From Macrostomum hystrix (Eukaryota; Animalia; Platyhelminthes): a stretch of 64,000 nucleotides of DNA. Below are positions 1-64,000 of the stretch, piece after piece. The notes below the pieces were generated by a model, which was not told the origin of the DNA, ran no database searches, and saw nothing but the letters and a program-made list of their open reading frames with translations. Every line of letters starts with the position of its first letter. The stretch's first letter is position 1. Position numbers and translations under genes: made by a program. The DNA lies in assembly GCA_950097015.1 (NCBI GenBank), contig CATNEN010000029.1, positions 7,006,001 to 7,070,000 of the forward strand, written 5' to 3'.

Positions 1-397
1 TTGATAAATTTATTTATATTTCTCTTGATTGCGAAATAGCTGGCACACTTGACAATATTTGTACTCGTACTAGTATAATTTACTGCTGTGCAAACACTCA
101 CTACGTGAATGACTATACAAGTAGACACACACATGTGTTGCCATTAAAACAATAGTGTTAGAATTTTAATCTGTCAATTAGGGATTGCTTCTCATATTCT
201 TCTCTCTATTTCTCTCTGTCCCTGCTACTGACACGGTGATACAAAATATTGACTAGAATATATCATATTTACTTTTCTCAATGACTGCTCATATAAGAAG
301 AATAAATACAACTTCTCGTTAAAAAATCCTTAAATATATTTCGCATGACCTCCTTTATTTTCTTCACAAGCTAAATCGAGGCCCTTAATCTGCTAAA

Positions 398-2521
398 GTA
401 AGTGAGATAGATGTACACTGTAGTAAATGAGATGCATGTACACTGTATTAAGTGAGATGGATGTACACTGCAGTAAGTGAGATAAATGTACACTGCAGTA
501 AGTGAGATGGATGCACACTGCGGTAAGTGAGATGGATGTACACTGCAGTAAGTGAGATGTACACTGCAGTAAGTGAGATGGATGTACACTGCAGTAAGTG
601 AGATAAGTGTACACTGCAGTAAGAGAGATATGTGTACACTGCAGTAAGTGAGATAAATGTACACTGCAGTAAGTGAGATGGATGTACACTGCAGTAAGTG
701 AGATGGATGTACACTGCAGTAAGTGAGATGGATGTACACTGCAGTAAGTGAGATGGATGTACACTGCAGTAAGTGAGATGGATGTACACTGCAGTAAATG
801 AGATGCATGTACACTGTATTAAGTGAGATGGATGTACACTGCAGTAAGTGAGATAAATGTACACTGCAGTAAGTGAGATGGATGTACACTGCGGTAAGTG
901 AGATGGATGTACACTACAGTAAGTGAGATAAGTGTACACTGCAGTAAGAGAGATATGTGTACACTGCAGTAAGTGAGATAAATGTACACTGCAGTAAGTG
1001 AGATGGATGTACACTGCAGTAAGTGAGATGGATGTACACTGCAGTAAGTGAGATGGATGTACACTGCAGTAAGTGAGATGGATGTACACTGCAGTAAGTG
1101 AGATGGATGTACACTGCAGTAAATGAGATGCATGTACACTGTATTAAGTGAGATGGATGTACACTGCAGTAAGTGAGATGGATGTACACTGCAGTAAGTG
1201 AGATGGATGTACACTGCAGTAAGTGAGATGGATGTACACTGCAGTAAGTGAGATAAGTGTACACTGCAGTAAGAGAGATATGTGTACACTGCAGTAAGTG
1301 AGATAAATGTACACTGCAGTAAGTGAGATGGATGTACACTGCAGTAAGTGAGATGGATGTACACTGCAGTAAGTGAGATGGATGTACACTGCAGTAAGAG
1401 AGATATGTGTACACTGCAGTAAGTGAGATAAATGTACACTGCAGTAAGTGAGATGGATGTACACTGCAGTAAGTGAGATGGATGTACACTGCAGTAAGTG
1501 AGATGGATGCACACTGTAGTAAGTGAGATGGATGTACACTGCAGTAAGATAGATGTACACTACAGTAAGTGAGATAAGTGTACACTGCAGTAAGAGAGAT
1601 ATGTGTACACTGCAGTAAGTGAGATAAATGTACACTGCAGTAAGTGAGATGGATGTACACTGCAGTAAGTGAGATGGATGTACACTGCAGTAAGTGAGAT
1701 GGATGCACACTGTAGTAAGTGAGATGGATGTACACTGCAGTAAGATAGATGTACACTGCAGTAAGTGAGGTAAATGTACACTGTAGTAAGTGAGATGGAT
1801 GTACACTGTATTAAGTGAGATGGATGTACACTGCAGTAAGTGAGATGGATGTACACTGCAGTAAGTGAGATGGATGTACACTGCAGTAAGTGAGATAGAT
1901 GTACACTGTAGTAAGTGAGATGGATGTACACTGTATTAAGTGAGATGGATGTACACTGCAGTAAGTGAGATGGATGTACACTGCAGTAAGTGAGATGGAT
2001 GTACACTGCAGTAAGTGAGATGGATGTACACTGCAGTAAGTGAGATGGATGTACACTGCAGTAAGTGAGATGGATGTACACTGTAGTAAGTGAGATAAGT
2101 GTACACTGTAGTAAGTGAGATAAGTGTACACTGTAGTAAGTGAGATAAGTGTACACTGTAGTAAGTGAGATAAGTGTACACTGTAGTAAGTGAGATAAGT
2201 GTACACTGTAGTAAGTGAGATAAGTGTACACTGTAGTAAGTGAGATAAATGTACACTGCAGTAAGTGAGATAAGTGTACACTGTAGTAAGTGAGATAAAT
2301 GTACACTGCAGTAAGTGAGATAAGTGTACACTGAGGTAAGTGGGATAGATGAACACTGTAGTAAGTGAGATAAGTGTACACTGTAGTAAGTGAGATAAGT
2401 GTACACTGTAGTAAGTGAGATAAGTGTACACTGTAGTAAGTGAGATAAGTGTACACTGTAGTAAGTGAGATAAGTGTACACTGTAGTAAGTGAGATAAGT
2501 GTACACTGTAGTAAGTGAGAT
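398..2521. repeat. 25-nt minisatellite array (GTACACTGCAGTAAGTGAGATGGAT), ~85 copies
   Basis: The unit is read directly. It produces the overlapping MYIHLTYCSVHPSHLLQCTSISLTAV pseudo-ORFs in all three minus frames. Confidence 0.97.
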
Positions 2522-3079
2522 TGCTGCTAAGAGATTTATGTTTAAAAGGTGCGATAAATGATTGGGACGTCAATTACGTGAATTAAGATAGAATCAAATC
2601 CGGAAAATTTTGATAAAACTCTATCTAGCGATAGAGTGTCTGTGCATTTATTATATTTCTGTTTCTTAGAAAACATTTTTAGCGCAAAAATGTTAAGTGT
2701 GATAGTCAAGAAGACAAATAGAAACATAGAAGTCTGCAATATAACAAATAATCAGATTGGAGTTTAAGTGGAGTTAAACAAAGCTCATATATATCATTAA
2801 AATTACTTTCGCAAGCTACCCGCACCATCGATTTAGGCAGTAGTGAGAAGTTAGCTCATAAAACTGTACTAGTTTTAAAAAAATAAGCACTTTTGCAAGC
2901 CCTAAACCCTAAGAGTGCATGCTAAGAGTGCATCCGCTTACTGCGCATCTGGGAAAGTGAAATTTAAAATCGGCTGAACAAGCTGTAAGATATCGCAAGA
3001 AAAAAAGCTGCAGAAAATGTGCATTTTCGAAATGTTTGTTCAACGGAGGGTTCTAAATTCTAATCCGAAAGTCTTTGTT

Positions 3080-6000
3080 TTAGTCTTTGCCCACAAGCGC
3101 CTGCAGCAGCTTCTTATAGTCACCAGAAGTGTCGTCCTTGATCCAGCGCCACAAAGTCTGTTTGGTGAGCTCAAGGAAGCATTTCTTGATCTGCACCATG
3201 TCGATCTGCACATTGTCAATGGAAAACACAAACATTTATTCGGATTTTCATATACTTTGATGTCTTTTTTATTATGTATAAGTTAATTTACGCTCGTAAA
3301 TATTAAATGACATATTAATCGCATCGAAATTTAGAAACATCGAAATTAACTGACAGCCCTCATTAACATCACCAATCTACTTCAATCTGAAATCTTACTT
3401 TCCTTATCAATACACCCACCTCACTCCTACAGGCACCCACCTCATTTCTCCATACACCCACCTCACTTCTCCATACACCCACCTCACTCCTCCATACTCC
3501 CATCCCACTCCTCCAGGCACCAACCTCACTCCACGATACACCTGCCTCACTTTCTCATACACCCATTTCACTTTTCCATACGCCCAGGATCTCCTCCATT
3601 CACAAACCACACTATTTTATGCTCCAACAGTCATTAATATAATCTCCACCTACCTCTGCGCGGCTGACGATGATCCTAATTAGCGTCTTATCGTCGGTGC
3701 CAAGGCCCTTCATGGCGTCGCGTAGTCGTTCGGCGAAGTACATCGGCCGGCAGCGAATGTTCATCACGATGCCGCGGAGAGCGCGCTTATAATCTCCGCT
3801 AGTCTCGCGATCGATGGAATTCAGAATGTCGCGCTGGGCAATCTTGAGAAATAAAGTAAAACAAATTGTACGGCTTTGAAAGTTAGTTCATCGTAAAGGG
3901 CGGAAAAGAAAATAATAATCGGTGGACTTTTAAGAAAGTCGGTCATTGGGAGCAATCGTCAAGTAGGCAGTGGGTATTTGAAATAGGCCCGCGGTCTCCC
4001 GTAAGTGGGCAATGTTATGTTAGAAGTCAAGGCAGAGAGCCGATATATATATTATTGTTTAGTCAAGTGCAGTGAGCAATGGACATTGTACGCGTCAATG
4101 GGGGACTGGGGGGCAGGTGCACTGAGATAGAAAGAGAAAGACTGCACCTCGGCTAGCCAGCATCGATCATTACACAACAGGCAATAGCTCTGTATTTCTA
4201 CTGTTACAGGTTAAAATGAAGTCAAATATTTGACAATTAAGTAATAGCTTAATTTGGCGAATTGCTTATATTGAATGATGCTTGTTAAATGACTGTGTTA
4301 TATTGCTGCTAAGTTTTTAAAAATTGAAAAATTCACTAATTTGCTATTCTGACAATACAAGGGACTATTTCAAAATCTCAAAATAATAATTTGCTTTATC
4401 GTAGGAATTTTATCGTAGTCAACCAGACCAAAAAAAGCGAAAGCAGATCAGTAAATTAAATATTCAGCTGCTTGAAATTCATGGAGTTTGAAGATGGTAT
4501 TGATAAAATGAGGTGGAGATTAAAATTATTAAAAGTGAGAATGATTAAGCCTATGAGGCATGAAATAGATAAGAATGATAAATATTCGATAATAATGTCT
4601 GCAAATACTAAAAAAGAGTATGTGTTTTGATTTTGGGATATTATGTGTAAAAAATGTGACTTGCTAAAACGGCCCTTTTTAGGGCCACCGTTTAATGCGC
4701 TGTGTGCTTTATTAGTTTAGACGCTTGTGTGCTGGAAACTGCTATTAGACTAGTTCATATCGACATTTTTTACTGAGGCAGGCAAAAACAAAGTTCTGGC
4801 CAAAGTGAAATAAACCGCCTTGTCTTTGGAGTACAACAGGATGTGTGTTCGAGAGGACTCACCTTGACGTATTCATTCCAGATCTCGCGCAGAGTGTAGT
4901 AATCCCTGGTGGAGAAGATCAGGTTGAATGTCTCCTCGTCGGTGCCCCACCGATCTTCGCCGGCCTTAAAAAGCCGGTTGGCGTCGTTCTTAGCCTGCAA
5001 ATTTTTCAAACAAGTCAAACAATTTTCTTATAATCTTACTAACAGTAGCAATATATCCTAAATATTGCATTATCATAATCAAAACGCAAAGCAAACCTTC
5101 TGCATGTCCACCAGCCTCTGATAGTTGATGTCAAACATTCCAGTTGGCTTCTCATTGGCGATCACCTCCTCCACTGCCTGCTCAAGTCGCTCTCTGGTGA
5201 TTTCGTAGCGACCTCCCTGCGAATAAAATAAAACTCAAAATTAAAGGTCAGGATTTGACTCAACAATATCTCATTCCCCCAATATTTACCTCCCTCACTG
5301 CAATTCATTCACCCTCATCAATCTCCCTCAACCTACTCGACAATCTCCCTCACCCTACTCATCAATCTCCCTCACCCTACTCATCAATCTCCCTCACCCT
5401 ACTCGACAATCTCCCTCACCCTACTCATCAATCTCCATCACCCTACTCGTCAATCTCCCTCACCCTACTCATCAATCTCCCTCAACCTACTAATCAATCT
5501 CCCTCACCCTACTCTCCAATCTCCCTCAACCTACTCATCAATCTCCCTCAACCTACTCATCAATCTCCCTCAACCTACTCATCAATCTCCCTCACCCTAC
5601 TCATCCATCTCCCTCAACCTACTCATCAATCTCCCTCAACCTACTCATCCATCTCCCTCAACCTACTCATCAATCTCCCTCAACCTACTCATCAATCTCC
5701 CTCACCCTACTCTCCAATCTCCCTCACCCTACTCATCAATCTCCCTCACCCTACTCTCCAATCTCCCTCACCCTACTCATCAATCTCCATCACCCTACTC
5801 ATCAATCTCCATCACCCTACTCATCAATCTCCATCACCTACTCATCAATCTCCATCACCCTACTCTCCAATCTCCATCACCCTTCTCTTCAGTCTCCCTG
5901 TCCATAAGAAGGCCGGGTATGCAATCCGCGATCGCTGCTCACCTGCGATGCGGCCACCAGCAGCTTCTTGAAGTTGCCGCTCGTGTCGCCCCGAATGTCG

Positions 6001-7693
6001 TCCTCCAGCAGGGACTTGGAAGCCTTCCGATTCGGGCTGGCCACATCGGCGTAGACCTCCTTCACCTCGCGAATCTGAGCATTCGTTCGCGTCATGAAGA
6101 TCTCAATGAGGGCCTGCTCATCCGTGCCCAAGCCGTAGATGGCCTCCTTCACCGACCAAGCGTCGTAGATTGCTGGCTGCACAAAGCAGGCCATGACGGT
6201 TTCGCGAAAGTCGCCTGACAATTCGCTCTTGATGTCGGCGATGAGGTCGCGGCCGTACATAGTTTTGAACATCTCCTTGAGCCGTTGACGCTGGGCGTTG
6301 CACCGAGTGGCCACCACGTGGATGATGGCGTCCTCGTCTGTGCCCAGACCCTTCATGGCCTTGCGCAGGTACTCGCAGTCGGCCTCCGGGTCCCACGGCT
6401 TCCCGGCCAGATCCTGGCTGCGGTCCTTCCTGTAGAAGTCCACCACAGGATCCTCAGGCGGATAGTTCCCGAACGGCTTCACCGTGCCCTCGGTGATCTC
6501 GAAGGTGCCGGACACGGATAGGCGGCGCATCAGCTCGTCGACAAACATCCTCTTGATCTCGGCCTTCAATGTGTCGCTCTTGGCGACCTCCTCCTGGGGC
6601 GGCGGCGCCGGCTGCTCGAGTTGAGAAAGAGGAAGAGTTGTAAGGATGAGAGGGATTTTAGAAATGGGAAGGATTGTAGGGGATGGGAGGGATGGATAGA
6701 TAGATGTGAGATAGATATTGCAGGAGGGCTGCTAGCAGTGGCACATCATTTGGTGACACTAGACCTGCAGCCAGCGAGAAGGCTATTCTGCCCATTCCGC
6801 TGACTCCTGAGCACACACGCACACAGATACTGTACGCAGGCACACTGCTCACACATGTGTGTACATCTGCCCTGACTTTCTCATCGTTGGGCCGTGTACA
6901 CTTTCACTGTGCCATGGAGGTTAGGCACCAATGGCGTAAATTGCACGACACGACAAGCCCCCAAGCCTTCTTCTCCGCGGCTGCGCCTTAAATGAATGTG
7001 ACCTCGCCGCGGAGTCGAACTTAGGGACCTTGGCACGTGAGGCAAATGCGTGCAAATGCAAATGAGAGGCCCAGTTTGACATATTTATTCAGTTTGAGGC
7101 CTACCGGAGCACTCGGTGACTGCATAGCCGCTTGTGGTGCCTCCTGCCTGCCAGCGGACATCATCCGCTGCTGCTCAGCCGCCATAGCCGCCATCTGGCG
7201 CTGCATCTGCTGCATGGCGTGCATCTGCTGGTCGTAGATCTGCGTGTTCATGTGGTTGATGTAGGAGCTGTATGGCATGGCCTGTGGCTCCACTGGAACA
7301 GCCACTGGCACCTGGAAATGGGTTGGCGTCGAAGAAAATTCCATCATCAACTGGATGAAAGCGTCTTGGAGTTATTTTTTTCGTGAGCATACCATCTGAG
7401 GCTGGGCGCCGTATTGCTGGTTCATCTGCTGCACTGCTGGCACCGATTGGAAGGAGGCAAAGGCGTGGCTCTGCTGCCAGCCAAGGCCAGATCCTACGGC
7501 TGTTGTTCAGGGCTTGTTTTTTAAGATTACTGGTCATTGCATAATTATTTTAAAACTATCGAAAAAACCGCTACAAAAACTATTTCTTACCCTGACCATA
7601 CGGTTGGTTATAATTGACATTGTAGGACGAATTCATTGAACCATATGCGTTCTGTCCAAACACTCCGCCAGTAGGAGGGTAGTTGCTTCCATA
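3080..7693 (-). CDS. Annexin (invertebrate group-B type, A7/A11-like long N-terminus), 8 exons assembled, start codon unresolved
   Basis: Exons (minus): 7591-7693, 7393-7499, 7105-7350, 5943-6611, 5097-5216, 4863-4994, 3654-3842, 3080-3205. All introns are GT-AG and phases are compatible; the total is 1692 nt = 563 aa + TAA. Four annexin repeats are present: MKGLGTDEDAII..SELSGDF, IYGLGTDEQALIE..GDTSGNF, GEDRWGTDEETF..RETSGDY and MKGLGTDDKTLIRIIVSRAEIDM..DDTSGDYKKLLQALVGKD*. The N-terminal exons read YGSNYPPTGGVFGQNAYG.. and QQMHAMQQMQRQM.. The four core repeats are certain; the three 5'-most exons are less so. Confidence 0.95.
3411..3600. repeat. Degenerate ~21-nt C-rich minisatellite (ATACACCCACCTCACTxCTCC) in last annexin intron
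   Basis: Repeated ATACACCCACCTCAC cores between exons 3080-3205 and 3654-3842. Confidence 0.85.
5300..5880. repeat. 22-nt pyrimidine-rich minisatellite (CAATCTCCCTCACCCTACTCAT) in annexin intron
   Basis: The unit is read directly and fills most of intron 5217-5942. It explains the plus-strand ORF 5255-5971, which has a 22-aa periodicity. Confidence 0.95.
6826..7060 (-). mobile_element. tRNA-derived SINE, family B, in annexin intron
   Basis: High identity by eye to 20158-20420 (GTGTACATCTGyCCTGACTTTCTCATCG.., CCAAGCCTTCT..CCGCGGCTGCGCC) and to the reverse complement of 56090-56255. The minus strand has a B-box-like GTTCGACTCC. Confidence 0.8.
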
Positions 7694-9473
7694 CTGAGAA
7701 AAAAGGGCAATATTGTTTCATATTTAGTGAGATCGTAAAAATGTCGAACTGCTATATTTAAAATTTTACATAAACAAAATAATTTCAATTCTCACTCCAT
7801 TTGCAGCCAGTTACTCTACTCTAGTTAAATAAATAAAAATATTTTTTTAAAGACACACTTCTTAAAAATTTATTTTTGTGTTTTACTGATACATTCTTAC
7901 TTATAAATTCAAAACTGATACTAAACACAAAGAAAGTGCCATGAGGCTGAAATACGATCAAATAAAATGTGATTCAAAACTAATTTTACATTTTTGTAAT
8001 GTATGAACATGATGCAACACCACAATGCGAGTTAACTATTTGAATTAGGTCATAAGAAACATGTTTTTAGAAAAAGCACTTTTTAAATAATAAGAAGTGA
8101 CTTACAAAAGCCATATTCAGCACAATTGTGCGTCGTAAAAAGTACAAATAATAAAATAGGAAATTTATATGTGCAAAGCGAATTCGACTTAAAATATAAC
8201 TGTTTACACTAGTATACTTAACCTGCCTAGAAGTATATAAAGGTTATCAGTTTTTCTAATACAAAAATAAAATTAAATGTTTCTTGTTAACAGTTGCTAA
8301 CAAGTTTCATAACTTCATCAAACAATTAATTTAAATATTGTTTAAATAATATCCGGTTTAAATTTCACTAACTTAATAGTTGTAACATTGTATAGAAGCA
8401 ATGTCATCATTTAAGGGTCTAGAAAAGTGCCAACCTTTTACGCAAAATTGTGCATCATTTTGGAGCTTTTAATTGCTGTAAAAATGAGTGCTTCATAAAA
8501 ATTTTAATCAGATTTTTACTTCAGTCTGTTTGCATAAATTGATCAGGGGTCTTAAATCGCAGTTTTAAATTTAACAATGGCTTGGTTTAAACTGTACATC
8601 AACTGATGATAAATGATAACTAAATAAAGAAACGAAGGATCTGAGGATGATAATAAAGAAAGCTGGAAAACATGTACTGAGCATTAAAAAAAAATACTAT
8701 ACATATTCGATCATATCGTACGTTTTCTCGTCTACTTGAAGTAGCCAGGTGCTGTTTCTATGTATTTTTTCTCCTAATACTTTTAACTACTCGCATTTTA
8801 AGCCTAATTGGATTGGATTTGATTCCTTACCAATTTTAGAACCACAGCTAACAATGATTCCAAAGCACTTTGCCTCTGAGAAAATGATACATAAAAGTTT
8901 CCATTTTATTTTCATTATACATGAATAACTGCTGCAGTGACCAGGATGTCCGCCCTATAGACCGGTGCTTATCCGCCCCATGCATGTTTTCCCTTGTTCT
9001 ACCAAGAATATCTGCCATTGATCCGCCTCCCATCCGAATCCCAATTTACTTCTTAAAGTGATTCCCGGCCGTCCCTATCGCATTCATCATCCGCCATTGA
9101 CCGCAGTTAACTCGATGGCCCCCCAGCTGTTGCGAAGAGTGGAAGCGGAAGAAATAGCTTCAGCTGCAGGGGCTATTAAAAGGTAGCTATATAGAGTAAA
9201 AAACACTGATACGGGCCTGTCTTATTCCACCCCATCAACAAGCTGAAAGCAAACTTCCGGGAAGAAGGGCCGGCAGGGAAGAATTGTAGAAGCAGAAGTA
9301 AGCGAAGATGGCATGGAACAGCATAGGGAAAAACATATTACAAGCCGCATCTTGTTGGAGCAATTCGCGGCTCCTCCCATATGATTCGCATTTTTCTTCC
9401 ATATCTTCGCATCCGCTTACACTCTACGATTTGATGTCTGCATGAAAAATGACACCAGCGCCCCTATAAACTG

Positions 9474-11035
9474 GATCAGGATCCCAAATAGGGAAGTTAA
9501 TCCATCAGCCTAGCTACTCGACCTTTATTGTGTAGTTTTCATGGAGTTTAAACTACAGGTTGATTGTGCATGTAGGTATCAAATGAGAAAAGCGATATAA
9601 ATTATATAATGAACTTATTTATATATTGCGGCAGCTGCATTTTGTATTACAGGCAGTAAAATTGTATTTGTAGTATTTAATATGTCCAAATCAAATCTGC
9701 TCTACCCTATAGTCAATCTGCACATACCATACTGCACATACCATAGTCAAATCTGCACATAACATAGTCAAATCTGCACATTCCCGATAGTCAAATCTGC
9801 ACAGACCATAGTCAAATCTGCACATTCCATAGTCAAATCTGCACATTCCCCATAGTCAAATCTGCACATTCCATAGTCAAATCTGCACATTCCCCATAGT
9901 CAAATCTGCACATTCCCCATAGTCAAATCTGCACATTCCCCATAGTCAAATCTGCACATTCCCCATAGTCAAATCTGCACATTCCCCATAGTCAAATCTG
10001 CACATTCCATATTCAAATCTGCACATTCCATAGTCAAATCTGCACATACCATAGTCAAATCTGCACATTCCATAGTCAATCTGCACATAACATAGTCAAA
10101 TCTGCACATTCCCGATAGTCAAATCTGCACAGACCATAGTCAAATCTGCACATTCCATAGTCAAATCTGCACATTCCATATTCAAATCTACACATTCCAT
10201 AGTCAAATCTGCACATTCCATAGTCAAATCTGCACATTCCATAGTCAAATCTATACCTCCATGCACGATAGGACCCAAAGTCTAAAGTTAACAAAAATCC
10301 CCAAATCACAGAGGTATTTGAAAATTAGTATTTGATCAGGATCCCAAATAGGGAAGTTAATCCATCAGCCTAGCTACTCGACCTTTATTGTGTATTTTTC
10401 ATGGAGTTTAAACCACAGGTTGATTGTGCATGTAGGTATCAAATGAGAAAAGCGATGTAAATTATATAATGAACTTAGTTGTATATTGCGGCAGCTGCAT
10501 TTTGTATTACAGGCAGTAAAATTGTATTTGTAGTATTTGATATGTCCAAATCAAATCTGCTCTACCCTATAGTCAATCTGCACAGACCATAGTCAAATCT
10601 GCACAGACCATAGTCAAATCTGCTCTACCCTATAGTCAATCTGCACAGACCATAGTCAAATCTGCACAGACCATAGTCAAATCTGCACATAACATAGTCA
10701 AATCTGCACATACCATAGTAAAATCTGCACATACCATAGTCAAATCTGCACATACCATAGTCAATCTGCACATTCCATAGTAAAATCTGCACATTCCATA
10801 GTAAAATCTGCACATTCCATAGTAAAATCTGCACATTCCATAGTCAAATCTGCACATTCCATAGTCAATCTGCACATTCCATATTAAAATTTGCACATTC
10901 CATATTCAAATCTGCACATTCCATAGTAAAATCTGCACATTCCATAGTCAAATCTGCACATTCCATAGTCAAATCTATACCTCCATGCACGATAGGACCC
11001 AAAGTCTAAAGTTACCAAAATCCCCAAATCACAGA
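9474..11035. repeat. Tandem duplication (units 9474-10312 and 10334-11035), each containing a 21-nt VNTR (CATAGTCAAATCTGCACATTC)
   Basis: A ~240-nt unique block beginning GATCAGGATCCCAAATAGGGAAG occurs at 9474 and 10334. Each copy is followed by the 21-mer array (9710-10255; 10570-10975) and the same ~60-nt tail (ATACCTCCATGCACGATAGGACCCAAAGTCTAAAG). Confidence 0.95.
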
Positions 11036-13119
11036 ATTGTATGTAAGTTCTGTAAATATAATTGACCCAGCGCAATTTCCAACCCCTGGATCGACTATCC
11101 TAAAAGGTAAATTCTAAAAGGTAATGGAAGCCTTCACCGACCACGCGGTGGTCACAGTATAAAACTCGAATCTGTAGTTTCAAAAATAGCTTGCCGCTTT
11201 TATTCCCCCCTTTTCGAAGAAAAAAGGCGGCACTCTATATAAGCTAGTAGTGCTGGGGACCGGACCCTGGCTTATCGTGTTATCTTATCGCCGGCGGGTA
11301 AACAGGATGATTGAATTAGATTCTGAAGAACCTGAATGCTTCTGGATGCACACACACATCAGCTTGCGTTTCAATAGCTCCGTCGGTGCGTCATTTTTGT
11401 TCTTGTCGCTATTGTTGGGGCTAAATATTTAAGAACACTTTTGACAGAAGATAGAAATAAGGCCTGTGCATTTTCATTGGCCGTGTACAATGTTCAGTCG
11501 GTGGACTGGCCCTTTCGGACATAATATTTAGGCCTCTCTGAACAGGCACCTCTCACTTGATTCACAATTCATGAGCTTTTGGCCAATTATCCGGCTTTTT
11601 TATGACGACCCTTCTTTTCGATCTGCCCTCGTGCCATTTTCATATTATCCTGCTCTGAGACATTGGGACACGTGACTGCAAATGTGCTGACTGACTGACT
11701 GACTGGGTCGCATCAGCGGCGAAACACTCGATTTCAGGCTGAAGCTTTGGGATTTGGTTCAAGGGGGCAACTTTGAGCTTGCTAGCCAGGGGGTGGGTAA
11801 TAATTGGCATCGGGAGTAGTTAGACAAGTTGAAAAGAATTTTTCAAAGCTCTTGAAGGGCCTGTTTTTTGTTTCTAAACAAAAGCAGACAGAGAGGGGAA
11901 TGCGGCCAACCCCTCCTATTTGCTGCTCTTTGGCAGAGCTATAGGCGCTGTTCAAGTTTTCGCTCTCTTTCTATATGGAAGGCAAGAATTTTTTTTGAAA
12001 AGTCAAACAAAATTTCAACAAGCCTGCATTCCGTGCCGCTTGACAACAATCGCTAACATTTTTGAGCAGCCTTTGCCTAAACTTTACGAAAAACACAGCT
12101 AAATATGCGTTTCCTTCTGCAGGCCAATTTTGAGTGCTTCTCAAATCGAAAGGCGTGTCTCTCAGACAAATATTCTCAAAAGTGTCACTCCGCCAATCTC
12201 GGCCTATGAAAGTATAGATTTCTAAAAACTTAAATTATTCGGCCCGTCATTCATCCATCGGTGCTGTTTATTCCCCGCGTCAAACCGCCCGCCCCAAACC
12301 CCGCCTGCCAAGTGCTTGCCGCAAATAAAAAATCTGCCTATCTATCTGTCTAGTGAGTTTCTAGACTCATTTTTGAGCACATAATTTGAGCACACACACT
12401 TCAATCCAATTATCAATTTCGCCGTTAAATCTGGCGCCTCGAGTGCTGAGTAAATTGAAATCTGGGCCGAACCCCACTTTGCCAGTTTGACTGACACCTG
12501 ATTTGGAATCAAAACAAATTATTCATTCCAAAAAACTGATTAACCGAGTAGTATTCAAGCTGCATTAATTTCGGTCCAATAGAGGGCGTCGTGAGTTCGA
12601 ATCTGTGATCTTATCAAGTCTATATGCATGACTCGGGGAGGAATTAAATTATATATGATAACAAAGTAAATTTATGAAACGTTTCGACTCCAAAGTAAAT
12701 TTGAGGTTTTACATTTTTTCCTAGCATTGCAATATCGCAAAGTGACTTTATTTCATTTCAGTTATTCTTATCTCGGTGTAGTTCTAAATTAAATACACAT
12801 TCAGCGATGTCATTGTCTATTTTAAAGTCTTTCTACTGGCCCGTAAGAGATTTGGGCTCAGAGAGACTGAAAACATGCATTACCGGCTTTATTCTTAGAA
12901 TAACAAACTTTACAATACAAGTTGCAATGCTCAGTGCCGTTAGATCCAGTGGGTTCTGCTTCAGTTCACAGACAGCCAGGGGGTCTGTCCTATTCAGAGA
13001 TACCTGAAGGACAGGCTGCGTGTCTATTCTCAAGGACAGCTCAAAAACATACCTGAAGGATACATGAAGGACTGGATCGGTTTAGGCTGGATGAAGGCTG
13101 AATTAGTTTTACCAAAAAG

Positions 13120-14675
13120 ACACCTCACAGACACCTCAAAGGCTGGGTGTTCTTTCTCAAAGGACACTGTCTGGGTGTCCACCTCAAAGACACTCCAAAG
13201 ACGGGCTTGGGATCCAACCATAAGAACACCTCACAGACACCTCACAGACACCTCAAAGACAGGCTGGGTTATCTATCTAAAAAGACGCACAAGAGACACC
13301 TCACAGACACCTCAAAGACACCTCACAGACACCTCAAAGACACCTCAAAGACAGGCTGGTTTATCTAACTAAAAGGACGCACCAGAGACGCCTCACAGAC
13401 ACCTCAAAGACAGGCTGGGTTATCTAACTAAAAAGACACACCAGAGACACCTCACAGACACCTCAAAGACACCTCACAGACACCTCAAAGACACCTCAAA
13501 GACAGGCTGGTTTATCTAACTAAAAGGACGCACCAGAGACGCCTCACAGACACCCCAAAGACAGGCTGGGTTATCTAACTAAAAAGACGCACCAGCGACA
13601 CCTCACAGACACCTCAAAGACACCTCAAAGACAGGCTGGTTTATCTAACTAAAAAGACGCACCAGAGACACCTCACAGACACCTCAAAGACACCTCAAAG
13701 ACAGGCTGGTTTATCTAACTAAAAAGACGCACCAGAGACACCTCACAGACACCTCAAAGACACCTCAAAGACAGGCTTGTTTATCTAACTAAAAAGACGC
13801 ACCAGAGACACCTCACAGACACCTCAAAGACACCTCAAAGACAGGCTGGTTTATCTAACTAAAAAGACACACCAGAGACACCTCACAGACACCTCAAAGA
13901 CCCCTCAAAGACAGGCTGGGTTATCTAACTAAAAAGACACACCAGAGACACCTCACAGACACCTCAAAGACACCTCACAGACACCTCAAAGACACCTCAA
14001 AGACAGGCTGGTTTATCTAACTAAAAGGACGCACCAGAGACGCCTCACAGACACCCCAAAGACAGGCTGGTTTATCTAACTAAAAAGACGCACCAGCGAC
14101 ACCTCACAGACACCTCAAAGACACCTCAAAGACAGGCTGGTTTATCTAACTAAAAAGACGCACCAGAGACACCTCACAGACACCTCAAAGACACCTCAAA
14201 GACAGGCTGATTTATCTAACTAAAAAGACGCACCAGAGACACCTCACAGACACCTCACAGGCACCTCAAAGACAGGCTGGTTTATCTAACTAAAAAGACG
14301 CACCAGAGACACCTCAAAGACACCTCACAGGCACCTCAAAGACAGGATGGGTTATCTAACTAAAAAGACGCACCAGAGACACCTCAAAGACACCTCACAG
14401 GCACCTCAAAGACAGGCTGGTTTATCTAACTAAAAAGACGCACCAGAGACACCTCAAAGACACCTCACAGGCACCTCAAAGACAGGCTGGTTTATCTAAC
14501 TAAAAAGACGCACCAGAGACACCTCAAAGACACCTCACAGGCACCTCAAAGACAGGCTGGTTTATCTAACTAAAAGGACGCACCAGAGACACCTCACAGA
14601 CACCTCAAAGACAGGCTGGGTTATCTAACTAAAAAGACACACCAGAGACACCTCACAGACACCTCAAAGACAGGC
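13120..14675. repeat. ~59-81-nt (mode 70) minisatellite built from 11-nt subrepeats GACACCTCA(A/C)A plus GACAGGCTGGTTTATCTAACTAAAAAGACGCACCAGA
   Basis: Read directly. The number of 11-mers per unit varies from 2 to 4. Confidence 0.95.
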
Positions 14676-15379
14676 TGGGAGGAAATGCACAAAACTCACA
14701 AAAAACATACTCCACTTTACAGTCACCATTTGAAAAAACCGTTTAAACAAATACTTCCAATGCACAGTCTGCAAAGCGTGCTTCCCAAGGAAGGCATGAC
14801 TCAATTTTATTTAGGATTTGTTATCTGACTATAGTTTGTGTTCGCTTAATTTAGTTGGCTTCTCTTAAAATGGCAAAATTCAATCAAAGATAAAATGATT
14901 TCAGGGTGAGGTGGTGCGTCACATGCAAACCTGGCTTTGTGGGAAAAACTCTTGAAACTTATCAGCTGCTGGTTTCGCTCGAGCTTCCCAATAGCTAGTC
15001 AAAGCCGCGCTAGTTTTATCGCAAACAATGTCGACGGTTCCGTTCAATTTGTTCCCGTCTACTAGTAGAGGTATAATCTAGCTTAAAATGTCTAATAGCT
15101 AGCAATTCATGTAATTCAAGCTCAACTGGGCATTGCTGACAAAATTATTTGGGAAGAGAAAAATCTAAATTTCGCGTGACTCGAGTATTTCTTTTTTCCG
15201 ATAAGAAATTTGACAAAATTATTTTTCAGTTTTTTCATGTATTTACGTGCATGTTAGTCCTGTTCAATGCAAGCCTTTTGAAATATTTTCTAGATTGAAC
15301 AACTATAAATGGCAACAAAAGAAGCCAAAATTTCTTTGTAATTCATTTTAACTCATCAAGCTTCTATATGAAGCCTCCA

Positions 15380-18265
15380 TGTTAGAAAAGCTTCAGGTTT
15401 GAGCAGTTTCCTGGCAGAAAAGCTTCAGGTTTGAGCAGTTTCCTGGCAGAAAAGCTTCACTTTTAAGCAGTTTCATGGTAGAAAAGCTTCACTTTTAAGC
15501 AGTTTCATGGTAGAAAAGCTTCAGGTTTGAGCAGTTTCATGGCAGAAAAGCTTCAGGTTTGAGCAGTTTCAGTGTAGAGAAGCTTCAGGTTTGAGCAGTT
15601 TCCTGGCAGAAAAGCTTCAGGTTTGAGCAGTTTCCTGGCAGAGAAAGCTTCAGGTATTGAGCAGTTTCCTGGCAGAAAAGCTTCAGGTTTGAGCAGTTTC
15701 CTGGCAGAAAAGCTTCAGGTTTGAGCACTTTCCTGGCAGAAAAGCTTCAGGTTTGAGCAGTTTCCTGGCAGAGAAGCTTCAGGTTTGAGCAGTTTCCTGG
15801 CAGAAAAGCTTCACTTTTGAGCAGTTTCCTGGCAGAAAAGCTTCACTTTTGAGCAGTTTCCTGGCAGAAAAGCTTCAGGTTTGAGCAGTTTCCTGGCAGA
15901 AAAGCTTCAGGTTTGAGCAGTTTCCTGGCAGAAAAGCTTCAGGTTTGAGCAGTTTCATGGCAGAAAAGCTTCAGGTTTGAGCAGTTTCATGGAAGAAAAG
16001 CTTCAGGTTTGAGCAGTTTTCCGGCAGAAAAGCTTCAGGTTTGAGCAGTTTCCTGGCAGAAAAGCTTCAGGTTTGAGCAGTTTCATGGTAGAGAAGCTTC
16101 AGGTTTGAGCAGTTTCCTGGCAGAAAAGCTTCAGGTTTGAGCAGTTTCATGGCAGAAAACCTCCAGGTTTGAGCAGTTTCCCGGCAGAAAAGCTTCAGGT
16201 TTGAGCAGTTTCCTGGCAGAAAAGCTTCAGGTTTGAGCAGTTTCCTGGCAGAAAAGCTTCAGGTTTGAGCAGTTTCCTGGCAGAAAAGCTTCAGGTTTGA
16301 GCAGTTTCATGGAAGAAAAGCTTCAGGTTTGAGCAGTTTCCCGGCAGAAAAGCTTCAGGTTTGAGCAGTTTCATGGCAGAAAACCTCCAGGTTTGAGCAG
16401 TTTCCTGGCAGAAAAGCTTCAGGTTTGAGCAGTTTCCTGGCAGAAAAGCTTCAGGTTTGAGCAGTTTCCTGGCAGAAAAGCTTCAGGTTTGAGCAGTTTC
16501 CCGGCAGAAAAGCTTCAGGTTTGAGCAGTTTCCTGGCAGAAAAGCTTCAGGTTTGAGCAGTTTCCCGGCAGAAAAGCTTCACTTTTGAGCAGTTTCCTGG
16601 CAGAAAAGCTTCAGGTTTGAGCAGTTTCCTGGCAGAAAAGCTTCAGGTTTGAGCAGTTTCCTGGCAGAAAAGCTTCAGGTTTGAGCAGTTTCCTGGCAGA
16701 AAAGCTTCAGGTTTGAGCAGTTTCCTGGCAGAAAAGCTTCAGGTTTGAGCAGTTTCCTGGCAGAAAAGCTTCAGGTTTGAGCAGTTTCCTGGCAGAAAAG
16801 CTTCAGGTTTGAGCAGTTTCCTGGCAGAAAAGCTTCAGGTTTGAGCAGTTTCATGGCAGAAAAGCTTCAGGTTTGAGCAGTTTCCTGGCAGAAAAGCTTC
16901 AGGTTTGAGCAGTTTCCTGGCAGAAAAGCTTCAGGTTTGAGCAGTTTCATGGTAGAGAAGCTTCAGGTTTGAGCAGTTTCATGGCAGAAAAGCTTCAGGT
17001 TTGAGCAGTTTTATGGCAGAAAAGCTTCAGGTTTGAGCAGTTTCCTGGCAGAGAAGCTTCAGGTTTGAGCAGTTTCCTGGCAGAAAAGCTTCAGGTTTGA
17101 GCAGTTTCCTGGCAGAAAAGCTTCAGGTTTGAGCAGTTTCCTGGCAGAAAAGCTTCAGGTTTGAGCAGTTTCATGGCAGAAAAGCTACAGGTTTGAGCAG
17201 TTTCATGGCAGAAAAGCTTCAGGTTTGAGCAGTTTCATGGTAGAAAAGCTCCAGGTTTGAGCAGTTTCCTGGCAGAAAAGCTTCACTTTTGAGCAGTTTC
17301 CTGGCAGAAAAGCTTCACTTTTGAGCAGTTTCCTGGCAGAAAAGCTTCACTTTTGAGCAGTTTCCTGGCAGAAAAGCTTCACTTTTGAGCAGTTTCCTGG
17401 CAGAAAAGCTTCAGGTTTGAGCAGTTTCCCGGCAGAAAAGCTTCAGGTTTGAGCAGTTTCATGGTAGAGAAGCTTCAGGTTTGAGCAGTTTCATGGCAGA
17501 AAACCTCCAGGTTTGAGCAGTTTCCCGGCAGAAAAGCTTCAGGTTTGAGCAGTTTCCTGGCAGAAAAGCTTCAGGTTTGAGCAGTTTCCTGGAAGAAAAG
17601 CTTCAGGTTTGAGCAGTTTCCCGGCAGAAAAGCTTCAGGTTTGAGCAGTTTCCTGGCAGAAAAGCTTCAGGTTTGAGCAGTTTCCTGGCAGAAAAGCTTC
17701 AGGTTTGAGCAGTTTCATGGAAGAAAAGCTTCAGGTTTGAGCAGTTTCCTGGCAGAAAAGCTTCAGGTTTGAGCAGTTTCCTGGCAGAAAAGCTTCAGGT
17801 TTGAGCAGTTTCCTGGCAGAAAAGCTTCACTTTTGAGCAGTTTCCTGGCAGAAAAGCTTCAGGTTTGAGCAGTTTCCTGGCAGAAAAGCTTCAGGTTTGA
17901 GCAGTTTCATGGCAGAAAAGCTTCAGGTTTGAGCAGTTTCATGGTAGAGAAGCTTCAGGTTTGAGCAGTTTCATGGCAGAAAAGCTTCAGGTTTGAGCAG
18001 TTTCATGGCAGAAAAGCTTCAGGTTTGAGCAGTTTCATGGTAGAAAAGCTGTAGGGTTGAGCAGTTTCATGGCAGAAAAGCTTCAGGTTTCAGCAGTTTC
18101 ATGGTAGAAAAGCTTCAGGTTTCAGCAGTTTCCTGGTAGAAAAGCTTCAGGTTTCAGCAGTTTCCTGGTAGAAAAGCTTCAGGTTTCAGCAGTTTCCTGG
18201 TAGAAAAGCTGTAGGGTTGAGCAGTTTCATGGCAGAAAAGCTTTGTCAGGTTTGAGCAGTTTCAA
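15380..18265. repeat. 32-nt minisatellite (CAGAAAAGCTTCAGGTTTGAGCAGTTTCCTGG), ~90 copies
   Basis: The period of 32 was checked at 16681/16713. The array is highly homogeneous. Confidence 0.97.
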
Positions 18266-19522
18266 GGCAGAATTAGGAAAGCTGCTGAAAAATCTTTCCC
18301 ATGGTACAGCATTGAAAGGATACCTTAGTGCTGTCCACAGCTGTTCTAAAATGGATGAAACTGTTGAGCCACAGATTGTCGGACAATCTAAAAGGAATCA
18401 AGTGGACCATTCGCTGCTTAAGCAACTAAGCAACAATTGAGGATCATGCATGGTGGCTGGCTAAATTCCTAGTTGAAATAGTCAAAGCGGATGAGAAATT
18501 GTTTTTCTAAAGATTTTCAAATCACTTTCATTTCGTCAATCGGCTTTGGTCGCACCGATTACAGATGCCAATCACACGATTATGTAATCGAAGAGGGTCG
18601 TTAAATTTTACAAATTATGCTATTATATGTTCCTTTCCTTTTTTATAACGCAAAAATGCTGCTATATTCACTCTAACTCGAGGATCATATCAATTCCACA
18701 CCAAAAGAATGATAGCTAACAGTTGCTAAGCGGGTTCTAACAGGTCTAGTGGGTCATGTGTGACTGCAGTCTGGTTTTCATCAAACCATCGAATGCCTCT
18801 ACTAAATACTGTAGCTGAATAGCAATTTAAATTGGTTCGAAAATGTAGAAATCTGTGCTTTCTTAAACAAAGAAGTAAAACACATTGAAGCTCAGGTCAG
18901 TGTTAAGTATTTTTTTAGTTTTTACAGACATACATCAAATATATATCATAATATTTATTATGTGTAACATAGATATGCATTGCTTGTACACATTCGGAAA
19001 GCTGCTTACACCATTTTTTAAGCTTGTTGATGCGCCGTTAACACAAATTTTGGGGGGGAAGCAAGAAAACTACAATTAAATAAAATTGTACCCACTTAAA
19101 ATAAGCACGCGTTTTCGCTTTTCAGCAAGACAAACATCAACGAATATTGAGATTTAGTAGGTGCAGCCTATTAGAAACTAGTCCTACACAGTGAGTTTGC
19201 TTCTAAAAGCAGCTGTGACTCAAATTGACACGTCCCAAACATTGGAGGTTGCAATCAGCTTAGAAGAACATTGAAAAGTGCAGAATAAGAGCGAATTAAG
19301 GACAGTTAGCGGACAGACAGACGACAACTAGTTCACTAGGATAGAGCATCTTTGTCAATAGTGGTTTAATCTCAACTTATACATTCAGAAGTTTCAGAAC
19401 CAGAATGAACTATCATTGTTTAATACAGCCTTTTCTAGTATTGCTTGCATTTGACAAGGCGTGCTTGATTTCAGCCATAGACAAAAGCGTGTTTTCTGTT
19501 CACCACTGCTCAACGTGCGCTC

Positions 19523-22500
19523 TTAGCAGGAGGCCTGTGAAAATGAGAGGCGCCTCTGCCGCGAGGCGATTCCGGTCAGAGCTTGTTGGCGAGAGTCCGT
19601 TGCGTCATCCACTATGCTCAAACACTGCTCAGAATCTTCGTCGATCTCCTTCAACGAAATCGGCGACCTCATAGGGTGGGCAGCGGCAACGCTGACGGAC
19701 AGGTTCAGAGGCGACGGTAGCTGGTTGCCAGCTTCGCAAGAATTGGGAGTCCAGCAGTAGCGAGCCGACTTCCTCCGATTCCCGACATCCGGCGCGACCG
19801 TGTCGGCGGCGTTCGGAGCTGCGTCGGCATCTTCGAATGACGCTCGGCGCTTTCTGATTCCGTCCTCGGCTGGGTGCGACTGAAGTGGGAGGCGAAGGAG
19901 GAACATTTTATAGGATGTGCGTTATCATTTCAAATTTACCAATGTACTTCTTGAGGTATTCGGGGAGTTTTAGCCTAGTGAATGGGGCATTCTACTCACA
20001 CTTAAAGGTCGGGGTTCTATTCCCGACTCCACCGGAACAATTCGTGTCCACTTAAACACTGCAAGACAACTTAACTCTGCGTTGCTTCAGTCCACTCAGC
20101 TGTTAAATTGGTACCAGCATCAGCTGAAGGTGGGTGTGGCGTCAGGCCCCCAGTACATAATAATAATAAGAATAATATTATTATTAAACAAATACTGTAC
20201 GCAGGTACACACTCCCCCAGGTGTGTACATCTGTCCTGACTTTCTCATCGTCAGGCAGTGTACACTCTCACTGTGCCTTGGAGGTTGGCCCTCGAGGTCA
20301 TAAACTTGCACGACCAGCCCACCAAGCCTTCTCTCCGCGGCTGCGCCCCAACTTAATGTGGCCTCGCCGCGGAATCAGGCGCGAGAGGCAAACGCGTTGA
20401 ACGCTCTGCCACTGACCTCCTGCCCCGCAGTCCATGGACTGAACAGGCTGTACACAGCGCTCACCTGCTCCATGTGGCGCCGCAGCTGCCTCGGGCTGGG
20501 GCAGAGCAGGCCGCAGCTCGGGCATGGGCACATGTCCTGCTGGCCTTCCTCCGATGCGCCGTTGCAGCCGCTGCCAACTACAGCTGACTCGCTCCCGGAG
20601 CTGGGCGATGTTGGCTGGTGCTGGTGCTGGTGCTGCTGGAGCTGCTGCTGGAGCTGCTGGCCAGGTGTACCAATGCCGTGCTTGTTGAGCCGGTGTACGC
20701 GCAGGAAATACTTGTTGCACACCTCCTTGCCGCAGACGTCGCAGCGAATGCGCTGCTGAGCTGGCGAGCCGCCGGTGGAACGCGAGACGGCGGCTGCGGC
20801 GGCGGCGGCGGCTGCCGTTGGTGACAACACGGCAGAATTGCCGGTGGGTGACGACGCAGTCATAGAGGATGAAGCTGTCGGAGACACTGCGATGGGATCA
20901 GTAATGGGGGAGAAAGAAGATAGAAACTCCAGTTTAGAACGCACGATAGGATGTGTTTTGCTGGAACTCTGGGCTAGGTAACTAAGGAAGCCAGGGTAAC
21001 TAAGGAAGCCAGGGTAACTAAGGAAGCCAGGGTAGCTAAGGAAGCCAGGGTAACTAAGGAAGCCAGGGTAACTAAGGAAGCCAGGGTAACTAAGGAAGCC
21101 AGGGTAGCTAAGGAAGCCAGGGTAACTAAGGAAGCCAGGGTAACTAAGGAAGCCAGGGTAACTAAGGAAGCCAGGGTAACTAAGGAAGCCAGGGTAACTA
21201 AGGAAGCCAGGGTAACTAAGGAAGCCAAGGTAACTAAGGAATCCACGGTAACTAAGGAATCCACGGTAACTAAGGAATCCACGGTAACTAAGGAATTTTA
21301 ACTAAACAAAGCGATTGACTGTAATATTTGAAGAGGAATTTTTTAGCAAACAAAACGTTGAAGACAAACGACGGTTATAAGAATTCTGTAACTAACCCGC
21401 CATCAGGTAAATTTGTGTCTCTAAACAGCTGCTCGGTTCGAATCGTCAACTAGGCTATCGGACAAAAGAGAGAATGTATCCGCGCGCGCTTCAAAACCTC
21501 AGCCATCCACTTCCTTGGCAATTACAGCATCGGCATGGGATCTAGAGGAGAGGGGACAATAGGCCTCAAAAATTGATACTCTTGTACCGACGAGTTCGGC
21601 CCTTTCTTCTATTCTCCGTTGGCTTTAAAAAACAACAGCCAAAAGGCGGATCAAAAAGTTAAGGAAATTCCATCTCGTTGGCAAACGGAATTTCTTTTAA
21701 TCTACATGCAATTTCTTTTACTTTGCTTTTTTATTTGTTTTTAGCTTTCGAGGCCGGGCAAAATGAGGGGCGAAAGGCTGGGGCAGGAAAGTTGGGAATG
21801 AAAGGGGAAAAACTTTATTAGAAGATGAAAAACCCTGATGGCATATGATGCGCCTGCTCAACCCCCGGTGCCTCTTTGACTACCCCATCCTTTTTGTCTT
21901 CTGCTTCAATTGAAAGAAAGAGTCGGACAAAACAGGCGCTCCGAACTTCACTCAATGGCAACATTGCAACTTTCTTTCGTGCTCAAAGAAAAGGTAAAAG
22001 GCATGAGAATGGGCTGCCGGGTTGCTAGCGAAGGCAAAGCAGGCAACTCAGCCCAACCTGGAGGAAGCTGGGGAAGCTGGACAGAAACAAAAAAAAGTAA
22101 AAATTTTTATGATTGAAATTCCCTGAGTCACGTCTGTCCCCACACGGCCTGTGGAATAGCCTCTCTTTGGAACAAAAAAAGATTTTGTTAGAGGAAATAA
22201 GGCCAGGAACAGAAAAGTTAAAAGCGAAGACACAAGCTCAAGCTAAAACAAGCTTGAATGCATGGACGCTTTTGTCCGAGGACAGGGGAAGCTATTATTA
22301 TTGACTAAGTCAGGGCTGTATTTCACCTCAACAAAGCTTGTTGCAGCGTTAAAAGAAGCTATAGGTTTCATTGCTCTGAAATTGATGCCAATAAATTTGG
22401 CATCCTAAAGATGGGATAATCTATTTATTTGAATAGTTTTTATCAACGGTAAATATCGATACTCTTTCAGCTTGAGCAGCTTAAACGCTTGAGCAGCTCA

Positions 22501-24556
22501 AACATAGAGCATTCTTCTACGCTCTGTTGAGCTAACTTAGTAAAGACTAGCCGTTAGCCTGTGGCTTCAGTTCATTTTTGTGGTAATTTTTCTCAATTCT
22601 GCCCAAGTTACATGCGTGCCATTTCGTGAGGAGCAACTGGTCCGTGTTAAAAAGCAACTGCTAGTATTTTTTTATCAGTTGTCGATCCAGTTTCTCTAAT
22701 CCAGATGTGGAAGACAATGACAATGTTTAGTTGGCATGCAGTTGGAGCACGTTCAAACTTGAGCATAGTCAAAGTCTCTCTCTCTCTCTCGACTATCGCC
22801 TAATGCTGTAATAACCGCTTTGCTTGAGGAAAATTGTCCCCACCAAGCTTAAGTGAAGGAAGACCGATTCGGAAGCAGCAGTCTATGGAAGGAGGTTCTA
22901 GCTTTGTGGTTAGATCGTTGGAATCACGACTTGAAAGTCGGGGGTTCGATTCCCGACTCCACTGAAAAAAAATTGTGTCATTTAGCAAAACGCTTAACTG
23001 GGCATTGCTTCAGTTCACCCCAGCTGTTAAAATGGGTACCAGCATTAGCTAGGGGTAATTGAGAGTGGGTGAGGCGTCCCCCAGTCCATGGACTGAACAA
23101 TAGCTGCGGCTGGGCTGTCGGCTGCACATCTGGCCCAATTGGGGCAGGTGTAATCAATTTATTATTATTATTATTAGAGTCTATGGAAACATGCCCATTG
23201 TAAACACGAGTGCCGAGGTTAGCAAAAGAGAGATTGCAACAGCCCAGTGGTCGAGAGGTCGCGAGTTCGCATTTCAGCCCGGGGAAAACAATTACCTGTC
23301 TCCTTAAGCAAGAAATTTAACTCCCTGGTGCTTTGTTTCTTACCAACGGGCGTCTCAAAAGCCGCGCTCAAAGGTCGAAAAGCTGATGCCGATGTTGTTG
23401 CTATGGCAACGCGTTGTCCATTGACAGCAGAAGCCACCGGCAGAGTCGGAGGCGGCGGTGGCGGCGGCAGCGGCGGCTGCAGTGCCCGAGGGACTCCGTG
23501 AACTTTCTCTTTGTGCGTGCGCAGAAAGTACTTGTTGCACACCTCCTTGCGACAGATGTCGCAGACAACTCGGTCGGCCAGCTTGGCTGCCACCATGGAG
23601 GACTGGAAGGCGTCCAGCTGGTGATGCTGCTGTTGATAGTGCTGATGCTGGAGCTGGTGACGAGCTGCAGAGGACACCAGACTCAAAGCCTGGCTGTGCT
23701 CAACTGAATCCGAAGCGGTCGATGACGAATGCGGCGGCGGAGGCGGCGGTGGCGGAGGCGGCAGCGACAGAGAAACCGAAGTCGGCAGAGGCGGCGGCGG
23801 CGGGGGCGGCGGTGGCGGAGGCACAGCAGCAGCAACGGCGGCCAGCTGGGCATAAGGGCTCATCAAGGCAGCTGGTCCCAGAGCCAGCGGGAAGGAGCCT
23901 AGAAGAAAGGGATTTAATCCCATAGCGGCTAGCAGAGGATTCGCCATTGACAGATCCTGAGAATGTGGATAGTACTGTTGCTGAAGTTGCTGCTGCTGTT
24001 GCTGAAGTTGCTGCTGCTGTTGCAGCCGCTTGTTCCTGTGCTGATGCTGCTGAGCCTCGACGCCGGAGGTCCTAGAAGTTGGCGCAGAGGAGGCGCCCGG
24101 AGCTGCTTGAATGCCGTGCACATCGGCCTTGTGCTTTCGCAGGTAATATTTGTTGCAGAAGAGCTTCTCGCAGTACTCGCAGTAGCTGTCCGGCTGCCCA
24201 GCTTCGTGATGCCCAACAGACGCAGTCGACGCCGAGGCCGCAGTTGCCACTTTCGCTGAATTGTCGACGGCAGCAGCGGCAGCTGCCGGCGGTTCATTGA
24301 CTCTGCTCGGATTGGTCTGCTTGCGTCGACCCGCAACCCCGATCTGCATTGTTGCCATGGAAACCGGCGAGTCGCCTAACTCGTCATTGTCCGCGTAGTT
24401 TTCTTCGTCATCCTTGTCACCATTGGCGTCGTTGTTGTTTTCAGCCGCTGCTTCATCTGGCTTGACGACTCCGGCGTTGCCGGGGCTGGCCAGGTGAGCG
24501 GGAAGAATGCCTCCGTAGCTGGCAGACAGGGCACTCGCGGCTCTCAGGTACCAATC

Positions 24557-24589
<33 letters not shown>

Positions 24590-24615
24590 ACTTTGCTGGC
24601 TCCACAGACTGTTAC
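19523..24615 (-). CDS. C2H2 zinc-finger transcription factor, 4 fingers, polyQ/polyP/polyA tracts
   Basis: Exons 23344-24615 (alternative donor at 23296), 20465-20886 and 19523-19879 are GT-AG with phases 1 then 0. Fingers: CEYCEKLFCNKYYLRKHKADVH, CDICRKEVCNKYFLRTHKEKVH, CDVCGKEVCNKYFLRVHRLNKH, and CPSCGLLCPSPRQLRRHMEQ|SH. The last finger is completed only by splicing, which validates that junction. With the proposed first exon the CDS is 2058 nt = 685 aa. Confidence 0.92.
19961..20455 (+). mobile_element. tRNA/CORE-like SINE, family A, interrupted by a family-B SINE
   Basis: 19961-20157 matches 22891-23090 (GGGGTTCTATTCCCGACTCCAC; TTGCTTCAGTCCACTCAGCTGTTAAATTGGTACCAGCAT). The match resumes at ~20428 (CAGTCCATGGACTGAACA). 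Confidence 0.78.
20158..20420 (-). mobile_element. tRNA-derived SINE, family B, apparently full length
   Basis: The minus strand begins GGAGGTCAGTGGCAGAGCGTTCAACGCGTTTGCCTC (A-box-like) and ends in a TAA/TTA-rich tail. It is homologous to 6826-7060 and 56090-56255. Confidence 0.8.
20975..21295. repeat. 18-nt minisatellite (GGTAACTAAGGAAGCCAG) ~90 nt upstream of a zinc-finger exon acceptor
   Basis: Read directly. It gives the LVTLAS pseudo-ORF. Confidence 0.96.
22891..23177 (+). mobile_element. Full-length tRNA-derived CORE-like SINE (family A) with 11-bp target-site duplication
   Basis: A-box-like TAGCTTTGTGG, B-box GGTTCGATTCC, central TGTGTCATTTAGCAAAACGCTTAAC..TTGCTTCAGTTCACCCAGCTGTTAAAATGGGTACC, and an (ATT)n tail. 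AGTCTATGGAA flanks both sides (22880-22890 and 23178-23188). Confidence 0.9.
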
Positions 24616-26269
24616 CTGTTCAGTGAAATTATAAATTGTTGCGAATTAGGTGTTATTTTAGGCATTGGTCAGGGGTAGTTTTCTAAGAAAGGCATGCGAA
24701 TTGCATTAAACTCAGCAGCATGTCCATCATTCTTCCCCTGTCAGGTGCAACCCAATCTCGGAAAGCAAAGTCGACAAAGTTTCAAAAAATCATAGAGAAA
24801 GCCATTGCATATTTGCTTAGAATAAAAGTGGAAATAAATGCCATCGACAATAGCAAAAATTGTCCAGCTGAGCGGGAGGTGAGCAAATATTTACTCTTTG
24901 GTTAAAAAAAGAAAACGAATGAGGTGAGTTAATTCATTGGGATTGATGGCTTTGTAGTAAAATTCACTGCAGAATATCTGCTTTTAAACAGGCCTCGGGT
25001 GAGACATCTATGTGCTCATAAGAACAGGAGTTCCATGCCTTGCTTGGTTTTTTAATGTATTCTCATAAAAATAACTGCTGCAAAGGTTCGGTGATGGGAA
25101 AAATTTGTGCATTTATGACTTTCGAAGCCTAATACGGTAGTAGGGGATAACTCACATTGCTGCTTTTAAGCCATTTAGTGGGCACATGCGAAGTTTTTTA
25201 ATATCCCATCGTTTAGCTGCACCCCCCTGGATGTCGCGCGTGCCTTTATTATCCCCCTTACTCCCAGTGGAGCTGGGATTCGGGAAGGCAATTGGTCATT
25301 AAAGGTTTATGGCTGAGCGACTTCTGCCGAGTTTTTTTAATCTGAGATTTCTCTGAAATTCACCCAGAGCTCATCGGCCTCACCTTGGCAGCTTCCAGCA
25401 CTCTTTAGCCTGGCCTTGCAATCGCCGTTATTTTCTCCAAAGCACACACCATCATAGCATTATACAGATGCTGGTTCTCTCATTTCGGTTTGAAAAAATA
25501 GGTGCCCCACAAGATTATAACAAGATGTCGGGGAACTGAGATACTGGGGCAGCCAGCAAAGCCTGATTGACAACCGGAGGGGTTGGAAACCAAAGCAGAG
25601 AGAAAGGGGAGATAAGAAACAGGAAAAAAGTTTTTTTGGAAAGCAAAAGCAAAGAAAATGAATAGCCGGATTCCGAGACTGAAGAATCTTATCGGCCCCC
25701 TCATCTCGGAGGCTGGCTTCGCACCCCAGCTAGAGAGATGGGGAAAAACTTACACCAGAACCCCCCCAGAAAACAAACACAGATCAGCGCGAAGTGAAAA
25801 AGCGATTGGAAAAATGAACATTAAGGAGCAAAATATGAGCGCTTAAAATGGTATAAGTTAAATAACAAAGGTACTGGACAGGCAGACAGACAGGGCAAAG
25901 CACTGTGTGTGAGTTTGACAGGAATGACTTTGCCTTATCTGCTGCTGCAAATCATTTACTTTCAAACGCCCCCCCCCGACTGGCTGACTGACTAGCAACT
26001 TTGGATTGTTATGGCAATGTACTTCATCTCATTACTGAGTCATTTAATTGTAAGGAATAAAAAAATACTTTGAACTTGAAAACGATGAGTGCTGAAATTT
26101 AACCAAACCAAACAAAACTATATTTTTCCCGAAACAGAACATTTTGCGGATCAGAAACTAACTAAAAAATGATTTTTTCTGAAAAATCAATACTTTCACT
26201 AGCCGAAATTTTCCGAATTCGCATGATTTCTGAAAATATTTCTGAACATAAATTTTTTTTTTCTTCACC

Positions 26270-27025
26270 CGAAAAACCCGAAACTTCTGAAAAACCCGAA
26301 ACTTCACCAATCCTGAAACTGAAAAACACGAAACTTGACCAATCCTGAAACTGAAAAACACGAAACTTCACCAATCCTGAAACTGAAAAACCCGAAACTT
26401 CACCAATCCTGAAACTAAAAAACCCGAAACTTCACCAATCCTGAAACTGAAAAACACGAAACTTCACCAATCCTGAAACTGAGAAACACGAAACTTCACC
26501 AATCCTGAAACTGAGAAACACGAAACTTCACCAATCCTGAAACTGAGAAACACGAAACTTCACCAATCCCGAAACTGAAAAACCCGAAACTTCACCAATC
26601 CTGAAACTAAAAAACCCGAAACTTCACCAATCCTGAAACTAAAAAACCCGAAACTTCACCAATCCTGAAACTGAAAAACCCGAAACTTCACCAATCCTGA
26701 AACTGAGAAACACGAAACTTCACCAATCCTGAAACTAAAAAACCTGAAACTTCACCAATCCTGAAACTGAGAAACACGAAACTTCACCAATCCTGAAACT
26801 GAGAAACACGAAACTTCACCAATCCTGAAACTGAGAAACACGAAACTTCACCAATCCTGAAACTGAGAAACACGAAACTTCACCAATCCTGAAACTGAAA
26901 AACCCGAAACTTCACCAATCCTGAAACTGAAAAAACACGAAACTTCACCAATTCTGAAACTGAAAAACCCGAAACTTCACCAATCCTGAAACTAAAAAAC
27001 CCGAAACTTCACCAATCCTCAAACA
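26270..27025. repeat. 32-nt minisatellite (CGAAACTTCACCAATCCTGAAACTGAAAAACC)
   Basis: The period of 32 was checked at 26401/26433. Confidence 0.95.
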
Positions 27026-27814
27026 GAAACACGAAATTTAAAGAACACAAGAATTAACCGAACTTTTTTTTCTTAATTTTAATTTCAGCTATATTCACTT
27101 AAAGTTTTATTTCAAAGCAAATAAAAAGGCTTAAAATTGGAAATAAAACTGGGATTTGAACCAAATACAGTGCAGAAAATTAATTGCATTGGCTGTAGTC
27201 CTTGTTTAATCTGCACAATTCAAATCCACGCTCAAGGCGGCGACAATTCTCGGCTCTTGGGTATTACATTTTTATAGTCAGAAAATACTTTAAGACAAAA
27301 TCCTCCTTATAAGCTGAACTGACCCTGAAAGTTTGTTTTACTTGGCAGTTGTGAATGGGTATAGGGGAGTTTTTTTTTCAAATAATTCTTGAAAAAAAAC
27401 TAATTTTTAAAGGCTTGCAAGAAAAAAAATCTGTACCAACCTCAAAAAGCAATTAATTCTGAATTAATAATTGCTCTAGCGCCTAGAAGGGAAAGGCACA
27501 CACTCGTGCCAGACAAACGCGAAGTGGCAAAAAGTTTCAATAAAAATGAATTTAATTGGAAAAAATGTGACCGCATAAAAAGTTTTCACAATCGGAGTTC
27601 TAGAGGGAAGTGAGTGCCAGCCAAGGACAGCTCAACTCCAAGAACTCCGATTTGCTTTGCTAACTGAGGAATGCCTTCGATAGAGGAATGAAATATATTT
27701 GCATTTAGTTCCTTTGAAACGAATAATTGCTAAAGACAATGTTGCAAATATTTTAACACAAAGGCACAAACTTACTCTAGTAATATTTCTGCTGCCAATC
27801 TTAATCATCTAAAA

Positions 27815-29930
27815 ATATCCCTGATGATTTTTCAGGTAACACACGACAATATCCCTGAGGATTGATCAGGTAACACACGACAATATCCCTGAGGATGGAC
27901 CAGATAACACCAGACAATATCCCTGATGATTTATCAGGTAACACACGACAATATCCCTGAGGATTGACCAGGTAACACGCGGCAATATCCCTGAGGATGG
28001 ACCAGATAACACCAGACAATATCCCTGATGATTTATCAGGTAACACACGACAATATCCCTGAGGATGGACCAGATAACACCGGACAATATCCCTGAGGAT
28101 GGACCAGATAACACCAGACAATATCCCTGATGATTTATCAGGTAACACACGACAATATCCCTGAGGATGGACCAGATAACACCGGACAATATCCCTGAGG
28201 ATGGACCAGATAACACCGGAAAATATTCCTGAGGATGGACCAGATAACACCGGACAATATCCCTGAGGATTGACCAGATAACACCGGACAATATCCCTGA
28301 GGATGGACCAGATAACACCGGAAAATATTCCTGAGGATTGACAGGGAACACCGGACAATATCCCTGTGGATTGACAGGGAACACCGGACAATATCCCTGT
28401 GGATTGACAGGGAATTCACCGGACAATATTCCTGAGGATTGACAGGGAACACCGGACAATATCCCTGTGGATTGACAGGGAACACCGGACAATATCCCTG
28501 TGGATTGACAGGGAACACCGGACAACATTCCTGAGGATTGACAGGGAACACCGGACAATATTCCTGAGGATTGACAGGGAATTCACCGGACATTATTCCT
28601 GAGGATTGACCAGGTAAAACCGGACAATTATCCCTGGTGTTGCCCTGGGAACACAAGAGAACACAAGGGAGCGCAGTTGAACCTGAAATGACGTTGATGT
28701 TTCATTGTGGAAGACCACAATTAGCAGAATGAAATATGTCGGGCAGTTTGAGAGCACCAAAAGCTGCTATTGATCGATGCACCAGTAAACAAAAAACTTC
28801 CATGAGAGGCAGCCCGGGAGCTCTCTACAGAGAAATACGACTGTGTTATTATTGTAGCAGTTTCACACTGGTGCCACTTTTAATTACAAAAGCCAATAAA
28901 CTACTGCAGCAGGCTCGGTAGTGTCTGTGATAGCCAGCTTGTGTGTTGTTTTTTCTGCCTATTTCAACTCCGTAATCAGCCCGGCCTGTCCAAACCATTC
29001 CCCTATTTCCGTTGGAGGGTGAAGTTGAGGGTGGCTGGGACAAAAAACTTTATTAAATCTGAGCCAGTCGGATTAACCGGTAAATTTGCTGCTAAATTCC
29101 CATTCACTGCCTCACGCTCTTAGTTTTGGTGTAGAAATTTGATTGCGAATGAAAGAAACACAATCATATTAATAATAACAATCAAGTGAGCACCGCTTTT
29201 GTTTCTGCTTCTGACAATGTGCTCCGGGCCGTCATCTGGAGGCTTCCGGCTTTGAAGGAAAGAATTGATAGAATTAATGAGCAAAAATTGATCATCTCTG
29301 GTTGGATTCATGCTGCAGTTTGAACCCACCGACAACTAGGATACATGTCTGGTCACTTTTCTGGTCATTATTAAAAAGTTTGATATCTTTGCGTTCATTC
29401 CTGTCAGCCACCTGGCGTGAAATTTTCGAACCTGTCAACATTAGGAACGCTTTTCAGTGTTCCCTGGTCAGCATCCGGATATTGACCGGTGTTACCTGAT
29501 CAATCCTCAGGGATATTTTCGTGTGTTCGCTGGTCCATCCTCAGAGATATTGTCCGGTGTTATCTGGTCAATCCTCAGGGATATTGTCCGGTGTTATCTG
29601 GTCAATCCTCAGGGATATTTTCGTGTGTTCGCTGGTCCATCCTCAGGGACATTGTCCAGTGTTATCTGATCAATCCTCAGGGATATTGTCTGGTGTTATC
29701 TGGTCAATCTTTAGGGATATTGTCCGGTGTTATCTGGTCAATCCTCAGGGATATTGTCTGGTGTTATCTGGTCAATCCTCAGGGATATTGTCTGGTGTTA
29801 TCTGGTCTATCCTCAGGGATATTGTCCGGTGTTACCTGGTCAATCATTGGATATTGTCGTGTGTTCGCTGGTCAATCCTCAGGGATATTGTCGGGTGTTA
29901 CCTGGCCAATCCTCAGGGATATTGTCGGGT
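27815..29930. mobile_element. Foldback-like structure: two inverted arrays of a 34-nt unit flanking an ~800-nt non-coding core
   Basis: The left array 27815-28645 has unit GACAATATCCCTGAGGATGGACCAGATAACACCG. The right array 29455-29930 has unit CTCAGGGATATTGTCCGGTGTTATCTGGTCAATC, its reverse complement. The inner degenerate ends also match in inverted orientation. No TSD was identified, so the repeat structure is certain but mobility is inferred. Confidence 0.7.
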
Positions 29931-31344
29931 TTTCTCTGCGTTTCGCTAAAGTTTCAGGACTAGACTAGTGAGACCTTTGGTGTTAAATAGGTGTTAATAA
30001 TCAGTCCCTGTTTCAAGGCCAAGCAAGACAAACCCATGAAAGTATAGCCAGACCTGCATAGTTTAGCCAACTCTAGAAAATCAAATCAAAGAAATAACTA
30101 GAAGAGAACAGACACGGCTAGATCATTAACGAGCCGCGAGAAACAAAATGTGAAATTTTGCAGCGTCACTTAAAAAAGCTATAGCGAATTCCGTAGCCAA
30201 GCCCAACAACGATCCAAAGCGACTTAAATTTGGCTCATGAATAAATCATGAAATAACACTTTTCATTTCAAAAAAAGAGAGCGAAAGAGAAAGGAAGTTT
30301 CTTGAAAAAAATAGAGACAAGCTGAGCTAAGAACTCAGGTCGGACTCGCTGTGCACAGGAAGTCATAAGGCCCCTTTTTCTGTGGTCCAAATTTATGGAA
30401 AATAATTTCTGTTCATTAGTGTTTTTTTAGACAAAAAAAGCGGAAGTTAATGCCCACGTTGTCAAGGTGTTGTTTGGGCAATTGGAAATATCATATTTCT
30501 AGCCACAATTTTGCTTTGTGAACCAAGGAAAAACTTCTTAATTTATTTGTTATAATCTTTATTGATTCTAGAATGTTTCTTAGAATCGGGTAGCCGTGCA
30601 TTGTGCGTTGCTGATTGACAAAGAAATCATTAAACTATTTTGTAGGAGCTAGCAATAACCCCGAACTGCGAATTTCAAGTTTTTGAGCTTGAAGAAGACG
30701 AATTAAAGTCAAAGAGAAAAAACTGCTAGCTGACTGCCATGGTAGAAAAGAGATATTGTTGAGGCCAAAGTTAGTCGAAAAAATTGTCATAATTCAAGCA
30801 CTCAATCAAACATTATAAATGTTGGTCTTCAATTTCCTGTAGCTGACACGGACGTTATAGGTATCGGGACCGCTGTTCCAATTGAATTCAGACCCAAGAC
30901 CTTAGCCAACGAACTCATGATAAAGACCTGGAGAGTGACAATGCTTGAATCGAATGTCGAGTCAAGTGTGGACCATCGAGAAATCCACCCCCATTTAACA
31001 TTGTTCCCGTCTCACATTCTATACCACACTCCTCGTCTGCCTATTATTTTTGTTCAGGATTTTGAAAGCTCTTGCTCTATAGGGGTGTGTGTTAAATAAG
31101 CCAATTTAAAAGCACCTTCCATTGCTAGCTAGCTACACCTGCTTTTTATAGTCAATGCTGATACTGGGGGTGTCTTCCTAGACGCTTTTTGAAGGGCCGT
31201 GCAATGAATTGCCGATTGTCTTGTTAAGTGGTCTTTAAAAATTTAGACGAGAACTTTTGCTTTTTGTAATAGCTAGCTAATAACTCTTTAGTGTTACTTG
31301 TCAGCTATACGATCGGTACGTTATTAAATTAGTTCGTTACATCA

Positions 31345-32390
31345 CTCTACTCTCGTAGTCTCACCCTGCCTCTCGTGGTGTCACCCTACCTCTCGTGGTC
31401 TTACCCTACCTATCGTGGTGTCACCCTACCTCTCGTGGTCTCACCCTACCTATCGTGGTGTCACCCTACCTCTCGTGGTGTCACCCTATCTCTCGTGGTG
31501 TCACCCTACCTCTCGTGGTGTCACCCTACCTCTCGTGGTCTTACCCTACCTCTCGTGGTGTCACCCTACCTCTCGTGGTGTCACCCTACCTCTCGTGGTG
31601 TCACCCTACCTCTCGTGGTCTCACCCTACCTATCGTGGTGTCACCCTACCTCTCGTGGTGTCACCCTATCTCTCGTGGTGTCACCCTACCTCTCGTAGTG
31701 TCACCCTACCTCTCGTGGTGTCACCCTATCTCTCGTGGTGTCACCCTACCTCTCGTAGTGTCACCCTACCTCTCGTGGTGTCACCCTATCTCTCGAGGTC
31801 TTACCCTACCTCTCGTGGTGTCACCCTACCTCTCGTGGTGTCACCCTATCTCTCGTGGTGTCACCCTACCTCTCGTAGTGTCACCCTACCTCTCGTGGTG
31901 TCACCCTACCTCTCGTGGTCTTACCCTACCTCTCGTGGTGTCACCCTACCTCTCGTGGTGTCACCCTACCTCTCGTGGTGTCACCCTACCTCTCGTGGTC
32001 TCACCCTACCTATCGTGGTGTCACCCTACCTCTCGTGGTGTCACCCTATCTCTCGTGGTGTCACCCTACCTCTCGTAGTGTCACCCTACCTCTCGTGGTG
32101 TCACCCTATCTCTCGTGGTGTCACCCTACCTCTCGTAGTGTCACCCTACCTCTCGTGGTGTCACCCTATCTCTCGTGGTGTCACCCTACCTCTCGTGGTG
32201 TCACCCTACCTCTCGTGGTGTCACCCTATCTCTCGTGGTGTCACCCTACCTCTCGTAGTGTCACCCTACCTCTCGTGGTGTCACCCTACCTCTCGTGGTG
32301 TCACCCTACCTCTCGTGGTGTCACCCTACCTCTCGTGGTGTCACCCTACCTCTCGTGGTGTCACCCTACCTCTCGTGGTGTCACCCTTAA
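31345..32390. repeat. 20-nt minisatellite (TCACCCTACCTCTCGTGGTG), ~52 copies
   Basis: An exact 20-nt period is visible in the column alignment. Confidence 0.97.
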
Positions 32391-32504
32391 CTTAGGACTC
32401 TAATTAAGGTAGAATTCTGGATAGCTCACAGGCGAAATTGTAGAGTCCCAGTGCATCAGATACGGACACGGCTGCTGGTCTGGACAATTCGTAAGCCTCC
32501 GTAC

Positions 32505-32511
32505 CTTCCAT
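32505..32511 (-). CDS. Probable first coding micro-exon (ATG GAA G) of the zinc-finger gene
   Basis: The minus strand reads ..GCCGATCATCACA ATG GAA G|gtacgg. The phase-1 donor fits the phase-1 acceptor at 24615 (G+GT AAC AGT = MEGNSLWSQQ). It was chosen by phase and context only. Confidence 0.5.
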
Positions 32512-33084
32512 TGTGATGATCGGCGGCTGCTGATGCTTTGGATTTCAGGAAAAAATATCCGAATTCTTTTTTTTTACAGTTACTTTGTGCGGTCAGTTTC
32601 CTAGCAACAAAAATATCTATCCACCTTTCTTATTTTATAGATCGTGTTTTAATCTCAAGTTGGCTTGTATTTAGTATTTTTCAATCCCAAACTCCCCTCC
32701 TCAACTGAGGTGGCTCGGAGGCGGGTGGGTGTGTCAAGCGGAGTAAAATCATTGGCTAGGAAGACCCCACTGACTTAACTGCAGTGAATCAGCCGAAACT
32801 TAGTGGCCACCGCCACCCCACACCTTTCACAGCAGCGCACTGAACAGTTGAGTGTGTAAATGCGTGTTTTTCTTTCACCAATCACCCACCCCACCACCCT
32901 TCGATGTTCCATGCTGTGATTTCATACACCAATCAACAATAACAGGATCCACAAAGCGTCAAGACATTGAACTCTTCATCGTTTCATTATTTCTACACAG
33001 AAGTAAAAACACAATCCATTATATTAGGAAATAGGCAGTAAAAACGACAAGAAACTATTTTTATCCGAACCAGGCCAACGCTCT

Positions 33085-35370
33085 CTTATGCCATCTCCCA
33101 TTCTCTCTTATGCCATCTCCCATTCTCTCTCTTATGCCATCTCCCATTCTCTCTTATGCCATATCCCATTCTCTCTTATGCCATCTCCCATTCTCTCTTA
33201 TGCCATCTCCCATTCTCTCTTATGCCATCTCCCATTCTCTCTTATGCCATCTCCCATTCTCTCTTATGCCATATCCCATTCTCTCTTATGCCATCTCCCA
33301 TTCTCTCTCTTATGCCCTATCCCATTCTCTCTTATGCCATCTCCCATTCTCTCTCTTATGCCATATCCCATTCTCTCTTATGCCATCTCCCATTCTATCT
33401 CTTATGCCATATCCCATTCTCTCTTATGCCATCTCCCATTCTCTCTCTCTCTTATGCCATCTCCCATTCTCTCTCTCTCTTATGCCATCTCCCATTCTCT
33501 CTTATGCCCTCTTCCATTCTCTCTCTCTCTTATGCCATCTCCCATTCTCTCTTATGCCATATCCCATTCTCTCTTATGCCATCTCCCATTCTCTCTCTCT
33601 CTTATGCCATCTCCCATTCTCTCTCTCTCTTATGCCATCTCCCATTCTCTCTTATGCCCTCTTCCATTCTCTCTCTCTCTTATGCCATCTCCCATTCTCT
33701 CTTATGCCATCTCCCATTCTCTCTCTCTCTCTTATGCCATCTCCCATTCTCTCTTATGCCATCTCCCATTCTCTCTCTCTCTTATGCCATCTCCCATTCT
33801 CTCTTATGCCATATCCCATTCTCTCTTATGCCATCTCCCATTCTCTCTCTCTCTTATGCCATCTCCCATTCTCTCTCTCTCTTATGCCATCTCCCATTCT
33901 CTCTTATGCCCTCTTCCATTCTCTCTCTCTCTTATGCCATCTCCCATTCTCTCTTATGCCATCTCCCATTCTCTCTCTCTCTTATGCCATATCCCATTCT
34001 CTCTTATGCCATCTCCCATTCTCTCTCTCTCTCTTATGCCATATCCCATTCTCTCTCTCTCTTATGCCATCTCCCATTCTCTCTTATGCCCTCTTCCATT
34101 CTCTCTCTCTCTTATGCCATCTCCCATTCTCTCTTATGCCATCTCCCATTCTCTCTCTCTCTTATGCCATATCCCATTCTCTCTTATGCCATCTCCCATT
34201 CTCTCTCTCTCTCTTATGCCATATCCCATTCTCTCTTATGCCATCTCCCATTCTCTCTCTCTCTTATGCCATCTCCCATTCTCTCTTATGCCATCTCCCA
34301 TTCTCTCTCTCTCTTATGCCATCTCCCATTCTCTCTTATGCCATCTCCCATTCTCTCTCTCTCTTATGCCATCTCCCATTCTCTCTTATGCCATCTCCCA
34401 TTCTCTCTCTCTCTTATGCCATCTCCCATTCTCTCTTATGCCCTCTTCCATTCTCTCTCTCTCTTATGCCATCTCCCATTCTCTCTTATGCCATCTCCCA
34501 TTCTCTCTCTCTCTTATGCCATCTCCCATTCTCTCTCTCTCTTATGCCATATCCCATTCTCTCTTATGCCATCTCCCATTCTCTCTCTCTCTCTTATGCC
34601 ATATCCCATTCTCTCTTATGCCATCTCCCATTCTCTCTCTCTCTCTTATGCCATATCCCATTCTCTCTCTCTCTTATGCCATCTCCCATTCTCTCTTATG
34701 CCATCTCCCATTCTCTCTCTCTCTCTTATGCCATATCCCATTCTCTCTCTCTTATGCCATCTCCCATTCTCTCTTATGCCATCTTCCATTCTCTCTCTCT
34801 TATGCCATCTCCCATTCTCTCTTATGCCATCTTCCATTCTCTCTCTTATGCCATCTCCCATTCTCTCTTAGGCCATCTTCCATTCTCTCTCTCTCTTATG
34901 CCATCTCCCATTCTCTCTCTCTCTAATGCCATCTCCCATTCTCTCTCTCTAATGCCATCTCCCATTCTCTCTCTCTCTAATGCCATCTCCCATTCTCTCT
35001 CTCTCTAATGCCATCTCCCATTCTCTCTCTCTAATGCCATCTCCCATTCTCTCTCTCTCTAATGCCATCTCCCATTCTCTCTCTCTAATGCCATCTCCCA
35101 TTCTCTCTCTCTAATGCCGTCTCCCATTCTCTCTCTAATGCCATCTCCCATTCTCTCTCTAATGCCATCTCCCATTCTCTCTCTAATGCCATCTCCCATT
35201 CTCTCTCTCTAATGCCATCTCCCATTCTCTCTCTCTAATGCCATCTCCCATTATCTCTCTCTAATGCCATCTCCCATTCTCTCTCTCTAATGCCATCTCC
35301 CATTCTCTCTCTCTAATGCCATCTCCCATTCTCTCTCTCTAATGCCGTCTCCCATTCTCTCTCTCTAGCT
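33085..35370. repeat. Compound pyrimidine-rich array: TATGCCATCTCCCATT plus a variable (CT)n tract
   Basis: Units are ~22-34 nt and differ in CT number. The CTTATG variant switches to CTAATG after ~34920. It generates the 570-630 aa pseudo-ORFs. Confidence 0.97.
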
Positions 35371-36149
35371 ATACGCTCGTATCTCTCCCTCTGTTGTTAG
35401 AGCTCTATATTTGACACTTTACTCATTTGAATTCTTCAGTTCTTCCCTATTCGAAGCCCCTTGGCCAAATGTAAATCATCCAGCCAAGTTATTAATTAAA
35501 AAAACTCCAAATTTGTAGTCCTTTCCCGCATAATTTTATCCCCCAGATTATTCATTCGAACATTCAGTTGCCACTTTCTTTATCCCATGAATTCATTTTT
35601 CTTGCTAAACCCACCCCCCCGATGCGATCTTCCCAAAAGAATAAAGGATGGGTAAGTATAGACTGGGGCTGGAAGGGATCACTACGGAGGCGGAGACGAC
35701 CACCTGGCAACTAAAATCTAACAAGCCTGCACGGTGACTGACTTTCACCATCAACATCCTTTTTTGTTGTTAAAGCTAAAACTTATAAAGAGTGAAAAAC
35801 AGACAGTGAAATTTTCCAATTGACCCACTTTCCTTGCCTGTCTCGTGCGAGCCTTCCCAAAGCTGTTCTTGACTTTATCTTATAAGGAATAACTCTACAT
35901 AGATGGTTTCGTCATTAAAAATACGGCAAAACGCAAGATTTAAGGCACGCAAGCTGGTAGATGTGAGTGAGATAGCGACAGACTGCCGCCCTTATAATTA
36001 ATTTGAAACCCGAATGGCAGCCATCAATTCGACTGTCAGACAAAGGAATAATGTTGCCAATAATAATATTAATGCTATCCATTAATAGCTAGAGAGACAT
36101 GGCACAAAAACACATCTAACAAGAGGACCAGAAAGTCTGTGTACAACTG

Positions 36150-36240
36150 TTCAGTCCGTGGACTGGAGAGGCCAACACGCCCACACAAATTTCTACCCCC
36201 AGCTGATGCTGATACCTATTCCACAGCTAGTTTGACTACC
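36150..36240 (-). mobile_element. 3' fragment of family-A SINE
   Basis: The reverse complement reads GGTATCAGCATCAGCTGGGGTAG..CCAGTCCACGGACTGAACAG, matching 23035-23100. Confidence 0.55.
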
Positions 36241-36294
36241 GACCTGTCAGACAGATCAACAGATTTAACTATGTCCTAAATTGAAATCTACAGA

Positions 36295-36695
36295 TTCTAT
36301 AGAAATCCATAGATTCATATATAGAGATTCGCTGATTCATATCTAGAGATTCGCGGATTGATATCTAGAGATACGAGGCTTCCGATCTAGAGATTCGCGG
36401 ATTCATATCTAGAGATTCGCGGATTCATATCTAGAGATTCGTAAGATTCATATCTAGAGATTTCCGGATTCATATCTAGAGATTTCCGGATTCATATCTA
36501 TCGATTCAAGGATTCCGACCTAGAGAGAAAAATCTCTAGATCCTTCATATCTATCGATTCAAGGATTCCGATCTAGAGATTCGTGGATTCATATCTAGAG
36601 ATTCGTAAGATTCATATCTAGAAATTCGCGGATTCATATCTAGACTTTCCCAGATTCATATCTATCGATTCGAGGATTCCGATCTAGAGATTCGC
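36295..36695. repeat. Degenerate 22-nt minisatellite (GATTCATATCTAGAGATTCGCG)
   Basis: Repeated ATCTAGAGATTC cores. Confidence 0.9.
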
Positions 36696-37574
36696 ACATT
36701 CATGGATTCATGGATGGTGATTTGTTTCGCCATTTGAGATTAAGTTTATGGTTTTTAATGCTTGAAATATCTTTATTTTTGTAATTCACATTTTTAACTT
36801 GAGTCCCAGTTCTGCGTGAAGGCATATTAAATTAAAGGATTTTTTGTTAAAACCTCCAACACGACGCTGTTTTACAATCCTAATGAATTTTGCATGCCAA
36901 ATTTCTCTTTTTAGTGTGGATTTAAAATAATTCAACGCAAATAAACACTTATTTTATAAGAAATTAGTCGGAAACACTGAATGCAGGAAAATCTGAAACT
37001 AAAGCTACAAATTCTATAAAAAAAGCTATGGATAAGATGGGATCCGAAATAGTTGATCCAGGATGGAAGACCTCCCCGCACATGCCACATAACCAAGGCA
37101 ATGAAATGACGGCCGGCTTTAAACAAGACCCGAATATTTACATCTCCGTGGAGACACTGCTTTGCCCATCAGTTCCAACCCTGCCTGTCTCTGTGTCTGC
37201 CCGTATATCCAGTCTCTTCGCGTAGCTGGGGGAATTTTCAGTCATAATTTAAATTTAGGACGCCGCTGTGTCCGGCCCCGCAAAAATTTCAGAGACAGAA
37301 ATTTTTCCTGCTCGGCCGCCTGTCTGCCTGTATCTGCCTTTCTTTCTCTCTCTTCTCTCTTCTCTCTTAATATTTCGATTCCCGCCGACTTGGCTAATGG
37401 AAGCTTTGAAACAGGCCCAGCCCTCTGCGCGCCAACCAGCCCCCCCAAACAACCATTTTTTGCTTTTAATTTCAAGTTTTATGCTCCCATCGCGATACGC
37501 GTCTGGCTGTTGGCTCTCGCAAACTTGCATACCTTGCGAACCAGATTCAGAAATAAGCCTGCGGGCTACAGTCA

Positions 37575-38920
37575 GTGAGACAGCGGAGAGATGAGACAGC
37601 GGAGAGATGAGACAGCGGAGAGATGAGACAGCGGAGAGATGAGACAGCGGAGAGATGAGACAGCGGAGAGATGAGACAGCGGAGAGATGAGACAGCGGAG
37701 AGATGAGACAGCGGAGAGATGAGACAGTGAGAGATGAGACAGTGAGAGATGAGACAGTGAGAGATGAGACAGTGAGAGATGAGACAGTGAGAGATGAGAC
37801 AGTGAGAGATGAGACAGTGAGAGATGAGACAATGAGAGATGAGACAGTGAGAGATGAGACAGTGAGAGATGAGACAGTGAGAGATGAGACAGTGAGAGAT
37901 GAGACAGCGGAGAGATGAGACAGTGAGAGATGAGACAGGGGAGAGATGAGACAGTGAGAGATGAGACAGTGAGAGATGAGACAGTGAGAGATGAGACAGT
38001 GAGAGATGAGACAGCGGAGAGATGAGACAGCGGAGAGATGAGACAGTGAGAGATGAGACAGTGAGAGATGAGACAGCGGAGAGATGAGACAGTGAGAGAT
38101 GAGACAGTGAGAGATGAGACAGCGGAGAGATGAGACAGTGAGAGATGAGACAGGTGAGAGATGAGACGGTGAGAGATGAGACAGTGAGAGATGAGACAGT
38201 GAGAGATGAGACAGTGAGAGATGAGACAGTGAGAGATGAGACAGTGAGAGATGAGACAGTGAGAGATGAGACAGTGAGAGATGAGACAGTGAGAGATGAG
38301 ACAGTGAGAGATGAGACAGTGAGAGATGAGACAGTGAGAGATGAGACAGTGAGAGATGAGACAGTGAGAGATGAGACAGCGGAGAGATGAGACAGCGGAG
38401 AGATGAGACAGTGAGAGATGAGACAGTGAGAGATGAGACAGCGGAGAGATGAGACAGTGAGAGATGAGACAGTGAGAGATGAGACAGTGAGAGATGAGAC
38501 AGTGAGAGATGAGACAGCGGAGAGATGAGACAGTGAGAGATGAGACAGTGAGAGATGAGACAGCGGAGAGATGAGACAGTGAGAGATGAGACAGGTGAGA
38601 GATGAGACGGTGAGAGATGAGACGGTGAGAGATGAGACAGTGAGAGATGAGACAGTGAGAGATGAGACAGTGAGAGATGAGACAGTGAGAGATGAGACAG
38701 TGAGAGATGAGACAGTGAGAGATGAGACAGGGGAGAGATGAGACAGTGAGAGATGAGACAGTGAGAGATGAGACAGTGAGAGATGAGACAGTGAGAGATG
38801 AGACAGCGGAGAGATGAGACAGCGGAGAGATGAGACAGTGAGAGATGAGACAGGTGAGAGATGAGACAGTGAGAGATGAGACAGTGAGAGATGAGACAGT
38901 GAGAGATGAGACAGGGGAGA
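37575..38920. repeat. 15-nt purine-rich minisatellite (GAGACAGTGAGAGAT / GAGACAGCGGAGAGAT), ~88 copies
   Basis: Read directly. It gives the DETVR pseudo-ORFs. Confidence 0.97.
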
Positions 38921-39594
38921 GTTGGTCTTTAGGGCCTAGTTTGGTGGATTTGTTCTGCTTTGGCTCTTAGCTTTAAGATGTTAAAGTTTCTTCATTTAGA
39001 CTTACAAAGTTCCTATTAAATAATTATTCCCATTTTCCCGCAAGCCTTGAACTAGCAGGTCTAGTTGTCTGACTGATAAAATACACTAAAAAGCATTAAT
39101 GAGTGATTGCCTTTCGAAAAAAACTACCGAGTTTAACAAACTCGCAAAGCATGACGCCGACAAAGACTATAAGATTGGATAAGAATCTTCTTTTTGTTTC
39201 GGGCAATAAAGCGTCACAAAAGGCAATACCGATTGACCCTGCAGTGTCGCAAGTGGCTGAATGGATAAATTTCACCCTAGTAAAGGTCTATGCAAACTAA
39301 GTCACTCAAGTGACCAAAAGGAATATTTTCTGCGTTTTTGTCGAAATAAATAACACAGCAGCCAGCTACCAGGTGAATGAAAGCTTACATCACTCTCATA
39401 TACGATAGTTCAGTATGAAGTTTTCCCAATTAATAAATTCTCCACCGTTATAAGTGTTTTTTTCCTATTTAGCCATCATAAAGTCAGCAAGCCAGTGTCC
39501 ACTCTTTGATAGGATTTTTTGACAATGGTCATAAATTAGACCGCTGTGTATACAGCTTTAAAGGGGCCGGTTTTTCTTTTCATCTCAGCCGTCT

Positions 39595-40474
39595 TTGTTT
39601 GAAGTCATAATTTTCCTTCTATATTTATATTTTCTTTAGATTCAGTTCAATTTCAATCCTGCCTGACAAAGAATGCGCGGCCTGAATTTTATTTTAAGGG
39701 CGCCGCATTTTTGTGATAAAACTAATGGGGAAGGATGTGGACAATGAAACTGACCAATAATTCAGAGTTGAGATTCTACTCATTGAGTCATTGAGATTCT
39801 ACTCATTGAGTCATTGATATTCTACTCATTGAGTCATTGAGATTCTACTCATTGAGTCATTGATATTCTACTCATTGAGTCATTGAGATTTTACACATTG
39901 AGTCATGAAGATTCTATTCATTGAGTCATTGAGATTCTACTCATTGAGTCATTGATATTCTACTAATTGAGTCATTGAGACTTTACTCATTGAGTCATGA
40001 AGACTCTACTTATTGAGTCATTGAGATTCTACTCATTGAGTCATTGAGACTTTACTCATTGAGTCATGAAGATTGTACTCATTGAGTCATGAAGATTGTA
40101 CTCATTGAGTCATTGAGAGTCTACTCATTGTGTCATGGAGATTCTACTCATTGAGTCATGGGGATTCTACTCATTGAGTCATGGAGATTGTACTCATTGA
40201 GTCATGGAGATTGTACTCATTGAGTCATGGAGATTATACTCATTGAGTCATGGAGATTGTGTTTCAAGGTCGCGAGACACTTCAGTAGCAATTTGGCTTA
40301 AGAAACATTCATGTAGATCTGTGAATTCTATTTGCTAAATGCTGTCATAACCCCGCTAACAATGACCTTCAAAGCAGCTTTATTCAGGCCGTGCATTCTT
40401 TGTCAGGCGGGCTTGAAATTGAACTGAATCTAAAGAAAATATAAATACATAAGAAAAATTATGACTTCAAAACA
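39595..40474. mobile_element. Inverted-repeat (MITE-like) element with ~92-nt inverted repeats enclosing a 23-nt array
   Basis: 39595-39686 (TGTTTGAAGTCATAATTTT..TTAGATTCAGTTCAATTTCAA..CCTGACAAAGAATGCGCGGCCTGAA) is the reverse complement of 40382-40474, with few mismatches. The internal array 39770-40260 has unit GAGATTCTACTCATTGAGTCATT. Confidence 0.78.
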
Positions 40475-41009
40475 GCACAGTTTTGCCTTAAACATCACCC
40501 AAAGCTGTCACGGAAATTACTGTTCATTTGCAAAGTTTTGCAATCACCAAAAGCACCCGCGGCCGTCAGCTAACTATTAAAAGCAATATGCCCTTTGTGG
40601 CTCTTCTTCAAAAAAGCAGACAAACAGGGAAATGCACGACTGCCGCCAAGAAATCTTTCCTTCAAACTCCGCCGACAAAATCTTGCTCAAATTCAAAAGC
40701 AAGGATGAGACAAAGGAATGGAATTGTTTCCTTACAGTTTTTGTGCCGTCTTTTTTATAGTTGCCAACTGTGGCAAATCTCGCCTTTGTTGTCGAAAAGC
40801 GCCACAACATCAAACATGCATTTTTTGAAATGCTCCGTTTGAATAAAAAATGCTGCTTTATGACAAAAGACACTTTTATTTCTGACATTGCGAACTGGGA
40901 TTGACTTAGCAAATTATTTTGTTAAAATAAACATATGAACAAAAAATGATTTGCAACCGGATAGTTGCTCAGTAGTTTCATCCTGCGGGTGAAACAACAC
41001 AGATATATA

Positions 41010-42095
41010 TTTCCCTCAGGACCTCAGGGGAACAGTGTCCCTCAGGACTTCAGGGGAACAGTATTCCTCAGGACCTCAGGGGAACAGTGTCCCCTCAGGA
41101 CTTCAGGGAACAGTGTCCCCTCAGGACTTCAGGGAACAGTGTTCCCTCAGGACTTCAGGGAACAGTGTCCCCTCAGGACTTCAGGGCAACAGTATTCCAC
41201 AGGACTTCAGGGGAACATTATCCCTCAGGACTACAGGGTAACAGTATTCCTCAGGACTTCAGGGAACAGCATTCCGCAGGATTCAGGGAACAGTATCCCT
41301 CAGGACTACAAGGGAACAGTATTCCGCAGGACTTCAGGGGAACAGTATCCCTCAGGACTTCAGGGGAACAGTATTTCTCAGAATTTCAGGGGAACAGTGT
41401 CCCCTCAGGACTTCAGGGAACAGTGTCCCCTCAGGACTTCAGGGAACAGTGTCCCCTCAGGACTTCAGGGAACAGTGTCCCCTCAGGACTTCAGGGAACA
41501 GTGTCCTCTCAGGACTTCAGGGAACAGTGTCCCCTCAGGACTTCAGGGAACAGTGTCCCCTCAGGACTTCAGGGAACAGTGTCCCCTCAGGACTTCAGGG
41601 AACAGTGTCCCCTCAGGACTTCAGGGAACAGTGTCCCCTCAGGACTTCAGGGAACAGTGTCCTCTCAGGACTTCAGGGAACAGTGTCCCCTCAGGACTTC
41701 AGGGAACAGTGTCCCCTCAGGACTTCAGGGAACAGTGTCCCCTCAGGACTTCAGGGAACAGTGTCCCCTCAGGACTTCAGGGAACAGTGTCCTCTCAGGA
41801 CTTCAGGGAACAGTGTCCCCTCAGGACTTCAGGGAACAGTGTCCCCTCAGGACTTCAGGGAACAGTGTCCCCTCAGGACTTCAGGGAACAGTGTCCCCTC
41901 AGGACTTCAGGGAACAGTGTCCCCTCAGGACTTCAGGGAACAGTGTCCCCTCAGGACTTCAGGGAACAGTGTCCCCTCAGGACTTCAGGGAACAGTGTCC
42001 CCTCAGGACTTCAGGGAACAGTGTCCCCTCAGGACTTCAGGGAACAGTGTCCCCTCAGGACTTCAGGGAACAGTGTCCGCTGAGGACTTCAGGGA
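41010..42095. repeat. 26-nt minisatellite (CCTCAGGACTTCAGGGAACAGTGTCC)
   Basis: Degenerate at the 5' end and homogeneous at the 3' end. It explains ORFs with a 26-aa periodicity. Confidence 0.97.
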
Positions 42096-42654
42096 ACTCA
42101 CAAATAATTGAGTCTTAATTAAAGCAGACTAAACAACAGGCAGAAAACTTTCCTGGCCGAAATGAATGAAAAAAGCATGAAACAAACTTTATAATCTGGC
42201 AGGGCAAGGCTAATGCTGTGATCTGTTCGTCCGACAACGAGGCCCATTGCTTTAACCATATTTTCTTGATTTATGAACCGGAAGAAAGCCAAGAAAAAGC
42301 TTTCCGATTCATGGTTAGGAAATGTTCAATGCTTGTCATAATCTGCATATTTGCTTATAGTTTGATGTTTCTAAATTTTCCTTTTTCTATGAAGTGAAAG
42401 ATTGGTGTTAAATTACGAAATTCGGCCCTATCAAAAGGGTCAATGTCCTGTGTAGTGAACAAACAGCAATGTATGTTCACAGTTAAATATCGAAATATAA
42501 TAGTTTTTTGTTATGCTCCGATGCTTGTTTTCCAAGTCCTTTGTTACTTTTAATTTAGAATTGCAACAATTGTTTAACCGTTTGCTGCCTTTTCATTTTG
42601 GCAACTGCTTTGAAAACATTATTCACTCTGAAAGAATATTTTCAAAAGCCATTC

Positions 42655-45000
42655 ACAAGTCACGGAAAGGAGGCTATAGACAGTCACGGGAAGGAGGCAG
42701 TGGACAGTCACGGGAAGGAGGCAGTGGACAGTCACGGGAAGGAGGCAGTGGACAGTCACGGGAAGGAGGCAGTGGACAGTCACGAGAAGGAGGCAGTGGA
42801 CAGTCACGGGAAGGAGGCTATAGACAGTCACGAGAAGGAGGCAGTGGACAGTCACGAGAAGGAGGCAGTGGACAGTCACGAGAAGGAGGCAGTGGACAGT
42901 CACGGGAAGGAGGCTATAGACAGTCACGAGAAGGAGGCAGTGGACAGTCACGGGAAGGAGGCTATAGACAGTCACGAGAAGGAGGCAGTGGACAGTCACG
43001 AGAAGGAGGCAGTGGACAGTCACGAGAAGGAGGCAGTGGACAGTCACGGGAAGGAGGCTATAGACAGTCACGAGAAGGAGGCAGTGGACAGTCACGAGAA
43101 GGAGGCAGTGGACAGTCACGAGAAGGAGGCAGTGGACAGTCACGAGAAGGAGGCAGTGGACAGTCACGGGAAGGAGGCTATAGACAGTCACGAGAAGGAG
43201 GCTATAGACAGTCACGAGAAGGAGGCTATAGACAGTCACGGGAAGGAGGCTATAGACAGTCACGGGAAGGAGGCTATAGACAGTCACGGGAAGGAGGCTA
43301 TAGACAGTCACGGGAAGGAGGCTATAGACAGTCACAGGAAGGAGGCAGTGGACAGTCACGGGAAGGAGGCTATAGACAGTCACGGGAAGGAGGCTATAGA
43401 CAGTCACGGGAAGGAGGCTATAGACAGTCACGGGAAGGAGGCTATAGACAGTCACGAGAAGGAGGCAGTGGACAGTCACGGAAAGGAGGCTATAGACAGT
43501 CACGGGAAGGAGGCTATAGACAGTCACGGGAAGGAGGCTATATAGACAGTCACAGGAAGGAGGCTATAGACAGTCACGGGAAGGAGGCTATAGACAGTCA
43601 CGGGAAGGAGGCAGTGGAGAGGCACGGGAAGGAGGCAGTGGACAGTCACGGGAAGGAGGCAGTGGACAGTCACGGAAAGGAGGCTATAGACAGTCACGAG
43701 AAGGAGGCTATAGACAGTCACGAGAAGGAGGCAGTGGACAGTCACGAGAAGGAGGCAGTGGACAGTCACGAGAAGGAGGCAGTGGACAGTCACGAGAAGG
43801 AGGCAGTGGACAGTCACGGAAAGGAGGCTATAGACAGTCACGAGAAGGAGGCTATAGACAGTCACGAGAAGGAGGCAGTGGACAGTCACGAGAAGGAGGC
43901 AGTGGACAGTCACGGGAAGGAGGCAGTGGACAGTCACGGGAAGGAGGCAGTGGACAGTCACGAGAAGGAGGCAGTGGACAGTCACGAGAAGGAGGCAGTG
44001 GACAGTCACGGGAAGGAGGCAGTGGACAGTCACGGAAAGGAGGCTATAGACAGTCACGAGAAGGAGGCTATAGACAGTCACGAGAAGGAGGCAGTGGACA
44101 GTCACGAGAAGGAGGCAGTGGACAGTCACGGGAAGGAGGCAGTGGACAGTCACGGGAAGGAGGCAGTGGACAGTCACGAGAAGGAGGCAGTGGACAGTCA
44201 CGGGAAGGAGGCAGTGGATAGTCACGGGAAGGAGGCAGTGGACAGTCACGAGAAGTAGGCAGTGGACAGTCACGGGAAGGAGGCAGTGGACAGTCATGGG
44301 AAGGAGACAGTGGACAGTCACGGGAAGGAGGCAGTGGACAGTCACGGGAAGGAGGCAGTGGACAGTCACGGGAAGGAGGCTATAGACATTCACGAGAAGG
44401 AGGCAGTGGACAGTCACGAGAAGGAGGCAGTGGACAGTCACGAGAAGGAGGCAGTGGACAGTCACGAGAAGGAGGCAGTGGACAGTCACGAGAAGGAGGC
44501 AGTGGACAGTCACGGGAAGGAGGCAGTGGACAGTCACGGAAAGGAGGCAGTGGACAGTCACGAGAAGGAGGCAGTGGACAGTCACGGGAAGGAGGCAGTG
44601 GACAGTCACGGGAAGGAGGCAGTGGACAGTCACGGGAAGGAGGCAGTGGACAGTCACGAGAAGGAGGCAGTGGACAGTCACGGGAAGGAGGCAGTGGATA
44701 GTCACGGGAAGGAGGCAGTGGACAGTCACGGGAAGGAGGCAGTGGACAGTCACGGGAAGGAGGCAGTGGACAGTCACGGGAAGGAGGCAGTGGACAGTCA
44801 CGGGAAGGAGGCAGTGGACAGTCACGGGAAGGAGGCAGTGGACAGTCACGAGAAGGAGGCAGTGGACAGTCACGGGAAGGAGGCAGTGGACAGTCACGGG
44901 AAGGAGGCAGTGGACAGTCACGGGAAGGAGGCAGTGGACAGTCACGGGAAGGAGGCAGTGGATAGTCACGGGAAGGAGGCAGTGCTAGGAGAGTCACGGG
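42655..45000. repeat. 24-nt purine-rich minisatellite (CAGTCACGGGAAGGAGGCAGTGGA), ~97 copies
   Basis: Read directly, with GCAGTG/GCTATA and GGG/GAG variants. The in-frame unit explains the VDSHGKEA and GQSREGGS ORFs. Confidence 0.97.
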
Positions 45001-45609
45001 AAGGAGTGATCTGCATAAATATTTTATTTTCCGGGTGACCCAGAGAATAGGAAAAAAAACTCATACATTTTTTTCATAATAATTATTTTGTAATAAATAC
45101 ATTTCATTTTGAACTCACAACAAAAATTTGCAATCAGTTTCCAGGCCAAAATAGATTCTTTGAGTTTTATTCAGCCGGAAATCAAATCAAAGAGTTCTAC
45201 AGGCCAATTAGCACTATTCGGCCAGCAGCTGTGCATAACTGGCAACCGCCTGTTCTGGTCGCCTTAAGTCTTTTGGATTTTTTAATTGCTTCAAACTGTC
45301 CCCACCCCCGAATCCCGAAGAAAATTGCGCTACCCATTCGCGTTTCTGGCTCTTCTTCGGCACCTAGAAATAGGTAAAATCTCAATTGAGCAGGTGCGTT
45401 TTGGGCCGATGCAAGAGGTAAAGTTGCTCCGATTGACAATTTTAACAAAATTACTTCGCGAATTGGGAATAGACTGCTAGCACGTTCGGGAGTTTCGCAT
45501 CTCTGTGAGCCATCTCCACAAGCTAGATTAGGGGAATATGTTTTTTGCCAAAATGCCGACGTCCCGTTTCCCGATACGCAAAACCATATCCCTGATCCTC
45601 ACTCAATAC

Positions 45610-46190
45610 ACAAACCCAGATCCCAAATCCGCAAACCCAGATCCACAATCCACAAACCCAGATCCACAATCCACAAACCCAGATCCACAATCCACAAACC
45701 CAGATCCACAATCAACAAACCCAGATCCACAATCCACAAACCCAGATCCACAATCCACAAACCCAGATCCACAATCAACAAACCCAGATCCACAATTCAC
45801 AAACCCAGATCCCCAATCCACAAGCCCAGATCCCAAATCCACAAGCCCAGATCCTAATTCACAAACCCAGATCCACAATCCGCAAACCCAGATCCACAAT
45901 CCGCAAACCCAGATCCACAATCCACGAACCCAGATCCCAAATCCACAAACCCAGATCCCCAATCCACAAGCCCAGATCCCAAATCCACAAGCCCAGATCC
46001 TAATTCACAAACCCAGATCCACAATCCGCAAACCCAGATCCACAATCCGCAAACCCAGATCCACAATCCACAAGCCCAGATCCACAATCCACAAGCCCAG
46101 ATCCCTAATCCACAAGCCCAGATCCCTAATCCACAAGCCCAGATCCCTAATCCACAAGCCCAGATCCCTAATCCACAAACCCAGATCCTA
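45610..46190. repeat. 21-nt minisatellite (AAACCCAGATCCACAATCCAC) with 20-nt variants
   Basis: Read directly. Confidence 0.95.
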
Positions 46191-46685
46191 TTCTTACAAT
46201 TATGTCAGTTGGAAGTATGTTAGCAAAAGTTATCACAGCTTTCCTGCACTGTAACGCAAAATCCATTTGAAAAGTCAATGTCGACCTTCATTCAGCTGAG
46301 AAATTCTCTTTAGCAAACAATTGGAACACTGAAACAGCGTTTGCAAAAAAGCAAACTTTTTCAGTCTAAAAAAGTTAGAGTCAAATTTCCGCTGGGTGGG
46401 AAATTCGTTTAGCTGCTGTTGGCTGCTAATGAAAACAAACTAAGCAAAAGTGGATTTTGTTATTTAATATTGAATTTCTCTGTTCTGAACTGTAACAAAA
46501 ATCACATCTGCACGCAGTTCTTTTTATAAAAATGAATTTATTTTGTTTTTTGTGTATCACAATTTGTGCCAGCCCATATTAGGGACCTTGGGAGTGCTGC
46601 GTCTCATTGTGCCATGCGGTTACTGGCAGCATATCTGCGCTGTGCGCTGCCGAGTCTATTGACACACTGCTACAATTCAGAGCTA

Positions 46686-46731
<46 letters not shown>
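46686..46731. repeat. (GCT)n microsatellite, ~15 units
   Basis: Pure GCT run. Confidence 0.95.
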
Positions 46732-46732
<1 letters not shown>

Positions 46733-47169
46733 ACATAGCATAAAGTCGAAGGGGTTCTATGCTGTGCTAACTTTCTTACCGCAAAAAGCTTCATCGAGTC
46801 GAAGTTTTAGTTGAGAAATTCGACTCAGTTTTACTGTTAGGACAAAAAGCAGACCAGATGCTTGCGTTCAAATATTTCTGACAACATTCTTTTGGTCTTC
46901 TGACCATATTGTGCAGTTTGATGTCACTAGTGTGTCTTTAAGTGTTAGGAGTGGGTCATCATGTGTCAGTAGCAGCTCATTAGTGTTAAGTTAAGGCAAC
47001 TCAGTTAGGTTTGATGTCTGAGGAAAACTCTCAGAGCCTTAGCTGGCCCAATCAATTGAATATATATTTGAGTGCGACGTGCGCGTGAGAGGGACAATCA
47101 GTTCGTGAACTGTCTAACGATGTACACAAGACCGCGATACATAACAATTAGATGTCGCGAATTAGTCAT

Positions 47170-47600
47170 TAGGTATCAGGAGTTGGTCATTAGGTGTAAG
47201 GAGTTGGTCATTAGGTGTCAGGAGTTGGTCATTAGGTGTCAGGAGTTGGTCATTAGGTGTCAGGAGTTGGTCATTAGGTGTCGCGATTTGGTCATTGGGT
47301 ATCAGGGGTAGGTCATCATGTGTCAGGAGTAGGTCAGGGTGTTAGGGGTAGGTCATCATGTGTCAGGAGTAGGTCAGGGTGTTAGGGGTAGGTCATCATG
47401 TGTCAGGAGTAGGTCAGGGTGTCAGGGGTAGGTCATCATGTGTCAGGAGTAGGTCAGGGTGTTAGGGGTAGGTCATCATGTGTCAGGAGTCGGTCAGGGT
47501 GTCAGTGGTAGGTCATCATGTGTCAGGAGTAGGTCAGGGTGTCAGTGGTAGGTCATCATGTGTCAGGAGTAGGTCAGGGTGTTAGGGTTAGGTCATAAGG
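47170..47600. repeat. 21-nt minisatellite (GGTCATTAGGTGTCAGGAGTT) evolving into a 40-nt dimer
   Basis: Same family as 49960-50480. Confidence 0.9.
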
Positions 47601-47928
47601 TGTTTGGATACGGATCAGAATATGTCCAGTTTAAAATTTCACCTTTTGAAGTAGCCAAGCGTTTATAAACAAATTTAGCCATTGAACTAACCAGTATTTT
47701 ATTTGTTTGGGTATAATTTTAGTGGCGTTCAAATTTTAATCAAGGGCTTTGAGCTAAGTGTGATTTTAATTATCGGCTGTGAATAACTAAATCGTACGTA
47801 ACGCCTCACTAATGCTTAAAAAGCGGATTGAGATTCTAGCCAAAGCAGAGAAAACTATTGTAGTTAATTAGGAGAATTTTAGGAATAGGTAAAGTCCGAA
47901 AAACACAATTAATGTCCTGAAGATGAGC

Positions 47929-47929
<1 letters not shown>

Positions 47930-47963
<34 letters not shown>

Positions 47964-48110
47964 CTATGGCAGACAGACAGACAGACAGACAGACACTATG
48001 GCAGACAGACAGACAGACAGACGACAGACAGGCAGGCAGGCAGGCAGGTTGGCAGACAGACAGGCAGGTAGGTAGGCAGACAGACAGAGACAGACAGACA
48101 GACATGCGAA

Positions 48111-48142
<32 letters not shown>

Positions 48143-48154
48143 CCAAGGTCAAGG
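47930..48154. repeat. (GACA)n/(GGCA)n and (AAGGTC)n microsatellites abutting the NPLTG-gene stop codon
   Basis: Read directly. The AAGGTC run ends at the base adjacent to the minus-strand TGA. Confidence 0.93.
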
Positions 48155-51100
48155 TCAGCATCTATTGCCGCCCCGTTGTTCCCGGTGCACATCAAAGCTG
48201 GCCAGATTGTCGCCGGTCAGAGGATTTCCTCGGGCTGACGACGGCGTTGGCGGAGGCCGCTTCTCGCCGAGGCAAAGTACAAATTGCTGGGAGCCTTCGC
48301 CAGTAACTGGGTTGCTGCGGTCTGCGAAAGGAGAAACGAAAAGTTAGGCCGAAAGCAGGCCGAAACGTAAAGTTTTTTACGAACGTATACTTTAGATCTA
48401 TTCAGTAGCTTTCGTTAGATCTATTCAGTAGCGTTCGTTAGATCTATCGAGTAGCTTTCTGTAGATCTATAGGTTAGTTTTCTGTAGATCTATTGAGTAG
48501 CTTTCTGTAGATCTATTGAGTAGCTTTCTGTAGATCTATTGAGTAGCTTTCTGTAGATCTATTGAGTAGCTTTCTGTAGATCTATTGAGTAGCTTTCTGT
48601 AGATCTATTGAGTAGGTTTCTGTAGATCTATTGAGTAGGTTTCTGTAGATCTATTGAGTAGGTTTCTGTAGATCTATTGAGTAGGTTTCTGTAGATCTAT
48701 TGGTTATCTGTGGTTAGCGGACTCACCAGTCGGCTGAGCAGGCGCCGCCCCGACCCGAGTTTTTTCTTCTACGCTGAGGGTGAATGCCTGGCAGTTTGTG
48801 CCTGTCAGCGGGTTTCTCAAACTGTCTGCAGAAAAAGAATTGAGATCTATACTGCAACAGGATTTTTAAAGAAATTATTTGGCTTTTAAAACAGGTTAGC
48901 ACCCTTCCATCAGGTGCTTCTCTAGATGCATCCTTCAGGTATTGAAGCTTACTCAGATAACACTTCAGTAAAATCCCTCAGGTAACACTTCAGAGACATT
49001 CTTCAGGCAATAATATTTCGTTGGCATTCCTCAGGTAATACTTCAGGCTAATTCTTTATCAGAGCTGTCAAAATCCTCACCCGCTGGTGGCACCGCTGGC
49101 GGTCTTTGCTTAAACTCGGCACAATTATAAGTGTAAGTGGCACAGTTGTCACCAGTTAGCGGGTTGCTGATGGCAGTTGTCTGGCTGACTGAGCAACTGG
49201 AGCCTGATTCTCGAGTCACGCAATTCTCACCGGTCAGAGGATTTCCGCCTGACAGGATAATCGTTTGGGAGACATTACGGCTCCTAGATAATATAGAACA
49301 GCAGATTTTTAAGAAATTTTAATACACTTTTTGTCGTTGTTTTAATTTATTCTGGCTTTTTGTATTTCCTACAAAGTACTTCTTAATATAATTCTGTTCA
49401 TAGAGAAACATCATTTTTCTAGAAAACTTGCTTTTACGAAAGGACTTATGAAATTCTTTGTAGTTTCTTCATTTTTAGTCTTTGTCTTTTTAAAAGTCTA
49501 TGCCAGAAAAAGACAGATTATCTTATTTTAGCGCTCAAATCATACTACTATCGAGATAATTCTCAGTAGTGCATACAGCATGCGCACTGTATTTCATACC
49601 TGAAGTGGGTCTGCTACCGGATTTCACTCGCCGCTCATTGAGTTTCTCAGAAATGGTGTAGCTGCTGCAGTTCTCGCCAGTCAGTGGGTTTGACGCTCTC
49701 TCTGAAATGAAATATCAGGAAGAAAACCTTTTATTTAAAAAGGCTCTGAAGGAAGATGTTAACTTAGCACTATAGGCTCCCAAACTTCCTTACCCAATAG
49801 ATCCGGCGGTCTAGCCGCGGTCTGAGCCCTTCTTAAGTCCCGACTGATGTCGTAGCTCGCCAAGCCATCGCCGGTCAGCGGATTCGCTCGGATCCGTAGC
49901 CGGTCTGAGGGAAGGGTTTGCAGTCTACGCACCTTTAGTCTTGCAGGTGTCAATAGTTTGGTGTCAGGAGTAGGTCATTAGGTGTTAGGAGTGGATATTT
50001 AGGTGTCAAGAGTAGGTAATTAGATGTGTCAGGAGTAGTTCATTAGGTGTCAGGAATATGTCATTAGGTGTCAGAAGTAAGGTCATTAGGTATCAGGAGT
50101 AGGTCATTAGGCGTCAGGAGTAAGGTCATTAGTTGTCAGAAGTAGGTCATTAGGTGTCAGGAGTAGGTCATTAGGTGTCAGGAGTAGGTCATTAGGTGTC
50201 AGGAGTAGGTCATTAGGTGTCAGGAGTAGGTCATTAGGTGTCAGGACTAGGTCATTAGTTGACAGAAGTAGGTCATTAGGTGTCAGGAGTAGGTCATTAG
50301 GTGTCAGGAATAGGTAATTAGGTGTCAGGAGTAGGTCATTAGTTGTCAGAAGTAGGTCATTAGGTGTCAGGAGTAGGTCATTAGTTGTCAGAAGTAGGTC
50401 ATTAGGTGTCAGGAGTAGGTCATTAGGTGTCAGGACTAGGTCATTAGTTGTCAGAAGTAGGTCATTAGTTGTCAGGAGTCGCATATACTCGCACATCGAC
50501 ATGCATGTAGGAAAATTATAAATACAACTGAATAACTTTTTTTTCTGTTATCGTGATTGCAGGTGAAATATTTTTCTAGATCAAATTCAGTGTCGCCATG
50601 GCAACCAACCGGAGTCCGTGGCGGGCAGCTGCCGCAGTCGACCCGCATAGCCGTAGATCGGATCCCATTCCACGCCGAAATCGCCGCTTCCCGCAATGGG
50701 ATTTCGAATCGCTGCGGATGATCAACTGCTGTTGAGTGAGACTTGCATGTACTTTAGCAGAAATACTACCATCCCATATTCTTGCGCCTACCCTGCTCAA
50801 TCCGAGTCTTCCCCGGACGTCCATTCGGTCGGAGATCCTCTGGGTAGTCGTCTGCTGTCGTTATCTCCGACTCCAGCGAATTCTGAACTAAATGTTATAA
50901 ACGAATTGATCACGCAGGTAACACAGCTTCATTCATCTATTCAATATTTATTCACCTTTATCTTTACAAACAAGTTTCCTACTGATGGATGATAAGATCT
51001 CACGCATTCGAGTCACTCACAGACAGTGCTGCTGCTGTTGCTGCTGTTGTTGTTCCTTCGAGAATCGATTCTAGCGAACATCTTCACTTCGTCTCCTAGA

Positions 51101-52234
51101 TTTCCCTCTCCCAAAATGGGATTGCGACCGTCTGAATTAGGAGGCGAAAGTTTTTATCGAGATTTTAATTGGATAACTGCATGAGCGTGTTAAACATGAT
51201 ATAGGAAGTATGGGATTACGGGAACTGGAGACCCGGTGTTTTTGATCAGGTACAGGACTCAAGACATGAGATCCGGTTACTCAATACATGATATCAAGTA
51301 GGGGACTCGGGACATAAAATGAGGTATCGGTCATGTAATCCGGTAAATCAGGACTCGAGATCATGAGAACAGGTAACTCAGGACTCGAGATCATGAGAAC
51401 AGGTAACTCAGGACTCGAGATCATGATAGCAGGTAACTCAGGACTTGAGATCATGAGAACAGGTAACTCAGGACTCGAGATCATGAGAACAGGTAACTCA
51501 GGACTCGAGACCATGAGAACAGGTAACTCAGGACTCGAGATCATGAGAACAGGTAACTCAGGACTCGAGATCATGAGAACAGGTAACTCAGGACTCGAGA
51601 TCATGAGAACAGGTAACTCAGGACTCGAGATCATGATAGCAGGTAACTCAGGACTTGAGATCATGAGAACAGGTAACTCAGGACTCGAGATCATGAGAAC
51701 AGGTAACTCAGGACTCGGGATCATTAGAACAGGTAACTCAGGACTCGAGATCATGAGAACAGGTAACTCAGGACTCGGGATCATTAGAACAGGTAACTCA
51801 GGACTCGAGATCATGAGAACAGGTAACTCAGGACTTAAGATCATGAGAACAGGTACTTCAGGACTCGAGATTATGAGAACAGTTAACTCAGGACTCGAGA
51901 TTATGAGAACAGGTAACTCAGGCTCGAGATCATGAGAACAGGTAGGTAACTCAGGACTCGAGATTATGAGAACAGGTTATATTATTTCCTCTTAGCTAAG
52001 GTTCGAGCTCCTGACCACTGAGTAGAACAGCTAATTCAGCTGAAACATATAATATAAGTTTATACCCGGCTTTCGAGTGGCTTTTCGCGGCACCTCCTCG
52101 CCTCTGTCCGCCTCCGGGGCTCCCCAGCAGTCGGTTGAATGTCTTGCACTCCTACTGGTCAGCCGGCCTGTGATGGGATCGATCGCTGCTGCTTGATTGA
52201 TTTGGCATGTGAGGAGGGTGGGAGGTAACTGCAG
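48155..52234 (-). CDS. Uncharacterised NPLTG-repeat protein (11 x [N/D]P[L/I/V]xG), 9 exons, ~374 aa, start unresolved
   Basis: Exons: 52066-52234, 51021-51131, 50792-50887, 50610-50711, 49794-49904, 49600-49701, 49081-49248, 48727-48825, 48155-48321. All eight introns are GT-AG and phase 1. The total is 1125 nt, open to TGA at 48155-48157. Motifs: IDPITGR, RNPILGEG, RNPIAGSG, WDPIYGY, ANPLTGDG, SNPLTGENC, GNPLTGENC, SNPLTGDNC, RNPLTGTNC, SNPVTGEG, GNPLTGDN. Confidence 0.88.
48400..48700. repeat. 23-nt minisatellite (TAGATCTATTGAGTAGCTTTCTG) in last intron of the NPLTG gene
   Basis: The period of 23 was checked at 48481/48504. Confidence 0.95.
49960..50480. repeat. 21-nt minisatellite (GGTCATTAGGTGTCAGGAGTA) in NPLTG-gene intron
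   Basis: Read directly. It gives the LLTPNDL pseudo-ORF. Confidence 0.95.
51345..51975. repeat. 30-nt minisatellite (CAGGACTCGAGATCATGAGAACAGGTAACT) in NPLTG-gene intron
   Basis: Read directly. It gives the MRTGNSGLEI / MISSPELPVL pseudo-ORFs. Confidence 0.96.
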
Positions 52235-52559
52235 CTGTACGACTTGTGCGAAAAAAAAAATTATGAAGTCAACAGTAGCGAGAAAAATTCCCAGAACAAT
52301 TTTTTGGGCTGAACGTGGGCAAACTGTTTGGAGCATTGGGAAAAAATCAATAGAGGTTGGCACTCGCGGCCAGCTGTGCCGCGGCGATCCTAAGCTCGTT
52401 TCTGAATAAGAAAATATCCCATGGGACCAAATTTTAAGTTTTATGAAATAAAATTCATAATAAACAGAACCTGTCCAACAGGTATTTCGACTGCGTGCAC
52501 TTTGAACGTGTAAAACCAATACTATATAACAGATGTTTGGCACTCAACCGGTAAACCTA

Positions 52560-52930
52560 TCTTCCCAACAGGTATTGACACCTAGCCTGTCCTGCAAACA
52601 GCTGAGCCCTACTGTCCAACAGGTATTGACGCCGGTCCTGCAAACAGCTGAGCCCTACTGTCCAACAGGTATTGACGCCGGTCCTGCAAACAGCTGAGCC
52701 CTACAGTCCAACAGGTATTGACGCCGGTCCTGCAAACAGCTGAGCCCTACTGTCCAACAGGTATTGACGCCGGTCCTGCAAACAGCTGAACCCTACAGTC
52801 CAACAGGTATCGACGCCGGTCCTGCAAACAGCTGAGCCCTACAGTCCAACAGGTATTGACGCCGGTCCTGCAAACAGCTGAGCCCTACTGTCCAACAGAT
52901 ATTGACACCTGTCCTGCAAACACTGTCCAA
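52560..52930. repeat. 46-nt minisatellite (GTCCAACAGGTATTGACGCCGGTCCTGCAAACAGCTGAGCCCTACT), ~7-8 copies
   Basis: The period of 46 was checked at 52614/52660. There are no unique spacers. Confidence 0.93.
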
Positions 52931-55388
52931 CGTACGGTATTGCTGAGCTGGTACTGTAAACTGCTGAGAGAATTAAAAAATTATTTTACGAGCGTAATTT
53001 GCAAATGTACTGATAGACAAAAGCTGACAGTGCAATAAATACAAGCAAAAATACTGCAAAATACCTCGACTCATCTTCTAAGTTTTTCCGAGAAATCTTA
53101 ATTATCTTTTAGACTATTACTAATAGAGGATAACTATACGCTGCTAAAGTCAATGTCAAAGTCAAAGTCAATCTGATAGCTCGTTGAGTAATTATGTTTC
53201 AATTTTTTTAAGGAATTAATTTGCTTGGTAATCGCTTCTCACTCAAGACAAATATGTAAATCGTGCTAGATTTCAAACGTCCCGTTTTATTCTGCTATAT
53301 ATAATTTACTGACGAATGTAATGTGCCCTCGCACACATGTCCAATAGTCGCGCGCGCTAAAAAATTGCTTGAAGTGTCCAGGAAACAGCTGGAGTGCAGG
53401 ATCAAAAAGTAAAAAAGTAAAATAATTGTTAAAAAAATAATTTAGCCTTCTTAATTCAGGCGATTGGGAGCTTGGTCGTCTAGGAGTCACGACACCCTGG
53501 ACACCCATTCCTACTCCACAGTTGCTGGCAAAGAGTTAAGATTGTATGCGTAGGGTTCTAAAGGCAACTCTTCTATATTACCTGAAGCAAGGCGCATTAG
53601 CAAAGGCGTATATCTTTTGCAGATACTTTTTACAATTCATTTATCAAAATTTAGAACTCTTTAATTACTGTTATAAGTTTGGTTGCACTTTTTGGCACTA
53701 CTTCAATCATCAAATCATATAATCTACATCTACATGCACCTTATGCATGTCCCAATGACCACTAGAAGTAGAACTCTATCCATAGTGGTCCTTGACATGT
53801 TTCCGTACGCATACGTCATGCATTCATGTACACGCTACTTCACAATGCAACCGGTGAGAAAAGTGCTTCTAAATCAATGACACTAATTTGATACTCAAAT
53901 GCAAGATATGACGACACAAACATATCGAGCTTAGCTAGCATTTTTTAATTTGGATTTTGGAATTCTAAATCTTGATTTTGGCCTGCAAAGATTTCTACAC
54001 TTTTGTGCCTCTGTGACTGGAAACCGGAAATATATAGTTGCGTTAAAATATAATATAATCCCAGGGGGAAAGAAATTACGGGCTTACTCGATGTTCTTAA
54101 GTGTTTTTAAGATGTTCTTAAGACTTACTATTATTAGCTACCGTAATATTCTCTTGCATTATTTGCAGCCCTTTATTTTTTCAATATTTTTGCTGTTAAA
54201 ACAAACAAAGATGTGTTGTTTTGTGTTTAATATTTGTTTAAAACGAATATATCTTTTGTAGCGTTTTAAACCCGTATTTTGTAATTTAGCTTTTTAAACA
54301 TGGAAAAGAATAGATTTTCGTGCGATTTCCTTTTTTGGAATCGCAGAATGGCATAAGTTTGTCTTCCTGTTCTTTTGTAAATCTAACATAAAAGTAATCC
54401 TAAACGTGTACTTCAATATTGTGGCGATGTTTCAGACATATCCCAATAATAATATTAGGGCCTACTTTGGAAACAGTTGTAGCAGAAGTAGACTTGCTGT
54501 TGCTGGGAGTATAGTGGTAGACGTAGACCCATCATCCAATTATTCAAATTACTATTCTTAGACAGACTTCTTGCTTCTAAAAACAAAGCTTTTATTTAAC
54601 TTTGCACCACCATTGACACCATACGGACATAATTTTTCTTTTACTTTTAGACGAGCTGCTTAGATTAGTCTTAGACCTAGGGTCTTCATAATGCATAGGC
54701 CCCTATCTATTCTGTCAGTATGAAAAATTGGCTAGTATAGGTATAGTCATGTACAAAAAAGGTAGCTAGGCCTAGTCCTATCCTATATTATGAGCTTTTT
54801 TATAGCAAAATAAACTTTCAATATCAAGTGTTTATTTATTCAGCCACAGTTTTTTATAAAAAAATATTTGTAATGTTTTAAATATTTTTATAGGAATATA
54901 GACATACATAACTATTTTTTAACAAACAACATAAACCAAAGACAAAATTTTTATGTCAATTAGCTATTTTTGAAATAAAATATTGCTTTAATTTTTGGCT
55001 ATTATTGACAAAAAAATAATAATTGAAATAAAAAAGTAAATTAAGGACCATTGGATTCTGGAAGGACAATTCTTTGTAAATAAGTCCAAACCAAATTTTT
55101 CATAATGAGTACACTACACAGAATTAAGCTGAGATCTAAATTGTTGTCTAGATATGACAATTTCAGCCATAAACCTTTTTTGTGTACAGTTTTTGCTTTT
55201 TATGTTTATCTTTTTTGATCTGGATCTTTTCATCTTTTTTGCTTTATTTATTCAATTATTTCTACTATGCAAGTGCTAATTTAATTTCATTAAAGAAATA
55301 ATGTTCTTGTTCATTCATACCACATTGGTGTTATTAGCATTACTAGGGCCTACACACTGCAACATTAGACATAGCTAATGTATCCATA

Positions 55389-55806
55389 GGCTATGGTGGA
55401 GTTCCGTTCGTTATATTATTTTTCAATTTCAAAATGGTGCCAAAAGCCCAGTAATGCAACGGACGATTTGGCATGACGTGGCATATGTATGTCTATGGTC
55501 TAAAATTGACTGTTGGCTCAAGTCAAGACCTTATCGGCTCAAGTTGCTCAAGTTGCCTCACCAACTATTTGAGTCATTTGAGTCTATACCCAGTCAATAC
55601 ATTCGTCAACTTCATGTATTGGGTGTCCCACTATTAGGGCCTATCCAACTTGATGAACAGATAAGGAACTGATGAACCTCTGATGAACTTTTCTGAGTGT
55701 CCTCGTGTTGTTTAAATGTTGCTGCGTTGGTCGTAAAACTTGTTTAACCTGTCCGCAGTCATTTTGAATTGCAAAATAATATAACGAACGGAACTCCACC
55801 ATAGCC
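55389..55806. mobile_element. 418-bp MITE with ~48-bp TIRs and TA target-site duplication
   Basis: The left TIR GGCTATGGTGGAGTTCCGTTCGTTATATTATTTTTCAATTTCAAAATG (55389-55436) is the near-perfect inverse of the right TIR 55760-55806. TA lies at 55387-88 and 55807-08. Confidence 0.9.
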
Positions 55807-56089
55807 TATCCATATTTAGGTGTATGGAGTCTTGACTTGCTTATGAACATAACAATAATTCTGGCTGTGTCTAAAATTCTGGAACTTAGGTGTTAGCAGC
55901 CATGTCTATAAGCAAGACATGACCCTGTATTAGGCCTAGAGACTTGGCAGCTACCTATATTACCAACTCATGGCTATTTTTTACTGTTTAGGGATCTTAA
56001 AAGGTAGGAAATTTAACTAGGCCTATTGAAAATATGATCATTGATTCATTTCAAAATTTGAGTACTAGTGAATCAGATATGACAAGACA

Positions 56090-56255
56090 ATACTTTAGCA
56101 ACTAGCTCGCATTTGCCACTCAACCCAAGGTCCCTAAGTTAGATTCCAGGGTGAGGCCACATTAAATTGGGGTGCAACTGCAGAGAGAAGGCTTGGGAGC
56201 TTGTTGTGCAATTTATGCCATTGAGGGCCAACCTCCAAGGCACAGTGTCTAGTGT
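56090..56255 (+). mobile_element. Diverged family-B SINE copy
   Basis: CGCATTTGCCACTCAACCCAAGGTCCCTAAGTTAGATTCC..GAGAAGGCTTGG..GGGCCAACCTCCAAGGCACAGTG matches the reverse complement of 20270-20400 and 6900-7050. Confidence 0.72.
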
Positions 56256-57159
56256 CACCAAATGATGTGCCATTGCTTACAGCCTTTCTGCAATTATTAT
56301 TATTATTATAACCAGCTCAGTAACCATCCTGATTTGCAGCCTTGAAAATATAGGCATACTATATAGACAGATATTGACACAGCACAAATACTGTATAGGC
56401 CTTTCTATTACACATTTTTGCCATTGATTGACTGCTATAGGCTATAATCAGGATTGTGGTTTGTATTGTATATGCCATGTACCAAAAAATTAGAATGTAT
56501 GCTAGGTATGCCAGGAAAATGTCAGTTCTGTGCACCAGTTACACTTATTTGGTAGTTGGTATAGTTGACAGTTGGCAGCTGACACTGTGTGTGTGATATA
56601 AGGTTCTCCAATTTTTTGGTATGCTGAATAATCCACCATGCTGTGCATCAAAAGATCTTTGTAAACATTTGTAATTATATAGATAATATATTCATTTTTA
56701 AAATTTAGAGTAATTTAGATCAACATATAGAAAAAAATTATCATCTAAAAATGGTGCATTTTAGAGATAGTGATGAATGGGCTATATAATGCTAAGGTAT
56801 GTTTTCTTATTGTAAGGAGCTAATACTTCAAAATTGTTATAAGCTACATAAACTAGTATAGTTCTTTTCATTAGTGCTAACATGGTTTTTTAAGAAATTT
56901 CTATGGTCTTTTAAGTGCAGCTTTTTCATTAAGCCAAATGGATCAATGTGCAGATGCAACATGCAATGTGCAAAGAAGCACTGTACAAAGACAGGCAATG
57001 TGTCAATGTGTTTCTGCTGAAGCAATATCATTTAAGCAGATTGTGACTTGGCCTACTAGAGACAGAATATACACATGTCCATATGTGCAGCTGATAGCAC
57101 AGCTGCAGCTCTATGGTGCATCTAAAGGCTGCATTTCGCCAATCAGTCCATTCCCACCT

Positions 57160-57280
57160 TAATTACCCCTGCTAATGCTGGTACCCATTTAACAGCTGGG
57201 TGAACTGAAGCAAGGTTAAGTTAAGTGCCTTGCTAAAGGACACAAACTGTTCCAGTGGAGTTGTTAATCAACCCCCCAAA
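57160..57280 (-). mobile_element. Family-A SINE fragment (CORE-like domain)
   Basis: The reverse complement reads TGTGTCCTTTAGCAAGGCACTTAAC..TTGCTTCAGTTCACCCAGCTGTTAAATGGGTACCAGCATTAGCAGGGGTAATT, matching 22975-23060. Confidence 0.75.
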
Positions 57281-58454
57281 TGGAGTTGATGTCATTAATT
57301 TAAATTTTAGTAACAAGTTTAAACACAATCTTGAAGATAATAATTTATGAATGAATGTAGGTGCATTGCTTTATTTTTTGTATGCTGTGTACTATAAAAA
57401 AGAAGTATTTGAGAGACCAATGTCACATTATTATTAATGATTGATTATTATTTGATTATTATTTCTTTATCACATGAGGATGACTAAGCCTATTAGTCTT
57501 TATGTAAGGAATAAAGTTTGTACTTGTTCTTTGTATTGTTATAATAATTTGAGTAACAAAATGCACAAAAAAGTAATGGAAAAATTTGTCCCATGTATTT
57601 CTGACACTTTCAAATGAATCAATGGGATATATAAATAATTTTTTACAGTATAGCTAGTGTCCTACAACTAGAAATTTTTTCCATTAGATGTAGTAGCCCC
57701 TCAGGCAGTGGGTAAGTTAATTCCGTTGTCAACTTACCATCCTATATGGTAGTAAAGCTCACAATTTTCAAGTGTGTGATGTCGTCGCTAGTGATTTAAA
57801 ATCTTCATTGAAGTCTCAAGTGTATTTATTTGTTCACCAGACTAGACAAAATGTGTGTAGGCGAAGCAGCTGTTGCTGAAGCTTTACACAAATGGCGCAT
57901 GTCAACTTACATTGCTATGCATTTTTTTAGGTTTCTTGGCAATGCAAATAGTCTTTTTTACGCGCCTGTTTTTGGCCTTAACTATTAAGTCCATTTGGAA
58001 ATAGCCACATACTTTCCTTTCTTTCAAACCACTCAGCCTCCTTAACACATCTTTTTACTTGAATTGCTAAAGTTTTAGCAGCATTTTCTTAGCTGCTTTA
58101 GCCCATTATTCTGTCCATTTCCTGTCGTAGTTGGTGAAACATTCTTTTCAACCAAGCTTCGTTGAAGCATGCCTTACTAATTTCGTTTTGTTCTGCTAGA
58201 TTCTAAAAGTTCTGCTTTCTTTGACTCGACTTTTGTGGTATTTCCGTGGGGATAGCTTTTACCGAACTCGATTTACTAACTGACAAAATCAACTAGTAAA
58301 ACCTTGTTCAAATCATCAAGTTCCTATGCAACTTTTTACCAGCTTAAAGAAATTTAGAAAAGCAGCCTACCACAAAGCGACCACAACGCTTGCTATTAAA
58401 ATTAAAGTTGTAAAGTTCTTGCACTTTTTTCTACCAGTGCATTTTGACACTCAC

Positions 58455-59055
58455 TCAGGTCTGACTGTCACTCCAGATCTTCAGCCTCTGGTCTGAATGT
58501 CACTCCAGATTTTCAGCCTCTGGTCTGGCTTTCACTCCCAGATCTTCAGCCTCTGGTCTGACTGTCACTCCCAGATCTTCAGCCCCTAGTCTGACTTTGA
58601 CTCCAGACCTTCAGCTTCTGGTCTGACTGTCACTCTCCCAGATCTTCAGCCTCAGGTCTGACTGTCACTCTCTCAGATCTTCAGCCTCAGGTCTGACTGT
58701 CACTCTCCAAGATCTTCAGCCCCTGGTCTGACTTTGACTCCAGACCTTCAGCTTCTGGTCTGACTGTCACTCTCCCAGATCTTCAGCCTCAGGTCTGACT
58801 GTCACTCTCTCAGATCTTCAGCCTCAGGTCTGACTGTCACTCTCCAAGATCTTCAGCCTCAGGTCTGACTGTCACTCTCCCAGATCTTCAGCCTCAGGTC
58901 TGACTGTCACTCTCCCAGATCTTCAGCCTCAGGTCTGACTGTCACTCTCTCAGATCTTCAGCCTCAGGTCTGACTGTCACTCTCCAAGATCTTCAGCCTC
59001 AGGTCTGACTGTCACTCTCCCAGATCTTCAGCCTCACGTCTGACTGTCACTCTGA
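58455..59055. repeat. 35-nt minisatellite (GGTCTGACTGTCACTCTCCCAGATCTTCAGCCTCA)
   Basis: The period of 35 was checked at 58801/58836. Confidence 0.95.
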
Positions 59056-61261
59056 GATTTTTGTAATAGATTTTTTACCCGGTTAAAGAAATTTAGTTTT
59101 TTTTGTGTATTTTACGAGATATGGTATATAGTAATACTTATAAATTTATATATTACAGTTATTGTAACGCCCATATTCTAGTAAACCCTCCACTAAATGG
59201 CACCAATAATGATCTAGGTAAATCTAGTTTATAATCTGTTGACAGCAGTTACGTTTTTTTTCATTTAGCTTCTATGCAACCCTAGCCTCTCTAATTAGGA
59301 AGAGCTCAAAGCTATATAAAACGAAAATTCCTAATGTTAAAGGAAGCCTAAGGAATGCTGAGGGCCTATCTCACGCAAGCAGATATTATCTTATGCAAGC
59401 TTGACAAATTGATCCCTCAGCTCTTTCCTTTCTGCTTCCTTCCTACTCAAAACACAGGCGGCGGCTAAATGTAAATGATGGGGATCTCCCTTAGAGAAGT
59501 TCTCCATTTTCCTGTTTATTTTCTCAATTCATAGCTGTGAATGAATGACAGAGAGAGGAGATGAAGGGGGTATCTGTACAATGATAATTCATATTCATCA
59601 GTGTACTGCTGCTTGAGAGTTAGCTATTACTACGAGTATAAGGACAGACCACTACTAGGCGGCATCTGGGATTCTGGAGGCCACAACGATTTGAGTAGAA
59701 CTTGACGAGACGCTAGACTCAAGGAAGATTGGAAATACCCGAGACTATAATAAGTTATATATGGGTAACGCACTGGGTTGGGGCAAGATGAAAGATGGGA
59801 AAATGGAACTAGTAGAGAGGAGTGAGAGGCGGGAGACGGAGACTGAAGTCGGGTCCGGTTCTATCTAAAGCAGTCGCCGTGTGCCAAATTAATTTGCCTT
59901 CTTAGCCTTCTTGCCCCAATAACTAACTGTCTGTCAGCGGGAGAACGGAGGAAAGAAGAGAATTGGCACGGGGGAGAGAAAGAAAATTGAGGAAAGCCGA
60001 AGGCAAGGCGTTGGTTGGATATGGGAAATCTAGCTTAGTCTTTTCTCCCTTTGGCTGTAAACGGAGCCAGTTGGTTTTTTCTAGCCTCTCTTACGTCTGT
60101 CTCCTTTATATATACTCGAATATTTCCATATTACATGGCCCAAGGATTGAAGGGCGAAAGAGAGAGAGAGAGAGGCTGAGTGTGGTTCAAGCTTCAAATT
60201 TCCATCGCCCTCAAGCCAGCTCTCTAACTATAAAGTATAATGAGCGCATGTATAAAACAGTGTTATGGGGCGCGTAGCCTCGCAGTTTCTTTATCTGTCT
60301 AAAATCTAAACTTGCTTCCTTTAGATGATTGGTGCTGTTGAGCTGCATCTTGGCGCCTAACAACGCCCCATCGCTCCACCCCACTCCCTACATCTTTAAG
60401 CTTTAGAATAAGCCTCCATAGGTACTGGTACTGATGGGTCTATTCACCACCACCCCCAATCCCTTCTCCCTATCGCAGGTTCTGACACTTCATCTCTACC
60501 TCTCGATCCTCCCCGTATCTTTCCTCTCTGCCCCACTTTCTTTAAAAATTTCTGTGCACCATTTGACCCGATGACTAGCGGAATGTTGTTAAGGGGGCCT
60601 TGTTAAGGCTAGTTTTTTGTAGCTAGCGGTTAGTTTGCCATTGCTTCTTTTTCCTCTTCATTTCTCGTCTCTCTTTTCTATACGCCTGTTCTCCTACCCA
60701 GCTCCTATCTCCCGAGGGTTGCTCGAATCTTGCAGCCTCTATTCGCACTTTGTACTTGGTAGGCTAGCCTGCCTGTCCGCATGTCTGTCTGTTCATTTCT
60801 TATTTTGAGCCTTGCAATGACCCCTCCCACCGCTAGGCGTTGCTTGGTTTAAGGCCTTTGCCCTAATCCAACCCCTTGTCTGCCTGTCTCCATGGGCCGC
60901 TGGCCAATGGGATTGACGCGCGCCTACACCCTAAAAACAGTTGATGCTGTTAATGTCAGCTAGATAGATAGTCTCTGTGCAACTGAAGTACTCCCTGACC
61001 GAACACTCTCTGGACGGCTCTAATTCTCTTTATCTACCAATCTCTCACCCTATCTGCCTCTCTTTTTTGTTTTCTTCGTCTTCTTCTGCGCAACCCATTC
61101 ATCTCTTTATAGTGAGCCTAATAAAGAAAGTAGAATTTTTCTGCTGCTGCTCCTTATGTTGTATTCTGTTCTAGATCTAATCGCAACCCAAAAGCTGTGT
61201 TTGCTTCTAGAATTTTAAATATTTTTTAAATTGATACAATACGTAGGTAGTTTTATTCCAG

Positions 61262-61377
61262 AAATATAGCACCTTCAGCGACACCACGGCTGTGTTGCAA
61301 TGTATCAGTGTTCTGTCTGGTTTTTGTTTCTATAAAATTTCGGCCGCTTCTTAAACACATCGATTTGCTAATTAAAT
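61262..61377 (+). other. Possible non-coding 5' UTR exon of the glypican gene
   Basis: Flanked by TTTTATTCCAG| and |GTAAGT, upstream of the acceptor at 63585. The evidence is splice signals only. Confidence 0.3.
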
Positions 61378-61544
61378 GTAAGTGCGCATATGTTTGGGTG
61401 GGTAACAATTTTCCCAGTTTTGTCAATTAGTCTTCAACTGTGAACTATTAGCAAGCATAAAAGTAGAGTTACAGAATCTTTTAGAGGTATAGGATCAGTT
61501 ATTAATCGGGATCCAATTGCTAATTGTCATTAAAAAGAGTTAAG

Positions 61545-62460
61545 GTATCGACCCAGTGAATAGTTAGGATGGGGGTATCGACCCAATCACCCAGTGAAGA
61601 ATTAGGATGGTGGTATTGACCCAGTGAAGAATTAGGGTGGTGGTATCGACCCAGTGAAGTATTAGGGCGGTGGTATCGACCCAGTGAATAATTGGGATGG
61701 TGGTATCGACCCAGTGACGAGTTAGGATGGTGGTATCGACACAGTGAAGAGTTAGAATGATGGTATCGACCCAGTGAAGAATTAGGATGGTGGTATCGAC
61801 CCAGTGAAGAATTAGGATGGTGGTATCGACCCAGTGAAGAATTGGGATGGTGGTATCGACCCAGTGAAGAATTGGGATGGTGGTATCGACCCAGTGAAGA
61901 GTTAGAATGATGGTATCGACCCAATGAAGAATTGGGATGGTGGTATCGACCCAGTGACGAGTTAGGATGGTGGTATCGACCCAATGAAGAATTGAGATGG
62001 TGGTATCGACCCAGTGAAGAGTTAGAATGATGGTATCGACCCAATGAAGAATTGGGATGGTGGTATCGACCCAGTGACGAGTTAGGATGGTGGTATCGAC
62101 ACAGTGAAGAGTTAGAATGATGGTATCGACCCAGTTAAGAGTTAGGATGGTTTTATTGACCCAGTTAAGAGTTAGGATGTTGGTATTGACCCAGTGAAGA
62201 ATTGGGATGACTGTATCGACCCAGCGAAGAGTTAGAATGATGGTATCGACCCAATGAAGAATTGGGATGGTGGTATCGACCCAGTGACGAGTTAGGATGG
62301 TGGTATCGACACAGTGAAGAGTTAGAATGATGGTATCGACCCAGTTAAGAGTTAGGATGGTTTTATTGACCCAGTTAAGAGTTAGGATGTTGGTATTGAC
62401 CCAGTGAAGAATTGGGATGACTGTATCGACCCAGTAAAGAATCTGCTGGGTATCGACTGG
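61545..62460. repeat. 30-nt minisatellite (GTATCGACCCAGTGAAGAATTAGGATGGTG)
   Basis: Read directly. It gives the WVDTTILILH / GRYHHPNSSL pseudo-ORFs. Confidence 0.96.
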
Positions 62461-63049
62461 GGTTATTGGCCAAGTGAGAAATATTGCACTCGTGTTTCCG
62501 AGCAATAAGCAGTATTTTAGGACTGATTTTCTCATTCCTAGTTTGCTATTTCCACTGACCATCACTAAATTCTAAAGATGTTTCCATTTTCAATCGACAA
62601 GTTCCCGTGTATTACCTGTGCAATTCCTAGGATTCTCTTATTTTCTCTTCTTTTTCGTTTCCTAATTGCTCGCCCGCTTTCTATAAAGTAGGCTTCGTTC
62701 CCCCTATCCCGCCTGGCCCACCCACCCAGGGCTATCTGTGCGTGACTGCCAGTCTGGGCCTAGGATTTCTGGGTGGAAGGGTGAACGACTGGAACTGTAG
62801 GCAGGGCCTTGATTAAGGCGGAATGCCACACGACATGAAACAGAATGTTGTTAACTAATAATGGTTTCCGATGGAAAGCGAGTGTAAAAAATGGTGGATT
62901 TAGACTCAATTCTTGTTACAATCTAAACTACGTACTTCAGCCTCACTAACACCTGTCTGTCTCCATTGTCTGTCGGCTGTCTTCCTGTCTGTTTGTCTGA
63001 CTGACTGTGTATTATCAATAGTCTAACCTAACTTTCCTTATTTTTAAAG

Positions 63050-63457
63050 CAGGGGTCCGCAAACTTAGCTAGCCGGCCCAAGAGAGAACCTAAAAGACGA
63101 CAGCGGGCTTCATCGACCGTGGAAATATGAGACACAGGAGAGATGAGACAGGGGAGAGATGCGACAGGGATAGATGAGACAGGGGAGAGATGCGACAGGG
63201 AGAGATGAGACAGGGGAAAGATGAGACAGGGGAGAGATGAGACAGGGGAGAGATGCGACGGGGAGAGATGAGACAGGGGAGAGATGAGACAGGGGAGAGA
63301 TGTGACAGGGAGAGATGAGACAGGGCAGATATAAGACAAGGGAGAGGTAAGACAGGGGAAAGATGAAAAAGGATGCTGTATGTGTTGGAAGGGGCAACGG
63401 ATTTGGGAGCTTCGAGAGCCGCATCTGGCTCGCGGGCCGGCGTTTGTCGACCCGTTT
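63050..63457. mobile_element. Non-autonomous hAT (Charlie-like) element containing a GAGATGAGACAGGGGA minisatellite
   Basis: The left end is CAGGGGTCCGCAAAC and the right end is GCCGCATCTGGCTCGCGGGCCGGCGTTTGTCGACCCGTT, typical of hAT-Charlie ends. The 8-bp flanks TTTTAAAG / ATTTAAAG match at 7/8. The internal array spans 63125-63370. Confidence 0.7.
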
Positions 63458-63634
63458 ATTTAAAGTCACTTATTTAAATGCAATTCCATTTCAGCTTGCT
63501 CGTCTTAGAAGAAGCCTGAAGTTTAAGAGCCACACGCCGGAGGGCCCAGTCTTCTAACGGCCCCATCTTAACTACCTTTTCATAGGGATTTAATTGCTAA
63601 CAAGAAAAACAAGGAAGCATTAACAATAGCGTCA

Positions 63635-64000
63635 ATGCGGCCTGTACTATTGCTATCAGTGTTTCTATTGTTCGCCTGTCGGTTCGCCGATTCGGCCGCC
63701 ACCACAGCCGCCTGCCAGTCTGTATCGGCCGTCTATGCGGCCAAGAATCTGGACATTCTCCAGGTGCAATTCCAGGCCTCATCGAGCCACCTGGCTGTCT
63801 GTCCGGCCAGGCCCGGGCCCACCTGTTGCAGCCGGGCCATGGAGTCCGCACTAGAGAATCGGGCCAAGATGGACATGTACCAGACTCTGTACCAGCAGCT
63901 GGTGCCGCGCAGTACCTCACTGGCCTCGCTTCTATCCAACTTTCAATCTCTGGTGCTGCAAATGCTCAACGATTCCTACGACGGTTTAGATAAGAATCTA
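63635..64000 (+). CDS. Glypican (GPI-anchored heparan sulfate proteoglycan core protein), N-terminal coding exon, truncated by window end
   Basis: An open frame absent from the ORF track: MRPVLLLSVFLLFACRFADSAATTAACQSVSAVYAAKNLDILQVQFQASSSHLAVCPARPGPTCCSRAMESALENRAK.. It has a hydrophobic signal peptide, then C-x2-V-x3-Y and HLxVC..PTCCSxxMExxL, the conserved glypican N-terminal cysteine pattern. A branch/acceptor CTTAAC..TTTTCATAG| lies at 63585. Confidence 0.88.
   Translation, partial: MRPVLLLSVFLLFACRFADSAATTAACQSVSAVYAAKNLDILQVQFQASSSHLAVCPARPGPTCCSRAMESALENRAKMDMYQTLYQQLVPRSTSLASLLSNFQSLVLQMLNDSYDGLDKNL

Follow-up and report, generated by a model that had tools for sequence, protein, structure and literature searches.

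The minus strand of a 64,000-nt stretch of Macrostomum hystrix DNA (the window) raises the question of whether a repeat-encoding frame scattered over many short exons, which an earlier note had proposed from the letters alone, is a real gene and, if so, what its product might do. The proposed frame of nine exons and 1125 nt could be rebuilt exactly, with all introns GT-AG and in phase 1, but its first exon was wrong and the true number of exons is ten. The RNA evidence consists of spliced transcript contigs of 1165 and 1198 nt from two public runs, and these confirmed the predicted splicing at junctions that were all CT..AC on the plus strand: 48321/48727, 48825/49081, 49247/49599, 49701/49794, 49904/50610, 50711/50792 and 51131/52066. 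The junction 50887/51021 was taken from contig arithmetic because the low-complexity stretch at this place (51022-51060) is masked; in the contigs, exons 2 and 4 are separated by exactly 111 nt. At the 5′ end the contigs joined 52191 to 53065, and the first exon as originally drawn (52234-52066) contained no ATG and had no RNA support beyond 52191. The start codon was found at 53074-53072, within an upstream mini-exon (53065-53074), with an in-frame TAG just 5′ of it; the contigs cover 81 nt of 5′ UTR, in which there is no other ATG. Spliced-leader trans-splicing was considered as the source of an ATG for the originally drawn exon, and was discarded since, in the contigs, the upstream exon is joined in cis and supplies an ATG itself. 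With a border at 52191 and the ATG on a spliced mini-exon, the corrected minus-strand gene therefore has 10 coding exons, separated by nine consecutive phase-1 introns, and 1092 nt that encode 363 residues instead of the ~374 first estimated. The locus is a genuine, spliced and expressed protein-coding gene that had not been predicted before, and its own protein was absent from the protein collections searched.

In the direction of transcription, exon 1 (53065-53155) comprises the 5′ UTR, at least to 53155, and the first 10 coding bases, with a phase-1 donor after 53065. Exons 2 to 10 are delimited by the joints given above and carry 11 modules, one in each of seven exons and two in each of the other two, with a module length of about 25-40 residues. 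Exon 2 (52066-52191) encodes module 1 (DPITG), exon 3 (51021-51131) module 2 (NPILGEGNLG) and, after it, a tail rich in Asn and Ser, exon 4 (50792-50887, defined by a contig piece and the joint 50711/50792) the degenerate module 3 (NSLES), and exon 5 (50610-50711) module 4 (NPIAGSGDFG..WDP). These are followed by exon 6 (49794-49904) with module 5 (NPLTGDGLASY), exon 7 (49600-49701, with the joint 49247/49599 cut at +1) with module 6 (NPLTGENCSSY), exon 8 (49081-49248) with modules 7 and 8, both NPLTG, and exon 9 (48727-48825) with module 9 (NPLTGTNCQAF). Exon 10 (48113-48321, contig pieces 48165-48321) ends the series with modules 10 and 11 (NPVTGEG and NPLTGDN) and the stop codon at 48157-48155, and the 3′ UTR extends into an (AAGGTC)n microsatellite; one contig (X2) continues for 52 nt beyond the exon 10 pieces, within the masked repeat. 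A polymorphism in exon 8, at position 49175, is synonymous (Thr244).

The predicted number of motif copies was correct: seven modules are strict NP[LV]TG, three are variants (DPITG, NPILG and NPIAG) and one is degenerate (NSLES). Two types could be distinguished, an N-terminal one, R-[DN]-P-I-x-G-x-G-[DN]-[LF]-G, and a C-terminal one, N-P-[LVI]-[TS]-G-E-N-[CVL]-x-[ST]-[YF]-x-[VI]-x-x-E-E-[RK]. The plus-strand 'ORFs' with SPV[ST]G are, as had been suspected, the antisense reading of the same DNA. Across the module copies every one of the four Pro codons occurs, as do three Thr codons, and a codon is shared at only 43% of identical residues; this diversity points to constraint at the protein level, in agreement with the original proposal. 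The protein is basic and hydrophilic (GRAVY -0.85, top 19-residue hydropathy 0.08), and a hydropathy scan of the 363 residues revealed no signal peptide and no membrane or hydrophobic segment. It is probably intrinsically disordered: AlphaFold2 was applied to its closest full-length homologue, P0031, and not to the M. hystrix protein itself, and predicted a disordered chain (pLDDT 43, pTM 0.14) from a shallow alignment of 23 sequences. When the nine exon peptides and 14 homologues from flatworms and nemerteans were scanned with Pfam, nothing meaningful was found; the borderline matches (TagH_SH3-like, 2C_adapt, DUF6451 and TF_Otx) span just 10-40 residues of motif and were treated as chance. 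The ESM Atlas returned viral glycoprotein G fragments with exon 8 (0.62) and the carboxysome protein CsoS2 with P0031 (0.70), both under the reliable range; CsoS2 is likewise a disordered repeat scaffold, an analogy at most.

A profile of the 11 M. hystrix repeats (A1) was then searched against 1.84 billion protein representatives. There were 28 matches, the best of them to proteins of flatworms and nemerteans in which 7-9 stretches matched, with E-values down to 5e-32, and a second profile built from seven of these (A2) recovered 25 members in Macrostomum, trematodes, cestodes and Tubulanus. With blastp, the Macrostomum lignano proteins P0002 and P0029 were collinear with the M. hystrix protein, with 39-40% identity over 366 residues (E 1e-73). 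Judged by these alignments, the gene is a member of a collinear family that is conserved across Platyhelminthes and Nemertea, with every major flatworm group represented, and that has no Pfam model. Among its members are M. lignano A0A1I8HD70 and BOX15_Mlig011212g1, an Echinococcus multilocularis 'surface protein PspC', Tubulanus LOC141906064 and Lineus LOC135494118. The family had been supposed to be undescribed, but collinear homologues were already in the databases; no functional study of them could be found. The sole mention found in the literature, queried with the putative schistosome orthologue Smp_055220, was a schistosome transcriptome table, and the full-text query 'NPLTG' returned just sortase and unrelated peptides. 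The M. hystrix protein and its relatives have in common the two module types and their order, phase-1 exons with one module each, the lack of a Pfam domain and predicted disorder. Module 4 is the best-conserved N-terminal block of the family alignment, and even the degenerate module 3 is collinear with the RNP...LRPxxRP segment of the homologues. The gene for P0031 in M. lignano (L001) is divided into exons at the same points between modules, with the codons split and mostly one extra base before the GT. The differences lie in the very short N-terminus of the M. hystrix protein (MSR, then module 1), which is without the LPxxDxETGxKxRVV leader conserved in most members, and in the number of modules: the M. 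hystrix protein has 11, and a common motif scan counted 5-12 core motifs per member and 10 in this protein. The nearest M. lignano counterpart is known only inside a chimeric reverse-transcriptase gene model (A0A1I8I8J6), and the corrected model brings out a gene that is missing from the annotation here and buried there.

This conservation weighs heavily against regarding the locus as a transcribed non-functional remnant, or as an assembly or annotation artefact. Such a view could be drawn from the minisatellite-packed surroundings and from the absence of the protein from the databases searched, but it is very improbable given that the 1092-nt frame is intact over ten exons, that the splice sites are all canonical and used in two runs, and that M. 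lignano has the modules in the same order and the introns at the same positions. The codon diversity among the modules, as constraint on the protein, and the synonymous nature of the single variant whose effect was worked out go in the same direction.

In the databases, the relatives are either uncharacterised or named 'Surface protein PspC', a label found on the Echinococcus, Fasciola, Hymenolepis and Schistosoma homologues, and two M. lignano members have been auto-named Jupiter or JPT2 in UniRef. If the PspC name were taken at face value, the protein would be secreted or exposed at the surface, and there are weak motif-level matches to bacterial G5 surface-protein domains and to TagH_SH3-like. 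We find this barely credible: the protein has neither a signal peptide nor a hydrophobic segment, no choline-binding, LPxTG anchoring or other PspC domain appeared in the Pfam scans, and the bacterial matches cover 6-8 residues at E-values of 0.5-1.4. The name looks like an automatic mis-transfer, and a misleading one, which has spread through parasitic flatworm genomes. Chance occurrences of motif-like N/D-P-x-T-G peptides were also seen in bacterial Ig-like and G5-type repeats, in a viral-type 2-cysteine adaptor and in a hemichordate neuropeptide-like precursor. Matches of this kind to the repeat profile (bacterial DPLSGKG and DPVTGEI repeats, an adaptor with INPLTGRCI, a Saccoglossus precursor and an Apolygus zinc-finger protein) were set aside as motif-level or compositional. 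The Saccoglossus match (P0018) would nevertheless suit a further reading, in which the M. hystrix protein is a neuropeptide or propeptide precursor whose repeats are excised like the KR-QNPLTGDLFTEFG-KR units of the hemichordate protein. The copies in P0018 are identical whereas the M. hystrix modules differ from one another, and the M. hystrix protein lacks a signal peptide, regular dibasic sites flanking the modules and Gly-Lys-Arg amidation signals, which leaves this reading almost no weight.

The earlier note had also pointed to Jupiter, giving the Drosophila protein a single GNPVTGEG motif. This lead appears moderately supported because the repeat profile retrieves bona fide beetle Jupiter proteins and because the profile-profile comparison gave a probability of 70-80%. 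Specifically, the 11-repeat profile, built from M. hystrix repeats alone, matched the beetle proteins P0021 and P0026 with E-values of 2e-5 and 2e-4. The relatives of both are named Jupiter and carry PF17054; P0026 itself scores 31.9 bits with the Pfam JUPITER model (PF17054), above the gathering cut-off of 27, and in P0021 the match is to the C-terminus of Jupiter. When the family was compared with beetle Jupiter by hhalign, the segment RDPITGLG...RNPILGQGN was aligned with a probability of 79.5% (E 1.5e-5), and with a larger alignment the values were 70.3% and 4e-5; these matches are limited to two short motifs (33-39 columns), and E-values are poorly calibrated in disordered sequence. In 11 beetle Jupiter proteins RNPLTGxG and GNPxLGxGY are invariant, and they match both module types in the same order, the profile-level match being reciprocal. 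The pairing of RNP[LI]TGxG with GNPxLGxG about 20-25 residues apart was found in the flatworm family as in beetle Jupiter. Furthermore, insect Jupiter is, like the M. hystrix protein, small, basic and disordered. Beetle Jupiter has one to five such motifs compared with eleven in M. hystrix, and Jupiter has an N-terminal VLxPPGG and a C-terminal RIPPGG[YF]S..LW, whereas the flatworm proteins are without PPGG and fall below the Pfam model. No match to PF17054 was obtained with the nine exon peptides at E-values up to 10, or with the homologues scanned, 11 from flatworms and three from nemerteans, where the limit was E 1 or 10. A regular-expression scan found PPGG neither in the M. hystrix protein nor in 21 flatworm members. 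Among the beetle Jupiter proteins scanned only the short P0026 lacked it, and the nemertean Lineus member had one copy. Neither Drosophila Jupiter nor vertebrate JPT was among the matches listed, and the third homologue search gave beetles only.

The family may alternatively be read as a disordered scaffold restricted to flatworms and nemerteans, in which the NPxTG modules serve as short linear motifs recognised by a non-tubulin partner and resemble Jupiter through convergence on a motif of five residues. The unmatched PF17054, the absence of PPGG from the flatworm members, the confinement of the profile-profile match to two motifs and the presence of the same pentapeptide in clearly unrelated proteins all speak for it, as do the protein-language-model neighbours, which were likewise repeat scaffolds (for example CsoS2), with a score too low to be reliable. 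Convergence alone would have to account for the retrieval of beetle Jupiter from 1.84 billion proteins with a profile of M. hystrix repeats only, for the occurrence of both motif types in Jupiter's order and at similar spacing, and for the N-terminal NPPGG peptide of a nemertean member. We therefore regard the scaffold as a serious but clearly less probable explanation, and lean, by a little over an even chance, towards the family being a distant, repeat-expanded relative of the Jupiter/JPT (HN1) disordered microtubule-associated proteins.

For this relationship to Jupiter/JPT, the vertebrate members offer a comparison at the level of the single module. In JPT2, PPGGK*S repeats are needed for microtubule association, and a 13-residue peptide, LNPPGGKSSISFY, is sufficient (PMC12773733). 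The nemertean Lineus member begins with VLNPPGGRVSINLFG, which resembles this minimal peptide. JPT1 and JPT2 (HN1 and HN1L) are, like the M. hystrix protein, disordered, with several imperfect N-P-x-x-G repeats followed by an aromatic residue, and the N-P-x-x-G-x5-[FY] spacing is common to JPT and to six modules of the M. hystrix protein. The core is PPGG in JPT versus [LIV]TG in M. hystrix, and JPT2 has four repeats. Vertebrate JPT was unreached by the sequence searches, so the likeness is taken as functional analogy and possible distant homology. Tau, MAP2 and MAP4 bind along protofilaments in a multivalent manner by means of their repeats. As in the M. hystrix protein, these are tandem modules (~31 residues), each with a Pro/Gly turn motif, but there is no sequence relationship and the analogy is architectural only; the exon peptides and the homologues had no match to the Pfam tubulin-binding repeat. 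Multivalent binding by tau-type repeats is also discussed in PMC12773733.

By analogy with these systems, the M. hystrix protein may bind microtubules. Each N-P-x-x-G...aromatic module would act as a short tubulin-binding peptide, as the NPPGGK*S...F/Y repeats of JPT2 do, and the tandem array would hold on to the microtubule at several points, in the manner of tau-type repeats. Since every internal exon is in phase 1-1, modules could be gained, lost or skipped with the frame intact. Isoforms that skip exons are thus to be expected, and the large number of nemertean isoforms hints at them. A broader proposal, which we advance tentatively and consider rather doubtful in its full extent, is that the N-P-x-[TG]-G-x5-aromatic module binds tubulin as a peptide in its own right, and that both the NPLTG of Jupiter and the NPPGG of JPT descend from it. 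Exon duplication would then have produced a flatworm and nemertean 'poly-Jupiter' whose 8-12 modules staple along or inside microtubules, with a valency tuned by splicing of the phase-1 cassette exons; if so, it would be a shared derived character for a flatworm-nemertean grouping. The ciliary or axonemal role once suggested for the protein gained nothing from the analysis. No relative was found by sequence among the axonemal microtubule inner proteins of solved doublet structures, a search that short disordered binders can escape, and a profile of the family (A4) had no match among PDB chain sequences at E up to 1; with profile A1 the PDB chains gave just bacterial G5 matches of 6-8 residues and an azoreductase match, with E-values above 0.5.

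Jupiter/JPT proteins are common microtubule markers and have been linked to cancer and to NAADP signalling, and the contact between their short motifs and tubulin is just beginning to be understood. Macrostomum can be made transgenic, and eleven NPxTG copies, mostly one per exon, in such an animal offer a clean system in which to test the tubulin-binding unit and its valency.

Minisatellites, as detected with Tandem Repeats Finder, pack several introns of the gene: a 46-bp repeat lies in intron 1 (52585-52922), a 30-bp repeat in intron 2 (51342-51977), a 21-bp repeat in intron 5 (49960-50479) and a 23-bp repeat in intron 9 (48393-48702). A unit related to the 21-bp minisatellite of intron 5 reappears downstream of the gene, at 47147-47603.

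On the minus strand between 48155 and 53155, short GC-richer islands alternate with minisatellite arrays (units of 23, 21, 30 and 46 bp). A six-frame motif scan of the 64-kb window detected seven strict N-P-[LV]-T-G copies and one DPITG on this strand, all within the gene stretch; the sole further match in the window was a chance CPLTG. The SPV[ST]G open reading frames of the plus strand occupy the same DNA as the minus-strand motif copies and are, as the earlier note had it, their antisense reading. When the islands were joined at the obvious AG/GT sites, the 1125-nt open frame proposed there was reproduced exactly, with nine exons, GT-AG at all introns and each intron splitting a codon between its first and second bases. 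A start codon was absent from this frame.

Assembled contigs from two public RNA runs of the same study were compared with positions 47700-53600. Of the words sampled from the 4080-base stretch, fractions of 0.26 and 0.23 were present in the two runs, near the 0.28 of the stretch that is exonic, and each run yielded one spliced contig (1165 and 1198 nt). These contigs skipped 405, 255, 351, 92, 705, 80 and 934 bases, with borders exactly as predicted, so that spliced RNA was observed at the junctions of the proposed model. All the skipped pieces had CT..AC ends on the plus strand, and therefore the RNA is minus-strand. Between the exons flanking exon 3, exactly 111 nt were found in the contig from one run (X2) and 96+111 nt in that from the other (X1); masking of a low-complexity part of exon 3, which codes for Asn and Ser, kept junction 50887|51021 out of the list. 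The nine-exon model stood in all except its first exon: in the contigs exon 2 starts at 52191 rather than 52234, and is joined to 53065 across 873 bases. The upstream exon reads ...TAG AAG ATG AGT CGA G|gt, with the ATG at 53074 preceded by an in-frame stop, and no other ATG was present in the 81 nt of covered 5' UTR. The corrected gene has 10 coding exons, nine consecutive phase-1 introns and 1092 coding bases, encoding 363 residues. A single transcript form was seen in both runs, and in exon 8 the X1 contig differed from the window at two letters, the one at 49175 being synonymous. RNA-derived contigs also covered parts of the intronic arrays (52428-52821 and 51119-51640), and a 192-nt contig (51119-51310) was unspliced across the exon 3 acceptor; these may represent pre-mRNA, or transcripts of array copies at other loci.

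The protein (39 kDa, pI 8.4, GRAVY -0.85) is rich in Arg, Ser, Gly, Pro, Ala and Thr. Its 19-residue hydropathy peaks at 0.08, and hence there is no signal peptide and no membrane segment. The N-terminal MSR is followed directly by the first of eleven modules. The N-terminal ones carry DPITG, NPILGEGNLG, a degenerate NSLES and NPIAGSGDFG..WDP, and the seven C-terminal ones NP[LV]TG-[EDT]-[NG]-[CLS]-x-x-[YF]; a basic, Pro-rich linker follows each module. Of the exons that carry modules, seven have a single one and two have a pair. At the motif all four codons were used for Pro and three for Thr, and only 43 % of identical residues shared the same codon; the copies are old and, as had been proposed, maintained at the protein level. 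The AlphaFold2 model of the M. lignano homologue P0031 (mean pLDDT 43, pTM 0.14, from a 23-sequence alignment) is consistent with disorder, and together with the low GRAVY and the lack of a hydrophobic segment it agrees with the earlier prediction of a disordered repeat protein.

A profile built from the window's eleven modules alone was scored against 1.84 billion representative proteins, and gave 28 matches at E up to 1e-3. The best of them (7-9 matched stretches, E 5e-32 to 5e-19) were from Macrostomum lignano, Echinostoma, Schistosoma, Dicrocoelium and the nemertean Tubulanus, with the nemertean Lineus lower in the list. The window's protein aligned collinearly with M. lignano proteins (39-40 % identity, E 1e-73). 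A second profile (A2), made from seven flatworm and nemertean matches, recovered 25 family members, which come from Macrostomum, trematodes, cestodes and Tubulanus; many of them are named 'Surface protein PspC', others are unnamed and two are auto-named Jupiter or JPT2; the family that the earlier note took to be undescribed is thus already spread across flatworm and nemertean genomes, uncharacterised and mis-named. The window's own protein was not among these 25 matches, and therefore the gene is not in that protein collection. The consensus of 78 flatworm copies is N-[PTI]-[LVI]-[TS]-G-E-N-[CVL]-x-[ST]-[YF]-x-[VI]-x-x-E-E-[RK], and the N-terminal module type of the family is R-[DN]-P-I-x-G-x-G-[DN]-[LF]-G. 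In the P0031 gene, exon borders with split codons fall at the same module borders, so that the modular phase-1 structure predates the split of the species or paralogues. The nearest counterpart is the C-terminal part (residues ~1357-1570) of the chimeric M. lignano model P0006 (A0A1I8I8J6), in which several modules are nearly identical to those of the window; this 1906-aa model is fused to a reverse transcriptase, lacks several exons and looks like a mis-annotation in the M. lignano genome. Multi-module proteins were found in this search only in Platyhelminthes and Nemertea (in the latter P0008, P0045 and P0015, of Tubulanus and Lineus), a distribution that would fit a flatworm-nemertean grouping, or may be an effect of search sensitivity. 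A Saccoglossus kowalevskii protein (P0018, XP_006818319.1), with a signal peptide and repeated KR-QNPLTGDLFTEFG-KR units, has only the pentapeptide in common with the family and looks like a neuropeptide precursor.

The relation to Jupiter suggested by the earlier note was upheld in part. The repeat profile also matched two beetle proteins (E 2e-5 and 2e-4), whose relatives are named microtubule-associated protein Jupiter by NCBI/UniRef, several with the Pfam JUPITER model PF17054 precomputed. One of them, P0026, passes PF17054 (31.9 bits, cut-off 27), and the other, P0021, matches the Jupiter C-terminus and ends in VPPGGYAHKLW. RNPLTGxG, GNPxLGxGY and R-x-PPGG...LW are invariant in eleven beetle Jupiter proteins. 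When the flatworm/nemertean family and beetle Jupiter were compared profile to profile, RDPITGLG...RNPILGQGN aligned with RNPLTGTGL...GNPLLGVGY at a probability of 79.5 % (E 1.5e-5), and a larger family alignment gave 70.3 % (E 4e-5); the Lineus member has the N-terminus VLNPPGGRVSINLFG. However, no scanned flatworm or nemertean member reached PF17054, even at E 1-10, and PPGG occurred in no flatworm member scanned. The Jupiter matches depend on short motifs in disordered sequence, and the pentapeptide is also found in unrelated bacterial and viral-type repeats. Judged from these comparisons, distant homology to Jupiter is likely, though not established.

In JPT2, a microtubule-associated vertebrate relative of Jupiter, the PPGGK*S repeats were reported to be necessary, and the 13-residue peptide LNPPGGKSSISFY sufficient, for microtubule localisation, possibly through the luminal taxane site (PMC12773733). 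Six modules here resemble JPT2 in the spacing N-P-x-x-G-x5-[FY]. By analogy, we infer that each module may act as a weak tubulin-binding peptide, and that the modules together would bind multivalently, much like tau-type repeats. With every intron in phase 1, modules could be duplicated or skipped in frame; the large number of isoforms predicted for the nemertean genes agrees with this, but only one form was seen in the two RNA runs. No relatives were found among solved structures, and no pointer to cilia among the findings on the gene and its relatives.

About 25 different families of minisatellites crowd the whole window (1-64000), their units 15-70 bp long and their arrays 0.3-2.9 kb (for example 397-2521, 15384-18272, 33081-35366 and 42658-45006), and nearly all the long open frames in the mechanical list are arrays read through, not genes. 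The 21-bp unit GGTGTCAGGAGTAGGTCATTA of intron 5 (49960-50479) is related to a 21/40-bp array just downstream of the gene (47147-47603), so that one satellite family lies both inside and outside it. About 42 kb away, an open frame on the minus strand (5892-6569) has a strong annexin match (PF00191, E 4e-44) and marks an annexin gene. Two GC-rich minus-strand frames (20378-20944 and 23222-24358) gave weak, sub-threshold zinc-finger matches only; one of them, 379 aa long and opening with ATG, is possibly a genuine exon or gene.
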